Source: Eledone cirrhosa (taxonomy: Eukaryota). From it: DNA of 64,000 bases. Of the stretch, positions 1 through 64,000 are shown in pieces (positions within the stretch are counted from its first letter, which is position 1; each line of letters opens with the position of its first letter). The translations under genes and the position numbers were made by a program. The notes under the pieces were generated by a model. It did no database searches. It had not been told where the DNA came from and saw only the letters and a list, made by a program, of their open reading frames with translations. Location: contig OZ024743.1 of assembly GCA_964016885.1 (NCBI GenBank), forward strand, positions 290,718,001-290,782,000. Reading direction: 5' to 3'.

Positions 1-3000
1 AATAATAGACACAGCTCGGGAATTTACTGCGCTTATGGCATTTCTGCTGTTCAATACGCTCCGTAGTCTCCGAATGTATTCAGTTCTTAACAATTCCTTC
101 ATTTTTTTGTTCTTTATGCCATCATCCTCCAGAACGCCCAAATACTTGTATCCTTCCTCAGAGTCAATTTCGTTTATCATCTCACCTGTTGGTATCAGGA
201 TTCCGTTACTTCTGCTCAACCTACCCATCCTCATCACAATGACTCCACACTTACTAATACCAAACTGCATACATATATCACTGCTGAAAATACGGACAGT
301 GTCAACAAGCACATCCAACTCCTTCTCACTCTTCCCGAAGAGCTTAAGATCGTCCATGAAGAGGAGGTGATTGATGGTAAGCTCTCCCTTTCCCAACTTG
401 TATCCTGCTCTCACTTTTCGCAGCATAATGGTCAAGGGCATTAGGGCAAGGACAAACAACAGAGGGGACAGGCTATCTCCCTGGAGGATACCTCTCTTGA
501 TCTTCACGCTTCCCAATGATTCTCCAGTTGATGTCAACTCTGTCTCCCAGGACCCCATACTCCTGCCCAGCAACTGTCTGATGTTATCTGCCACCTTGAA
601 GATCTCCAGGCTTTTGGTGATCCAAGAGTGAGGCACCATGTCAAATGCCTTTCTGTAGTCTATCCATCCCATGGCAAGATCAGTGTGTCTCCTCCTGCAA
701 TTCCCCATTACCATCTCATCAATAAGTAACTGGTCCTTTGTACCACGTGACTTCTTTCGGCATCCTTTCTATTCGTCCGGTAACAAGTTGTTTGTGTGGA
801 GGTCATGGTAGATTTCCCCAGACACAATGCTCGTCAACAGTTTCCACATTACGGACAGACATGTTATAGGTCTATAGTTGGTAACATCATTACCCTTGAT
901 TCGGTCTTTCGTTATCAGAACTGTGGTACCTTTTGTCAACCACTCTGGCACCTCACCCGACACCAAGCAGTCATTGAACATGGCCGTCAGTTTCGGGTGG
1001 AGGGATGTTAAATTTTTAATCCAATACCCCTGCAAACCATCTGGGCCTGGTGATTTCCAGTTGGTTAGTTTTTTTGCCTGCCCCTTAAGAGTTTCAACTG
1101 TGATACTCAAATCAGTTTGCTGGTGTGCCTGCTCACCGATCTCCCTCTGTACTGTCTCAATCCACCCTGCCTGGTCATTATGTCTAACATCCTGCTCCCA
1201 TATTCCTCTCCAGAATGTTTTAGTTTGTTCTGCCTCAGGGATCAAGTCGTTGCCTCTTTCTTTCCCCTCAAGCTGTCCAAACAGCATCTTCTGGTTGTTG
1301 TCGAACATGCGGTTCTGTTTATACTGACTGACTCTGTTCTCGTATCGCCTGATTTTTGCACTCTTTGCTACAATGCGTTGCTTCAGTTCCTCTATGATAA
1401 TATTTAGCTTTTTCCTCCTAGTTTTGTACTTTATTTCCAGTCTATTTTTAGTGCCTTTTTTTTTTAGTGTCCCATTCTGTAGTGACTCAAGCTTTCCTAT
1501 GTCATTTCTCATTTCCTTGATTTGACCACTCAGTCGTTTCTTCCACCAAGGCTCTGCTCTTTCTTGTCTGTTGTTTCCTCTCGTTTTTATACCAAGTAGT
1601 TTTCCTCACCGTATTTGCTGTTGCTTTGAAGATATTGTTGCACTGGTGAAGGCTCCTCGCCTCAAGGTATGGGATTACTTTGTTTACCTTAGCTGTTGTT
1701 TCTTTTAACTTTTTCCTGTCTACAAATCTTAGGTTCATAGGTCTCCCATTATCATTGTTCAATTCATCTACCACTAAATTTAGGATGTCAACCGAATCTT
1801 GTCCTAGCCCGTCAGCATTCATCTCCTCAGTGGCCGTATCTCTGTTCCAGGTATTATTTATCTCAGTATTCAGATCATTGTCTGCTTCGGGTGGTTCATC
1901 TGTTCTCTCGACCTCTTCACCTTCATTTCCCACTGGCTCGTTTGTCTGGCATACTACACCCTCCATCTCCAAGCTATTCTCTCTGCTCAGTTCCTTCTGT
2001 TCCAGCTCGCTTATCCACCCATTAGTTCTTATTACCCGAGCCTGCCCGGCCAATGTTTGTTCATCTATTTTAAATAGACCAATCTCGCTCCAGATGTTAT
2101 ACATCCGTCTCCTATAGCCCCTCTCCTTGGGGTTACTTTTCAGGTAACATTGCATAACAGTTCTATTCAATTCTTTCGTCCAGTTGGTTCTGGCCCCTTT
2201 CCTTCTTCTTCCTCCAACACCAGCAGTATTTGGTTGAGAGTCAGGTTCCTGCTGCTTAGCCAGGGAGCACCTGTTGGGCGAGAGTCTGTCACATGACGTT
2301 CTAGTCTCCATTTCACCGTTATTCGAACTGTTTAGGTTCGATATTTAAACACTCTTATCGAGGATTGGCGAATGTATGGTTACATAGCCATCTGTGGATT
2401 CACCGTTTCCGGTGGTTGCGCCGTTCCATTTGGCACTTGTGTGGCATTATCACCACGCTGTAGACGAACACAAATAAACAAACAAACACACAGGCATAAA
2501 AAAGAACCAAAATGAATAGGCATAAGTTTCATTGTAATGTAGTGTTCGAATGTCTGACTTAGTTTTTCCCATCTCTTCTCTGTCCGTCCGCTTGTTTCAC
2601 TCTTCATTCTTATTTTCTTTACGTTTTTTTTTGTTTTTTGTTTTTGTTTTTCTCTGTTTGTTTTTCTCGTTTTTTGCTGTTGTTGCTGTGCTGTTTTGGT
2701 TTTGATGTTTGTTTTTTCTTTTTTCTTTTGAGTCTATCTATATATTTTGATGCCTTCCTCTTTTTTAGTAGGAATTCTATAATGTGGTGGCAGCAACTAG
2801 CAGAAGCAATGGGAGACAGTAGTGGCGGTAGCGATACTGAGACAGCGGTGGTGGTGATGTCGATACCGAGGCAGTGGTGGTGGTGATGTGATCGTATTAC
2901 TGTAGTGATGGTGTTGTAGCGGTGGTAGCAATGAAGGAGTGGTGGCGGCGGTGATGGTGGGATAGTGGTAGTAATGATGGCAGCAGTGATGGTGTTGTTG

Positions 3001-3568
3001 TAGCGGTGGTAGCAATGAAGGACTGATGTCCGTTCGGTGAATCTATGGGGTTAGTCGCGTATATGTGTGTTGACCTAAATTCCCTTAATGTTGGGATTAA
3101 ACAGTTTGTTAAGACTTGGGACAATAATAATAGTATTTATTATTATCCTTATTATGTTAAGATTGGTTGTGGTGGTGGTGAAATTGGCGTTATCTGGCTG
3201 TTGTGTTTAGTGTACACAGAGAGGTGATGGGGTAGGTGGTGTATCTAGTTTCTGGTGTTGGTGAGATTGGTGTTGTTTGGCTGTTCTATATAGTGTAGAC
3301 AGAGGAGGGCGGGGGGGGGGGTTCTTCTTCCATTTATAGCCATTTTCTTTTTTGAATATACAATGTACAATACAAAGTTGAATATTTGAATATTTGAGCC
3401 TTATAACAATATATTTTGGGTCCGAATTTTTTGGGGGCTCAAGCCGGATGCTTTACGTAGCATTTGTACTAAGAGTTGTTATTTCACAAATGATTTAAAT
3501 ATGTTAAACATTCAAAACTTACGGGAGCGATTTCCTGACCTTCTACCACCTCGTGCGTCTTCTTCCCT
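1..3568 (-). mobile_element. R4/Dong-clade non-LTR retrotransposon, copy A (5' UTR, N-terminus and RT; 3' end lies outside the window), frameshifted
   Basis: ORFs 1502..2311 (RTNWTKELNRTVMQCY...GYRRRMYNIW) and 769..1512 (WKSPGPDG, NYRPITCL). [11 protein letters not shown] is encoded on the minus strand at ~335-370. Colinear with 50030-52700. A (TTA)n tract at 3569-3613 flanks the inferred 5' end. Confidence 0.88.
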
Positions 3569-3578
3569 ATTATTATTG

Positions 3579-3614
<36 letters not shown>

Positions 3615-3624
3615 GTATCATTAT

Positions 3625-3765
3625 CCCGCGAAGATTAACTTTCCCTTTTATGCTTACGATGTCGATGGAATAAAATACCAGTAATGCACTGGAGTCGATT
3701 TAATCGACATTCGCCACTCCAAAAAATTACTGGCCGTGAGCCTATATCAAAAATCATCATTATTA
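3625..3765 (+). mobile_element. Degenerate SINE 3' half (Meta-like core)
   Basis: ttaactttcccttttatgcttacgatgtcgatggaataaaataccagtaatgcactgg resembles the SINE at 46805-47010. Confidence 0.55.
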
Positions 3766-4154
3766 TTCAACAGACACGTAGTCAAAAATATCGAAAGAGA
3801 ATTAAATTCTTCCAACTCCGTGTCTCCTTCTTCAATAAAGGCAATGGTAGGAAGGGACAAGTTTGAAAGAAAATGACATTATTAATATTTTTATATTAAA
3901 ATGAAAAGTCAGCAACAAGCACTTAAAGTAATATTCTGCCAAATCACTGTCGTATGGAATATTCTAATGAAATATTCATGAAGTAATTTATTCAAATTCT
4001 TAATCATCAATATTCATATATCTGTCCCTGGTAATTGGAATGGAGACTGTTATGAAGCAGATATAGAGATAAAGAATACGAAATGGAGGAGAATGAGACC
4101 GAGCTACTAACTTACTAACGTAGCGATCTAGGGAATAGGGGGAGGGATAGAAAA

Positions 4155-4221
<67 letters not shown>

Positions 4222-4249
4222 ACAGAGCAATCAATTATATGTTTAATAC

Positions 4250-6860
4250 ATTTTATTGCTGATAATCGTTTCTTCCAAACAGTTGTTTGGTTTCATCGGA
4301 GCATTGGCAAAGTTTAAACACAACACATAAATAAAACATTCCTATTGTACAGAACTTTCATACAGATACGTTGATGCTATTGCTGCTATCAATAGTGTCA
4401 TTTTTCAAAGTGAGTGAAGATGTTGTGGTCTGCAACAAAGGGTATATTAAAGATTATAAAAGAAGGTTACTCGCAAAGGAGGACATTAGTCGTACATATA
4501 GGCAGTAAGAATGCAAGGGTATTAAGCATATACATAATAATATGACAAATAATGCAGAGGTATTAAGCATATACAGCATAATATGGCAAAGATATCACGA
4601 AATATAGGGGTAAGAGGATGAACATATTAAGCAGTCAGGAATGCATGGGTAGGATATAAGGTGAAAGTTGAGAAGCATATTGTGTAATATACATAAACAA
4701 AGTTGATGCATGGGCTGAGAGAGGAGAAGATACATAATTAAATAAACAATCCAGGCAGAAGTACAGCTGCTGTGCAGTACAAAAAAGTGTTATGTAGTAT
4801 TAAGATATGTATATGTAGCGAGATAATTATATTTAAAACAGTTTCTATGTGAGTTTATGGTGGATGTGATGTGATAATTATTCTGGCAATGTTTAAATGC
4901 AGATGTGTTGTGAGTATTAATATTGAGGTTTCTTTTTCCATTTCATTGGTTATATTTAAGAAATATTTTAAAATAATATTTTAAATAGATACAATTATGG
5001 ATTGTATATTGCACTTATTATAAACGTGATTAAGGGTTAGACTTGTTCTGGAGTGATCTTTTTTATATAGTCAGATGTTAATCTTCCGAGCTGGTGTAGT
5101 GATGCCTAACAGTTTAAATTCAAAGAAGTAATTGGGGATTTTCACTACAGGGAGTTAATGGGAAAAGGGAGGAAATTGAAGATTTATTTATGTATTACAG
5201 AAAAATATATAATCTAGTGCTAGTTGTTTTTATATCCTATTAATTAAATTTCATGTGTTAATATACATTATATTATATTATAAGAGAATCCTTATATAAT
5301 GCTTTTTATTTTTTATATTTATTTCATATAATCTGTTTTTTATATAATATTTAAAGTCCCAATTGTCGACTACTCATTTATATATTAATTAAATGAATAG
5401 CATATTAGTAACGAAGATATTATAGTTATATTAAGTGGTGGTAAATGTATGTTTATTATTTATAGTTATTATTGAGTCTAGGATCGGAAATAAATGGGAG
5501 ATAAATGACGGAGTGAGTTGATACAAAAATGTGATGATGTGGGGAGAATTTATACTGATAAAACCCAGAAGTAAAGTGTTAACGGTGGCGAGGAATCTAT
5601 ATCTGACATTGTTATATATTCATGGCTAGGTTTGAAATTGTGGAAAGAATGTCGAACACATTTCTGACTTCTATTTAAAAGGTTTAGCTTAGAATAGACT
5701 ATAGTGCGAGACTCCAAAAGACAGAAGTTACAGAATATATTCGGTGGTTTATAAGAAGTGGCCCTATCTTTTAGTTCCCATTGTAGAGTATATGGTCTAT
5801 TTCTAGTTTTCAAAGAGAGTATGTAGGTAGATTATGATTTTTGAAAGTGTGAAGATGCGAGTTTATCTCGTCTTAAATCAGTTCAAGGTAGGACCAATAT
5901 ATATTTTCGAAATGTTACTTGTAGTGACGGTACAGGAGTAAATAATGTTTTTGATTAAGAAATTTTTTTCTCAAGGGGCAAGTTCTATTTGTTCTACAAT
6001 TACAGTTATTTTGGTTGTTTACTTGCTGGTTAATAGGGTGTGTAGATGCATGGTTGTTAGGAAGAGTATTAGAATAATTATGAGTATTATTCCTGTTGCT
6101 GTTAATATCATTAGTGTTATTGCGCTTGTTATTATTGTTACTAGAGGTCTCCAGTACTAAGTTGTTATGCAGGTTCTCCCTGTGTTGAGATTTAATCGCT
6201 TGGAAATATTTATTAATCTTCCTTTTATTAATACTAGCTATACGGTTCGCAATGTTAGGTGTGGTAGAGTAAGAGATTTTAATAGTATTTTTATTGATAA
6301 GATTATGGTATCCATGACCGACTAAGAAGTTATTTTCTTAAGTCGAGAAGAGACCCTTGGGCAAGTTGGTGGAAACATTTAAATTGAAAGAGGGATTGAA
6401 AATGTATTAGTTCTTCTATTTTTGTGATTATGTTTTGTAAGGTTAGTTGTAGTATTGTTTTTATTTATATTTTTTACTATTATTACTAGGATGATTGTTT
6501 TGGTGCGAGTTAACTTTGTTATTACCCTTTATACTAGAGTTAGAGTGGTCATTACTTTTATTACTTTTAATTTTATTCAGGGCCATATTGTGTGAAATAA
6601 TATTATTACTAGAAGATTTTTTAGGTAAAAATGTAATTTTATCTTTATGGTCTGAGCGAGCTAAAGCTTTATCATAGTATTGGGAATTTCCGTTAAATAT
6701 AGTTTTAGTATAAGATAGAGTGGTTATTCTATTAGATACACTACTACTATTATCAGTAATCTAGTTTTGTACTTATTTTTTATATCTTAATCATTTACAT
6801 TTTTAGTTCTTTATACTTTTATTACTGTTTATTATCTTCTATTATTGGATTATTGTTTTC
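4250..6860 (-). mobile_element. Degenerate Penelope-like element (RT C-terminus, GIY-YIG, long 3' UTR)
   Basis: Minus-strand translations YYDKALARS, FNPSFNLNVSTN, YHNLINKNTIKISYSTTPNIA, KNIIYSCTV..KIYIG..FKTR and CNFCLLE..LLNR. Homologous to the PLE at 16725-17640. HHR-like motif at 4257-4303. Confidence 0.75.
4257..4303 (-). ncRNA. Degenerate type I hammerhead ribozyme at a PLE 3' end
   Basis: Minus strand reads UGCU-CCGAUGA-aa-CCAAACA ac UGUUUGG-aa-GAAAC gauu AUC-AGCA, followed by AATAAA. Two core substitutions relative to consensus. Confidence 0.55.
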
Positions 6861-6894
6861 ATTCACTTGATTCTCCGATGTATCTATAAATACG

Positions 6895-7110
6895 AGCGTG
6901 TGGCTGATTGGCTAGAGAACTGGATTCGCAATCGTGAGGATGTCAGTTCGATTCCTGGACGAGGCGATGCGTTATATCCTTGACCAAGACACTTTATTTC
7001 ACGTTGCTCCTTCTACCTGGAGTTGCGACCGATAGACAGTATTAGCAATTGGAAAGACCAACGGAAACATCGTTTCCTCGGTCCGATTTGACGAAAGGCG
7101 ATCGACAAAA
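6895..7110 (+). mobile_element. tRNA-derived CORE-type SINE
   Basis: A box TGGCTGATTGG, B box AGTTCGATTCC, and CORE-like tccttgaccaagacactttatttcac. Confidence 0.7.
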
Positions 7111-7197
7111 ATATATACATATATATATACAATTATATATATATATGTGTGTGTGTTTGTGTGTGTGTGTGCGTGTGTGTGTGTGTGTGTGTTTGTA

Positions 7198-7230
<33 letters not shown>

Positions 7231-7977
7231 ATGTGTGTGTGTGCGAGTGTAATAGTATTTCCTAAATACCACCATATATATATTTAAAATATAAGAGAAA
7301 TAACAGAAGGTTTAATGTGTAAATAATAGAACACCAAAAGGTTTACGTGATAGAAATAACCGAGCATAGGTGTAATAGGTAAAATAAGTAAAATGCTAGA
7401 AATATAGAAACGAAACGATTGACTCATACAGCGAATATAGTAGACGATAAGACAACGAGAAACATAGGAAAATTGGTGTAAAAAACAAAATGAGGTAGTA
7501 TAGAGGAGAGATCTAAAGATTTGAATGCATGAAAATGAATATAGAAATAAATAAACAAAGAATGAAAAAGCTAGAAATATTGGAAAGAAAATGAAAAATA
7601 AGATAGACTGAAAGAAGGAAAGATTAAACTATGTAGTAAAAGAAGGGCGAAAGAAAGACGGAGGGGAAATGTGACTTAATGAAACAAAGACAAAAAAGAA
7701 ATGAGAAAAGAAAGGAGAAAAGAAATATAAAATTTAAACATTGTTTTACAAGTTCAAGGAAAGAGACTGGAATAATTTTAATATGAAATGTGAGAAAAAT
7801 GATGAAGATAATGTGTGAATGAAAGATAAAAAGAAAAAGAAACTTGAAAAAGAATAAAGAAAAAGAAAGGCATACAGGTGAGATGGATTTTATAAATAAA
7901 GGCATTGGAGAAGGAATGAAATAAAGAAATTAAGAAAGAGTGAAAGTGAAGAATGAGAGTAATAAAGGAAGAAAGTG

Positions 7978-8209
7978 TGCATTGAATAATGAATAATTAT
8001 TTCTACTTTAGGCACAAGGCCAGCAATTACTCAGTGCATTACTGGTACTTTATTTTATCGACCCCGTAAGGATGAAAGGCAAAGTCAACCTCGGCGGCAT
8101 TGACTTTGCCTTTCATCCTTACGGGTCGATAAAATAAAGTACCAATAATGCACTGGGTAATTGCTGGCCTTGTGCCTAAAGTAGAAACAATTATTCATTA
8201 TTCAATGCA
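7978..8209. repeat. Fold-back palindrome of two SINE 3' halves
   Basis: 7978-8088 is the near-exact reverse complement of 8100-8209, with an 11-nt loop. Confidence 0.9.
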
Positions 8210-8574
8210 TTGCTTTCAATGAAAGCAAATAAAAAAAAAGCATAAAATCTTGAAAATGAAAATAATCAAACCGTGAATTATGGAATTTAAAGAATAGAAA
8301 GTATAAGTTATAACCTAGAAGTGGGAGAGAGCGGGTGAGAGGGACGGAAATATAGAAAGAGTTTGAGAGATAGAGGGAAAAATCGGGAGGGGGACATAGG
8401 GGGCAGTCAGCTATGCAAGTGGACATCAGAGAACGGATTATGGAGAGAATGAAAATCGAAAGATAGGCAGCGGTGAGAATGGTAAATGCTGTGTGAAACA
8501 CAGAAAGAGGTAATACGTAAAATATAAAGAGAAGGGGAAATGTATATGAAACAGAAATAGAGAAAGAATGAGAA

Positions 8575-8577
<3 letters not shown>

Positions 8578-8650
<73 letters not shown>

Positions 8651-8652
8651 AT

Positions 8653-8738
<86 letters not shown>
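8578..8738. repeat. (GA)n microsatellite
   Basis: Direct reading. Confidence 0.95.
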
Positions 8739-8742
<4 letters not shown>

Positions 8743-10659
8743 TGAAAGAGAAATGCTGAGATGATGAGAGAATGAAACATATTGGGAAACAGAGAAATAA
8801 TGAAAGCGATTGGGTGGGAGTCGGAGAATAATGTGTTTAAGAGTTGAATAGACTGTCCTGTGTTTTCTGACAGTAATGTAATAAAATTGAATAAGCTGGC
8901 TAGCCCTGTATTTAATTCATCTTATGAATTACAATTACCAAACGCATACTGCCCATATCTGCTACTCTCATATCATATGCATAATATATATTCATCGCAT
9001 TAATATATATATATATATATACATTTATATGCGTGTGTACGTATCTAGATATGTGCATGAGGTTATCTCACAAATGGTTATGCAAATTATTGTGCCAACA
9101 CATTCAAACACATGCAAACATACACATGCATAGACACATTATATATTCCCGCTATTCATTTACCAAACCTTGCCTCGGGTAAGATTCTTCGTGTGCATGG
9201 CCCTTAACACCGCTGGTTCTATTGACCACATTAGCATTAGTATATATTTTATTGACTTCAGTATAATGAATAGCAAATTTGACCTAGGCTGAATAAGGAT
9301 TCCAAACCGCAGGGGATGACTCAAATTAATAAAATGAATTTAGCCGAGAAACATCAAAATATACGTCAGTTTAAACCTTAGAATATGAAGCTACACACAC
9401 TAGAAGGAAGAAGAGTTAGTATAATAAAAATAGGTGGAGTGGAAGACAGAAATAGATAGATAGAGATAGAACGAGAAACAACTTTTTCAACATTTGAAGA
9501 CTCGGGAGACTAAAGTACAAAAATCAGGTATACATTATCAATAATCTAGAGAACAAGAATGTTATGTTTACCGGCAATTGTTATAAGCCAACAATACAAG
9601 TAATATCGTTATGTTCGAGTAGTCCTGTCTTTAAGGTATCCGCTTATTTAATCGTCGACCCACGTTTTGAAAACATGCAAGGCGAGCATCAGTTAAAGTT
9701 TAAAATAATCACTTCTGTGAATTATCTCTCCGATATTCAGTGGATTACGTTAAAATAAACCAGCTTTCGTCTCACTGAATCTCATCACAAACGTTGAATA
9801 TCCAGTAACGTATATATCGACCAGAGTTTACACTGCGTAACAGGCGTTGATTTAATACGACGATGAGCAATAATGAGTTGAAAGAACTAAACGCACATGC
9901 ACACAAATGTACATTCATACATCACTAGCTTTTACTTCCCGTTCTCACACTAAAGCTAGGAAAACAATATCGTATATCTATCCTCTGAAGGCTGAGACTA
10001 CGAAACGGTGTAGTTTTCACTTCTTGCAAAAATTGACCTTACCCGATTTATATGATTCTCTTTAACATCTTTGAAGTTTTAATTATTTTTGGCTATTGTA
10101 ATTTTAAGCAGACATAATAAGATGATGAATTATTACATTTAGAATTTCTTTTAAGAAATGACAGCCAGCGAACTCATCGTTATTTTCACACTTCCAACAT
10201 TAAGTAGAGCAGATAATTGTAATTCCTGGCTTCCGGACCCATGTTTGAATTTGATCATATAGCAAGGTAACAAAATTGAAAAGCGACATTTGTCTCACCA
10301 CATTTTCTGCCAAACCTACAATTCAAAATTATACAAAACTTTATGATATAAGACCGATTAAAGGTCCCCTAGACGCGAAATTGACGTCCGTTATTAAATT
10401 TTGTGTGGCATTTTCGCAAACGTTCTATCGTTATTAGCAGATCTACTGACCTCGTATGATTTAATATTACTGAATTTAAACGAGCAAACATAAGCAGAAA
10501 TGTAGACTCCACACTCATATACATACAACAAAAATCCGCAGTAAACGAGAAAGAATACCACATTAAATCTATATTTATGACTTGCTAATTCACACATACG
10601 TTAACAAATATAAACATAAACGCAGACATGTTTGACACTTACCCATATTCATTCATACA

Positions 10660-10703
<44 letters not shown>

Positions 10704-11207
10704 CAGATATGACAACAACAAGTTAATGTTATTCAGATATGCCTGGTGTATCAAAATTTGATAAATGATGAAGATGCTTCTATAATTTCTTTTACTTTGG
10801 AAATACGATAAGGAATTTTATTCAATTTATTTTTAACACCGGCCTTTAGCTGCAATTCAAAATTGATATAAAATGTTTAGAAAATTCAATTTTATTTGAC
10901 TATAACAACTTTATCTTCTGTTCAGGTCTAAGATGAATATTAAAAGAGACATACACAATAAACGATTTTATGATAGCTATAGATGAAATCGACTGATGTA
11001 TCGCATAAAAGTATCATCAAAACAGTGGTAGCTCGGCGTTTTCTCTCCGATGTATGTCTATAGATCACAAGGGATAGCCAGCAAGGGTAAAGCCAATACA
11101 TTTACGTTTATAAAGAATGTGTCAGATTACTTTTAATGTGAACCTATTACTAGCTGTCCCCAGCAAGCATCCATATTCTGTTAAATAAAACTTAGAATAT
11201 ATTAATA

Positions 11208-11310
11208 TACAGCGTGTCCCAAACAATGAAGACACACTTCAACAGCATTCTAATAAATATTGCCTGTACAGGTAATCAAAGTGTGTATAGAATTTCGGGA
11301 CACCTGTATA
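11208..11310. mobile_element. Tc1/mariner-like MITE
   Basis: TIRs TACAGCGTGTCCCAAA / TTTCGGGACACCTGTA, bounded by TA dinucleotides. Confidence 0.6.
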
Positions 11311-12035
11311 AACGTTATAAAATATACTGTGTAGCGTCAGAAAGTTCTGGAATTTCAAAGTGAAGAGGATATGAAATGAACAAACAAGAAAGTGGTCATC
11401 TTCAGACAACCTTCCTGCACATACATATCCATGACTATCATAGACATCCGATGACATAACAGGTTTGTTTATATTAAGGAAGTTAGCTGCGCAACGATAG
11501 TTAAGAAACAGGCAGGACACCACAAGTCGTGTAACGAAGAAAAATACACTAGACACATCCCAGTGAAAAACAGCAGTCTCACAGTGTTAGATTACATGAG
11601 AGAATTAACAGGCTAGAAACAAGTCGGAAATGAACATTATGTCGATCAAGCCACTGAAATTTAAAACATGAAAAGTATATCGAATTAATCAAAGCAAATT
11701 AACGTTATACGCAGAGGCGATTGATATGAAGAAACAATACGTTAATCAAGTAAAATCTGTCCTTACGACCGACCAAGTAAACCTCACGCTAACTGTTCGG
11801 TGGAGTAGGAGAAAAGAGACGATACTATGAGAATAATAAGAGAAGAGTATTCTGGTGAAAAGTATGAAACAAAGATACGAACATTTTATACAGCATTTGT
11901 TTAGTGTAATTGTTATTGCTACCTCGATATTTGGTATTTATTGTGGGCTGAAGATGGATTTCTTCAGACCAAATATATATATATAATGCAACAGTGTTAT
12001 AATTCATGACAAATCACCTGTCATTTAAAATATCT

Positions 12036-12067
<32 letters not shown>

Positions 12068-14024
12068 GCAACTTTCAGATGTGACAACACTTCAAGGAAT
12101 TGTCAAATCTGTAGGACCGTGTAGTTGTTAAATTAATAAATACTAGAAAAATATACATCTAAACCTTAGAAATCCCTTGTCTGTTCATTAAACATAGTTA
12201 AATCCTTATATAAGTACATTTCAAAGATGACTCATGGGGGAAGTACTAGTGTTTAATAGTTCTTGCAAATCAACCAATCTAATATAGCGCTGTCTGTCCC
12301 CTGTCTGTTCATGCGTGACCAAGATGACTTTACCTTCATAGGTTTTGATAATACACGCCAGTACATTTATTAATATTAATATATGTGTTCTTTTTGTTTT
12401 ACTGTCCTGGGATTTGTTTTGATTTGAAGTCATAAGTACAGTAACGGGTAACGGGTCCCCTTATCAAACAGAGAATGTCTTTATTTTATAACCTAAGTCT
12501 TAATATAACAATTAATACATATTTGGCCAACGCGCTTTTCCTACACCTAACTCATGAAATGCACACAGCACACAAACTTCTATGTGCAAATAATTCTTCC
12601 AAACAATTAGCCTTTAATAACATTGTCCCCGATGTCAACCCTGTTGTTCTAATCTACAGGCCTCTAAATTTATATCAAAGTTATATAAACAGCATAAGAC
12701 AGGGATAATAAATATGTAAAACATTGAATTGCCGTCTAATCTAATATCAGAGATTTGTGTTGTAATATCCGTTTCATATTGATCTAAATATAAGTATTAT
12801 TCAATCTTCAGATGAGTCTTAATTTGTGAAGACACCCTTCATGCATACTGAAGTCGAAATCTGGTCGACAGTAATACATTTCTCAAAGACATAAACATTG
12901 TATGTGAAATATGATAAATTTTATTTAAAAGATATGCAGATATACACAAGGTTCAGCGAAACAAACTACACTTTCTATAGCGTGAATCAGGAATATATTC
13001 AAAATCATAAATCTTGGAGCCACAGTATACAATTTAAGTTAAGAATGATAGTGATTGTATATAATATGGTTTCGTTTAACAAGGGATAAGGCTTCCAAAT
13101 GTTTCCTAGGTTAGCAAACCTTCGTTACAAATCTAATTGCCGAAGGTTGTGAGCTTGTAATTAATCTGATATGGCTTCAATCCAGTATAGCGACTGTAAT
13201 CTTCTTAACAGGAACTTTAACATTCGTTTTAACTTATCTGTCGTTCATAATATAACTTTCTTTGGTTGGTTAAAAAATTTAACTTTATCTGTTGTATTTG
13301 CTGATTTACACTAACATTCTACCAAACAAAACTCTCTGGTTAAGTATTTCACAAGTCAGGTACGGCTAGGTTTTACAGAATAATGATATATATACACTAT
13401 TCTGGAGAATGTTAAACGTTAAAATAAGCACTCAGCAATGTGGCAAGTAGCTTTGCAGAATTATATACGACTGGGAAGTTTATCGTTTGGTTAATTTAAA
13501 TTTGAAAGATTTAGAAGTCTCTGGTTTGGATCGATAATTCACAAACAACAGACGTTAAGCAGAAGACTACTACACATACATAAAGACAGTTTAGTTCGTG
13601 AAAGTGATTCGAGAGAATGATTTATTTGCTATCTGATGAAATGACTTCTATTCAGTTGGAGTTCTTTGTGAGGCCAAGTCATTAAAGGTTACTCCTTCTC
13701 TCGTAATGAATACAGTAGAATGACCAAATTGAATTTCATTGAAGATTTTGAATTGATAAACTTTTATGTGTCTATTAATTAGTTAAAACTAAAATCGTTT
13801 CAAACCATCTGGTTATAATACGTTTTGAAGCTACATCTTGAATTTGACAGACTCCCCGGCCCCGACAAAATGCAAAAGAGTGATGGTGAGTACTATCTAA
13901 ACCTTAGATCCAAATTTACTTTCGAAATTAAATTGGAATAGATTTAGAGCAAGATATCTGAAACTACATCCATTCATACACATACACGTATATACAAATA
14001 AATGCATATTACTATTAATGTATG

Positions 14025-14166
<142 letters not shown>

Positions 14167-15425
14167 TATAATCACGTACTCATACCCATGCACTCAACGC
14201 ACTAATAGATGCATACAATCGACTAAACAAAGAAAGAAAAACATATGTATAACCAAACAAATAAATGGCAATTGAATACATATTTATATCATTTTATACA
14301 GACACATGTCAAAATATTAGTATAAAAGAAATAAGTTTCCTAAGATCATAAATTGACAACTGTTGTAGTATAAATTCAACCCACTTCCAGGAAATTGTAT
14401 TTGAGTCATTCAACATATCTACATCGATACTGCATCCTATATAAACATAGTTTGCATCTTTAAATGCATAAAGATTAATAGGTAGATGTTAAACTTATAC
14501 TGAACATCAGTTATAAAGGACAATGCCAGGCATGTTTACTCCATTTATTTCTTTTCAACAATTAGCAATGTTTATAATGCGTCGACAACATTGGGTAAGT
14601 GGTCTGACAAGCAGTTTAAGTACCGCTGTGTACAACTAGGCAAGTCATTAATTCCAGAAGGATGAAGTAACCAACTATTCCAGGGATATGGATTGACGGA
14701 TTTATTTACGTAATTTATGCGCCATTTGTGTTTTTGCGTTTTGAGTTCATATTCCCACCTGACCCCACACAAGTTTTATACAGTATGCTTTAATCGAATA
14801 AACTTTACAAACTCGCACTTGCAGAACAATTTCCGGCGTTTACTCTGTTACAAGCATTCAATCTCCTCTCCTGTTTATCCATTTCTCCTTGCCATTATTC
14901 TCTGATTTAACAGCAGAGAAAAAAGAAACTCAATTACTCCACAATTAACTAGAACTGGTATTATATTATATAGGTACTTAAGCATAACCGCCGTAGACTT
15001 ACTCATACGTTCTTCCATCGGGCCCTGGTTTCAATATACCATGCCATCTTACCCAGGCATTTCCCCTATGTCACATGGCAAAACGCTCGACATGACGGGA
15101 CGAATGCTCCCCTATATCAAATCTGCAGCTCATATATTTCATTCTGTCAAGGTCATTCTGATTTGAAATTATTTTCTGTGCCACATTGACATATATTTCC
15201 TGCTCACATTTAGACATAAGTTAATTAAAGTTAATCAATAAACAATAAGACCAATATTATTTTCTTTATTTTCACATTTTTTTGTAATATAAGAAAAGTT
15301 AATATATGATCCGGACACGCAATCAGCATGAAATAAAACAGTAAAATTATTGTTTTGATACATAGAGTGCTTAATATAATTGTTCTAGCTTGAGAAAAAA
15401 AAGTGTTTATTAAAATATATATATG

Positions 15426-15461
<36 letters not shown>

Positions 15462-15604
15462 CATCGGAAAATAAAGAACAACAACGCAAAAGTACAAGTT
15501 ACAAATGGTATCAGGTTCACGCTTAGTGAGACCGGAGGGTGAGGGTGCGAAATTTCGGGCATAAGCCTTTCATTGGGAGAGTGGGATATATATATATATA
15601 TATA

Positions 15605-18490
15605 ACAAAGGAATTGTGGTAAGGAACCAGATGGACCATAACGCACCAGAGTACTCAATACTTAGGGTAGTAGAGTTTCGAAATAGGAAAAAGTATGACC
15701 CCTACGGCAGAGCTCAAGCCGTTTCGACGGTAATTTCTGGACTAAATTTGAATATTTAGCCTGGTGCATGAATAGCCGAACTGGTCAAGGGGGTACTTCC
15801 TTATATGGGAAGATTGTAGTTGTCAAGAGGATTGGTTAAAATTTGTTGTAAACACAAATAAGTCTATCATGGCATTTGGTGGGAGGTAGGAGTGACAGAA
15901 CTTGCCTGTAGAACAATGGGGGTGAGTGGAGCCGGTGAAGCGTTGAAAGTGATATCTATACAGCAGATTCTAAGGATCGTGTATAAAGTGGAGGAGGGAG
16001 GTTATAGAATAGGTAATTCGAATGAGAGAAGGAGACAATAAAAGATAATAGAAATAAATAAAAAAAATATACAGAATTAGATAGTGAGAAATTAATTTTT
16101 AAAAAAATGAGAATGCTATCTTACAATTACAGGTTAATAAGTTGAGAATAAAAAAAAATTGTAGAAATGGAGTAGTAACAAAACTGATACAAAATTAAAG
16201 GGGTCTAACACATCTGCTATAAGTAGTTAGTAAAAAGTATTCGGCCATTCTATCTTAAAATTGCAGAGGTGGGGGAACTGATGCTACAGAGGCCCGATGG
16301 GCTGCATCGGGGTAGGCGAAAGACGAAAAGCAGACTCAGAAGAAAATAGTGGGTGGAAGGAAATGATAGGATGAGACAGGGGGAAGAAGAAGACATAGAG
16401 GAAAATAAAAGAGATACATCTACCTATGTAAGCTGGTGTTTTCCATAAATTATTCGGCAAGTGGGGGGGTATGAGCCGTTGTCCACCCACTGGGGTCGTT
16501 ATGGGGTTTGAGGGCGAAGTAAATCCTATGCAATCTGTGTTTGCACGCGGTTAGCAGTTCGCCTTTCTTGGTTAGGAGTTGGTCCTTCGAAAACAGCATT
16601 TGTAATGTTTCCTCTGAGCATAAATTACACGGACGGGGTCCTCCCGTGTAAGAGTTAGCTCTGGACAGTAAGCTCCAACTGAGATTGTAGGTTATATTAT
16701 TATCTTGGAGGTTATCTGGAGGTTACCCTTAACCTAGAAAATGATCTGTACTACCCATACAGGAAACCAAACGACAACCTGCACTACATCCACCGCCGCT
16801 CTAACCATCCTAGAAATATCACCTATAACCTGGTTAAAAACATCTCCCTCCGCATATCTCGTTTGTCCGCTAATGAGCAGATATTCGACGAACACGCGCC
16901 CCATTACAACCAGGCCCTCAAGCGGAGTGGCTTCCGGGAGGAAATATCCTTTTATCAAGCTTCCCTTAGCGGAACAAGCAAGTTACACCGCAGCTACGCA
17001 ACTATCGTGGTTCAATCCTCCCCATAATGCCCAGGTGGCAACACCTATCGGGAAAATCTTCTTTAGGCTCCTCGAAAAACACCTCCCACTACAACACAGC
17101 TACCACAACATAATCAACAAAAACACCAGCAAACGCTTCTACCGCACCACACCTAACTTCGCACAAAACATCGTCTCCTCAAACAACAAAAAACTCAACC
17201 CTATGGAAGAAACAACCTAGACATCAGGGAGAGCCGAAGTTGTAACTGCCCTGATAGATCTACGTGCCCCCTCAACAACAAATGCCGAGAACGTAACCTG
17301 ATCTACCATTGCAACGTGAGGATGGACACCAACAAAGCTTTATAGGATTAACCGCGTGTGACTTCAAAACCTGGCTCTACCAACACTTTCTGAAACCCGG
17401 TCCGGCGACATGCCACTGCACTTTCGGGCCTCATATGTGACCTTCAAGATAATAATATAACCTACAATCTCACTTGGAGCTTACTGTCCAGAGCTAACTT
17501 TTATACGGGACGACGCCGTCCTTGTAACTTATGCTCGGAGGAAACATTACAAATTCTGTTTTCGAAGGACCAACTCCTAAACAAGAAAAGCGAACTGGTA
17601 ACCGCATGCAAACACAGATTGCGTAGGATTTACCTCACTCTCAAACTCCATAACGACCGGGTGGGTAGACAAGTGCTGATACCCCCCACCCACCCCACAC
17701 ACACACTTGCGAATAAGTTAGGGAAAACCCCAGCTTACATAGGTAGATGTATCTCTTTTCTTTTGCTCTATGTCTTCTTCCCCCTGTCTCATCCTATCAC
17801 CTCCTTCCACCCCTTATGTTCTTCCTCGTCTACTTTTTCCCCCTTCGCCTACCCCGATGCAGCCCATCGGGCCTCTGTAGCATCAGTTCCACCACTCCTG
17901 TAATTTTAAGATAGAATTGGCCGAATACGTTTCACTAACTACTTATAGCAGATGTGTTAGTCCCCTTTAATTTTGTATCAGTTTTGTTACTACTCCATTT
18001 CAACAATTTTTTTCTATTCTCAACCTATTAACCTTTAATTGTAAGATAGCATTGTCATTTCTTTAAAAATTAATTTCTCACTGTCTAATTCTATATATAT
18101 TTTTATTTCTTTCTATTATATTTTATTGTTTCCTACTCTCATTCAAATTACCTATTCTATAACCTCCCTCCTCCATTTCATACACTATCCTTTAGAATCT
18201 GCTGTATGCATATCATTTTCAACGCTTGACCGGCTCCACTAACCCCCCCCCCCCCTTGTTCTACAGGCAAGTTCAGCCACCCCTACCTCCCACCAAATGC
18301 CATGATAGACTTATTTGTGTTTACAACACATTTTAACCAATCCTCTTGACAACTACAATCTTCCCATATAAGGAAGTACCCCCTTGACAAGTTCGGCTAT
18401 TTATGCACCAGGCTAAAAATTCTAATTTAGTCCAGAAATAGACGTCTAAACGGCTTGAGCTCTGCCGTGGGGGTCATAGTTTTTTCCTAT
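15605..18490 (+). mobile_element. 5'-truncated Penelope-like element with an inverted upstream pseudo-LTR
   Basis: Body 16725-17640 encodes YRKPNDNLHYIHRRSNHP, WFNPPHN, CNC..CPLNNKC..NLIY and CNLCSEE..LLNKKSEL..CKH. 15683-16714 is an inverted copy of 17438-18490. Confidence 0.85.
15698..15794 (-). ncRNA. Hammerhead-like motif in the PLE pseudo-LTR (second copy 18378-18474, plus strand)
   Basis: ACCCC(C)-UUGACCA...GAAAC GGC uugagcucu GCC GUA GGGGU. Stems I and III pair well, but the CUGANGA core is altered. Confidence 0.5.
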
Positions 18491-18539
18491 ATATATATAT
18501 ATATATAACAGATAGGGTGCGGTAAAAATCAGCTAGATC

Positions 18540-20960
18540 TATCTAACACCACTAAACTCTCACCCTCACTTTATCTAATATACACTTATCTCTCAAAATT
18601 CCAGTCTCTATATCAATCGCCACCAAACACTCCTGCTCTCTATATCTACTACAGCAGCTGCAGAATCTAATAATAATTTCAATTTACATTGAAAAAAAGA
18701 TTATATATGACAAAAAACAGTATTACAAAAAAACCCATATTTACGAACGCAAACTATACAATTGTATGGACATGTCATCTCTTTTCCACCACATCATCTT
18801 ACGGGAGCCTTACTTTCATTCAACATAGCGGCGGAAGGCTGGAAGGGGTCCCGCAGCAGTCCCCGCACACGATGGCTGGATATTATTAGGGAGGATCTTC
18901 GGAGGCTCGACATTATCTTGGAGGATGCAGAGGAGCTGGCACGAGAGCACCAGCGATGGAGGGCTCAGGTTGACCTGGTCGGCTTTACGCTCGACGGTGC
19001 TATGACGTCGTTGTCTTAGGATAACTCCGGCGTTGTTCAGAAAGAAGACGAAGAAGGCACTATACAATTACCGATTCCCTTCACCCGCTTATAAGTATTT
19101 AAGTACATTTTCAATCCCCAAACCCCGATTATTCCAACCCTTCGTATTATTTGGGGTCAGATAGTACCACCAAACTCTACTCATCTCTATGTATATCATA
19201 CGAAACTCTCTATATCTACTACCCGACACTTTCTTTACATCTACAACCAACAAATAGTCTCCCAATCCCACTCTTTATATCAATCATCACCAAACTCTCC
19301 CCCACACCATTTCTAACACACGGCACTCTCCTTATGCCCTTCACTTTAACCATCACCAGAAAACCCTCCCCCTCTCTATACCCAATACAGAACATTTTAT
19401 CATAATACCCACAACACTCTCTATATCTATTATACAACGCACTCTCGTAATCGTTTTCTCTCTATCCATCAAAATCTACCCCATCTATATATTTTATGAC
19501 ACTGTCTCTCCCAATCCTCCTATCTCTATTTAGAAAGATTTATCTTCCACAAACTCTAATTATATCTACAAGCATTGAAATCTACTACAATACATTCTTT
19601 CCCAAGCCCCCTTCTCTATATCCATTAACATCAAATTCTCCTCCTCTATATATCTACTGCACAAAACGCTTATCCAATCCCACTCTTTATATCAATGAAC
19701 TCTCTATGTTAATAAACATTTAACTCTCTCCCTCTTTATATCTACCATACAATACTCTCCTTCAAAACTCCTCTTTATATCAATTACCTCAAGACCCCCC
19801 CCCCCCTTTCTATATATCTACTACACAAAACACTCTTTGAATCCCCCTTTCTATATCAATTAACACCAAACACTCCCACTCTCTAAATCTCCTACGGGGA
19901 GCTCTCTTACCACCCCCCTCACTACACCAATAAACATCAATCTCTACCCCTCTCTATATCTAGTATAGAACATATTCTCCCAAACTCTATCTCTATATCA
20001 ATTTTCAGCAAACACCCCCCTCTATACCAAGCATGCATCTCACTCTATTCATCACCAGTCAACTCTCAAATCTCCTCACTATATACATTAAAACCAGACC
20101 CCCATCTCTATATCTACCATGACACTGTCTCATTTATTCCCCTCTGTATATCTATCTACATTTATCTCCAAATCCCTCTCTTTATACCAATAACCACGAA
20201 ACTATCCCCCTATCTATATTTACCTTACAACACTCTAAATCCCCCTCTATATCAATTTACACAGAACCCCTCTCCCTCAAACCCACTCACTCCTCTCTCT
20301 CTCAATCCCAATCTCTAAATCAATCAGCAGTAAACTCTATACAACATTCTCTGTCAATACCAACCTCTATATCTACCAGACAACACACTTTCTCTATACA
20401 TATCTCTCATAGAAAACACTCTTATTATCCTCCTCTCTATATCTACCACACGGCATACTCTCATTATCCCTCTCTTAATATCCTTTAGTACTAATCTCTC
20501 CACCCCTATATCTACTACACGACACTCTCTATATCAATCAATACTCCACTTTCCAACTCTTTATCTCTACTAGACGATATTCCCGTCCAAATCCCACCCT
20601 CCCTATATTAATTACCACAACACTTTCCAACTCTCTGTACCTACCGTACAAAACACTCGTCAATCCCACTCTCAATAAACATTACCAAACGACTCTCCCC
20701 CTCTCTATATCTAACATAGAAAATTCGCTTTCAATACCGATCTCTATATCAATTAACACTTTACTCCCGCTCTCTCTATATCTGCTATATGGTACTCTCT
20801 ACGTATACCTCTCTATATTAATTAACACTAAACTCTACCACTATTTACATCTACCAGGGCACTGTCTCTCTCAAAAGCACTGTCTCTTTACCAATCACCA
20901 CAATACTCTCTCCGTCTATATTTCTACCATGATACAGTCTTCCCAATCGCCCTCACCCAG
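18540..20960. repeat. Degenerate pyrimidine-rich satellite (~30-35 bp subunits ctctctatatctac / ctctttatatcaat), interrupted by an RTE fragment
   Basis: Dozens of recurring ctct(c/t)tatatc(ta/aa) motifs, with strong G depletion on the plus strand. Confidence 0.8.
18775..19057 (+). mobile_element. RTE-clade LINE 3' fragment
   Basis: YGHV...SPRTRWLDIIREDL..AEELAREHQRWR, followed by a (GAA)-type tail. Confidence 0.7.
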
Positions 20961-21193
20961 TCAATTACTCTGGGCTCTTGAATAATCACCCTGCTCCCTT
21001 TATTAATTGTTCAGACCCCCCACAAAAAAAAATACATCCACCGCTTATTAAATTTTGCTAATCTATCTCCGTTGCGAAATTTAATTGTAAACAATTCATT
21101 CATGTATAACAGTTGGAGAACCTAATAATAATGTTATTACCGATTCCCCCTCCCCGCTTATTTCAACACCCACTGTTATTTGCGTCACGAGAG

Positions 21194-21235
<42 letters not shown>

Positions 21236-21238
<3 letters not shown>

Positions 21239-21690
21239 TGGCTGTGGAAGCATTTATGATTTGTTGGTGGGGGTGGGGTGGGGTGGGGCCCAAATCTGAT
21301 CATTTTAGTTGTAGTGATTAGTTTAGCATTTTGCACTTTAAATGATCAGAAAATGCAATTTGAGTCCAAGCAGGTCATATTTCATTTATAACTTTCAATA
21401 ATTTAAGGTGATTATAGCAAAATGACCTATGAAATGTGTCCCTCAATATACATACTAGCAATTTGCAAATAATGATATGTGAAGAAAAAGTTATTTACTA
21501 TGAAAGCTAACATAAAATATTATCAAATATCAAAAACTAAAAAAACTTTCAATATGCGCTAAACATAACATGTATTTAAATTGTAGTACATATATAAATA
21601 GATGTTTGTTTTGGTAGTTTGGGGATAAAAATATAATTATTAGTGGGGAAGGGTATGGCACTCATGGTCACACCAGTTCCATCACCTCTG
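21236..21690. mobile_element. hAT-like MITE
   Basis: Imperfect termini CAGTGGCTGTGGAAG / GTTCCATCACCTCTG; no coding capacity. Confidence 0.45.
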
Positions 21691-21716
21691 CACACACGCA
21701 CTCATATATGAGAGAG

Positions 21717-21767
<51 letters not shown>

Positions 21768-22149
21768 TTAATCACATAGAAGGATATAATACAATCTGAG
21801 ATTCGAAAGCCAAAATTGATAAATAAATACATACATTAAATATAAAACATACTTCTTAATTAGGCGTTTGTTTTTCTCCAAATACCATTCATCTATGTAG
21901 TATTATTTCACCCCTAACATGCTTTCTCAGTTGAAGAGCTTATGCCAGAGAGATCTGCCTGGCTTTCTCAGGCCTACTGAGATGCTGTGGCATCATCATA
22001 GATTTTAAATATATATAAAAAGAAAAACAACCTAAGAAGTCACTCGTGTGTGTGTTATACATAAACACTTTGTATATGCCTTCATATATATACCTATGAT
22101 ATGATACATATGACAGAAGCACTAGCTAAACAAATTAGATGTGTGATTA

Positions 22150-23076
22150 ATTTAATGTGGCTAGTACATATCTTGAATTCAAACCAAGAAACATAGTATA
22201 TACATTTTGAGGAGATGTTTCGACTCACTGTCGGGTGGAACTTCTGGTCCAGACATGGTGTATTCCAAAGATTTAGATAAACCTGGACGAAATTCAACAA
22301 GAAGGTTTACACAACTTGCAACAATGAAGTGCCTGATGATGTCCGCTCTACCATCCTTGGATTCTTTGAATACCACCTTTCTACGTAGGAAAAATAGCGA
22401 GATGATTACAGAGAATTGTTGTAGTTAAAGATGGTCTTTCTTGGCGGAATTCAGAAGAACGGGATATCGTTTCGTACACCAAGAGTTGTAAGTCAAAAGC
22501 AATTTATGCATTCGAGATATACCTGTTTCAAGATCCGATCCAGTTATCTCCTGCAGAGAAGAACTCTTTAAGATGAATATGTATTTTTTCTTATTCGAAT
22601 GTACATTCGACTCTTGTCATCAGAAGCAATTAAGGCACCTTATCATGATTTGCTATTCATGCGCCAACTGATGAATTATCATGATATTGATCCAGAAATC
22701 AGTAAGGCTGCTGCGAAGGTCTTTCCAACCATCTCTGGTACCTAGCTCCCGAAACTGTGACTCTTTCCATATTTGATTACAATATTCCAACAGAAGTTAA
22801 GGCAAATATTGCTCAGGTTATGCTGGAAGCAGAGAAAGGTGAAGAAAATGAAGAAACAGAAATCAATTGAAGGGGTACATTTTGCACCAAAATGAATTTT
22901 TTTCCTATACAAACACCTAGTTTTAGATTTTTGTTACTTTCTTCACGAGATTTTCTATCACCACCGATTTCCTCGACAAAGACGCTTCAAGATGGAAGGA
23001 TGATCCTGGTTACAAATGTGGACTTGAAAAACTTGAGAAGACAGTTGTGGTGAATGATGTTGCAGAAAGAGATGTC
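22150..23076 (+). pseudogene. DNA-transposase remnant (hAT/hATm-like)
   Basis: Frameshifted motifs GTSGPD, KAIYAFEIYLF, HLWYLAPETVTLSIFD and VVNDVAERDV. Truncated by the element starting at 23077. Confidence 0.6.
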
Positions 23077-23618
23077 GAGGCGTGTTTGCACAATTGCAAT
23101 CGAATCGAATGTTATTATTAATATTCGAAAAACTCAGATTACCTTTATTGTATTCAGCCCAGGTAGAGCGAACATTTTCTCTTATATTTGAATTTGGCAA
23201 AGCCGGCCATTTATCGGTCGTATACAGGAACTGACTGGTCAGTCTGCTGATATGCATATGTAGCTGATCATTGGATCTGCTAATATGCAGATATGACTGA
23301 TCAGCCAGTCTGCTAATATGCAAATCAGACCGATAAGTCACTGTGTATTTTTGAAAATAGAATATATTTTCACTAGCTCTGACAGTTTGGCAGGTGAACT
23401 GTGAGCTGTACTGATGAAGGGTGATGCCCAGAAACGTTAGTGTCTGCAGTTCTGTTTGCATTCCAACACAAGAGCAAGAATGAACGGCTCATTCTACTGA
23501 CACGGATATACAATTGAGGCTTGTTTGCATAATTGCAAACGAATCGAATGTTATTATTGATATTCCAAAAACTCAGATTACATTTATTGTATTCAGCCAT
23601 GTAGAGCGAACATTTTCT
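23077..23618 (+). mobile_element. Non-coding retrozyme-like element, family 1 (1.2-mer of a ~440 bp unit containing an HHR)
   Basis: ~100 bp direct repeats 23077-23180 / 23516-23618; HHR at 23403-23452; second copy at 30212-30713 on the minus strand. Confidence 0.8.
23403..23452 (+). ncRNA. Type I hammerhead ribozyme with intact core
   Basis: Stem I GAGCUGUA/UGCAGUUC; CUGAUGA; stem II GGGU gau GCCC; GAAA; stem III CG uuag UG; cleavage triplet GUC (predicted cut after 23444). Confidence 0.88.
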
Positions 23619-23769
23619 TTTATATATATGTATTAGAAAGTGAGGTCTTTTTTACAAAATAAAAAATAACCGACGTGTCCTACACGAGTGAAAGTATAAA
23701 GAAAACAAGATGAAATCGAAAATGCAACTGGAGTCTTATTTTATTTTAAAAAAATATATATATTTATTT

Positions 23770-24490
23770 GTTTCCTTTACCGGTTTCGCAGTTCTTCTGC
23801 TTTTCAAAAGTAGAGTTGAGATGGAGGGTCTGTGGTTTTTCTCACATCTGGTTGGTCTTTGAATGTTACTTATTTTATAGGGAAAAACTGGCTCGAAACG
23901 CCAGGTTTTTAGAGAAATAATTTGATTGGTTGGTCAATAGGTATAATAAATTTCGCGCCAGTTCGCGTTACAAAGTTCTTCAAACAAGGGGGCGGGGGGG
24001 GGGGGGGGCTCAGGTTGTTTTTTCACATATGAGTGTTTGACTTTCTTTTTACTTAAAAAAAGTGGCTGACGAAGGCTTTTTTAATAAATATAATTTGATT
24101 GGTTATAAATGAAATTATGCTGTCACGTGAACCATTTCATTAAATTTCGCACCCGTATTTGGAAATTTATTTTGGAGATTTTTAGAGAATTTTATGACAA
24201 ACAAAAGATAATGGTCATGAGAAATGGGATGGGAGAATTGTTCTGGTTGAGTGAATATAGTAGGTTGTTTTTTCATATATGATCGAAGTTTGGTTGGTTG
24301 ATGTAGTCACGTGAATATGTAAATCAGCTTTCGCGTAAGTTTGTTTGAATTTCTTTTTACATTAAAAAAGTGGCTCACGAAGGCTTTTTTTAAATAAATG
24401 TAATTTGATTGGTTATAAATGAAATTATAACTGTCACGTGAACAACTTCATTAAATTTCGCGCCCGTATTTGGGAATTTATTTTGTAGCC
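23770..24490 (-). mobile_element. PLE 3' UTR/pseudo-LTR-like sequence with an internal ~140 bp duplication
   Basis: Reverse-complement similarity to 28880-29160; 24040-24180 is repeated at 24350-24485; HHR-like motif at 23775-23810. Confidence 0.55.
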
Positions 24491-24510
24491 TTATATATAT
24501 ATATATATAA

Positions 24511-25709
24511 TACTAGTATATTAACCCGGCGTTGTTCGGGGTTTGAAATTATGCTAAGAATATACAGCAGAACATTATTTGTCCCCAACCTATCAAAATA
24601 AGCAGAAATCTTCAATAATTAATCCAAACGAAACATCATCATCATCATCGTCGTCGTTTAACGTCCATCGTCCACCAAAGCATGGATTTGGACGAGAATT
24701 TTCCCACTTGACGCAAGATTGGTTGTCTTGCTCGTATGGGACTGTCTGGCGGGTTTTCTACGGCTGGATGCCCTTCCTAACACCAACCACGTTTACAGTG
24801 TGGACTGGCAGGTTTTTACTATGTTACCTACACGGCCACATTACAGCGTCGGCTGTGTGTTTTTTTTTTGTGGTGACACCTACACGACCTCATTTATTTC
24901 GGACTGGATGTTGAGGTACCAACATAACTTTACATCGAAAGGGGTGGTGTGGATGGGGTGGGGATAGTGGGACGGGGGTGTATTTTGGTAAGAGGTGCCT
25001 ACTGACTGTAGGTTTCGCTTTGCACTTAGGCAAGGCGGGTCTTCTGTTTTACTGCGTAGCGCCAAAGATCTCGGTCCAGTGACATTGTCTTGGTTAGGTG
25101 TAAGTGTGTGAGGTCGGAATTTATCAAGTCGTTCCAGGTTTTTCTGGGTCTGCCTACTCCGTGGATGCCGTCTATTGTCATCGCCCTGCACTCTTTTATA
25201 CAGCTGTCTGCTTTCATGCGCATCACGTGACCATACCAACGTAGTCTTCTCTCGAGTAAACAGCATTTGATCCCTCTTATTCCTAATTTCTCACTTAGTT
25301 CATTCATGCTTTGCCGTTCAGGTATATTACTATTACACATCCGAATATTTAGTGCAATCTGTGTACACATAAAACTATGTTGATAATGAAGGAAAACACT
25401 GAACAGGATGTAGTTATACAAATGATTAATAAGGATTATCAATAAAATTGGTTATCTCCCTTTTTCTATAAGGATCGTCAATAAAATTGGTTATCTCCAT
25501 TACATCAATTGTGCTACCTATAATTTTGATATCGATTTTTTATTGCTCAACGTGGGTCAATCGGAAAAAATGTGTGTGATGTGAACATACTAGCGCCCTG
25601 TGCAACGTGCACAGAACATTTGGTCAAATTCGGTTGGTAATTGTAAAAGCCTTAGGTATCCAAAATTGTACACGGACACACACACATCCTCGCTATTATA
25701 TATATAAAG

Positions 25710-25712
<3 letters not shown>
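24511..25712. mobile_element. Non-autonomous Helitron-like element interrupted by an RTE
   Basis: ACTAG plus a CCCGGCGTTGTTCGGG hairpin at one end, and acggacacacacacat..tattatatatataaagat at the other. Confidence 0.4.
24634..25345 (-). mobile_element. RTE-clade LINE 3' fragment with 3' UTR and (TGA)n tail
   Basis: ERRLRWYGHVMRM...GVGRPRKTWNDLI..DRDLWR; the tail reads catcatcatcat on the plus strand. Confidence 0.85.
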
Positions 25713-25764
<52 letters not shown>

Positions 25765-28700
25765 CAGGGAGGAGAAACCGAGAGTAATAAAACTTATCAA
25801 TCCAACTAGTGCAGAACTAACACCCAACCTTTTCAACTTACTCTCTAAAGGTCTTAAATTCACACCGACCCCACTACATCCTAACTACTATGAAATGAAG
25901 GAAGACCTCACAGACTTCTGTAGAAAGTTACGACTCAGTGATGAACTATTCGACCAGTACAATGAGGATGAATCATTAGCCATAAATAGAAGCAATTACA
26001 CCCAATCAAAAGGTAGAAATAAAACCCTGGACGAATTCTGTGAACACATCACAAACTTCCCTTACCAACACTTGCACAGACAAAAACACAAGCCAAACGT
26101 CAACAAGAAAGAATGGGAAGAATTAAATAGATTAAAAACCGACAGAACCATTACAATTAAAGAGGCTGATAAAGGGAGTACAGTAGTCCTAATGGAGACA
26201 GAATTCTATATCAACTTAGCGCTCTCCACTTTGGAAAACGAAACATACTACGAAAAGGCTGAACACTACAATCAACAGAAAATTATGAGAAACCTAAAAA
26301 CTCTGATCAACCAATACAAAGAAGGACTCACTAACAAGGAATTCAGCTTCATCACACACTTCACAAGTAAATCCAGCCTTTTATACGGTATCTCTAAAGT
26401 ACATAAAAGCGAATTAATAAGTAAGGCATGCAAGGAAGCCACAGACATAGTCATCAATGTCCCCTCAACCAATGATCTCAAATTAAGACCTATAATAGCA
26501 GGCCCTGCATGCGAAACCCACCGCCTTAGCAACTTCATGTATACCCTTCTCAAGCCTTTTCTCAAACACATCAACAGCTATATAAGAGACGACCTAGATA
26601 TGCTGAATCACCTCCCTAATATGCCCCTTTCTGAACAAACCCTACTAGTGACTTTCGATGTAGTCAACCTATACTCCAACATCTCCCACAACCTAGGAAT
26701 AGAAGCTATCCAATTATGGCTGGATAATTGAACTCCCACAACGCATCAAAAAATAATTCGTGATAGAGGGACTCAAATTTATCTTGGAGAACAATTACTT
26801 CGTTTTCAATAACAAACACTACAGGCAGAAATCTGGTACCGCTATGGGAACGAAAACAGCACCCACTTATGCTAACCTAGTCATGGGATACCTGGAAATC
26901 ACCCTCTACACTAAAGTCCTAAACAAATTTGGAAACACTCTCCACTTATACATAGAAAGGAACTGGAATCGATATCTAGATGACTGCTACATCCTTTGGC
27001 ACGAAAACATCGAGAAACTTAAAGAATTCCACACCCTTATAAATGGGCTCAACACGAATATTAACTTCACGATGGAATACAGCCATCAACAACTCCCCTT
27101 CCTCGACATCCTCATTAAGATCCATAAGAAAAAATAGAAACAGACATATACTACAAGCCCACAGATTCCAAGCAATATCTTCCTTTCAACTCTTGCCACC
27201 CTAGACACGTTAAAATTAATATTCACTACAACTTAGCCAACAGACTCTGTACTATAGTCTCCAATAAAAACACCTGCTACTTACGGCTACAAGAACTAAA
27301 GGACACACTCATAGGCAGGGACTACCCTGCATCACTAATTGACAATGGAATCCAACGTGACCTAAAACTAAGTACCCAGAACCTTAGACACCCTAAAGTA
27401 AATCAACCGAAACTAAAAGCTCTTCCATACATCTCCACACACAACCCCCTCAACAATGAGGCCTTTGAGACCATCCTCCAGAACATCCCTGTGTTGAAAA
27501 AGGACCATAGAATGAACCAAATCCTACGAACACACGATATCATAAAGAGCAAAAGAAATCTAAGTCAATGAAAAACATCCTAACACATGCCAAAGTACTG
27601 CCAACCACAACAACGAAACCCACAGTAAAAAAAAATGCGATAGACCCAACTGTGGCATATGCATCAACCTAATAGAGGGTTCGGAATTATATTTCAAAGA
27701 AGGAAACGTTTTATAGTAAAACACAATTTCACATGCGCATCGGAAAATCTAATATATGTATTAACTTGCTCAGGTTGTCGAGAACAATACATAGGCCAGA
27801 CCAAACACAGCCTCCGCCAACGCATGACTGTCCATAGATCCCAAATTAAAATACGAGGATACAGGAAATTACCACTGAGTGAACACATTGATACCTGTGC
27901 CGCCCAAGAACATCACAACTTCAGAATCTTTCCCCTCTACAAATTTAAAGATAATGCCACCCAGACACAGCGCATCAGCAAGGAATGTTACTTTATTAAT
28001 AAATATGGACCCCGTCTAAACACATCTCCCTAAGACGAACCCACAACATACACACGTACACATACATACCTACATCAGCATACATCTCTATCCACATATA
28101 AACACAATGACATTCGTAAACACACATGTTCTATGGTGCAACACAAATATACACAAATTTGCTTACCTTTTGATGTCTATAGATATAAACGTGCCGACAC
28201 ACATACATACATAAACGCAAACATGCACTGCACACTGATGGGCACATACATATTTGTACACATGTATTCCAATACGGCAAGGCCTAATGGATTCCCCTTG
28301 CAGTACGTATAATCTGGACACTCACACACACCTTGGTATTATGCCAATACTATATATCATTTCACACCTTTTATTATTGAGGTTGTTGATGTTCTATTGA
28401 GAGAATTTTTTTTACTGAAAATATCGAATAATGTACACCATTTTACCAGTATCACAAAAATAAATACTGGTCCACCCACACACACACACACATATATACA
28501 CACACACACATACACACGCGTACATTAACATACAAAGAGACATACACACACACACACACACACACTTCTCCGTATAAGACAAGAGCTGAAAAATATCTTT
28601 TAACATGTTAACATATCCCCCACACACTTACAGACACATTCCTACTGACCATCCCTCTACCACGAATTTCTCTGCTACACACACACAAACACACACACAC

Positions 28701-29200
28701 ACACACACACATACATACACACATATACACACACACACACACACTTGTCTTAATAGGCATTTGAACTGTCATCAGGCTGCGGTTCGCACACACATCCCTG
28801 CTGACCATCATCACCACAACGAACCTCTTTACTACTACTACTACACACACACACACACATATATTTGTTTTGAAAGACTTATTTTTCAGTGACTTCTCAA
28901 TCAGCCGACACAAACCTACATTTGGCGCAAAATCAATTTATAACATTCACATGACCTCTACCGACCAATCAAAATTGTTTTGACCACAAGAATTTTTGCA
29001 ACACGAATTGGCGCGAAACTTATTTTAATACCGCTGGAGCCACTTTTTTCACATAAAAATAGGTATAATTTCCAAAACTAGTCAGATTATAGCAAACATC
29101 ACGGACGCTCTATCTCAAAATTTTTTTTGAAAAGCATTAGAAATGCGCAACCGGTAGAACTTTAAACCAAAACTGAATACTAACCAATTTATTACTAATT
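25765..29200 (+). mobile_element. Penelope-like element, RT plus GIY-YIG endonuclease (frameshifted, 5'-truncated), with 3' UTR
   Basis: LLSKGLKFTP, IKEADKG, LRPII, TFDVVNLYSNI, GTAMGTKTAPTYANL and RYLDD. ORF 27659..28033 contains NLIYVLTC..QYIGQT..LRQR..H..KE..FI..P.LN. Confidence 0.92.
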
Positions 29201-29265
29201 TTCACTTATTCCTAATTAAACTTTTTTCACTGTGAACAATTTGTCAGCATTTTCTTTTCCGTTTA

Positions 29266-29351
<86 letters not shown>

Positions 29352-29357
29352 TACATA

Positions 29358-29611
29358 TATAATTGTTTCTACTTTGGGCACAAGGCCAGCAATTATCCAG
29401 TGTATTACTGGTACTTTATTTTATCGCTCCCATAAGGATAAAAGACAAAGTTAACCTCGGCGCGATATATATATATAATTGTTTCTACTTTTAGCACAAG
29501 GCCAGCAAATACCCAGTGCATTACTGGTACTTTATTTTATCGACCCCGTAAGGATGAAAGGCAAAGTTAACCTCGGCGGGATTTGAACTCAGAATGGAAA
29601 GGGCCGTAACT

Positions 29612-29612
<1 letters not shown>
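29358..29612 (-). mobile_element. Two tandem 5'-truncated SINE copies
   Basis: aattgtttctact..ggcacaaggccagc..ggtactttattttatcgacccc..aaagttaacctcgg occurs twice. Confidence 0.8.
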
Positions 29613-29672
<60 letters not shown>

Positions 29673-30211
29673 ATGATAAGGAATAAGGATTTAGTATTGC
29701 ATCATACCATATTTAATAACATATTACAATATGTTTATCTATCAATCAGCTCGAGGCAAGATCTATTATAGATCGAATCTGACTCTGTAATCGAAAGGTC
29801 ATCAGTTATGTTTAGTGTATGGGTTCGCCTCCCATTCTAAGTGTTCAAACCTTCATATTAGCTATCTACAGCAAATATTAGCATCCTGTTATTATAGGCC
29901 TTTCCAATGGCTCAGTTATCCCATCATCATTATCATTATTTTATCATCTGCGTGGAATTTGTCTGTCATTCCGTCTAGCTGCCGTGTGCATTCAGCAGTG
30001 GGTGTTGTTACATTGTGGTTTACTGCTAGATTTAATATTCCTATACCACTGATATTTCCACATATACACACACATACATACAGATACATATACACAAACA
30101 CATATTAAAACACACACATGCCCATATACACACATACATACAGGTACATTCGTGCACATACGCAAACACGCACATATACATGCACATACATATATATATA
30201 TATATATATAT

Positions 30212-30713
30212 AATAAATGTAATCTGAGTTTTTCGAATATTTATAAGAACATTCGTTTCATTTGCAATTATGCAAACACACCTCATTTTTAAAGCCATGC
30301 CAATAGAATAAACATTGTTCTTGTGTTGGCCTGTAAACAGAACTGCAGACACTAATGTTTCTGGGTATCAGCTTTGATCAGTACAATTCACTGCTCCCCT
30401 GCCGACTGTCAGAGCTAGTGAAAATATATGCTATTTTCTAAAATATACAGTGACAGAAGGCCTGATTTGCATATTAGCAGACTGGCTGATCAGTCAGATC
30501 TGCATATTAGCAGATCCACTGATCAGCTAGATTTGCATATCAGCAAACTGGCCAGGCTGCTTTCTGTATACGAGCGGTAAATGGCCGGCTTTGCCCTAAT
30601 TAAATAATTAAAAATTTGTGCGCTCTACATGGCTGAATACAATAAATGTAATCTGAGTTTTTCGAATATTAATAATAACATTCGATTCATGTGCAATTAT
30701 GCAAACAAGCCTC
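30212..30713 (-). mobile_element. Retrozyme-like element, family 1, copy 2 (HHR 30340-30389, core CUGAUCA)
   Basis: Reverse-complement homolog of 23077-23618. Direct repeats start at 30212 and 30641 (period ~430). Confidence 0.8.
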
Positions 30714-30724
30714 ATTCTTGGCCT

Positions 30725-30960
30725 TGTGTACGGGAGCCTCCCAAAAGTAAGATGAGACTGACGTTAGCTGGACATGCTCACCGACATTCAGAGTTGACAC
30801 TGCATTCAGTGCTCCTGTGGGAGCCACTGCATGGACATACTGGAAGAGGAACACCGAGGTTAACATATGTTGATGCCCTGGTCGCTTGGAGACTCAGGAC
30901 ATAGCAGCGATAATGAGGGACAGAGAGTACTCGTCCATGGTTCTCGAGGATTTTACCCGC
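30725..30960 (+). mobile_element. RTE-like LINE 3' fragment
   Basis: RLTLAGHAHRH..VLLWEP..GRGTPRLTYVDAL. Confidence 0.7.
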
Positions 30961-30962
30961 CC

Positions 30963-31046
<84 letters not shown>

Positions 31047-31091
31047 CATATATAAATATATATATATATATATAGAAATATCGGTATAGAT

Positions 31092-31213
31092 ATATAGAAA
31101 AGACTTCCACAGGAAGAGAACTCTTTTATTCGGGATAAATCATCAGGAAGCCGACTTCCTGATGACTTCTCGTGTATGAAGCAGTTCTAGTCATGTAGAA
31201 GCCTTTTCTATAT
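31092..31213. repeat. Imperfect hairpin with CTGATGA on both arms
   Basis: atatagaaaagacttc..tcatcaggaag ccga cttcctgatga..gaagccttttctatat. Confidence 0.6.
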
Positions 31214-31679
31214 TAAATATTTATACTCTGCTTTGTATTGAGTACCTTACTTACTGTGGTTACCCACGATGGAACCCGGGATAAATTTATATATATATAT
31301 ATATATATATGAGGGGGGGGGGCGTGTGTGTGTGTGTCTATGGGCGTGGGCATGTGTGTCTGTGTGTGTGTGTGTGTGTGTAAATATATATAATTAGAGA
31401 GGGAGAGAGATATAAAATCTCAACCGTGGTTCGAAACGGTTTCTGCTTGTGTCGAAAATCTGATTTTTTCCACGTGGCAACACTATCACCCACACTCTTT
31501 CCACAATTTCAAACCTATCTGCTAATATATAACAATGTCAGATCTGGATTCCTCACCACCGTTATCACTTTCATATAACTAATTATATATAGTGTATATA
31601 TAAGTATAAATAATAATATTATTATTATTATATATATATATATATGTCTAACTTAATAGCAGCACATGGAGAAATGTTT

Positions 31680-32310
31680 CAAATCAGTATTTGGATACCA
31701 TGGCCGACTCAAGTGGAGAGTTATTATTTACTGTGACATATCCGGGATTTCTTGTAGGAATTTGTCCAAAGAATTCTTGAATTTTAAATTTGTTTTGATG
31801 TAATGTAAAGAGAGCGGGGCCAATTGAGATGAAATCATTGTGACGTACTTTAGTTATGAGATGCGAGTGTGAATTGTGTCGTGGGTGGATAGCACCGGGC
31901 CCAAGTCTTGGGTGTTCCTGAAAGGTGATGCCAAGATAATTTGGGCAATGCTGATGGAATATTTTCCACATCATACAGATGATGTAGCGCTAACGGAAAT
32001 GTTGGAGAGAATAAGGGTTGAGCTTTTCTAGTCGACCCCAATACTCAAGGCCTGTCATGCCAACTATCTTTTTTGTAATTGACATTTGAGGTGCTTAACA
32101 TTTCATGATACGTTGTTTCCTGTGAGGAGACCACAGTCGACAAGAGTATTCAAGGTGGGGTCGGGCAAAAGTGGAGAGAACAAAAGGATAACATTGTGGA
32201 TGTCTCTCCATTGGTAGATTCTGATAATCCAGGAACACATTCTGCGGGCATGTCAACTTCGCTGTTTATATGAGTGGCCCAACCTATGTTGTTGTTCACA
32301 ATTTCTACCA
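31680..32310 (-). mobile_element. CR1-like LINE 3' fragment
   Basis: RPHLEYSCRLWSP and LEYW..LEKLN-like motifs, then WKI..PN..HPRLG..GPALF..PGY..NNNS. Confidence 0.7.
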
Positions 32311-32425
32311 ACTCTCTGATGATGGATGGTACAAGAGTTTAACCTGCATGAAGTGATATATACCCCCCCCCCCACAAACACACACATATACACCCACACA
32401 CACACACACAATCACACACACATAC

Positions 32426-32473
<48 letters not shown>

Positions 32474-32497
32474 GTATATATGTACATATATACATAC

Positions 32498-33280
32498 ATG
32501 AAACCATGGTAGAGGTAATTAAATATGTCTTCTAAGTTTATTTTACACCTAATTGTGTTTAGTTGACTGTATATCTGGTCGATTTCTACATGCTGTAGGT
32601 TATTTTGCTAATTGGGAGAGGAAATGGTATATATTATATCTAGTGATTCTAAAGACATGTTGTATGATATATAGCTCTGATTATTTAATTTATTAATTCT
32701 TCATTGAGCCACAACGTGACCCGTTGCAAAACACATATATATCTATGACTCTATATATATGTAAACCCTTATATGTAATAATCTCCTGTTAGTTTGAGAT
32801 ACAATTTGGGTATTATGGGCTGGGCTTTCTAGCAATAAGCCTACCCGCCGTAAGCAACTAATCTCATCCTTTCTAACTTGACCGCTGCCACGTCACGATT
32901 CTTAGCCATTTTTGAATGTATTCTTGGCGCGATTACTTTGGAAAATTAATTGTCTAATTTTGAGCTCACTCCTGATGAATCCGAAGCTCTGGACATTCCT
33001 GTTATCGGATGTCTTAAAATACGGATGAAACCATGGTAGAGGTAATTAAATATGTACGCATTTCTTTTAAGTTTATTCTACACCTAATCGTGTTTAGTTG
33101 ACTGTATATCTGGTCGATTTCTACATGCTGTCGAAATGTTCGATAAACACTCCATCGTAGCCGTCGCGAAGGGGCTGCTTTCAGTTATTTGTCGGAGATT
33201 CCTGCATAGGAGACTTTATTTTTATAGCTTGGTCTAATTGATTTTTTATATGGTTAATTATGCTAATTGGGAGAGGAATA
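32498..33280 (+). mobile_element. Retrozyme-like element, family 2 (partial tandem, period ~527 bp)
   Basis: 32498-32596 is repeated at 33025-33130, and tgctaattgggagagga recurs; HHR at 32968-33043. Confidence 0.72.
32968..33043 (+). ncRNA. Type I hammerhead ribozyme with a palindromic minimal stem III
   Basis: ACUC-CUGAUGA-AUCCG..(GACAUUC/GGAUGUC)..CGGAU-GAAA-CCAUGG-UA-GAGGU. Confidence 0.8.
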
Positions 33281-33429
33281 CGACGAGTGTGTTTAACTCT
33301 AATGCACTGAAGTATTTTTATCTTATATATATATATATATATATATTTGTGTATAGTGGTAGCTATGGTGCTCCCGTAGGTGGTATGCCAAAATTAGCAC
33401 TCGATATTCATCAGAGTAGAGTGTATATA

Positions 33430-33603
33430 TTATCAAGAAAACGAAAAATCAGTGATGCATCTGGACGTGTCTGAAAGAACCGGCAGAAGTAGAATCAGCC
33501 AGATCCATACAAGGACCATGACTCGAGCTACATGCCGGCGAAACGTTTGTAACACGAAATAAACTAAGTCCAGATGCATCACTGATTTTCCGTTTTCTTG
33601 ATA

Positions 33604-33604
<1 letters not shown>
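33430..33604 (+). mobile_element. 175-bp inverted-repeat element enclosing a hammerhead (33466-33556)
   Basis: 37-bp inverted repeats 33430-33466 / 33568-33604. CGUGU-CUGAAAGA-a-CCGGCA..UGCCGG-c-GAAAC guuu GUA-ACACG, followed by AATAAA. Confidence 0.8.
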
Positions 33605-33646
<42 letters not shown>

Positions 33647-33690
33647 CCATGTATGAAAACAACATCACATTTTCGAATGTGTATATCTAC

Positions 33691-33814
33691 TGGCCTACAA
33701 CTTGTTTCGGAAGCCGAATGATTCATTTACACATGGAGTAAATGATTACCCATCCGAAAATCGATAAACGTACAGTGAATACTAACATTATACTCAGCGC
33801 CTTCATCAGAGCCA
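33691..33814 (-). ncRNA. Type I hammerhead ribozyme with intact core and long stem II
   Basis: Minus strand reads UGGCU-CUGAUGA-aggcGCUGAG..UUCGGCuucc-GAAACAA g UUGUA-GGCCA. Confidence 0.78.
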
Positions 33815-34159
33815 AAAATGAAGAAAAATACATATTATATCAATAAAATTAAAAAGATATCACCGAAGAGAAGATCCTACAAAAAAAGCGATAGTTGTAT
33901 AGAATTCGTCCACATTTTAAAAAGTTTCATATAGTGAAAAGCCGTTAAAATTTCAATAATAATGACGGTTACAGAAATTTGAGTGTGATCAGAGCTAAGA
34001 GATATACAATAATATATATAGGTAAGTATGTTTTGAAACAGCGAGCGAGTTTGAAATTAGATATAGAAGCTTTCGCCGTATTTTGAATAAAAATCTTTTA
34101 GCCTGATAGTGAGGAGAAAAAACCCTCAAAGAGATTGAAAAATATGAGTAAAGGTGTAC

Positions 34160-34216
34160 ATGGGAGTCGAACCCATATCTTTGCTTACTCAGACCACCCT
34201 GCTATCATTACACCAA
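34160..34216 (-). mobile_element. tRNA-derived SINE head or tRNA pseudogene
   Basis: A box TGGTGTAATGA and B box GGTTCGACTCC; the cloverleaf is incomplete. Confidence 0.5.
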
Positions 34217-36834
34217 CACATCACCCATTTTTTCCATTCAAATTAGAAGCTACATTCTTAGCATGTATAATGACTTTTAAGTAAGATTGGGGGTTTGTGA
34301 GACATGTCTTCTCTTGTGAAAATGAGTATAGCATACATTATGTAAAGATCTACCCATTTTGCCTAATTTCACCGGTTATTTTCAGAGGTTGGCAGGTTTG
34401 CATAATTTTCACCATGCTTTTCTTGGCATATACGACACAGTGCGTAAAAAGCGGCTGAAAATTACCCAAATATACTGGCAATTTTCTTGCTTACCTGACT
34501 TCTTAAGTGACAGTATTGGCGTGAGGGTATCAGATGATGTTTTGCTTATTTTATTGATCTTTGAATTATTGAGAAAACTATTTAAAACTAATTAAATATT
34601 GTTTTACACTTATATCATATATGTAATTATTTTCAATTAGCATTATTTTATATATTTTAGGATGATCATGTTACCAATATTGCCAATAAATAAACGCATG
34701 GTTTATTAATTTTCACTTCAGCATTTTGCATTAGTCTTTAGTTTAGTAATTACATTATCTTACTTAATTGTTCAATTTCTTTCGTCACATATTTATGACC
34801 TACTCAATGGCTATTTGCTTTACTATGCACCTTCATTTTGCGCTCTCTCTTACTTTGCTTACTCCATCTTATCCTTCTGTTGTACGTTTCAGTGCCTGCG
34901 ATTGATTTTTTGTCTACGCCTCTGTCTAAGGTTCGTCCTTGCCATGTGTGTAAGAGTTTGGGTGGGCATGTGTGGTACGTATCTTTAATTCTCTGATTGT
35001 GTTTTCGTATGAATTTTTCCCTATCATCTGTGTTCTTTTCTGTCCTCAGCGGTTAGTTTGTGCATTGAATTGTGTTATTATTCATTCTACATCAAATATT
35101 CTAAGGATTGTATAGGCTTTGTTGGATACAAAGAGAAAGTTTGGTGAAGATCCCATCAATTCTGTTCCTGGACCTAGCAGTAAATGTTGTCCTTTAAGAA
35201 GGCAAGTTCTTTATACGCTGCATCGTTATTGTCAGTTGATAATGAGCACCAACATTTGGACTTTTAAACCTACGATGTTCTGGAATTCTCTCTTCGTTGT
35301 CATGAAGTTCCACATGATAACCGGCCTGCTACAGGATGATTATCATCCAGGCTCAAGTAAACCCTGACTTTTAAATTTGCAATATAGAATATAGTTGCTA
35401 ATGCTGATATATGATATAATGAATGGCATCGCCGGCCATCATGTGCATCTAAAATGATATTGTTAATTTAACGGAAATTGACTTTGTATTTCAAAGAAGA
35501 AGGTAGCCACGTGTCTGCAACAAACTATATATAAGATTTGCTGCAACAATCCACTTACAAATCACTAGGATCAGCAGTATTTTGTCCTTGACTATAGTTT
35601 TATATTAAGGTAACATTAGCTTGATGAATACACATAGAAAACATGAAACGGTAAATTGAATAATTTTAATCGATTTTAAAATATCTCAATAGTTGAATTT
35701 TAGCTAGCTAAGATTTAAAGTTGTTTTATTTCATATTTACGATATCATTCATTACGTTGGCAGTGAAATAAGATAACCGATATTGCAGCAAGTTGACTTA
35801 TGATAATAAATACTTTAGGAAAACTTAACATAGCATGTAAAACGATAATATTTTACATTGTAAATTATTAGAAATTTGATGTAAGAATGCATCTGAGAGG
35901 AAATAAAACAAAGTATATCAATTTTCTCTCTATCATTTATTTTGTCAATAAACGTTAAAATAAAATACAAAATAACAAGGACGAAAATATCAAATGAAAC
36001 AAATTGTTAAATCGTAACAAATAACCAAAGAATATTTAATAACATTGTTATCGAAAATGTTGCGAAAATGAAATCAATGTGAATTAATTAATTTCACTAT
36101 AAAACTACAAGAAAATATTTGCAATTAATTCCAACCAGTTGAACAGTTCGTTGTTGTTTTGTTTTTTAAGTTTCATTTCTCCAGTAGTATTATTGCAACA
36201 CAGATATGATTGTGTTAAGTTTCCTATAAGAAGTGTTTTCACTTGAGGCAATATAAGTTTTAATCCTATGACCAGACAACATTGATGACGTTTCACTTCC
36301 TTAATGCTGACAATGGGGTTCTTCAAGATAGCATTGTCTCAGAAAGTCATTATATTTTTCAAAGAATTTATCTTCTTTTGATTTCACCTTAAATGTTGCT
36401 CTATTCTGTGAAGTAGGTGGAAAATTAATAGAAATGTAAAGGCGAAGGAGATACGTTTTGCGTTAAATGTTGCGTCTCACTGCTATCTAGGTTTTAATCA
36501 GGCCGACGTCAACTTTGAATTTTAGCATTTCGGGGTCCAGAAAATTAAGCACCCTTTTAAAGCGATTGATTTGTGTAATTATTAGATTATGAGACGAAAG
36601 GATTCGGATGTATGTGCCAGCTCTTTTGTGCCTGAGTTCAAATACTATTGTAGCCCCATTTACATCTAAATAGTACATGGTGTTGTTGCGGTACGACACT
36701 GCTTCAAGTATCTAGGATAGAACACTACAAATCCGCTATACCTTTCTCACTCCTAGCAATTTTGAAGGCACTGAAAAGGCAGAAGAGCACGGCTTTCTTT
36801 TTCTTGGTACAAGATATAGGTCAAACAATCATAT

Positions 36835-36886
<52 letters not shown>

Positions 36887-36923
36887 AGGAAGTTATAGTT
36901 CACTTGAAGCATTGTGTAATGAG

Positions 36924-37280
36924 GTATATGTATAATAAAGCTAAAACAATGCAGGTATGGACATAGAATAAAGAATGCAAATGCAACAGATATATTGACA
37001 ATTAGTCTTTTATCTTAGATTTATTTAAATGTCCTTAATTTTCGAGATAATATATCTTCTTCGGAGAGAAGTAAAGCGGTTAAACCAGCATGACTTGACA
37101 AGCTATTTAGAACACTGGTTTAACCGCTTTACTTCCCTCCGAAGAAGAGATATTATCTCGAAAATTAATGACTTTTATATAAATCTAAGGTAAAAGAGTA
37201 ATTGTCAACAATATCTTTTGCATTTGCATGCTGTATTCTATGTCCATACCTGCATTGTTTTGGCTTTATTATACATATAC
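36924..37280. repeat. Long fold-back element (~165 bp arms) with an HHR-like motif on each arm
   Basis: 36924-37088 is an inverted copy of 37115-37280; CCGAAGA-a-GAGAU auu AUCUC-GAAA; lies between (TA)n tracts. Confidence 0.8.
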
Positions 37281-37284
37281 AAAC

Positions 37285-37368
<84 letters not shown>

Positions 37369-37462
37369 AGTAATAATAATAAATGTGAAAACTAAAATCC
37401 AAAGAGGGCTCGATAAGGAGAAATATATATCAAAGATATAAGAACCCTAGAGAAAATATTTA

Positions 37463-37547
<85 letters not shown>

Positions 37548-38064
37548 TTATTTATATGGGAGAGCAACATGCTAAGACTATTCACATTAAATGTTTCAAT
37601 TATTTATACAATACCAGATATTTCCAGATGTTAGACATCTATTTTATCAGATGCATTGGAGAACAACCAATTAAACTGCTTTGTGAGCAGGAACATAAAG
37701 GCAATAGCCCATTTCTTATAGTGGCTCCATATCTAAGGACTCAAAATACCAAACATTTGATAGAACATTCTGGAAACACCAATTGTAATACCCCGGAAAC
37801 TGCAGCTGTAAAACCTGCCTCCATGAGATATTGCATATACAGCATCAACATGCATTTAGCCATTGGGATAAAATTGAACTGACGTGCTGCTGCCACCTGT
37901 TAATTTAAAACATATAATATAACATTCATGCGAATCAATATATGTTTAACTTTTGCTAAGCTTGGCTTCACTACTTGAACCTTGGGTACATTTCGTTGAT
38001 TTTACTCTGATGCCAGTATTCAAACTATGATTCAGTTTTGAGATTTTTCCTTTATTAATATTGG

Positions 38065-38272
38065 ATCTTGATTTAGGCACAATCCCCACGATTTTGGGGG
38101 ATGGGAAAGTCGATTAAATTGACCCCATTACCGGTACTTTTAAATATCGTCATCGTGAGGCTGAAAGACAAAGTTACCCTCTGGAGGATTTGAACTCAGA
38201 AGATAAAGGGGCGTAACCCTAAGCCATATATAATGTTCAGAAGATCTACCGATACTGCAAATCCACCACCTT
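38065..38272 (-). mobile_element. Degenerate tRNA-derived SINE
   Basis: ggatttgaactcag (B box, reverse) and ctaccgatactgc..ccacc (A box, reverse); Meta-like core. Confidence 0.65.
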
Positions 38273-38914
38273 TGTGGATAAATATAAAAAATAATTTACT
38301 CTAGTAAACTTACTAAATTTTCTTCATTCCTTACCGAGAAAAACGGCCCCAAAATAATGCAGTTAAATAGCTTTATATTTATCAGTAAACACTTTCTTTT
38401 TTGTCAACACCATTGATCAGTAATTGCACGAGGATAGTAATAGGAAAGAACGAGAGAAGAAATCTCTATTCCAGAGAATATAAAGTAATTCCCTTATTCA
38501 AGTACATTTTAAACGTAAGAAGAAGCACCTACGCCCTTTAAAGCCATGTTATACATAGATATAAATGGGTTTTACATTATATAAGCCCATTCCATTGTCA
38601 CTTTGGAATAAGACATTATTGTTTGGAAGAAGTTAAAGATATATGACGGGAGAGATCAATCGCAATCTATGTTACACATTGAAGCGATATCATGTATAAA
38701 CTATATCTATCATATGTACGTGTATCTTATTGAAAAGTTTATGAAAGATCTCGGTGAATTATTGCAATAAACACAAAGAAAAAGTAAGTGGCATATCTAA
38801 AATATAGAAACATTATGCAAATACATTAGGTTTTCTCAAGTATTATCGGCAATGATGACATTTATGAAGAGGTGAATACAGTATATTCAACTTCTGTTCT
38901 TTAATGATATTATA

Positions 38915-39012
38915 TTTGACTTCAACTTTGCCTTTCATCCTTACGGGGTCGATAAAATAAAGTACCAGTAATATATTTGCTGGCCTTGTGACTAACGTAG
39001 AAACAATTATAT
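38915..39012 (+). mobile_element. SINE 3' half
   Basis: actttgcctttcatccttacggggtcgataaaataaagtacc..ggccttgtg..gtagaaacaattat. Confidence 0.8.
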
Positions 39013-39552
39013 TTCACTTCAACTGTTATAATTTTCTTCACAACTACATATACAATATGTTTACCGTGTGGAATCTAAAATGCATATGTATTATATTCAT
39101 GAATATATTTTATTTTACAAATTCTTGTATACTCAATTTAAGAGCGCAATACATACAGTGCCATAATAACCGTGGTTACTAGCGTTTAATAGGTTTCTTC
39201 GTAAGTCATATGAAAATAACCGAAACATATTTCATTTCGAAATATTTATATATATAAATGTTTTCGCATATAAGATATGTAAATTGTCTGAAATGCCCTT
39301 TCAGCAGATATGCCAAGAAAAAGTACCACGAATATTTCAGGTTTCAAGACACTCACGAATTAAGAGGGTGCTTCTGCTTGACTTTTAAAATACTGAAAAC
39401 GGTCGAAAATTTCCGTTCAAATACACATTTCAAAAGAAGAATAACCAAAACATATGTTGTTTCGAATAAACGCGCTTATCAATCAGATTTCATTTAAAGG
39501 ATATATATATATATATATATGCAAAGGTTTTAGGCGGACACACAGAAACGAA

Positions 39553-39600
<48 letters not shown>

Positions 39601-39608
<8 letters not shown>

Positions 39609-40838
39609 GACGTAAAATAAGAAAATTTTAAAAATAAAAAATTAACTTACTTAGTAAAATGTTCACTCCAACTAATTAGTTTCTGTAATGGGATAAATAT
39701 AGTTACACAATGTAACTATCGAGAATTCATTACGTCATCATTACTAGTATTAGTGTAAATCTGTACGCATATGTTGGTAGATGTATTAATTCTATATATT
39801 TATCTCCAAATTATTTGTTGAGCAAACTTGCCAAATCTACTGCTAATTCAGAGTAGTAGTAGTAGGCTTTGTCATAATACCATCCCACTCCTAACTGACT
39901 AACCTCAGTGTCACGTGATCGATTCTTTAGAATACACCACTGACCAGAGGCAGTGAACTTTTTCAGTGCTATGGAATTTAGTCCCCGCTAGCTTATTACA
40001 TCCACTGAATTATTATTTTTATATGAGTTCCTAGTGTCCGCGCATTGCCTGGGAACTTAGCTGACAATAGACTTCCGATTGACGTAATGAATTCTCGATA
40101 GTTACATTGTGTAACTATATTTATCCCATTACAGAAACTAATTAGTTGGAGTGAAAATTTTAGTAAGTTAATTTTTAATTTTTAAAATTTTCTTATTTTA
40201 CGTCTTTCATATAATTGTTCTGCATCCCCCTGCATTGAACCACCTAGGTACTTTGACATAACTTATATATTTACTAGTATTAGTGTACATCTGTACGCAT
40301 ATGTTGGTAGATGTATTAATTCTATATATTTATCTCCAAATTATTTGTTGAGCAAACTTGCCAAATCTACTGCTAATTCAGAGTAGTAGTAGTAGGCTTT
40401 GTCATAATACCATCCCACTCCTAACTGACTAACCTCAGTGTTACGTGATCGATTCTTTAGAATACACCACTGACCAGAGGCAGTGAACTTTTTCAGTGCT
40501 ATGGAATTTAGTCCCCGCTAGCTTATTACATCCACTGAATTATTATGTTTATATGAGTTCCTAGTGTCCGCGCATTGCCCGGGAACTTAGCTGAGAATAG
40601 AATCCCAGATGACGTAATGAATTCTCGATAGTTAAATTGTGTAACTATATTTATCCCATTACAGAAACTAATTAGTTGGAGTGAAAATTTTAGTAAGTAA
40701 TTTAATTTTTAATTTTTAAAATTTTCTTATTTTACGTCTTTCATTTAATTGTTCTGCATCCCCCACATATGTACTTTGACATAACTTATATATTTACTAG
40801 TATTAGTGTACATCTGTACGCATATGTTGGTAGATGTA

Positions 40839-40843
<5 letters not shown>
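39601..40843 (+). mobile_element. Retrozyme-like element, family 3: inverted partial copy plus ~2.1 tandem units of ~525 bp, each with an HHR
   Basis: Units start at 39741, 40271 and 40794. 39601-39740 is an inverted copy of 40077-40211. HHRs at 40071-40152 and 40601-40682. Confidence 0.85.
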
Positions 40844-40898
<55 letters not shown>

Positions 40899-40982
40899 TT
40901 TAAATGAAATCTGATTGATTAGCGCGTTTATTTGAAACAACATGTTTTCGTTATTCTTCTATTGAAATGTGTATTTGAACGG

Positions 40983-41061
<79 letters not shown>

Positions 41062-41069
41062 AAAATGTT

Positions 41070-41195
41070 CAAGACCCCGACAAAACAGCTTGAGCTCTGC
41101 CGTTGGGGCCATGCCCATTTTCCTATTACCCACCCTACTACCCAAAGTATTGAGGACTCTGGTGCGTTATGGTCCAACCTGGTTCCTTATCACAC
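41070..41195 (+). mobile_element. Fragment of the pseudo-LTR family found at 15605-15725
   Basis: gcttgagctctgccgt..ctactaccc.aagtattgag.actctggtgcgttatggtcca.ctggttcctta matches the reverse complement of 15615-15725. Confidence 0.75.
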
Positions 41196-41536
41196 TTACT
41201 TCGTTATATATATACTTCTGAAATACAACCGGTCCTGGCATTGTTAAATATACTGTGTCCGTCAACTTCTTATATATATATATATATAAAATAATAGAGG
41301 TGTAACACACAAGTTATGATATATTGGTAAACGGAAAAGAAAATGTATATATGTATATATATATATATGTGTGTGTGTGTGTATGTGTGTGTGTATGTGT
41401 GTGTATGTGTGTGTATACTAGCAGAGGAAACCGGTGATACCCCAGCTAATTTATGAAAATTACAATATATTTTAGCACTGCTGTAGGAATTATAGCACAA
41501 TATTTATTTTCGCTTGTTCAAAGCAAATCATCAAGA

Positions 41537-41730
41537 TAATAATTGTTTCTACTTTAGGCACAAGGCCAGCAATTACCCAGTACATTACTGGTACTTTATT
41601 TTATCGACCCCGTAAGGATGAAAGGCAAAGTTAACCTCGGCGGGATTTGAACTCAGTCCGTAAAGGGAGGTAACTGTGCTGTAAAGCACGGCGTCCGACG
41701 CTCTACCGATACTGCCAATCCACCGCAGAT
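41537..41730 (-). mobile_element. Full-length tRNA-derived SINE with Meta-like central domain
   Basis: A box TGGCAGTATCGG, B box GAGTTCAAATCC, core gcctttcatccttacggggtcgataaaat, and an (ATT)n tail. Confidence 0.85.
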
Positions 41731-42599
41731 AATAATATTACTAGTTTTCTCCAGTGGTTTTTTTAACCACTGTTCCCTATTAGAGTCAGCATATATAATG
41801 CTTCACACCCACATGAATGCTTTTCAGTGAAAAGGCAAGACGAATAAATATATTTGGATTTTATTCATCTTTTATTTCTTCTTGAAAAATTAGAACCTCT
41901 AAAATTCAAACATGTGAAGGCTATATAGAAAACAATAAAAAAAATTTTTTTTTTTAAATGTTAAATAGATTTAACATAATTTTACGAATGAATGAAGCAT
42001 GTACTTGCTCATTTCTGGAGTTCAGGAAAGTGTATTGAATTTTTGCAATGTATATTTCACCAAACTTTGATTCTTTCTATGGCAGTAGGGTCGTGTTTGA
42101 GGGGAATCTGTTTTCTATTTATTTTACAGTTATCATGAGTTATAGTGGCTCCTTTGATATACATACCTATATACATAGGTACACACACGCATGTGTGTGT
42201 TTGTGTGTGTGCGTGTGTAAGAAAATTGGCTGTGATTTTAAATAGATTTTTTTTTATATTTCTAGTAGATGGAGGTGTCACATAAAATATTTCCTTCTTG
42301 ATTTATACATATATATATATATATACACATGAGAGAGTAGGGTGGGATCCGAATGAAATTTGACAGCTATTTCTAACAGATCTAGCTAGCTACAATAAAA
42401 ATGATCTCACTTATACCACTTTATATCGCTGATGTACCCAGGAATGCCGGCATATTATTCCAAAGTTGCGACTTTATTATTCCTTGCAAACTATATTACT
42501 AAGGAATTTGGATCATTGAATGAGGTATTACGATATTGCTCATTCCAAAACCTCTGGATAAACAATATTCTTGGTTTTACTCTCTGGTGCTACAATTAA

Positions 42600-43200
42600 G
42601 TGACACTTAGTGTTGCCAACCCTTGCAGTACCAGCATTGAGCTGACTGTGTGAAATCTTGATGGTATACTACATAGTGCCATGATATTTTTCGGCTAGGT
42701 GTGGATAATCGACTGACAATGTTTTTGTACTCCTGCCAGAATAGATGAGCATCGTCAGATCTAAATGCTGTGAGTATAATATCAAACAACTGTCATATTT
42801 CACTGGTTACTCGAGTGACTGCTGCTTCTTCCAAAGTCCATTATCATACAGGAGTCCATGCTGTTTACATGATTCTTGATATGTTGCCCATAGACTTCCT
42901 CCAAAGAACCTGAGATCCTTAAATGACATTGATCCTCGAAAAATATGCAGACGTAGCTGTAAATAGCCACTCTTTCACCATTTTCCAGATGGACTGTACG
43001 GTTGACCACTGTTAGATGGCGTTGGTGGATATCAAATCCAAAGATCCGTCCGCCAGATAGCTTCATTGCTGAAGATGTATTAACCTGTCTGATACTGATT
43101 GACCTCATCCCGGCCACCTTCATTGAGTTCCTTGTCAATAACAAAGGTAGCCATGCCATAGCCTTTGTTGCTATATTTTGTGACATATTGTATAGCTTTG
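42600..43200 (-). pseudogene. Helitron Rep/helicase fragment
   Basis: Across frames: RDEVNQYQTG..SNEAIW, RIFGFDIHQRHLTVV..VHLENGERV and ILTAF. Confidence 0.75.
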
Positions 43201-43927
43201 ACAGAACTGCAAAGTAGAAACAATTATCAATTTTAATGAGAGGCGGGTAAAGAGAGAAAGAGAAGTAACGCATGGCAAAGAAGAAATTGGAGGGTTAAAG
43301 TTTTACGTTCCCATCCCCAATTAATCGAACGCTGCTCTCACTCCCCCTTTCTTTATTTCCTCTCTCCCTCACTCTCTCCTCATGTCTCTCTTTTTTCTTT
43401 CTCTCTCCTATCCCTTTTTCTTCTTTCTTTCTATCTTTCTTTACGGAATAGAGAAACAACAAACAGGATGACTTCTGTCGCTATTCACAATAAAAATTGA
43501 ATTTAAATGAATTCCCAGCTTTGAAAAGTAAAAAAAGTATGTTACCATATCTTGTCCACGGTTCTAGTGAATACGTATATGTACTTTTGAAGGGGTCGCT
43601 CCACTAGTTTCTGAGATTTAGGCGGACACACAGAAACGAAAACTATATATATATATATATATATTTTTTTATTTTTTTTATTTGATGATAACTATGCATA
43701 GATAGATATCTAGTATTTTGATTACATTTTTTTATTTCTAATTTCCCTTTGAAGAATGACCGAAATTGTTACACCGAAACATTTTACTCAACTGAATTCT
43801 AAATATTTACGTAGGTAGTTATTTGAAAACATTCATCCTTATATATTTAGAATAGAAAACCAGTGGAGTTCTTATCTCTAAACGTTGTGCGACATTTCTA
43901 CATTTCAATTTTACTTTTCCACCTCAA

Positions 43928-43980
<53 letters not shown>

Positions 43981-44011
43981 TGTGTGTATATTATATATAA
44001 GTGTGTGTGTG

Positions 44012-44055
<44 letters not shown>

Positions 44056-44056
44056 C

Positions 44057-44138
<82 letters not shown>

Positions 44139-44419
44139 ATAGATAGATAGATTAAAATGCAAACTTCTTCTGTGCATCATGTAAGTATCTAATATTTCTT
44201 AGAGCCATGATAAGCAGCGAAATTCATTACACTTGGGAAATTATCCGTTCTACCTCTCTAACTCTCAGTATCATAGCAACTCCTCGATGAAGCAATCTGT
44301 CAGTTTCTCGCATTAGATATTTCGATTTTGTAAATAACGAATTTCTTTCGATATATTATAATGCCATCCTTTAATATTTTTGATTATTTTTTTTTATTTT
44401 ATTATTATTATTATATATC

Positions 44420-44684
44420 TGTAAACTAAAGGTGGAAAACTGGGAGAGGGCACTTGCCTTGGTGGTCAGGGTCATTGTGGCTTTTTACTGGGCTTTCTCC
44501 ACAAATGTCCCTCCGAAGTCTCCCCCCTATTGGGGAATTTTTCATTGTTATTTTCATTGTTATTTTTGTTACATCCTCTGTTTTTGTTTTTTTACACGCA
44601 GAAATGCCCATTTGTACCGTCCTGCATTGTCCTGCACTGTCCTTAATGTCTACTTTATGTAAACCCTTGTGGTTAATAAAGAAA

Positions 44685-44730
<46 letters not shown>
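44420..44730 (+). mobile_element. Tx1-like LINE 3' UTR fragment with (TTA)n tail
   Basis: Homologous to 47485-47742; AATAAA followed by (TTA)n. Confidence 0.8.
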
Positions 44731-44731
<1 letters not shown>

Positions 44732-44740
44732 TTTATTTTT

Positions 44741-46779
44741 GAGTCTCAGTCATTGATGTTATTTAACTGGAATGTTTGTTGAAATGAATATCAAGTCGCT
44801 ACCTGCAGCCTTAGATATTCAGGACGTATCGGAGGGTTCTTGCTGTTCCCAGCAAGCATGCCTTTTGAAGTGTTCCAAAAGAACATGGCTTGACTAATCT
44901 ACTTTAACCGTCCTCGGAAACTCCTTGAGATAGTACCTAGTTCTCCTATGACAATCGGGACAACCTTGATCTAATGGCAGTTCCAAATCCTTTTTAACTC
45001 CCACTTTAAATCCTGGTATCGGTTAATTCTCCTTCAGTACAATTTTAAGCATTGGCTCTGTACTGTCAGACACATGTTTGTGCAGATTCTTTTTCTCCAT
45101 CTGAACACAGTTCTCTATGCTGATAAGACCTCTTCCACCTTCAGATCTCTTTAAGTAGAGTCTATCAACATCACTCCTCTTGTGGAACCTGTTGTAGATA
45201 GTCATTAGCTTCCTAGTCTCCCTAGCCATTTCTTTTTGTTCAGTAACATTCCATTTCAGAATTCCCGCACTGTACCTAATAATAGACACAGCTCGGGTAT
45301 TTACTGTACTTATCACATACCTACTATTTAGTTGTGATTTTAGTATGCCCCTTATTCTCCTTATGTATACAGATCTCATTAATTCCTTCAATGTTTTGTT
45401 CTTGATGTCATCTGCCTCCAGAACACCTAAATATCTGTATCCATCTCCAGTGTCAATTTCCTTTATCATCTCACCTGTTGGTACCAGGATTCCGTTTCTT
45501 CTGCTCAATTTACCCCTCCTCATCACTAGGACTCCACACTTATTAATACCAAATTCTATACATATGTCAGTGCTGAAAATACCGACAGTGTCAACAAATA
45601 CATCCAACTCCTCACTCTTCCCAAAGAGTTTAAGATCGTCCATGAAGAGGAGGTGGTTGATGGTAAGATCTCCTCTTGCCAGCTTGTATCCTGCTCTCAC
45701 TTTTTGCCATATGAGGGACAAGGGTATGAAGGTAAGGACAAACAGCAAAGGGGACAAACTATCTCCCTGGAAGATATCTCTCTTGATCTTCACGTTTCCC
45801 AAGGATTCTCCACCTGATGTTGGCTCTGTTTGCCAGGACTTCATACTTTTACTTAATAGCTGTCTGATTTTTTCTGCCTCCTTGAAGATATCTATTCTAT
45901 TGGTTATCTTTGTACCATGTCGAATGTCTTTTTGTAATCTATCCATCCCATGGCAAGACCAGTATGCCTCCTCTTGCAATTCCTCATTAGCATCTTATCA
46001 ATAACTAACTGGTCTTTTATACCACGGGACTTCTTTCTTTTCGTCCGGTAACAAGTTGTTTATGCGGAAGTAATAGTAGATTTCCTCAGACACAATGCTT
46101 GTTAACAGTTTCTACATTACGGATAGCCATGTGATTGGCCTATAGGTGGTAACCTCATTACCCTTGCTTCAGTATTTCATTACCAGAACTGTTGTACCTT
46201 TTGTTAACCACTCTGGTACTTCACCCGACATGGCTTTGAGTTTTGGGTAGAGGGATGTTATATTTGTTATCCAATAACTTTGCACACCATCTGGGCCTGG
46301 TGATTTCCAGTTGGTTAGTTTTTTGGCCTGCCCTTTAAGAGTTTCAACTGTGATACTCAAATAATATTGTTGGTGTGTTTGTTCACTAATCTCCTTTTGA
46401 ACTGCCTCAATCCATACTACCTGAGTATTAATTTCAACATCCTGCTCCCATATTCCTCTCTAGAATGTCTTAGTCTGTTCCGCCTCAAGGATCACGTCGT
46501 TACCTCTTTATTTCCCTTCAAGCTGTTCAAACAACATCTGTTTTTTGTCAAACACGCGGTTCTGTCTATACTGACTAACTCTGTTCTCATACCGCCTAAT
46601 CTTTGCACATTTTGCTACAATGCGTTGCTTCAGTTCCTCTATGATAACATTTAGCTATTTTCCCTTAGTTTTGTAATTTATTTTCAATCTATCTTTATTG
46701 TCTATGTTCAGTAAAGACTCAAGCTTTCCAATAACTTTTCTCATTTCCATGATTTGACAATTAATTCGTTTCTTCAACC
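44741..46779 (-). mobile_element. R4/Dong LINE, copy B, 5'-truncated with an internal deletion
   Basis: ORF 45023..45979 has [11 protein letters not shown] and [11 protein letters not shown]. The 3' end matches 48925-49215; (TTA)n on both flanks. Confidence 0.88.
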
Positions 46780-46804
46780 TTATTATTATCATTATTATTA
46801 TTAA

Positions 46805-47010
46805 AGGGCGGGGAATTGGCATTATCGGTAGAATGTTGGACGCCATGATTTCTAGCATAGTTACGTCACATTACGGTTTGCGTTCAAATCACGTCGAGGT
46901 TAACTTTGGCTTACATCATTACGGGGTCGATAAAATAAAGTACCAGTAATGTACTGATAATTGCTGGCCTTGTGCCAAAGTAGAAACAATTATTATTATT
47001 ATTATTATTA
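46805..47010 (+). mobile_element. Full-length tRNA-derived SINE
   Basis: Same family as 41537-41730; ends in (ATT)n. Confidence 0.8.
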
Positions 47011-47012
47011 TT

Positions 47013-47742
47013 TGAGGAGCTTTCCCAGTTCGGGATAAACTCTACAGGCACGGAAGTGCCGTCAGCCGGGCATTTCCGAGATGCTTGCAGGGCGACGATA
47101 CCATTCTGCATGCACTCGTCCAGTGTCCGAGCATTGCTGACTTGTGGGTTTATGTCGAACACCTGCTGTCGCGTGTAGAACGGATCAGGCTATCAGCTGA
47201 GTCCATCTTGAGAATTGCCCCGCCCTCTTCCATTCGCCGTGAAGAGCAGGCAGTTTTTATCTGTCTGGTGGCCATGGCGAAAGAGAAATTAGGGTGGACG
47301 CGTCTGAAAGTACTGAAGACGAGCACTAACCTCTTCGGTGATGCCCTGAATAACTTTTTTCAAATTTCATTTGAAAAGGAAAATCAGGGTAAGAGGAAAG
47401 TGCTCTCTTCACAGCATTTTGTTGAAATATGGGTGAGTTAGGCAAGAATGGCCCGAGTGAATGGACCTACTCTGAGTATATGCCTGTAAATTGAAGGTGG
47501 AACACTGGGAGAGGGCATTTGCCGGGTGGTCAGTGTCACCGTGGCTTTTTTTTAATGAGCTTTCTCCACGATGGCCCTCGGAAGACTCCCACATATTGGG
47601 GAATTTTTAATTGTTCTTTTTTGGTTACATCCTCTGTTTTTTTGTTTTTTTACACGCAGAAATGCCCATTTGTACCGTACTGTATTGTCTTGCACTGTCC
47701 TTAATGTCTACTTTGTGTAAACCATTGTGGTTAATAAAGAAA
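47013..47742 (+). mobile_element. Tx1-like LINE 3' fragment
   Basis: C-terminal zinc knuckle (RCLQGDDTILHALVQCP), 3' UTR and AATAAA. Confidence 0.82.
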
Positions 47743-48920
47743 GCGTGGAGGACTGGGCATGCCATGGCTGATCACTGGTGTTTCATTGACGGTGAACAGG
47801 TGTGGTCGCCGTTCGCCAGGCACGTTTTCCTACAGCTCGTTTCCTTGACGGAACTGCAGTCCTGGGTCAGGAAAAGACCGATGGATAACGCTTGGAAACT
47901 AGAATGTCTCCAGGCGCTCACCGCCCACTGCCAGCTGGGTACCACTATCGGTGGAACATCTACCTCGGTGTTCTATAGAGGACTAGTGGACGGGAAGGGC
48001 TACGACGTACTCAGAGAGATCCTGGGCGTCGAAGAAGATCAGCTGTTCGCTCTCTTCCGGAGAACTTTCAGCCCAGGGCCGATGTATAACTTCCAAAAAT
48101 CCCTTGCCTGGCAGTGTTACCGGGGAGCGTTGCCAGTTCGAAGTTCGAGATAAGCTCTACAGGCACGGAAGTGCCGCCAGCCGAGACTGTCCGATATGCA
48201 CGCAGAGCGACGAAACCATCGTGCACGCATTCATTCAGTGCCCGAGCATTGCTGACTTGTGGAGCTATATCGAACAGTTGGTGCCGCGTGTAGGACTGAT
48301 CCGGTTAACGACTGAGTCCATTGTGCAGATGGTCTCGTCGTCTTCCTTCGAGGATGGAGGGCAGGCAGTTTTCATCTGCTTAGTGGCCATGGCGAAAGAG
48401 ATTGTGTGGTTGACAAGGTTGAAAGGGTTAAAGACAGACACTTTCCTCTTCGGCGAATCCCTAATTAGCTTTTTCAAGTTTCACATGAAGAGAAAAATCA
48501 GGGAGGAGAGGCAAGTGCTGTCGTCTAGCAAGTTTGTTGAAAGGTGGGTGAATGTAGCAAGAATGGTCCGAGTGAACGGGGCCGCTATGAATATACGACT
48601 GCAGTTTGAGAAATGGAAAAATTGAGAGAGGGCGCTTGCCCTCGTGGTCAGAGTGGCCGTGGTCTTCTGTGTGGTTTTCGTCCCGAGTAACCCTCGGATG
48701 TTTCCAACCTATTAGATAATTTTTCATTGTTTCAATTTTCATTTTCATTGTTTATATATATATGTGTCTATGTCTTTTATTTTCATTTCTTTTATATATA
48801 ATAAAAGTCTTTACATGCACAAAACCAACATCGTAAGGTCCAGTACCGTCCTGTGCCGTCTCTAATTTTTTTCTTGATGTCAGCCCTTGTGGCCAATAAA
48901 TAAATTAATATTATTATTAT
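47743..48920 (+). mobile_element. Tx1-like LINE 3' fragment
   Basis: DGEQVWSPF..., CPICTQSDETIVHAFIQCP; 3' UTR ending gcccttgtggccaataaa..(TTA)n. Confidence 0.85.
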
Positions 48921-51900
48921 TGTTCTTTGAGTCTCAGTCATTGTTGTTAGTTAACTGGAAAGTTTGTTGAAATGAATATCAAGCCACTACCTGCAACCTC
49001 AGATATTCAGGACGTATCGGAGGGTTCTTGCTGTTCCCAGCAAGCATGCATTTTGAAGTGTTCCAAAAAGCGGGGTGGGGCCAATTTTCTTTAACCATCC
49101 CTGGAAACATTTTGAGATAGTACCTAGTGCGCCTATGACAATCGGACCACTTTGACTTCATGGCAGTTCCAAATCCTTTTAGCTCCCACTTTAAGTCCTG
49201 GTATCGGTTAATTTTCTCCCTCACCTTCTTACGCACTCTCGTGTCGAATGGGCAGGCGACATCCACAATCAGGCACGATCTTTTTTTCTTGTCCAAAACC
49301 ACCAGGTCAGGTCTATTGTGTTCCAGTTTCTTCACCTGATCGTTTTCTATCACAGACTCTGGATTATGCTCATACCACTTCTCAGAATGTGGTAAATTGT
49401 TTACTTTCCATAGGGGCCAGTGGATCGCCCTGCCCATCACATCATGTCCCTATCCTTTATAGTGAGTCTGGGCTAGGTGTTTACACTCGGATACAATGTG
49501 AGCCACAATCTCCTCTCTCTCTCCACAGATCCTGCACAGTGGGCTAGCCTCCTCCTAGTAAATATGGTATTTCAGCCACTTCGTTTTGAGGGCCTGCTCT
49601 TGCGCAGCCATTAGCATTCCTTTTGTAGCCTGTTTAAGGTCTCCTCTTTTCAACCAGTTCCATATCTGTGGATCTCTGAATTCAGTTTTCTCAAAGAACG
49701 TACTATGAAGGGATTTTTCATGAAGTTTGCTCTTTCTCCTCGTTGTTATTTCCTCCTTGGACATCTCCTGGTCTATTGTCCTCTCCTTCAGTACAATTCT
49801 GAGCATTGGCTCCTTACTATCAGTCACGTATTTGTGTAGGTTGTTTTTCTCCATCTGATCACAGTCCTCTATGCTCATAAGACCTCTTCCACCTTCAGAT
49901 CTCCTTAAGTAAAGTCTATCGACATCACTCCTCTTGTGGAACATGTTGTAGATAGTTAATAGCTTCCTAGTCTTCCTATCCATTTCTTTTTGTTCAGAAA
50001 CATTCCATCTCAGAATTCCCGCACAGTACTTAATAATAGACACAGCTCGGGAATTTACTGCACTTATGGCATTCCTACTGTTCAGGTGTGACTTTAATAC
50101 GCTCCTTACTCTCCTAATGTATTCAGATCTTATCAATTCCTTCATATTTTTGTTCTTGATGTCATCAGCCTCCAGAACACCCAAATACATGTATCCTTCT
50201 TCAGTGTCAATTTCCTTTATCATCTCACCTGTTGATATCTGGATTCCGTTGCTTCTGCTCAATTTACCCCTCTTCATCACAAGGACTCCAGACTTACTGA
50301 TACCAAATTGCATACATATATCATTGCTGAACATACGGACAGTGTCAACAAGCACATCTAACTCCTTCTCACTCTTCCCGAAGAGCTTAATTTCTTCCAC
50401 GAAGAGGAGGTGATTGATGGTAAGCTCTCTCTTTCCCAACATGTATCCTGCTCTCACATTTCGCAGTATAATGGTCAGGATAATCAGTGCAAGGACAAAC
50501 AACAGAGGGGACAGACTATCTTCCTGGAAGATACCTATCTTGATCTTCACGCCTCCCAAGGATTCTCCAGGTGATGTTATCTCTGTTTTCCAGGACTTCA
50601 TACTTTTGCTCAACAACTGTCTGATGTTATCTGCCCCCTTGAAGATCTCTAGGCTTTTGGTGATCCAAGAATGAGGCACCATGTCAAATGCCTTTTTTTA
50701 GTCTATCCATCCCATGGCAAGACCAGTGTGTCTCTTCTTGCAATTGCTCATTACCATCTTATCAATAAGTAACTGGTCCTTTGTACCACGGGTCTTCTTT
50801 CGGCATCCTTATGTTCGTCCGGTAACAAGTTGTTTGTTTTGAGTTGATGGTAGATTTCCTCAGACACAATGCTTGTCAACAGTTTCCACATTACGGACAG
50901 ACATGTGATAGCTCAATAGTTGGAAACATCATTACCCTTGATTCGGTCTTTCATTACGAGAACTGTGGTACCTTGTGTCAACCACTCTGGTACCTCACCT
51001 GACATCAAGCAGTCATTGAACATGGTTGTCAGTTTCGGGTGGAGGGATGTTATCATTTTAATCCAATACATCTGCACACCATCTGGGCCTGGTGATTTCC
51101 AGTTGGTTAGTTTGTTGGCCTGCCCTTTAAGAGTTTCAACTTTGATACTCAAATCAGTTTGTTGGTGTGCCTGTTCACTGATCTCCTGTTGTACTGTCTC
51201 AATCCACACTGCCTGGTTATTATGTTTAAAATCCTGCTCCCATATTCCTCTCCAGAATGTCTTAGTTTGTTCCGCCTCAGGTATCAAGTCGTTCCCTCTT
51301 TCTTTCCCTTCAAGCTGTCCAAACAACATCTTCTGGTTGTTGTCAAACATACGGTTCTGTCTATACTGTCTGACTCTACTCTCGTATCGCCTAATTTTTG
51401 CACTCTTTGCTACAATGCGTTGCTTCAGTTCCTCTATGATAATATTTAGCTTTTTCCTCCTAGTTTTGTACTTTATTGCCAGTCTATTTTAAGTGTCTAT
51501 GTTTTTTAGTGTCCCTTTCAGTAGGGACTTATCATGTCATTTCTCATTTCCAATGAGATTTCCAATGTCATTTCTCATTTCCCTGATTTGACCATTCAGT
51601 CGTTTCTTCCACCAAGGTTCTGATCTTTCTTGTTTGTTGTTTCCTCTCGCTTTTATGCCAAGTAATTTCTTCACCGCATTTGCTGTTGCTTTAAGGATAT
51701 TGTTGCACTGGTGAAGGCTCCTCGCCTCAAGGTATGGGATGACTTTGTTTACCTTAGCTGTTGTTTCTTTTAACTTTTTCCTGTCTACAAATCTTAGGTT
51801 CATAGGTTTCCCACTATCATTGTTCATTTCATCTACCACTAAGTTTAGGATATCAACCAAATCTTGTCGTAGCCCGTCAGCATTCATCTCCTCAATGGCC

Positions 51901-53058
51901 ATATCTTTGTTCCAGGTATTATTTATTTCAGCATTCAGATCATTGTCTGCTTCGGATGGTTCCTCCGTTCTCTCAACCTCTTCACCTTCATTTCCCACTG
52001 GCTTGTTTGCCTGGCATACTCCACACTCCATTTCCAACATAATCTCTCTGCTCAGTTCGTCCAGTTCCAGCTCGCTTATCCACCCATTAGTTCTTATTAC
52101 CCGAGCCTACCCGGCCAATTTTTGTTCATCTAATTTAAATAGACCAATCTCTGTCCAGATGTTATGCATCCGTTTCCTATAGCCTTTCTCCTTGGGGTTA
52201 CTTTCAGGTAACATTGCATAACAGCTCTATTAATTTCTTTCGTCCAGTTGGTTCCGGTCCCTTTCCTTTTTCCTCTTCATCCAACACCAGCAATATTTGG
52301 ATGACAGCCATGTCCCTGCTGCTGAGCCAGGGAGCACCTGCTCGGTGAGAGTCTGTCACATGACATTCCAGTCTCCACTTCACCGTTATTCGAACTGTTT
52401 AGATTCGACATTTAAACACTCTTAACGAGGATTGGTGAATGTATGGTTACATAAACACCGGTGATTTTAGTGTGGCACTATCACGCTGTAGACGAACATA
52501 AATAAACAAACAAACAAATAGGTAACCCCCCTCCCCCCCCCAAAAAAAAAGAAATAAGCATAAGTTTCATTGTAATGTAATGTTTGAATGTCTGACTTAG
52601 TTTTTTGTTTCCTTGTCTGTCTGTCTGTTTGTTTTTCTTTTCTTTTTTTTCTTTACGTTTTTCGTTACTGCTGTGCTGTTTTGATGTTGATTTTTGGTTT
52701 TTGATTTTTTGACCGGTCTTCAAATCAGTCTATTTATATGGGAATACTACGATGCCTGTCTTAGGAGGTAGTGGGAGAGAATAGCGGCGGTAGCGATAAT
52801 GAGGCAGTGGTACTGTGCTAGTAGTACTTAGCAGGAGGTAGTGGGAGAGAATAGCGGCGGTAGCAATAATGAGGCAGTGGTCATGTGATCGTAGTACTGT
52901 AGTGATGATGTTTAAGTTGAAGTAGAAATAGAAGGTGAGGTAACTTGACTAGGGTTTTGGGCGTGGTAGTGGTGTTGGTGGTGGTTTTGGTGGTGAAATG
53001 ATTTGCCTGTCTGTCCACTTAGTCATTTTTCTCTTTTTCTAATTTTTTATTTTTATTC
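48921..53058 (-). mobile_element. R4/Dong LINE, copy C, near full length (N-terminus, RT, CCHC, REL endonuclease), disrupted
   Basis: ORFs 51537..52040, 50913..51350 and 49555..50682 (catalytic MDD degenerated to VEE). CRIC..HIVSEC zinc knuckle at ~49495-49540. RPDLVVLDK..LIVDVACP restriction-like endonuclease in 48979..49440. Confidence 0.92.
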
Positions 53059-53264
53059 ATATTATTGGTCTAAGCAGACGTATTTTGCTCGCTCACGGTA
53101 AGTCGCTTTATTTGCCTGTTTAAACTATTTGTTGTTAAATATTTCTTGTTGTATAAGGGATATAAGCCCTTAGACTTTGCCCCGTGAAGGGGAAAGTATA
53201 ATATTTGGGCCCAAATATTTGAACTTTTTTTTACATGGTAAAAAATTTACGAAGAAAAAAAAAC

Positions 53265-55257
53265 ATGGCTGAGCCACGCCCCCAGCGATATGACGGCTGT
53301 CGTGCGACAACGACGTAGAAGTTGAGAGGAGCGCTACAGCGAAATTAACACACATTGATAACACAAACACGACCACAAACAAGGTAAACAAAGACACCAA
53401 TGATACCAATGAGAACTCTAACTTTGAAAAAAATGACAGTAACAGCGACAACGAAAATACAGATAACAAAAAAAATATAACAAATACAACAACAATATCA
53501 ACACCACTAACATGAAAACAAATAGCGACAACACCAACAGCAACAATACCAACTGCACCGAGAACAACGGTGGCAACAAAGACAACAATGATAACAGCGA
53601 CAGTGCTAACAACAACACCAACAAGAACAACGTCAACAACACCCCCAACGAAAGCAAGACCACTTTCGCTGCGGCAGCAGCAAAAAAGAGGCCATGCTTC
53701 AACATGGACCTCTCAAACAAAGATGAAATGTTGGCCCACACATGGAAGCTCATCAAGCAAGAGCAAACTTGGGCCAACTTAACTGTCCCGGTAGAAGCTA
53801 TTGAGGCAGTGGAGCGCAAAACGGTGCATTATAGATGCATCTCAGCACAAACTAAAAGGGCAGCTTTAATCCCACAAGAAGATGTCGAAGTCGCGCTGAG
53901 GTGCATCAGAGAAGACACCCAGTACATAGAGAGGGGCAGACAGTACGGCACCATTTCGGTGTTGTTCAAGTCAGACGCCCTCGCTATGAAACACGCTATG
54001 ACTCCTTGCAAAACCAGCAAGGTCATAATGTACTCCTCCCACATGGGAAAAATAACGGACCGTCTCTGCATTCCCAGAATCCCACCAGGACTTGACATGT
54101 GGTGGTTTCTGGGATGTGTGTTTGTGGAGGGGACAGATACAGTCCCTATAGAAGTGACCAGAAAGGCTAGAGAGGTCTGGTCCGGAGTTGACCTGGAGAT
54201 ACTTCTCCAGATCAGGCCCGAGAATGTGAAGACAATCCCAGACCACATCCGCCTTCAGAATGGGACTGTCATTCACATTATGACCGAAGGCAAAAGGCCG
54301 CAGTGTTTTGTTTGTGGGGAAAAACCCATTTGCGAGCCTTCTGACTCAACTGCTGAAAGAGGCAAGGGGTCGAAAGGCTCCACGGCTGTCGACGCCGGGA
54401 CGGGGACCACAACTAACACCTGCACCGGCAAAACCAGCAACAAGAATACCAATAGAAAGACCACCACCAACATTGACCACCCAGGGGGGAAACGAGGAAA
54501 GCTGTCAAATTCCCCCTCCCCCAAAAATACACACACCAATAAAACCTTAAACATACATACAGACACACTTACAGACATAGACCCCTCATCTACCAGTAGC
54601 GAAAATGGGGGAAATCCCAATTCCCCCAAAATACAAAAAAGGAAACACAAAAAGAAAAAAAAAAAATCAACAAAGCACAAAAGCACCCACAATAAAAAAC
54701 GCAGACACCACCCACGCAAACATCTCTCCAATAACACCAATATCAACACCACCATCACCATCACCAGAATCCCCCAAACGCAAACAACCGAAACAGACGC
54801 AAGAACAAATATACACACAAACATCTGAAGCCACAGACATCGCACTCACAACAAACACAGATACAACCGAAACAACACCACCAAAACCATCACCACCACA
54901 ACCACGCCAACAAATAAAATCACACCAACAAAACATACAAAACTTCGTGCTCGTCAGGAGGGCCAACAAGGAACTGATAGCCCTCGTTGCACGAAGTGAA
55001 AATATACAAAAAGAGTGGAAATGTTTAAATCGAGCACATTTCGCGTGCCGGAAGATTTGGTTCTGGTGCGAATGTCGCTCGACATATTCAAAGAAATACG
55101 AGACAGCTTTCCACGGGACGTGGGAACCCCGAACGTAAAACCCACTTCAAGACTTTTAAAGGGGTTCCCAAAAGAAACCACACTAACTATGGAGGTCGAA
55201 CAACCGGACCTTCGCAAGAGCCGGAAGGTAAGTAAACCTTCCTCTCTCTCTGTTTAA
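53265..55257 (+). pseudogene. Tx1 ORF1 (gag-like, zinc knuckle), frameshifted
   Basis: 438-aa ORF with TFAAAA and EGKRPQCFVCG; homologous to 59183-61276. Confidence 0.75.
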
Positions 55258-55266
55258 CCTGCAAAC

Positions 55267-58200
55267 ATGGCCGTATTAAGAGTAGGATTTTTAAATGTTC
55301 GAGGCCTGGGATCGTCCTGGAGGCAGGGCCACCTGCTCAACGACCTCAGGTCTATAGAATTGGATGTAATTGCAGTCAGCTAGACCAGGATTTACGACAC
55401 GCGCGCACTAGCCCCCATTTTCGACGACTATCAGATATTTGCGTCTGTTAGCCGGCCGGGAATGGGAGGCGGGGTGGCAGTGCTGTTTAGGAAAGGCCTG
55501 GATCTCGAGGTAAGGTCGATCTTCCGGGACCCGGACGGGAAGTTGGTGGTCCTGGTCGTGAACAATAATGAAGGTGGTGCCTTTAGACTGGTGGCCGTCT
55601 ATGCTCCTACTGGGGCAGGACGGCCGAACTTCTTTAGACGCCTGGAAGCCTTTCTGGGTACGTCTCGCACTTTACTGTTAGCGGGAGACTGGAACGGCAT
55701 CTTAGACGCACGTTGGGACTGTGTGGGAGTATCCGATAGGAGCGGGGGGTGCAAAAGCTTCAAGAATCTGATCAGCCAGTTCCAACTGTCTGACAGGTAC
55801 CGACTAGATTTCCCTAATGCGCTAGTGTGGACCTGGGCTAACCGCATAGGGTCATCTAGATCGTATATAGACAGGATATTCATTGGGAAAATATACAAAA
55901 ATAGTGTAAGCTGTCCACGTTTTGAAACGGTCGCCTATTCAGATCACAAGTTGTGATCTGTATGGTCGACCTAGATAAGACGCGTAGGTTAGGACCTCGT
56001 TACTGGAAGTTAAACATGTAATTTCCGGCACGTAAGGCTTACAGGGACCAGATCAACAATTTTGTTAAGAAAAAGTTAACAGGGGGAGTCGTCAACAATA
56101 GATGGTGGGGGGGCTCTCAAAAGAGAGATTAGAGTAATGTCGATAGAGTTTAGCAAAGGAGTAGCATTAGAGAAAAATATAAAGGAGGGGGAGTTGGTAG
56201 ATAAGTTAGACGAGGCTATTGGTAGTGGCATTGCAACTGATGTGCTAGCGGCGAGAATGGCATTAGACTATTTCCTCAATGCGAAACACAAAGGTTATAT
56301 TGTCAGAGCTAAGGCGCGTGCTCTGAGAAACGAGGGAACCAAAGCTGTTCGATGGGCCCGCATTGCAGAGGCGCAGCGTGGTAATAAAACCACGATTCGG
56401 TCTTTGACGGACCAAGACGGGCACGAGCTGAGCGATTCCAAGAGGATGTGTGAGACCTTTCGCCAACATTTTGCTCGGTTGTTCGGGGGAAGTGGCGGGT
56501 GAGAGATTATGCGGCCTTCAGTCCCTAACTCGATGGCTTGCCGCAACTCTCGACGGCTGACGCTGGGCGCTGCGAAAGGCCAATTACTTCAGCCGAGATT
56601 CAGGATGCCCTTGTTGGCTGCATGAGGCGCAAGTCACCCGGTTTGGATGGTCTGCCCTACGAGCTTTACGCAAATATGCCAGACTTGTTCTCCAATCTCC
56701 TCGAAGCCCTCTACTGCAACTGGCAGCAAAACGGGAGTATTCCCAGTTCTGTGAGCCGGGGCGTAGTGACTCTGATAAGGAAAAATGAGAACAAGAGGGA
56801 CACATTAGACAATTTCAGGCCCATAACTCTGCTCAACAAAGAGTTTAAGATTTTGGCCAGGGTGTTAGCGAAGATGTTGGCGCTTGTCGTCGGGGATTTG
56901 GTTGGGGAGGCGCAAACTTGCGCAATCCCAACCAGGTCCATACACGACAACCTCCACCTAATGCGATACATCATAGATAGGGTAGTGTGTAAACCTGGCT
57001 TCGGTGGGGCTCTGATCAATTTAGATCAATCAAAAGCATTCGATAGTGTCGACCATCGCTACCTGGAGGCTGTCCTCAAGGCGGCTGGCTTCGGCCCCGT
57101 CTTCATAAGCTGGATCGCTGCAATGCACAGCGGCACCTGCTGGATGGTCAAAGTTAATGGCCACCTCTCGGAACCGTTTCAGATCTCCCGATCGTACCGT
57201 CACGGGTGCCCTCTCTCCTCCCTTCTGTACGTATTGACTCTCGAGCCTTTACTGCGGAAGCTGGAGCTGTTGCAGGGCATCCCGCTCGAACCGGGATGCG
57301 GAAAGGCTGTGTCGGCTTATGCGGACGACATCACCGCGATGGTGTCGGACACCTCAGAAATCGAGGTGGTCGGCATCTTATTGGAGGAATATGAAAGGTT
57401 GACGGGAGCAAAACTTAACCCGGAAAAGTCAGTAGGCTTGCAACTCGGCACCTGGAGAGGCAAGTCGTTAGGCGCTGGACGGACGGACCGGTAAAGTTGC
57501 TAGGGGTTTGGTTCGAGCCAGACCTCCAGGTGGATAAGAATTGGGACGAGGTAACGGGCAGGGTAGTCAGTCTCACCCAGAAATGGGCTGGGATGAAGCT
57601 ATCACTGAAAGGTGGGGCGGAGGTGGCGAACGCGTACATCGCGTCCGTCATCTACTACCGTCTGACTGTTGTCCCATGCCCCCATACGCGCCTCGCCATC
57701 TTGGAGCGGCTCCTCTCCAAATTCTTGTGGAGGTGTCAGCTTCCGATATGAGGCGCTCCATCTGCTGCAAGCACCCTCTACGTGAAGGGCTGAGCATGCC
57801 GTGGCTAATAATGCGCAGGCACGCGCTGAGGCTGCGGCATCTCCAGATATTCTGCCTAAACGGTGAACAGGTGTGGTCGCCATTTGTCAGACGGACCTTT
57901 CCGCAGGTCGTTTCTTTGACTGAGTTGCATCCTGGGTCAAGAAGAGACCGAGACTGGGTGACTGACATCTGGAATGTTTCCAGGCACTCACTGCCCTCTA
58001 CCAGGCGGGCAATGCGGTCAGTGGAACTTCCACTCTCGAGTTCTATAGAGGATTAGTGGTGGGAAAGTGCGACGAATCACTCGGAGAGACTCTGGTAGTC
58101 AACGAAGTCGAACTAACCAGTCTGTACCGGAGGACTTTCGAGCCGGGGACGATGGATAATTTCCAAAAAAATCCCTCGCTTGGCAGTGCTACCTAGGGGC

Positions 58201-58677
58201 ACTGCCGGTTCGGGATAAACTCTACAGGCACGGAAGTGCTGTCAGACGGCCCTGCCCGAGATGTGCGCAGAGCGACGAAACCGTTCTACACGCACTCGTC
58301 CATTGTCCGTGCATTACTGACTTGTGGAGTTATGTTGAACAGCTGTTGTCGCGTGTAGAACGGATCCGGCTATCAGCCGCGTCCATAGTGAAGATCGACC
58401 CGCCGCCTTCTTTCGGCCAGGAAGGGCAGGCAATTTTCCTCTGTCTGGTGGCAGTAGCGAAAGAGGTTGTATGGTGGACGAGGCTGAAAGGACTGAAGAC
58501 AGACCCTTTTCTCTTCGGCCAATCCCTCATCAACTTTTTCAAGTTTTACTTGGAAAGGAGGGTGAGGGTGGAGAGAGCTGTGCTCCCCCCCCCCCCCGCA
58601 GTACATTTGCTGAAAGGTGGGTGAATGTAGCGAGAATCGCTCGTGTGAGTGGGCCTACTCTGGTCATGCGGCTGTAG
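55267..58677 (+). pseudogene. Tx1 ORF2 (APE-RT-CCHC) with stops and frameshifts
   Basis: Fragments 55462..55956, 56137..56502, 56538..57494 and 58322..58624. Confidence 0.88.
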
Positions 58678-58966
58678 GTAGGTAAATTTGAAGAGGAGAG
58701 GGGTGCCCATCCAGGCTGGTCTCGAAGCGTGGGGTCGTTCAGGACTGGTGGGGTACCTGAGCGAACCCTAGGTGTTCATCCCCCTATTGGGGAATTTTTT
58801 CTTGTAATTTTCTTGTTACTTTATTGTTACTTTGTTATTGTTACTTTGTTTATTCATATTGTTTACTCGATTTTTCTGTAAAACCCCACTGTCACAGTCT
58901 TTTGTATTGTCCCCTATATGTCAGCCCTTGTGGCCAATAAATGAAATCATTATTATTATTATTATT

Positions 58967-61900
58967 GAATGCTATGGTTGACGGAGGCTCGGCTCTGTAA
59001 GGTATTGTAAATTTTGAACACTATAACAATTGTAAATTGTTTAAAACTTTAACGAACTTGTAGACAAAAACACCCTCCTCCCCGTGAGAGGGGTCTTTCT
59101 GCCCGTTATTTGGCCCTTCGGGGTTAAATAACTGCTTATTGGGGTTTTGTGCCCAATATTTATTTTAAACAAAAAAAACAACATGGCTACGAAAAAGAAA
59201 TTTCATAGGTCACTCCCACTCATTCCGTCTTCTTCTTCCTCAATCATCACTACAGCAGAGAGAAGATTGTCTCTCTCCCTCCCTTCTTTAAATGTGTCTC
59301 TCTCCCTCCCTTCTCTTTCGCAAGCGACGAAAGAAAAGAAAAGTCTCGTGCAAAGCGTGCAAGGTTTCTCCACGACGACGACGACAGCGACGAAACAGGT
59401 GTGCGGGAAATACGAAAACCCAGTTCATTCGTCTGACGTCAGGAATAATAGCAGTAGCAGCCGTAATAACAACAGCAACAGTGACAATGAAAGCAACAGT
59501 AGCAGCCGCAACAGCATCACCAGCAGCATAAACAACAACAGCATTAGCAGCAGCAACGCCAACAACAACCACAGCAACAGCGGCGGAGGCAGTAGTCGTA
59601 GTACCTGCAGCAACAACAAAAGTAACAGCAGCTCTGACGACAACAACAACAACAGCAGCAAAGAAAAACCAATCTCATTTGCAGGTATTGCGAAAAACTT
59701 GGAAACAATCCTCATAACAAATGAGGAATTAGAGGAAGCGAAGAAGATGGTGACAAAGACTGGACACCGAGCAATCTGCAAGGCAGCGGAAACATTTTTC
59801 GAAACCCAACATCACTGTACGGTCACGTACCGTACAGTAAGTACAAAATCCCGTAGGGTGGAAAGAGCCATAGAGGCTCAAATACAAAAAGCCTTGGGGT
59901 CTGTGTGGCAGCGGAAAACGCACATCAACCGAGGAAAATAATATGCCACCGTAGACGTACTTTTTGCCACACCCCAGGAGGCAAAGGCCCAATCCGTAGT
60001 GACCCTAAGGAGCGAGGAAATGGTGTTGGTGCCCTCCTACTGCGGGCAAACAATTGTGAGGGTCAAACTCCCCCCCCCCCCCCGGGATGGCCCCTTCTTG
60101 GCTGGCCGCGTCTGTCCTCGTCGGAATCGAGGACAAAACAACTGTACTGCAAGTACAGAAAAAAGTAAGAGAAGATTGGGTCGGCACCTCCATTGAGATG
60201 CTAATCCAAACCAACCAGGAGTGCATCGAAGCTATCCCGGATGTGATAGACTTCGATAACGGCACTCAACTGCCCATAAGTGTTGAGGGAAAACGCCCGA
60301 AATGCTTTCGCTGTGGATCGAAGACTCACCTCAGGGCCTTCTACAACGAGAAGACCCTGAGAAAGGAGAAAACCCCCCTCCTTCCGAAACCGGCTCCACG
60401 GCTACCAGCAACAGGACAAGCGGCAACCAGGAACGATAGTTCCGTGGCACCCATACCCACGCCACGGAAATCAAAAATAGCAGCAGCAGTGGAAATATTA
60501 ACAACAACAACAGCAATACCGAATGCAGCTGCAACAGAGACTCCAGTGCAAACATCACCAACAACAACAAGTGAAAGAGTGGAGCTGGTACCCCTCCCCG
60601 ACCTCACAGAATCAGACAGGGAGTGTGAGGTGGGAGAGGGATGGCAAAAGGTCGTAAGAAGGCACAAACGCAGAAGCAGCGCATCGTCGCCTTTGAAAAG
60701 GGAGGAAAGAAATGAGAAAATGGTAAAGTCTACTGCAAAGAGACCCACAGCAGCAACACCACCAACACCATCACCACCCACACTAGCACCACCATCACCA
60801 CCGGCGACAACCCCACCGCTAACAACACCTTCAGCACCACCACCACAAGCACCAACATCGCAAACACAACAACAAAACACACACACCCAGCAACAACGAC
60901 AAGAAAATAGCAGAACCACACCCAGAAAAACAAATGCACGGCAATAAATACACACAACAAGAAACTAATGACTTACATAATTGAACACACAGACATTTCA
61001 CAACAGGACTACATAATACCAGCACCAATCAAAACGATAACTAACATAAGACTGCTAAAAATAGCACAGAAACAATACACAAACATTAAAACGAAATTCC
61101 CCAACGCAGTTGGTGATTTCAGGGACCTAGGAGGAACTATCAATCGAAGAGTATATTCAGACATTCTCATAGAAGAGCCGACGACCAGCCGAAGGGACGA
61201 TTCAACGGTACCTTCACCAGACGATCAAGTGAAAAGGGATGTAAAAACCATCCCTCCTCTACCAAAAGTACGGTAAGTGGTCTTTCCCATCTTTTCCACG
61301 CTATTTTAAACATGACCTCACTCAGAATAGGCAGCATAAATGCGCGTGGCTTGGGGTCGTCATGGAAGCAGGGTCACCTGCTCAACGACCTCAGGTCACT
61401 AAACATAGATGTAGTGGCCATCAGCGAGACCAGAATCTCAGAAGCACGGGCCTTCGCACCGATCTTCGGCGGCTACGATGTGTACGCATCTCCCAGCCGT
61501 CCTGGATCGGGGGGAGGAGTTGCTGTGCTTTTTCGGAGAGGTTTGGATCTCGCCATACGGGCCATCTTCCTGGACCCAGAGGGTAAGCTGGTGGTGCTGT
61601 ACGTGACCAGCGGAGACGGGCAAGCTTTCAGGCTAGTGGCCGTCTATCCCCCGACAGCAGCAGGGCGGCCTGATTTCTTCCGGCGTCTGGAGACTTTTCT
61701 TGGAACGTCCCGCTCTTTAGTGTTAGTGGGCGACTGGAACGGGATCTTAGATGCACGCTGGGACCTTGTGGGATTAGCGGATAGGGGTGGAGGGTGCAAG
61801 AGCCTCACCAACCTGCTCAGGCGTTTTTAACTGTCTGACAGGTACCGATTGGATTTCCCGAATGTGCCAATGTGGACTTGGACAAATCGCATAAGGTCAT

Positions 61901-64000
61901 CCAGATCATATATAGATAGAGTATTTTGTAGGGAAATAGATAGGTCTAGCATAGGCTGTCCACAATTCAAGATAGTCAGCTACACGGACCACAAATTCGT
62001 GATCTGTGTGCTTGACTTACATAGGCTTCATAGACGAGGACCCGGCTACTGGAAGCTAAACGCGTCCTTACCAGCGCGCAAGGCCTACAGAGACCGGATT
62101 AGCGAACTAGTTAAGCGGGCGTTGACGGGGGCCATCGTCAACAACAAGTGGTGGTTTGCTCTGAAAAGAGCGATTAGAATAGAATCCATTAGGTTTAGTA
62201 AGGCTTTAGCAATAGAGAAAAATAGAGCAGAGGGAGAACTAGTTAGAAAATTAGACGAGGCGCTTAGCAAAAGCATTGCGACCAACGTACTTGCGGCGAA
62301 ATTGGCCCTTGACCAATTCTTCAATGCAAAGCACGAAGGCTGCGTTGTCAGAGCAAGGGTGCGTGCTCTCAGACACGAGGGGACGAAAGCCGTTCAATGG
62401 GCCCGAGTGGCGGAGGCGCGTCGTGGAAACAAAGCCACGATCCGGTCTTTGGTGGACCACGACGGGCGCATGCTACTCGATCCCGGGAAAATGTGTGAAG
62501 CTTTTCAGCGACACTTCGCTCAGCTGTTCGGGGGCAGCGGTGGGCCGGGTCGAGGGATGGACTTTAGTGTCTACCTCGACGGACTGCCGCGGCTCTCGGC
62601 CACTGAGGCGAAGTGTTGCGAAAAGCCGATAACAGCCGCTGAAGTAAGGGAGGCAATGACTGGCTGCACAAGGGGTAAATCGCCTGGTTTGGATGGTCTG
62701 CCCTATGAACTTTACGTACAGATGCCAGACTTGTTCGGAGGCCTCTTGGCGGACGTCTACTGCAACTGGCAACAGAACGGGAGAATTCCCAGTTCTGTGA
62801 GCCGAGGAGCGGTGGCACTGCTGAGAAAGGATCCGAACAAGGGGGATAACATAGATAATTTCCGGCCCATAACTCTGCTAAACACAGTGTTCAAGATTTT
62901 GGCCAAGGTGCTAGCAAAGAGGTTGGCGCTTGTCGTTGGTGGTCTGGTGGGAGAGGCGCAGACATGCGCCATTCCCGACAGATCCATCCACGACAACCTC
63001 CACCTCATGCGATACATCGTAGAGAGGGTAGCTAGGGAACCTGGCACGGGTGGGTCCTTGATCAATTTAGATCAGTCGAAAGCTTTCGATAGGGTCGACC
63101 ATCGTTACCTAGCGGCAGTCCTGAGGGCGTCTGGCTTTGGGCCCGTCTTCAGAGGCTGGATCGCTGCCATGCACAGCGACATCTGCTCTGTGGTGAGAGT
63201 GAACGGTCACCTGTCGGAACCGTTCAACATCATGCGCTCGGTCCGCCAAGGATGTCCCCTCTCGTCCCTCTTGTACGTATTGACTCTCGAGCCATTACTG
63301 CACAAACTGGAGACGTTGAAGGGCGTCCCGCGCGAACTAGGATGCGGAAGATCCGTGTCAGCATATGCGGACGATGTCGCCGTAGTGGTGTCGAACGCCA
63401 AACACATCGAGGCGATCGGCACTACACTAAGAGAATACGAAGCGGTGACAGTAGCAATGATCAACCACGAAAAGTCAGTGGGCCTTAGCTCGGCACCTGC
63501 AGAGGCAGGACCCTGCCATCCAACAGCGTCGTCGGACGCTGGACCGACGGACGGGTTAAATTGCTAGGGGTCTGGTTCGGTCCGGACCTCCAGACGGACA
63601 AAAACTGGGACGAAGTGACGAGCAGGGTGGCTTCTCTCACCCAGAAATGGGCGGAGAGGAAGCTATCTCTGAAAGGTCGAGCGGAGGTGGCTAACGCGTA
63701 CATCGCGTCTGTCATCTGCTACCGCCTGACCGTGGTACCTTGTCCTAAGCCTCGCCTGACTGCGCTGGAGTGTTTGCTCTTTCGCTTTATGTGGAAGGGA
63801 CGCGCTCCGATGGTCAGGCGGTCCATCTGTTGTCAACACCCGCTACGTGGAGGGCTGGGCTTGCCGTGGCTGATGATGCGCAGGCACGCGCTCAGGCTAC
63901 GACATCTCCACCTCTTCCTCGACGGAGATCAGGTGTGGTCACCGTTTGCTAGACACGTATTTCCCCAGCTCGTTTCCTTGACGGAGCTGCAGTCCTGGTT
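58967..64000 (+). mobile_element. Second Tx1/L1-clade LINE (different subfamily), running off the window end
   Basis: ORF1 59183-61276 (ISFAGIAK, EGKRPKCFRCGSKTH). ORF2 from 61312 (INARG, SET, GDWN, TDH; RT VRQGCPLS, AYADD). Confidence 0.92.
61312..64000 (+). pseudogene. Tx1 ORF2 (APE plus RT); stop at ~61828 and frameshift at ~63485
   Basis: ORFs 61312..61830 and 61849..63567 are in frame across a single TAA. Confidence 0.88.

Follow-up and report, generated by a model that had tools for sequence, protein, structure and literature searches.

Non-LTR retrozymes of animals are described, in the parts of the two reports open to us (PMC7229834; bioRxiv 10.64898/2026.07.22.740005), as non-coding units that span a few hundred bp, carry a type I hammerhead ribozyme, are present in thousands of copies without an LTR, have two ribozymes at some loci and share their genomes with Penelope elements (PLEs). 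The class has been linked to PLEs (bioRxiv 10.64898/2026.07.22.740005), and its insertion from a circular template has been proposed, not shown, as far as the consulted part of PMC7229834 goes. The EN+ Neptune-type PLEs and their non-autonomous derivatives are characterised, in the sections available to us, by 5′ truncation, partial tandems, an inverted upstream arm, a tail of 30-40 nt at one end, microsatellite targets and a ribozyme upstream of two internal starts (PMC8557442; PMC11167929). The role of the hammerhead in PLEs is stated there to be unclear (PMC8557442), and in the single in vitro study, on an anole PLE, none of the reads had its end at the cut site and cleavage was unnecessary, according to the part of PMC11167929 that we could consult. 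Short stems III with palindromic loops, reported to act as dimers, are found in type I hammerheads of amphibian satellite DNA and of PLE pLTRs (PMC4209133; PMC6765202, both in part). Within the literature searched, which leaves out most subscription journals and the supplements, neither a cephalopod retrozyme nor genomic 5′ ends that coincide with a hammerhead cut are the subject of any paper; cephalopod families may be listed in supplements to the papers cited here.

The family described here, from the genome of Eledone cirrhosa (3.0 Gb), is of this known kind, a non-LTR retrozyme or non-autonomous PLE. It was followed up from a window of 64,000 nucleotides (contig OZ024743.1, positions 290,718,001 to 290,782,000 of the forward strand). 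Its unit has a period of 439 bp, where the earlier note had given about 440 bp, and a GC content of 39%; non-coding, with a type I hammerhead and many copies, it lies within the size and composition range of non-LTR retrozymes (about 150-450 bp, less than 50% GC). The longest ATG frames have 75-77 codons. Within the unit there is no RT or GIY-YIG open reading frame, and the element is therefore non-autonomous; on neither of its strands is there a pol III B box. The animal retrozymes of PMC7229834 and bioRxiv 10.64898/2026.07.22.740005, as far as their accessible parts go, differ in that this family consists of dispersed truncated arms instead of long arrays, is without clean copies of at least two laps, shows no target duplication and has an A.A pair at the base of stem II. 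Their circles have been demonstrated, while this family is known from genomic copies alone. The Neptune-type PLEs of PMC8557442 and PMC11167929, again in their consulted parts, differ from a family without an RT or GIY-YIG gene, in which the whole element is the repeat unit and for which no parent was found. In the majority sequence, a 77-codon ATG frame starts at unit position 426 (window 23502), 57 nt past the cut, and spans both 3′ ends; its position resembles that of the ORF start of the anole PLE, which may be chance. At many loci, a SINE-like repeat of about 185 bp has inserted recurrently into the TTATTA hairpin of the unit (positions 37-55).

The family comprises thousands of dispersed copies. 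The majority ribozyme 44-mer is present in 760 exact genomic copies and a 23-mer near the 3′ end in 4,434, and the total is about 8,000 arms, extrapolated from a match rate of 82 in 148. Mapping of 214 loci gave 325 distinct arms, 296 of them at least 60 nt long; the family 3′ end is present in 265 of these 296. Median divergence from the family majority is 4% (208 arms). Three contig sequencing runs from one sample, of unrecorded kind, contain both the family and its tandem joint and are not informative on expression.

Copy 1 (23077-23626, plus strand) is a 5′-truncated single-arm insertion of 1.25 units, 94% identical to the family majority. Its 3′ end is the long one, which includes the tail, and it shows no target duplication. 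Unit numbering starts at 23077, which places the predicted cut after unit position 368. The upstream terminal repeat (23077-23187, plus strand, unit positions 1-111) contains two hairpins, at about 23083-23101 and 23105-23128 (fold z −2.9 for 23077-23135). It is followed by a self-complementary tandem repeat of 33 bp (23243-23322, plus strand, 2.4 copies), whose copy number varies between family copies and which is absent from the sister family described below. The downstream terminal repeat (23516-23626, plus strand) is succeeded by TA. The two terminal repeats are 92% identical over 111 bp, so the redundancy noticed earlier is present, slightly longer than the 100 bp suggested and ending at about 23626 instead of 23618. 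Within the downstream repeat lie two putative reverse-transcription starts, at about 23587-23592 and at about 23626; the ~35 nt between them are a PLE-type tail. This Penelope signature, visible in the 3′ end and in the repeat length, was overlooked in the earlier note. At its 5′ end copy 1 joins a degraded DNA-transposase-like coding remnant outside the element (22500-23076, plus strand, with a VVNDVAER motif), which we take to be hAT-like and which is repeated in contigs of the sequencing runs.

The hammerhead of copy 1 (23403-23452, plus strand) is of type I and, as the earlier note had it, intact, with an open stem I and three helices around the core. Stem I pairs 23403-23410 with 23445-23452 in eight base pairs, two of them G.U; the core consists of CUGAUGA (23411-23417), GAAA (23431-23434) and the GUC triplet (23442-23444), corresponding to the CUGANGA, GAAA and NUH of type I hammerheads, and the predicted cut is after C23444. 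Stem III is short, with a wobble-palindromic UUAG loop. Beyond a 2-nt bulge, stem I is extended by seven base pairs (23394-23459, plus strand), one of which is lost in copy 1 by an A to T change at 23400. A scan of both window strands allowing one core mismatch gave three matches; a stem I of 8 bp is present in the two family copies and lacking in the third match. The core is intact in 52 of 66 copies sampled independently of the ribozyme. At the base of stem II, copy 1 and the family majority have A.A in place of the usual G10.1-C11.1 pair. The axolotl HHR_Amex2 cleaves despite lacking this closing pair, having U.U there (PMC7229834, consulted in part). The A.A closure is probably also why both copies escape Rfam, which gave no hammerhead match at E ≤ 1 for the window or at E ≤ 10 for 221 bp; the only Rfam matches in the window are microsatellite-driven miRNA matches. 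Genome-wide, the model RF00163 has 18 matches, all from another, canonical type I hammerhead family (L101-L118), which likewise has (TA)n at its end, with or without a tail, as well as inverted arms, and in which no PLE open reading frame was found within 1.5 kb.

The stem III of the family has a predicted self-duplex of −8.8 kcal/mol and in this resembles the dimer-dependent hammerheads of PMC4209133 and PMC6765202; in the consulted parts of those papers stem I is shorter than the 8 bp plus extension found here, where activity is predicted only. As a monomer, the ribozyme is predicted to misfold, both in the majority sequence and in copy 1 (stem III probability 0). Copy 1 carries minority substitutions at 23400, 23426 (G) and 23436 (G), the last of which weakens the predicted self-duplex from −8.8 to −2.0 kcal/mol. 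An A at 23426 would, we assume, make a tertiary contact with stem I. Copy 1 had been put forward as the best candidate for an active ribozyme, which holds within the window only: elsewhere in the genome the exact majority 44-mer is found, whereas copy 1 has these three changes, and one ribozyme alone cannot release a monomer. With its single ribozyme it also lies outside the two-unit definition of an 'active' element of Li, Clavereau and Pollet (2026; bioRxiv 10.64898/2026.07.22.740005, in the part seen). The class itself is known, and copy 1 represents it as a decayed daughter of the ordinary sort that bears a single ribozyme.

Copy 2 (30208-30733, minus strand) contains 1.18 units, a terminal repeat of 77-83 bp and a short 3′ end that enters (TA)n. 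A second copy of 1.2 units had been placed at 30212-30713; it is real, with 84% identity to copy 1 (from 30713 to 30208), lies on the minus strand and has about 20 further bases upstream. These (30714-30733) match unit positions 390-410 and are joined across a deletion through ATGAGG microhomology. The GAGG boundary proposed as common to both copies is thus passed by copy 2, and five of 257 arms end there, against 5.1 expected. Like copy 1, copy 2 lacks a second ribozyme, and its own (30340-30389, minus strand) is damaged in core and stem II, as had been seen: the core reads CUGAUCA (G8C) and stem II is broken. The G8C change is reported to abolish cleavage (PMC11167929, in part). Other elements are present in the window. 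At 31146-31200, another hammerhead-like family occupies both strands of an inverted junction, a cleaner relative being present in L271 and L354. A different type of GIY-YIG PLE, presumably Naiad-like, has left remnants of its frames at 5915-6337 and 16738-17903.

Differences between copies 1 and 2 had been read as preserving base pairs. They are one-sided transitions, and among 30 distinct copies of the family none of 22 pairs is changed on both sides, with a covariation score at shuffle level. The informative comparison is with an older sister family, represented by 20 loci (L353-L372, at about 1280-1700; 1,253 first-look candidates), which is colinear with the main family over the whole unit (score 209 against 82 ± 8 in 100 shuffles). 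Judged by eye, its unit measures about 365 nt, and its two 3′ ends are those of the main family. The sister hammerhead lies at the same place, with a stem I that is rewritten yet paired, a G-C stem II and a palindromic stem III. Its core reads UUGAUAA, with U3 in 16 and A8 in 19 of the 20 loci; U3-A8 is a published PLE variant (PMC4209133, in part). Between the two families, three of six stem I pairs and C3-G8 are changed on both sides, as compared by eye on two majority sequences. To judge from this comparison of sequences, the ribozyme is under selection: in the sister family its position in the unit is kept, stem I is rewritten but still pairs, the core has U3-A8, and stem III is again palindromic.

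The insertions have the anatomy of PLEs. The 3′ ends of 265 arms fall into two groups about 35 nt apart, 137 at unit positions 63-78 and 113 at 94-118, with seven between and eight at 55-60; 30 loci in this sample had been chosen on the long end. The end is adjoined by (TA)3 or longer in 191 of the 265 arms. Head-to-head arms with their 3′ ends outward are present at 43 of 69 loci chosen solely on the 23-mer. A short end is combined with a long one in 72 of 81 arm pairs with family ends, where 40.5 would be expected; 34 other pairs were left out because an end was broken. Thus 5′ truncation, partial tandems, an inverted upstream arm, a tail at one end and microsatellite targets are all found, matching the published marks of PLEs (PMC8557442); two internal starts, a tail and two-strand cutting have also been described for PLEs (PMC11167929, like the former in part). 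The family is likely to be mobilised in trans by PLE enzymes, probably of the Neptune clade, a label that rests on the CxxC linker and the (TA)n bias as given in the accessible part of PMC8557442, not on a tree. GIY-YIG PLEs are abundant in the genome, among 16,277 RT candidates. Two of their families, a young one of 784 aa and a second of an age similar to that of the element, were compared with the unit; they have no sequence in common with it, and no canonical ribozyme in their 3′ region.

The unit might instead be the pLTR of an autonomous PLE with truncated ends, as similar ribozymes are present in PLE pLTRs (PMC4209133, in part). Long arms, however, run in register into the unit and never into an open reading frame, and the PLE coding sequence found near loci comes from several unrelated families. 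Some arms are joined directly, or almost so, to truncated PLE coding arms (L269 at ~2050, L270 at ~1690, L333 at ~1610), possibly by co-insertion or template switching. Direct junctions were considered as a guide to the partner and rejected, as three different families are involved in L269, L270 and L272; that of L333 was set aside for its 60-nt linker. The young PLE family has many near-identical RT/GIY-YIG frames of 784 aa (L091: 5299-6663 and 6597-8948), in which an upstream 455-codon frame without a Pfam match overlaps the RT frame in the -1 frame. Its copies also occur in tandem 4.7 kb apart, window 25580-28470 is a broken copy, and no canonical hammerhead was seen in it.

The 5′ ends of the arms are scattered over the unit and peak at position 369, the base that directly follows GUC. 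Of 257 arms, six end exactly there, where the local rate would predict 0.9, and 11 end at 367-369 (2.5 expected), the top 5-nt window of the unit; the cut site was predicted by the fold, and the peak had been noticed in the arm list before the test. This differs from the anole PLE, where reads ending at the cut site were absent in the consulted part of PMC11167929. A second cluster of 5′ ends is located at 381-386, the end of the extended stem I (12 against 3.9 expected). Genome-wide, patterns demanding three foreign bases upstream gave 51 matches at 369; the control positions 374 and 354 had 24 and 16 (P 0.002 and 2e-5). Thirty of the 51 were inspected, inspection covering the matches at 369 only; 25 scored as truncations, or 23 by eye, as two look like a deletion or short duplication. 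A further control gave 61 matches, above the 51 of the test, 42 of which read as one 3-nt deletion variant. These 42 loci have one common deletion in stem III, and six others read as a stem II deletion; both may be recurrent hairpin deletions or small subfamilies. The same cut-site pattern had no matches in the sister family, which is old and gives the test little power.

The pile-up suggests that the RNA cut itself in the animal, and the family statistics may be taken as a base-exact hint of cleavage in vivo. Were the ribozyme instead a dead passenger, the peak would be an artefact of folding or microhomology; the monomer fold is indeed predicted to be inactive, and a CTGCAG palindrome at unit positions 368-373 joins some arm pairs (L054). 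Against this, the arms that end exactly at 369 begin past the first C of the palindrome, the peak persists when L054 is left out, nine arms remain against 2.45 expected (P 1e-3) when the two palindrome-joined arms are removed, and the sister family retains the ribozyme with compensatory changes. Together with the pLTR reading, we regard this as extremely improbable.

Reverse transcription past one unit, as the earlier note proposed, is borne out. Sixteen of 106 arms chosen only on their 3′ end are longer than the unit, and the genome contains 271 two-lap spacings, a few of them from an unrelated satellite, and 64 two-ribozyme spacings; no long tandem array was found genome-wide. The template had been given as circular or tandem RNA, and of the two a linear tandem fits better. 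In a classical retrozyme cycle, both ribozymes of a dimer would cut, a host ligase would close the 439-nt monomer, a PLE would copy the circle for more than one lap, and short copies would be unligated monomers. Circles of mussel, coral and axolotl retrozymes have been demonstrated (PMC7229834, in part). Cut-site junctions in the arms that pass through are seamless (one indel in 237), and a circular monomer is predicted to be highly paired, at −167 kcal/mol (z −12, 40 shuffles), with a large contribution from the 33-bp repeats. Alleles of subfamilies agree between laps at 347 of 435 sites, where 255 would be expected. Of the rare variants, 33 occur in both laps (6.6 expected; 629 are unshared), with no consistent fixed difference between upstream and downstream laps. 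Because laps share alleles and rare variants in this way, a monomer-to-multimer step, by circle or gene conversion, must, on the evidence of the copies, have acted at times; a circle-like step explains the sharing more simply than fixed tandem masters.

The lengths of the arms, however, weigh against a circle as the usual template. Five arms (L033, L214, L284, L288 and L307) are exactly 582 nt long, which takes them from the cut site to the short end with one intact ribozyme in between; they end at the cut site on the second lap and count against a circle, since a closed circle offers no end at that point. On the 5′ side of the upstream ribozyme, stops are about three times as frequent on the second lap as on the first: 25/1684 against 27/6250 at unit positions 297-366 and 13/1056 against 51/14249 at 150-296. 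A hard length cap near position 300, suggested by the long copies mapped first, was rejected, as 5′ ends continue to 137. Second-lap stops are not raised at 372-439; they are raised at 1-72 (10/1567 against 13/5362, P 0.02), the pattern that strand displacement on a circle would give. None of the 33 arms at risk is a clean two-lap copy, where 10.1 were expected, in a test that omitted L023 (double insertion), L206 (segmental copy) and L274 (DNA duplication). The ten triple spacings of the genome are seven of a 54-bp satellite and three of the family, none of them clean, against about 11 expected. L273 and L275 are interrupted, and L274, a candidate 2.5-lap product, was rejected: two of its laps are near-identical and the third differs, as after a later DNA duplication. 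Altogether, we consider the classical cycle rather unlikely as an account of the family, and a linear partial-tandem template is probably the main route.

The stops at the cut site on both laps would also be accounted for by template jumping, in which the enzyme runs off the 5′ end of a fully cut linear monomer and sometimes jumps to a 3′ end, either that of the monomer just copied or that of a different one, leaving seamless laps; the few whole-haplotype swaps between laps (L014, L051 and L251) are in line with it. However, only nine first-lap stops fall at unit positions 367-371 among about 90 arms at risk, and therefore most runs pass through; added bases are absent at the junction, and the swap of L251 is not at the cut site. 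This reading we hold to be very unlikely.

On balance we favour, with some confidence, a model in which the 439-bp repeat is copied in trans by a PLE enzyme, mostly from linear partial-tandem RNA of which a minority would be cut by the ribozyme beforehand. A locus of 1.5-2 units with two ribozymes would be transcribed, and the two weak ribozymes may then pair through their palindromic stems III and cut only some of the molecules. The PLE enzyme would nick both strands of a TA-rich site, with reverse transcription beginning inside the RNA from one start per strand. Copying would end at random, at the 5′ end of the transcript or at a ribozyme-cut end, and the arms would be joined 5′ to 5′ or to the flank. 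The terminal redundancy of copies 1 and 2 would then result simply from copying that went on for more than one unit.

The value of the family lies in its statistics: they hint at cleavage in vivo, and they offer, through copy length, a test that weighs against the circle as main template. To our mind it is evenly balanced whether the insertion scars preserve a fossil trace of the ribozyme acting in the germ line, their 5′ ends marking the hammerhead cut to the base, and the element spread mainly as a linear tandem RNA cut in part and copied from one start on each strand of a single break, not by rolling circle. If true, the same genome-only test would be applicable to any retrozyme or PLE family.

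What the first reader, a model, noticed from the sequence alone, without database searches (positions are those of the whole stretch)
32498..33280. Family 2: ~527-bp partial tandem with a CCAUGG-palindrome hammerhead
Seen: an intact CUGAUGA/GAAA core, 5-bp stem II with a nested 7-bp helix, and stem III reduced to the palindrome CCAUGG. The upstream repeat begins inside the ribozyme (atGAAACCATGGTA at 32498), directly after a microsatellite. Inference: a dimer-dependent ribozyme in a retrozyme-like unit. Stem I is short, so activity is uncertain.
Basis: partly seen in the sequence, partly recalled or inferred. Interest (0 to 1): 0.7.

Follow-up and report, generated by a model that had tools for sequence, protein, structure and literature searches.

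The report
Penelope-mobilised hammerhead retrozyme, damaged copy
This is a damaged copy of a 656-base non-coding repeat, present thousands of times in this animal genome, that carries a hammerhead ribozyme motif and is likely pasted into TA microsatellites by the enzymes of Penelope-type retrotransposons, a known kind of element.

Summary
The hammerhead motif is real (32969-33041; 1,571 exact pattern matches genome-wide versus 0 control), with helix III reduced to the palindrome ACCAUGGU. The family unit is about 656 bp, not 527: the upstream copy lost 8 + 120 bp. The start inside the ribozyme is an ordinary 5' truncation (1 of 137 sampled 5' ends lies at the cleavage site). Stem I is 5-6 bp and covaries in most subfamilies; the window's has 3 bp. 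The last 47 nt come from a second hammerhead family (junction unique in the genome). The unit is non-coding and leaves the Penelope-like-element (PLE) footprint: (TA)n targets, partial tandems, head-to-head arms, and two fixed 3' ends about 100 nt apart, used one per arm (43 of 45). Verdict: a non-autonomous PLE / non-LTR retrozyme, a new member of a known kind. No autonomous partner was found. Cleavage, dimerisation and circular RNA are untested. This locus has one catalytic core, so it likely cannot release a monomer by itself.

The parts
32365..32497 (.). (C)n(CA)n(TA)n(TATG)n microsatellite, 5' flank and likely insertion target
   Evidence: sequence; TRF rows 32373-32426 and 32422-32496
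32498..32673 (+). Upstream 5'-truncated partial copy (unit positions 352-656) with an 8-nt and a 120-nt internal loss; pseudo-LTR-like partial tandem
   Evidence: alignment to natural copy L002; BLAST segments 352-459 and 580-656
32500..32514 (+). 3' half of an upstream hammerhead (GAAA, palindrome, GUA site after 32511, GAG); no CUGAUGA core
   Evidence: sequence; exact repeat D12
32660..32673 (+). Fixed family 3' end E1 (unit position 656), here run through into the next unit
   Evidence: 3' ends of 30 loci; end classes
32674..33278 (+). Near-complete non-coding unit (positions 1-606 of 656); last 50 nt missing
   Evidence: longest stop-free frame on a doubled natural unit is 65 codons
32764..32777 (+). 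Second fixed family 3' end E2 (about 100-nt optional tail beyond E1)
   Evidence: tail ends into (TA)n in direct and inverted arms; end classes
32969..33041 (+). Type I hammerhead motif: stem I 3 bp, CUGAUGA, stem II 5 bp with nested helix, GAAA, ACCAUGGU helix III, predicted cleavage after A33038
   Evidence: 1,571 pattern matches versus 0 control
33277..33323 (+). 3' terminal piece of a different hammerhead-bearing repeat (family B), joined through a 2-nt AA microhomology
   Evidence: 567 candidates, 39 other scored hits all match query 23/24-79/81 only; B's own hammerhead; junction pattern has 1 match in the genome
33324..33345 (.). (TA)n tract at the 3' end
   Evidence: sequence

Best explanation
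The window holds one damaged insertion of a 656-bp non-coding repeat with a type I hammerhead motif, a family likely copied into (TA)n microsatellites in trans by the reverse transcriptase and GIY-YIG endonuclease of an autonomous Penelope-like element. Shown: copy number, unit length, no ORF, TA targets, partial tandems, head-to-head arms, two fixed 3' ends used one per arm, and scattered 5' ends. Inferred: the PLE protein nicks TA-rich DNA and starts reverse transcription internally on a more-than-unit-length or circular RNA at E1 or E2. Copying runs past the unit boundary and stops at random, which here happened inside the ribozyme. When both DNA strands are primed, one arm starts at each site. 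The hammerhead would trim or circularise the RNA, most efficiently as a dimer through ACCAUGGU, but its cut does not set the insertion ends. At this locus the upstream copy later lost 128 bp and the 3' end was replaced by a family-B end (template jump, or a later insertion with deletion). The upstream remnant keeps only the substrate half of a double hammerhead, so the single downstream core could cut it, while the downstream site would need the weak monomer fold or another molecule.
For: 4,095 first-look candidates, best copies 92-95% identical. 1,571 intact-core and 3,252 3'-motif exact matches versus 0 controls. Unit 656 bp, longest frame 65 codons. Of 82 distinct insertions from 150 loci: 53 head-to-head, 28 one-direction, 1 complex. 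Of the 45 head-to-head with both ends at fixed sites, 43 are E1+E2, 2 are E1+E1 (both with an E2 tail split by a later SINE-like insertion) and 0 are E2+E2; about half mixed expected, P about 3e-11 if independent. 5' ends: 1 of 137 within unit 360-372, 2.7 expected if uniform. Arms of one insertion average 97.1% identity (n=22) versus 91.9% between insertions. A roughly 30-kb array has the same two ends in (TA)n. The same features define PLE insertions (PMC8557442 passages; PMC3846280 passages). A purified PLE protein cuts and extends both strands at AT-rich DNA, starts internally at two sites that mark the tail, and does not need hammerhead cleavage (PMC11167929). Autonomous RT+GIY-YIG PLEs are abundant here: 16,769 candidates, 784-codon open frames. 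Structure: 90.7% of cells paired, 34 double-change cells versus 14.4 shuffled, 0 of 500 shuffles.
Against: No autonomous partner was found. After masking, A matches 1 of 68 PLE-bearing loci, and that copy (L220) follows a PLE 3' end across a TA run. No PLE ORF lies in register upstream in 30 position-ordered intact-core loci, 30 position-ordered 3'-motif loci or 27 one-direction insertions. The tail is about 100 nt against the published 30-40. The arm's own partner was its best match in only 11 of 22 cases. Some of the 82 insertions are not independent (L184/L187, L194/L195), and a filter hid short E2 arms in at least L024 and L207. In some searches the pattern fixed helix III and the first three 3' bases of stem I in 25 of 30 rows (the window row carries the same letters), so their invariance there is by construction; stem II was off by one column in 9 rows. 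The window's stem I is among the weakest (3 bp, 7 of 30 rows). 8 of 9 Xenopus retrozyme dimers tested in 10.64898/2026.07.22.740005 did not cleave. Only 6 of 82 insertions carry two complete same-direction hammerheads (arrays cut by the locus edge were dropped).
Confidence: 0.85

Rival explanations
1. The unit is simply the pseudo-LTR of an autonomous Penelope-like element whose coding copies are rare, and the window holds a truncated end of it.
For: PLE pseudo-LTRs carry such hammerheads and most copies are 5'-truncated (PMC4209133). Only samples of the genome's PLE families were examined.
Against: Sequence runs from the unit's 3' end straight into the next unit with no ORF between, in many independent insertions and in a roughly 30-kb array. 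No ORF-linked copy.
Confidence: 0.08
3. A local tandem duplication or satellite with a chance hammerhead-like motif.
For: No Rfam match; whole-motif folding z only -1.0; the long array shows repeated variant patterns that suggest later local amplification.
Against: 1,571 versus 0 pattern matches on many chromosomes, compensatory changes in stems I and II, fixed ends.
Confidence: 0.01

Closest known systems
Animal non-LTR retrozymes (Cervera & de la Pena 2020, PMC7229834; Li, Clavereau & Pollet 2026, 10.64898/2026.07.22.740005)
   Same: Non-coding head-to-tail units with one type I hammerhead each; monomers, dimers and long arrays; weak palindromic helix III as in axolotl HHR_Amex1; co-occurs with autonomous PLEs; 656 bp is within the 51-972 bp range of the 2026 preprint.
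   Different: Longer than the 150-450 bp of the 2020 paper; loop II is replaced by an internal loop plus nested helix, so canonical loop I-II contacts are not evident; circular RNA not shown; no homologous autonomous pseudo-LTR found; head-to-head arms with two fixed ends are not described in the parts of those papers that I read.
Penelope-like elements with pseudo-LTR, inverted copy and tail (PMC3846280; PMC8557442; PAc mechanism in PMC11167929)
   Same: 5' truncation, partial tandems, adjacent inverted 5'-truncated copy, tail on one end only, (TA)n bias, hammerhead upstream of an internal 3' end.
   Different: No RT or GIY-YIG ORF; tail about 100 nt rather than 30-40.
PLE hammerhead variants with small palindromic helix III (Drosophila virilis type; PMC4209133)
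   Same: Type I topology, short helix I, small palindromic helix III, proposed dimer activity.
   Different: 48-nt helix II domain with a nested helix; helix I is 5-6 bp in most subfamilies.
Non-autonomous Chlamys PLEs such as MRC1 (PMC8557442 passage)
   Same: Non-coding PLE derivatives that form pseudo-LTRs and head-to-tail multimers.
   Different: Those generally resemble an autonomous family at the 3' end, and most Chlamys lack hammerheads; here a hammerhead is present and no partner was found.

Membership tests
Type I hammerhead ribozyme | CUGANGA and GAAA core with NUH triplet in type I order | tested here: met
   59 of 66 distinct BLAST-collected family-A regions fit the core expression, 54 of these with CCATGGTA
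Type I hammerhead ribozyme | Three helices supported by covariation | tested here: met
   helix I 3 of 5 and helix II 3 of 5 pairs with changes on both sides; helix III invariant, partly by selection
Type I hammerhead ribozyme | Match to an Rfam hammerhead model | tested here: not met
   the long helix II insert is a likely reason (inference)
Type I hammerhead ribozyme | Self-cleavage, as monomer or dimer | not testable with these tools
   only energies computed: duplex -11.2 versus hairpin +2.9 kcal/mol
Non-LTR retrozyme | Tandem non-coding units each with a complete type I hammerhead (family level) | tested here: met
   L021/L089 three units; C1 array of about 30 kb; longest frame 65 codons
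Non-LTR retrozyme | Two consecutive complete hammerheads at this locus (the 2026 preprint's criterion for an active copy) | tested here: not met
   upstream copy starts at unit 352 and lacks CUGAUGA
Non-LTR retrozyme | Expressed as monomeric linear and circular RNA | not testable with these tools
   no run on record as RNA was listed
Non-LTR retrozyme | Target-site duplication longer than 4 bp when present | tested here: inconclusive
   flanks are microsatellites
Non-LTR retrozyme | Absence of PBS and PPT motifs | not tested
   no dedicated test made
Autonomous Penelope-like element | ORF with RT and GIY-YIG endonuclease | tested here: not met
PLE-mobilised non-autonomous element | Partial tandem, inverted 5'-truncated copy, (TA)n targeting | tested here: met
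PLE-mobilised non-autonomous element | Optional tail on one end only | tested here: met
   43 of 45 head-to-head insertions E1+E2; tail about 100 nt rather than 30-40
PLE-mobilised non-autonomous element | Shared terminal sequence with an autonomous PLE | tested here: inconclusive
   none among 68 PLE-bearing loci apart from one nested copy; the sample covers only some PLE families

The most novel reading that the evidence does not exclude
The ACCAUGGU palindrome is an RNA dimerisation signal as well as a ribozyme helix: it pairs two transcripts so that a PLE protein dimer primes both DNA strands, one RNA at each start site, which would explain the near-strict E1+E2 head-to-head insertions. 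The sister family whose helix III can close as a 4-bp monomer hairpin makes few such insertions (2 of 23, or 4 of 23 counting any inverted piece, versus 19 of 27). Against: only two families are compared, their E2 sites also differ, and Naiad PLEs lack canonical hammerheads yet make inverted insertions (PMC8557442).
Probability: 0.08. Interest if true: 0.7.

Novelty: new member of a known kind. Interest (0 to 1): 0.33.

Why it matters
The element class is known and this copy is damaged, so the locus itself is ordinary. The family is a large natural data set on how PLE enzymes copy non-coding hammerhead repeats. Thousands of insertions with two fixed start sites, used one per arm, give genomic support for two-strand priming, which has been shown in vitro for one PLE (PMC11167929). 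The ends also show that the ribozyme cut does not define what is inserted. It extends the retrozyme-PLE link proposed for vertebrates to what looks like a cephalopod-type genome (organism group is my recall from genome size and repeat content, not tested). Sister families with a perfect-palindrome versus a monomer-competent helix III offer a ready pair for a dimer-cleavage test.

Tried and rejected
Rfam: nothing at gathering over the window; only microsatellite-driven or weak hits at E<=10. Coding potential of the unit: rejected. The degraded PLE at window 25780-29270 as the parent: no sequence shared with the unit after masking. PLE ORFs beside copies L137, L243, L251, L303, L045 and L220 are separate elements abutting at TA runs or in the opposite orientation. 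527 bp as a family unit: the 352-459/580-656 structure was seen only at the window's own locus among 82 insertions. Start at the ribozyme as a cleavage-defined end: rejected. Expression: no RNA holder listed, which is no evidence either way; three runs of unrecorded kind, one sample, laid as contigs only confirmed a 655-nt repeat joint. A splice-donor-like sequence right after the cut site was noticed, but it is absent from several subfamilies and was not pursued. Literature: 'octopus' + 'hammerhead ribozyme' gave 5 papers, 4 listed; 'cephalopod, Penelope, non-autonomous, genome' gave 5; no title names this family, and apart from PMC8557442 I saw these only as listings; Repbase and Dfam were not searchable, so the family may be catalogued there. 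Earlier scan notes: none for this genome or sequence.

Full report
1. Observation. The motif is present as described: stem I 5' strand CTC 32969-32971, CTGATGA 32972-32978, stem II ATCCG/CGGAT closing a 48-nt domain with a nested 7-8 bp helix, GAAA 33027-33030, ACCATGGT, cleavage triplet GUA ending at 33038, GAG 33039-33041. The helix II domain folds better than shuffles (z -3.0, 2 of 200), the whole motif does not (z -1.0). A 31-nt exact repeat at 32498 and 33025 gives the 527-nt spacing. Rfam finds no hammerhead. The pattern CTGANGA-N46..50-GAAACCATGGTAGAG has 817+754 matches in the 3.0-Gb genome versus 0+0 for the reversed control.

2. The family. A search with 32760-33300 gave 4,095 first-look candidates; the best of the 40 scored are 92-95% identical and nearly all stop matching at about window 33278. 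A natural unit cut from L021 is 656 bp, and its longest stop-free frame on a doubled unit is 65 codons. A 22-nt motif near the 3' end has 3,252 exact matches versus 0 control; this count includes a sister family C (679 bp, 517 of 650 aligned positions identical; 4,791 candidates). Subfamilies 75-94% alike to the reference unit share the hammerhead.

3. The window copy. Unit positions 352-656 (32498-32673, with an 8-nt and a 120-nt loss) are followed by positions 1-606 (32674-33278); 655 minus 128 gives 527. The unit's last 50 nt are replaced by 47 nt that match the 3' end of another family, B (567 candidates; the 39 other scored hits match only this part), which has its own hammerhead. The two share an AA at the junction, and the junction pattern occurs once in the genome. 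A template jump during reverse transcription and a later B insertion with a small deletion fit equally well.

4. Ribozyme conservation. In 30 aligned motifs (window, 25 position-ordered pattern hits, 4 family C), contiguous stem I is 5-6 bp in 22, 4 bp in 1 and 3 bp in 7, the window among these. For the named structure 90.7% of cells pair and 34 cells change on both sides versus 14.4 shuffled (0 of 500); slid controls pair 29-43%. The innermost stem II pair is A-U in 7 and G-C in 10 rows, and its third pair is C-G in 23 and U-A in the 4 family C rows. Caveats: relatedness inflates these counts, the pattern fixed helix III and GAG in 25 rows, and 9 rows were off by one column in stem II. Of 66 distinct family-A regions collected by BLAST, 59 fit the core expression and 54 of these have CCATGGTA. 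Two ACCAUGGU strands pair at -11.2 kcal/mol, the monomer hairpin costs +2.9. Family C mostly has ACCCUAAGGGU, which can close 4 bp as a monomer.

5. Insertion anatomy. Copies end at one of two fixed sites, both running into (TA)n: E1 (unit 656) and E2 (about 100 nt into the next unit). 150 loci collapsed to 82 insertions not cut by a locus edge: 53 head-to-head, 28 one-direction (19 E1, 4 E2, 5 other, the window among these), 1 complex. Among the 45 head-to-head insertions with both ends at fixed sites, 43 are E1+E2, 2 E1+E1 and 0 E2+E2 (P about 3e-11 under independent ends); both E1+E1 cases have an E2 tail split by a later insertion. A few insertions are duplicates, and short E2 arms were filtered out in at least two cases. 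The 137 5' ends are spread along the unit, 1 within 360-372 (cut after 365) against 2.7 expected; many abut TA runs. Arms of one insertion are 97.1% alike (n=22) versus 91.9% between insertions, but the own arm is the best match in only 11 of 22. An array on C1 from about 92.986 to 93.016 Mb has an inverted E2 arm at one end and E1 at the other, both in (TA)n (I fetched its two ends, not the middle). Family C is mostly one-directional (2 of 23 head-to-head versus 19 of 27 with an inverted piece in A).

6. Helper. RT+GIY-YIG PLEs abound: a degraded copy at window 25780-29270 (Pfam GIY-YIG over cut-off, RVT_1 below cut-off) has 16,769 candidates, some with 784-codon open frames, and other families exist. 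None shares sequence with the unit: 1 of 68 PLE-bearing loci matches, a copy that follows a PLE 3' end across (TA)6. No PLE ORF lies in register upstream (30 loci; 30 loci) or 66 (27 insertions). The helper is therefore inferred, not identified.

7. Mechanism (inferred). PLE insertions show 5' truncation, partial tandems, an adjacent inverted copy, a tail on one end and microsatellite bias (PMC8557442, passages; PMC3846280, passages). A purified PLE protein nicks and extends both strands of AT-rich DNA, starts internally at two sites that bound the tail, and does not need hammerhead cleavage; its hammerhead cut only with protein present (PMC11167929, parts 1-2 of 4). The family fits this point for point without an ORF. 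Palindromic helix III and dimer cleavage are described for PLE hammerheads (PMC4209133, parts 1-2 of 4) and axolotl retrozymes (PMC7229834, parts 2-3 of 6). A 2026 preprint argues that animal retrozymes are non-autonomous PLE derivatives and found cleavage in 1 of 9 dimers tested (10.64898/2026.07.22.740005, parts 1-3 of 5; its supplements are closed and may list related families). By double-hammerhead topology (my reasoning from the model cited in PMC4209133), the upstream remnant supplies only a substrate strand, so this locus has two sites but one core and is unlikely to release a monomer by itself.

8. Earlier scan notes (unchecked AI notes, other genomes) describe the same two-fixed-end, head-to-head pattern. 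I had seen the two ends before that look-up; the notes prompted the tally. They show the pattern recurs in this scan and lower its surprise; they are not counted as support.

9. Verdict. Observation confirmed, interpretation partly supported. New member of a known kind (non-LTR retrozyme / non-autonomous PLE); interest 0.33. Activity, dimer dependence, circular RNA and the helper's identity are open.

Noticed in passing
window 25780-29270 (+); motif at 29121-29162: Degraded RT+GIY-YIG PLE of a very abundant, young family (16,769 candidates; intact 784-codon frames elsewhere). Its 3' region carries an atypical hammerhead-like motif: UUGAAAA core (U3-A8 variant), GCAA in place of GAAA, CCGG palindrome. 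Related PLE families keep GAAA.
   Followed up: partly
L091:1072-1672 (-), L128-L151: Sister family C, 679 bp, about 80% identical, same 3' end, helix III ACCCUAAGGGU, rarely head-to-head.
   Followed up: yes
window 33277-33323; L032-L050: Family B, another hammerhead-bearing repeat ending in (TA)n with inverted arms; no in-register ORF seen upstream in the loci examined, unit not defined.
   Followed up: partly
L016:2095-2279, L201:2240-2424, L193:1597-1781: The same roughly 186-bp SINE-like repeat (88-95% alike) has inserted three times near unit position 10-24, in two cases with a duplication of about 17 bp; it also has several copies in the window, e.g. 41543-41726.
   Followed up: partly
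G000:C1 about 92,985,600-93,016,000 (L272, L273): Array of about 30 kb of the 656-bp unit with the two family ends in (TA)n; alternating stem II variants suggest later local amplification.
   Followed up: partly
L220:2750-3267: A family-A copy begins at an internal TA run directly after the 3' end of the abundant autonomous PLE, across (TA)6: nested insertion or a template jump that would hint at the helper.
   Followed up: no
window 23400-23460 (+): Minimal hammerhead-like motif CTGATGA-stem-GAAACGTTAG, probably another family.
   Followed up: no
G000:C12 17.02-17.49 Mb: Family A and C copies recur at about 60-kb spacing, a segmental duplication; treated as one insertion each.
   Followed up: partly
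window 1-768, 45026-45994, 47987-50697, 55384-57491, 61117-63564: LINE-type RT and endonuclease fragments; no host-gene Pfam family of note among 60 of 131 long frames scanned.
   Followed up: no

Follow-up and report, generated by a model that had tools for sequence, protein, structure and literature searches.

The hairpin locus and its surroundings

Within the 64,000-nucleotide stretch of Eledone cirrhosa DNA analysed here (the window), a short hairpin lies in a (TA)n tract, with a hammerhead ribozyme (HHR) motif and an AATAAA in its loop (Table 1). An earlier note, made from the letters alone, had described this as a 175-bp hairpin resembling a DNA MITE and had suggested that it may instead be a minimal product of a Penelope-like element (PLE). 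The near-perfect 37-bp inverted repeat on which that description was built is real, with 36 of 37 bases identical between its two halves and a longer alignment of 43 nt at 95%, and in fold predictions of the 175-mer against shuffled sequences (z = -12.6) none of 200 shuffles was equally stable. The HHR motif, of type I by sequence, and the AATAAA are likewise where they had been placed. The boundaries, however, had to be redrawn: the left arm extends a further 83 nt, which correspond to the family's tail in reverse complement, with the TA flank lying beyond them, so that a one-sided tail had been overlooked and the insertion is longer than the 175-bp unit. When the ends were checked for a target-site duplication, both were seen to merge into (TA)n, and sequencing contigs from three runs of one sample (possibly the assembly's own) contained neither an empty site nor a piece spanning the locus.

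Table 1. Features of the insertion, in positions of the window
Feature	Position	Strand	Remarks
Left (TA)n target flank	33323..33346	.	
Whole insertion	33347..33604	.	258 nt; each end merges into TA repeats over a few bases
Inverted tail	33347..33429	-	~84 nt, downstream of the pseudo-LTR (pLTR) in the full-length copy
Short arm	33430..33466	-	inverted last 37 nt of the pLTR
RGACGTGY motif	33463..33470	+	overlaps HHR stem I; first G from the short arm
Junction microhomology GAC	33464..33466	.	3 nt, common to both arms
Long arm	33464..33604	+	tail-less 3' part of the pLTR, 141 nt
Type I minimal HHR motif	33466..33556	+	sequence-predicted; predicted cut after 33551
HHR core CTGAAAGA	33471..33478	+	a single extra A (A6a type), family-wide
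AATAAA	33558..33563	+	
Right half of the 37-bp inverted repeat	33568..33604	+	pLTR 3' end
Right (TA)n target flank	33605..33646	.	

Other features of the window were noted as well. A second, different HHR motif (32966-33044, plus strand), with a canonical CTGATGA core, a CCATGG palindrome at stem III and a GTA site, abuts the same (TA)n tract as the left end of the hairpin; it is partly repeated at 32498-32623, a high depth of sequencing contigs marks it as a repeat, and it is probably another PLE end. A third, compact motif with a canonical core and a 6-bp stem I lies at 23405-23450 (plus strand). We take the ORF remnants at 25580-26731 and 16738-17903 (both on the plus strand) to resemble the RT and endonuclease regions of PLEs from other families, and those at 769-2344, 45023-52106 and 53467-63567, with endonuclease- and RT-like frames, to be remnants of non-LTR retrotransposons.

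The parent family and its hammerhead motif

The right-end 24-mer of the hairpin, which is also the 3' end of the family, has 1002 exact matches in the genome, and of 1444 candidates in a genome search the 40 that were scored yielded 111 matches. One copy of 6.1 kb (L032; G000:C2) opens with a pLTR and the 84-nt tail, continues through a broken ORF into a long 3' UTR and closes with another pLTR, the two pLTRs flanking the ORF as direct repeats (2403-2820 and 8109-8516) that are 94% alike. The earlier note had raised the possibility of a PLE ending in the hairpin's sequence, and L032 is such an element at full length. The hairpin is a pseudo-LTR tip plus an inverted copy, derived from a PLE of a (TA)n-targeting family. 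A sister family (L165-L176 and L237-L266), with 68 exact matches of its 19-mer, is 71% identical at the pLTR and has a tail of ~75 nt.

The ORFs of the family (L079 and L075), although broken, can be aligned with seven homologs chosen from the 24 found, and they display RT-like motifs (ITMGS and YRDD), a Cys-rich linker, which reads CNC-x5-CP-x4-C in L075 and the homologs, and YIG motifs. Pfam and PDB sequence searches with the family's own ORFs returned no RT or GIY-YIG match; a GIY-YIG match below the cut-off appeared in one homolog, and precomputed annotation places PF26215 on 14 of the 24 homologs. The homologs that are named come from cephalopods. Between the RT thumb and the linker the family ORF carries long low-complexity inserts that exceed those of the aligned homologs (L032:4380-4850 and 5000-5320; also in L077 and L079) and resemble the N-rich inserts described in rotifer PLEs (PMC3846280). 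A Cys-rich linker between the RT and the endonuclease is reported as a trait of the Neptune and Nematis clades of PLEs (PMC8557442). The linker of the present family fits those clades. As a lead taken from the linker, the family may be of Neptune type.

The HHR motif in the loop is made up of stem I (CGTGT/ACACG), the core CTGAAAGA, CCGGCA/TGCCGG and GAAAC-GTTT-GTA, after which the AATAAA follows; an Rfam scan of the hairpin gave no match to an HHR family and eight matches at chance level. The extra A noticed earlier in the core proved to be family-wide, 199 of 210 arms having an A in this column, and it occurs in both the older and the younger subfamily. The form CTGAAAGA, which departs from the canonical CUGANGA core, is present in 147 of 163 younger-type arms; the core of the sister family, whose copies were selected by pattern, is the canonical CTGAGGA. 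As to the stems, the 5-bp stem I, the perfect 6-bp stem II and the palindrome seen in the window are there, but the latter two are not conserved features: a G at the stem II mismatch position occurs in 7 of 210 arms and a G in loop III in 4 of 210, making the perfect stem II of the window and its CGTTTG loop, with the AAACGUUU palindrome, rare variants. Between the older subfamily and the sister family stem II differs by two compensatory pair swaps, and both have CAATTG as the stem III palindrome; the younger subfamily, which reads CATTTG there and whose stem II is shorter, has lost the palindrome.

As far as the published account goes (PMC4209133), the motif is like the minimal type I HHRs of metazoan PLEs in its location in the pLTR, its 5-bp stem I, long stem II and tiny palindromic stem III, and in the unpaired base after A9 that is typical of them; it departs from them in the extra A (A6a), in A-C replacing G10.1-C11.1 and in the palindrome lost from the younger subfamily. 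The extra A is not new to nature, an insertion after A6 having been reported as a natural HHR variant with low activity (PMC3088659). Stem I is predicted to form at 1-4% in the whole hairpin and at 90-99% in the loop alone, by energy models that are poor on HHR cores. Dual HHR motifs on opposite strands, 100-700 bp apart, are described for metazoan PLEs (PMC4209133); a CTGATGA inside the tail was considered as a second HHR here and rejected, as it has no GAAA partner on either strand. Judged from its sequence, the HHR of the hairpin is a passenger of the pLTR and probably a weak one, being of the A6a type, single-copy and disfavoured at stem I within the hairpin. That the family has spread with a core variant reported to be of low activity accords with the idea that PLEs can insert without HHR cleavage.

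Head-to-head pairs, the single tail and the ends of the arms

Arms of the family were mapped on L032:2403-2904, the positions of which are given as q coordinates, using a sample of loci composed of the best BLAST matches, contig C1 loci found by the pLTR 24-mer and loci found by the tail motif. Arms short of q395 were dropped, which left 317 arms in 188 regions, a few of which duplicate one another. On this scale the window copy (L001) has a minus arm of q377-502 and a plus arm of q273-413. In the first set the 3' ends cluster at two positions, q418 (90/220) and q502 (81/220), both of which grade into TA, and poly(A) was found at the ends of none of the 317 arms.

The most regular property of the 99 close head-to-head pairs is that exactly one of the two arms carries the tail: this holds for 92, with two tails in one pair, none in two and partial ends in four. 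The same was seen in the set collected without regard to the tail, that is, the loci found by the pLTR 24-mer (where 32 of the 35 close pairs have one tail; p = 1.7e-7 under independence of the ends), and in the sister family (10 of 11, the remaining pair having a partial tail, also on one arm only). Of the 92 one-tail pairs, 30 carry it on the longer arm, 40, as in the window, on the shorter arm and 22 on one of two equal arms; the idea that tailed and tail-less arms are systematically different pLTR types was rejected, there being no fixed direction. TA repeats flank both sides in 82 of the 99 pairs. Counting against double priming, 29 of 77 unbiased regions have a single arm within the DNA fetched.

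The length of the inverted repeat, on which the choice between a MITE and a PLE product partly turned in the earlier note, is variable. Close pairs span 71-753 nt and fall into 86 junction classes, while sibling insertions reach 7.3 kb, the long inverted ones enclosing PLE body. By approximate BLAST ends, 33 of the 99 junctions overlap by at least 2 bases, 28 have 0-1 base and 38 have inserted bases. Since pairs range from 71 nt to 7.3 kb, the longer ones with PLE body and 20 of the 99 close pairs like the window copy in having the whole HHR between short arms, the window hairpin is a point on a continuum and not a unit. A unit that spreads by itself, either as a DNA-transposon MITE or as a hairpin RNA copied whole, would account for the appearance of the insertion, with its 37-bp terminal repeats in TA, for the 20 close pairs similarly laid out around a whole HHR and for the recurrence of some junction classes up to six times. 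Yet the 24-mer across the window junction has a single match, itself, in 3.0 Gb with one mismatch allowed, the recurrent classes among the 86 sit at the pile-up of arm ends described below or at a 7-nt microhomology, and the long inverted versions contain PLE body and no transposase. We therefore regard such a unit as extremely improbable for the family, and for the window copy it is ruled out, because its junction occurs once in the genome. The two observations that the earlier note had named as speaking against its reading came out the other way, the HHR core being kept among the copies and the long inverted versions containing PLE body where a transposase-coding parent had been the alternative; together with the variable repeat length, the PLE ending in this sequence and the unique junction, its suggestion of a PLE product that looks like a MITE has held up.

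Two junctions may be mentioned for themselves. Four pairs at different loci (L008, L009, L010 and L225) have a nearly identical junction (q244-245 with q387) at the 7-nt microhomology CAGTGAT, and either the same joint arose more than once or a single hairpin was copied; the junction microhomology of L002 is CGTGT, the HHR stem I repeat itself.

The 5' ends of the arms are also concentrated. Of 93 unbiased ends, 33 fall at q243-248, where adjacent 6-nt bins hold 0-5, and 11 of 31 ends of the sister family lie at the homologous place. The site reads CCCCAGT, and 27 nt after its A stands AGACGTGT, which matches RGACGTGY, the downstream promoter element reported for Penelope (PMC2377424). In the sister family AGACGTGT is found in 36 of 42 arms, its last 4-5 letters having formed part of the search patterns, and the +28 spacing to RGACGTGY is retained in most copies. 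From this spacing and the pile-up we infer that the site marks a transcription start, with an Inr-like CAGT and RGACGTGY at +28. Two counts go against this: the motif is intact at its two variable bases in only 52 of 160 younger-type arms, and most arms of the window's family have ACCCGTG or AGCCGTG with the same stop place. A cap-derived G before the A was considered and is not convincing (7 of the 20 non-C bases there), and the HHR cut site was rejected as a point of truncation, with arm ends there in 6 of 132 cases (p = 0.47). Long arms that reach upstream of the stop, which include the 5' pLTRs of full copies, number 35 with and 35 without the tail.

The pile-up could instead represent a stop of the RT at an RNA structure, or a splice acceptor (CCCCAG|), in place of an RNA start, in which case the stump would still be doubly primed. 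The site does read CCCCAG in both families, Penelope has an intron in the corresponding region (PMC2377424), and the cap-derived G is, as noted, unclear; against this, no common upstream exon is joined to the arm ends, the AG itself is kept at many of them and the spacing of the sister copies is maintained, and we consider this explanation quite improbable. The near-universal single tail and the common stop spot make it likely that copying proceeds from two fixed starts toward the beginning of the RNA.

Origin of the paired arms and known systems

A published proposal for head-to-head palindromes of PLEs is fold-back (PMC3846280), by which a single cDNA, or antisense RNA, folds over at a microhomology and serves as its own template, after which the endonuclease trims one arm at the border of the tail. 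Arms of one pair are indeed more alike (96.0%, against 93.1% in shuffled pairs; 38 pairs), as fold-back too predicts, 20 of 30 pairs have the same two bases in both arms at a variable site, where 30% would be expected by chance, and 17 rare variants are common to both arms. On the other hand, a tail on the short arm, as in the window and in 40 of 92 pairs, is unobtainable by folding a long tail-less arm; 205 rare variants are unshared, though these are possibly later mutations; and 4 of the 30 pairs differ at both adjacent bases (CC versus GA), three of them with both arms at the pile-up. These four pairs suggest two templates, since a later change of both neighbouring bases into the other common type is improbable, with ectopic conversion as the alternative. 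On balance fold-back appears unlikely to us as the source of the hairpin, although less so than an RT stop or splicing as the source of the pile-up.

In our view the hairpin is probably a head-to-head stump, present as a single copy, of a PLE that targets (TA)n, produced in one insertion in which both target strands primed and the cDNAs were joined through GAC. Both strands of a cut (TA)n tract would prime reverse transcription, starting from the tail's end (q502) in one case and from the pLTR's end (q418) in the other, and the cDNAs would extend toward the 5' end of the RNA, many of them simply running off it. In the window they would have halted early, after ~120 and 141 nt, before being joined through the common GAC, as those of siblings may have been by microhomology or a few added bases; long arms would need longer templates reading through the AATAAA. 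The long arm of the window ends short of the putative start site, which lies 28 nt further upstream in the family, and because this site is absent the stump is probably inert. More tentatively, and with rather less confidence than we give to double priming itself, the priming may be obligately asymmetric: a dimeric RT-endonuclease would start at the tail site for one target strand but at the pLTR-end site for its partner, may carry two RNAs and would leave run-off copies of the first 170-260 nt of the mRNA.

Biochemical precedent comes from PAc (Poseidon of Anolis), whose protein in vitro cuts and extends both target strands and starts at two internal sites bounding the tail, with HHR cleavage not required (PMC11167929). 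The present family is like PAc in its two putative internal starts around the tail, its AT-rich target and the presumed extension of both strands, and in PAc insertion proceeds with no need for the HHR; the starts differ in position, both lying ahead of the ATG at q543 here, in what is probably 5' UTR, and inside the ORF in PAc. The PAc account, in its available part, gives no strand difference in the start site and leaves a one-of-each rule unexplained (PMC11167929).

The layout as such is not novel. Complex insertions of EN+ PLEs with an inverted, 5'-truncated pLTR and a one-sided tail are already published (PMC8557442, PMC3846280, PMC2377424), and the hairpin shares with them the inverted truncated copy beside a direct one, the variable repeat length, the tail at one end, the microsatellite target and the microhomology at the 5' junction. 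It differs in having no ORF and in its tail, ~84 nt in this family and ~75 nt in its sister against the 30-40 nt described (PMC8557442, PMC3846280); a count also stands behind the one-tail rule here, where those papers, in the parts available, say "often" or "optionally". Non-LTR retrozymes (bioRxiv 10.64898/2026.07.22.740005) are similarly non-coding and PLE-derived with a type I HHR, but as described there they are head-to-tail tandem units, whereas the hairpin has a single HHR and represents one head-to-head event. Searches of openly accessible main texts, which also covered the confusion of MITEs with PLEs, twin priming in Penelope and HHRs of cephalopod PLEs, listed no paper giving a one-tail count or mapping stops to a start site.

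The hairpin is an ordinary object, one among hundreds of such remnants; it also warns that programs for calling MITEs will misassign the ends of PLEs. What is added here is the count behind the one-tail rule, the long tail and the signs that arms sometimes come from different templates. The data from the family bear on the open point of how PLE ends come to be inverted and to have a one-sided tail, and the one-of-each rule, the fixed stop and the few pairs of mixed template yield three predictions that can be tested in the published in vitro PLE system. If obligately asymmetric priming is true, genomic stumps would map the promoter of the element and record a two-RNA intermediate.

Follow-up and report, generated by a model that had tools for sequence, protein, structure and literature searches.

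The available text of PMC4209133 describes the hammerhead ribozymes of Penelope-like elements (PLEs) by their short stem I, their large stem II, an additional base that separates positions 9 and 10.1, and a helix III that is palindromic; it proposes that they work as dimers, and their activity in vitro is given as low. A tail at a single end of an inverted insertion has also been described for PLEs (available text of PMC8557442 and PMC3846280). The PLE protein of the green anole, Poseidon PAc, cuts and extends both strands in vitro, and two internal starts delimit the tail; ribozyme cleavage was dispensable in that system, no reads ended at the cut and the starts were not homologous to the target (PMC11167929). 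How PLEs form head-to-head inversions with a one-ended tail, and whether their hammerheads cut in vivo, is left open in the available text of PMC8557442 and PMC11167929. The non-LTR retrozymes are an already known element class, and their link to PLEs has been proposed and, in vertebrates, supported. One of nine retrozyme dimers of Xenopus was cleaved in vitro, according to the available text of bioRxiv 10.64898/2026.07.22.740005.

The locus described here lies in a 64-kb stretch of Eledone cirrhosa DNA, the whole of which is called the window below. Judged from its sequence, it is very probably a single insertion of a non-coding, hammerhead-bearing tandem repeat, likely a non-autonomous PLE (non-LTR retrozyme). 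Its copies were probably inserted into (TA)n by a Penelope enzyme that is borrowed and likely of Hydra type. With the metazoan non-LTR retrozymes, as presented in the available text of PMC7229834 and bioRxiv 10.64898/2026.07.22.740005, the family shares non-coding tandem units, each of which contains a single type I hammerhead (52 monomers), a strongly self-paired monomer, a GC content of 34-36% and the coexistence with PLEs, the repeat being dispersed at high copy number in a genome that also carries PLEs. Its units of 516-594 nt are longer than the 170-400-nt RNAs given in the available text of PMC7229834 and fall inside the range of 51-972 bp given in that of the bioRxiv study. The family differs from those retrozymes in its PLE-type hammerhead, where stem II is long and divided into two parts and G12 is preceded by an extra A, and in its short arrays, often arranged head to head in (TA)n; the word 'inverted' is absent from the available text of PMC7229834. 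By the sequence-level definition, the family classifies as a non-LTR retrozyme.

Likewise, the (TA)n targeting, the hammerhead near the 3' end, the tandem and inverted layout and the one-ended tail are common to the family and the Hydra-clade PLEs characterised in the available text of PMC8557442, but the family lacks an ORF and its tail is about 110 nt long compared with 30-40 bp. A search of the available literature returned no paper on this hammerhead family or on the clustering of breakpoints at the cut; lists of Hydra hammerheads are contained in the supplements of PMC8557442. The family contributes statistics from insertions that are young and number in the thousands.

Layout of the locus and size of the family

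The insertion is composed of an inverted and a direct arm placed between two TA microsatellites (Table 1). The two near-identical tandem units and the inverted arm that had been noted in a preliminary description were confirmed from the letters of the window. Between the units, 39741-40270 (530 nt) and 40271-40793 (523 nt), 14 substitutions were counted together with 15 gap columns among 534, while the remaining 50 nt or so (40794-40844), formerly taken for a partial third unit, is actually a fixed terminus of the family. The inverted arm (about 39604-39739) matches the complement of 40608-40747 at 96% along a stretch of 140 nt; it retains TGATGA and stops there, so that it lacks C3 as well as the 5' strand of stem I. 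The differently mutated tandem cores, CGAUUGA and CAGAUGA, and the end of the inverted arm at UGAUGA are thus as they had been claimed, and the same is true of the perfect palindrome of stem III: AACTAATTAGTT (12 nt) occurs at 39670, 40136 and 40666 and at no other site in the 64-kb window.

The cut of hammerhead 1 is placed after GUU (40147), a position which we take from the hammerhead consensus. The core of hammerhead ribozymes is conserved, and because both complete tandem cores are mutated, the window copy is probably dead. The tail contains two conserved hairpins, the long one of which finishes just before the long end.

Table 1. Features of the insertion and its flanks, in window positions.
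Feature	Positions	Strand	Description
TA microsatellite	39556..39604	none	left target side, (TA)n
Inverted arm	39604..39740	-	starts at the fixed short end (~+70 nt past the predicted cut) and reaches back as far as U4 in the hammerhead core
Direct arm	39741..40844	+	spans two hammerheads; 5'-truncated at +128; terminates at the fixed long end (~+180, family coordinates)
Type I hammerhead 1	40071..40152	+	stem I ACTTC/GGAGT, core CGATTGA mutated (40076), long stem II, GAAAC (40134), palindromic stem III
Cut-to-cut monomer, 530 nt	40148..40677	+	predicted linear/circular RNA unit (sequence-based prediction)
Type I hammerhead 2	40601..40682	+	stem I AATCC/GGAGT, core CAGATGA mutated (40606), GAAAC (40664), predicted cut after 40677
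Tail between short and long start sites	40748..40844	+	~110 nt in the family; 11-nt deletion in the window copy
TA microsatellite	40844..40896	none	right target side, (TA)n
Inverted copy of left-flank DNA	40877..40986	-	copy of 39409-39520, 95% identical; between two TA runs

The motif is not a product of chance, since a 22-mer taken from it had 9,169 exact matches in the 3.0-Gb genome and its reversed control had none; the intact-core pattern was matched 8,447 times, with no match for the control. The unit, for which a single copy had been considered as a counter-indication, is therefore highly multiplied genome-wide, and at about 1.5 motifs per locus we infer a family of about five to six thousand loci. 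A DNA similarity search supplied 142 matches from the best 40 of 2,689 candidates. The analysed set comprised 125 non-redundant loci, one pair having turned out to be a duplicate and 17 overlapping sequences having been omitted, and contained 194 hammerheads and 52 complete cut-to-cut monomers. Compared with the window copy, the subfamilies show an identity of 72-86%. Across the 52 monomers the longest Met-ORF measured 22-86 aa, which bears out the proposal that the element is non-coding.

The hammerhead motif and its predicted fold

The type I motif of the family opens with stem I (ACUCC/GGAGU) and CUGAUGA; an extra C precedes the two-part stem II and an extra A comes after it, and GAAA, the palindromic stem III and GUU complete the sequence. 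The consensus proposed in the preliminary description holds for the core CUGAUGA, but its 5' strand of stem I, ACUUC, occurs in only 9/194 copies, compared with 114/194 for ACUCC. A genome-wide consensus without CUGAUGA was not found: intact cores were present in 54 of 63 full copies at 40 loci chosen by DNA similarity (2 skipped) and in 41 of 49 matched rows (among 52). Stem III and GUU were unaltered in 188/194 copies. Identical mutated cores, such as those at loci L001, L017 and L024, recur at unrelated loci, often together with a change in the adjacent stem I.

Stem II was paired in 99.1%, with four pair types at one position, among 36 of 77 distinct intact-core variants. Its covariation score was 0.276, compared with 0.126+/-0.008 for shuffled and at most 0.095 for slid alignments; for two of the five measures of covariation, the excess over the shuffles was not clear (24/500 and 409/500), and the rows are related to one another. 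Stems I and III are nearly invariant: one pair of stem I is changed on both sides, and stem III is invariant and palindromic. The G10.1-C11.1 pair is invariably G-C. An extra A stands after C11.1 and before G12, facing the extra C after A9, and 189/194 copies read C...A; G12 thus does not follow directly on the G10.1-C11.1 pair. The motif resembles the PLE hammerheads in the extra base between A9 and G10.1, the 5-bp stem I and the palindromic stem III, whereas the available text of PMC4209133 does not mention an additional A in front of G12. The search of Rfam found no hammerhead among the 36 window matches at E<=1, probably owing to the long stem II and the extra core bases.

The earlier suggestion that the palindromic stem III leads to a dimeric hammerhead gains support from the computed folds. 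The stem III hairpin alone was assigned +1.5 kcal/mol and the duplex -9.0, and in silico the double hammerhead reached -64.2 kcal/mol, compared with -52.2 for two active monomer hammerheads and -57.2 for two best folds, so the dimeric fold is favoured by the model. The core is sequestered in the lowest-energy fold of the monomer, which counts, like the extra A after C11.1, against the preferred explanation. Circular folds had z values from -4.2 to -6.1 (3 of the 52 monomers, 25 shuffles each), indicating strong self-pairing. Of the four sequencing runs on record, which come from two studies, none is registered as RNA.

Outer and inner ends of the insertions

Two sites account for the outer ends, one about 60-80 nt (short) and the other 170-200 nt (long) past the predicted cut, and 177/195 canonical 3' ends adjoin a TA or CT run. 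The 125 loci consist of 66 simple head-to-head pairs, 49 single arms and 10 complex loci. Long and short ends were combined in 55 of the 66 pairs, one pair was short+short, none was long+long and 10 had one non-canonical end; the long+short combination thus holds in 55/56 classifiable pairs (p=8e-16). The single arms were long in 29 cases, short in 18 and odd in two. The long+short rule is a sharp count of a PLE feature that is already known from PMC3846280 and PMC11167929 and the available text of PMC8557442. Arms crossing two or more hammerheads made up 59/195, and the arrays cover one to three units only.

At both start sites there is a TA-rich match of 4-6 nt to the target, in contrast to the PAc sites, which are reported as non-homologous; the family and PAc are alike in having two internal starts that delimit the tail, an AT-rich target, extension of both strands and a stem-loop at the start region (PMC11167929). 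In the hairpins of the ~110-nt tail, 3/31 predicted pairs were changed on both sides (20 of 30 variants). A test for target-site duplications revealed direct flank similarity in 4/122 loci, the (TA)n target being one that hides duplications.

Runs of (CT)4+ between the long end and (TA)n were present in 13/18 arms with an internal CTCT/CTCG, compared with 2/23 otherwise (p=4e-5), and the internal copies of the CT site remain unexpanded. This fits reiterative copying at initiation; later replication slippage, aided by the neighbouring TA array, may be an alternative source of the runs. Close to the window copy, about 90 nt of left-flank DNA with TA recur inverted on its right, and a genome search with the left flank gave long matches only at these two places of the window. 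Inverted flank similarity was found in 9/122 loci, compared with 1/82 plain TA runs (p=0.05) and 3/244 mismatched pairs (p=0.003), which is suggestive of template switching during repair, and the flank copy in the window is possibly a by-product of such insertion repair.

The inner ends were evaluated for the 171 arms longer than 100 nt. They were concentrated 0-19 nt past the cut (23/171 in 3.8% of the exposure, p=2e-7), compared with 2/171 in the 20 nt before it, and two arms start exactly at +1. On the second lap, 19/76 arms stop at +1..22 compared with 5/57 in the following 22 nt (p=0.02), and the two preceding windows contained 6/82 and 6/88 stops (pooled flanks p=1e-4). Among the pattern-picked loci alone the accumulation at the cut was weaker, 11/114 (p=0.04) and 9/41 (p=0.017). 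It coincides with the extended stem I (+1..+26), and a 4-nt indel at +15..20 blurs the BLAST edges of the inner ends. In PAc, no reads ended at the cut (PMC11167929), unlike the inner ends of this family. The junctions between inner ends mostly show an overlap of 0-7 nt or tiny gaps.

The preliminary description had the inverted copy stop at the ribozyme core. This is correct for the window locus, but not as a rule of the family: genome-wide, inverted arms end at many positions, and stops at the core amount to a modest hot spot at best (18/171 at -80..-61, with an uncorrected p=0.002 confounded by the choice of loci). The proposal that the inverted arm always stops there was accordingly rejected.

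The accumulation of inner ends hints either at cleavage in vivo or at stem I stalling the enzyme. Most simply, some templates would have had ribozyme-made 5' ends, and the read-through arms would have been copied from RNA that was uncut or had been ligated; stalling at the extended stem I accounts for the accumulation equally well. The most serious rival, a variant of the preferred explanation that is compatible with mobilisation by PLEs, takes up the stall: the PLE machinery moves the element, the ribozyme does not cut in vivo and the template is the uncut multimer. In accordance with it, 57/76 arms that reach the cut region read through, although a ligated circle leads to the same expectation; core bases deviate from the majority somewhat more often than nearby bases (13/441 vs 10/854), and the anole PLE works in vitro without cleavage (PMC11167929). 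However, conservation of the core extends to subfamilies whose identity with the window copy is only 72-86%, while stem II covaries, two arms begin at +1 exactly, and ends are almost absent just upstream of the cut. We consider an uncut template unlikely.

Penelope elements of the same genome and the origin of the insertions

A coding PLE family of the same genome carries the motifs RWR, DKT, CxCx5C and C-terminal CxxC and CxH, which correspond to the Hydra clade as defined in section 11 of PMC8557442. The coding Hydra-type family terminates in (TA)n at two sites, and 24/27 of its head-to-head end pairs were long+short, the remaining three having a truncated end. As the coding element follows the short+long rule, the footprint is tied to the PLE machinery. 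The inverted-plus-tandem layout, regarded from the outset as typical of PLEs, is supported by this common architecture, and together with the short+long rule it points to the proposed non-coding element mobilised by PLEs. By analogy, the donor of the enzyme is likely of Hydra type.

The search for a partner covered 185 PLE loci: 35 Neptune-type, 60 GIY-YIG or Hydra, 30 short-stem-II and 60 from two further Hydra families. No autonomous element with a common hammerhead or tail sequence was present in this sample of top matches from few families. The two hits among the 60 GIY-YIG/Hydra loci, in L128 and L168, were rejected as evidence of a partner because they are separate insertions. A Neptune-type family (784-aa ORF) and several Hydra-type families sampled from this genome had no sequence in common with the unit. 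The short-stem-II hammerheads with the same C...A bases are parts of other repeats, next to which no PLE ORF lies in register; repeats of this kind, with the extra C and the extra A, were observed at L253, L259, L262, L265, L267, L278 and L280.

The units might instead derive from the ends of an autonomous PLE, as truncated pieces (pLTR tandems), if its coding copies lay outside the sample. According to the available text of PMC8557442, most PLE insertions are partial tandems that are truncated at the 5' side and accompanied by an inverted copy, and the loci examined were about 150 of several thousand. Nevertheless, the arms traverse whole monomers of 516-594 nt without an ORF (52 monomers, with 59/195 arms crossing at least two hammerheads), the upstream flanks of 48 single-arm loci have no common extension (two pairs matched, in flanking DNA), and 28/48 of these flanks adjoin a TA or GA run; such an origin is very unlikely. 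More improbable still is a satellite- or MITE-like spread at the DNA level (through a transposase specific for TA, a rolling circle or unequal crossover, the inversion then representing terminal inverted repeats), which would account for tandem units, inverted arms and TA flanks but is largely refuted by the asymmetry of the ends, since their polarity fits reverse transcription: the outer ends differ in sequence (short vs long), the inner ends are variable, 49/125 loci are single truncated arms and the arrays are short, the unlike ends and polar truncation leading to the rejection of a MITE/TIR reading.

Under the preferred explanation, a borrowed PLE enzyme acting on a hammerhead-bearing transcript, multimeric transcripts would fold as double hammerheads via the palindromic stem III, would be partly cut and may circularise. 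The PLE protein would cut both strands of a TA run and prime one cDNA from each broken end, one starting at the short and the other at the long site, each with its 4-6 nt TA-rich match to the target. Each cDNA would run back through one to three units, often stopping near the ribozyme cut, and the two truncated ends would be joined head to head, mostly with an overlap of 0-7 nt; extension of one side only would produce a single arm. The short+long rule, the accumulation at the cut and the template-dependent (CT)n runs translate into specific predictions for a PLE assay on a 530-nt template.

A joint reading goes further and regards the family as a genomic record of PLE integration, in which an asymmetric pair of RT active sites would prime at two fixed RNA sites on the ends of the TA break, stutter before elongating, in a telomerase-like lengthening of the microsatellite, and drop off at ribozyme-made 5' ends. 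We offer it tentatively and on balance lean against it. If it is true, the drop-off would be evidence that a dimeric hammerhead of PLE type, with one additional base in its core, cuts in the germ line. PLE activity may also help to build the TA microsatellites of this genome.

Several other PLE-related sequences were observed. A young Neptune-type PLE is present at 25580-26731 of the window and at L061:2363-9451, with many intact 784-aa ORFs (RVT_1 and GIY-YIG), a separate upstream frame of 455 aa without a Pfam match and 4.7-kb tandems; no canonical hammerhead was found between its units. A broken Hydra-type PLE occupies 15586-18490 of the window, with its 3' end on both sides (the long end inverted on the left, the short end on the right). 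The assignment of its part 16738-17903 to Naiad was rejected, as the motifs fit Hydra. A first look at this family returned 35,108 candidates, and no canonical CUGANGA was seen at the 3' end in the copies inspected. Further Hydra-type families, at L274, L217, L187 and L271, each have their own 3' ends in TA; for one of them, 150/150 scored hits were identical in the queried part of the protein, and about 30 ATT repeats come after one long end.

The TA run that comes next after the insertion contains, at 41060-41214, a miniature insertion of the 3' end of the Hydra-type PLE found at 15586-18490, the long-end arm of which was mapped, while the inverted short end was recognised by eye. Another hammerhead-like motif lies in a partial tandem between TA runs at 32497-33320; it has an intact CUGAUGA at 32972 and A-U at the base of stem II and probably represents a second family of a similar kind. 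Finally, the long head-to-head palindrome at 36885-37287, whose arms are 93-94% complementary and which is also situated between TA runs, is probably another inverted insertion of the PLE type.
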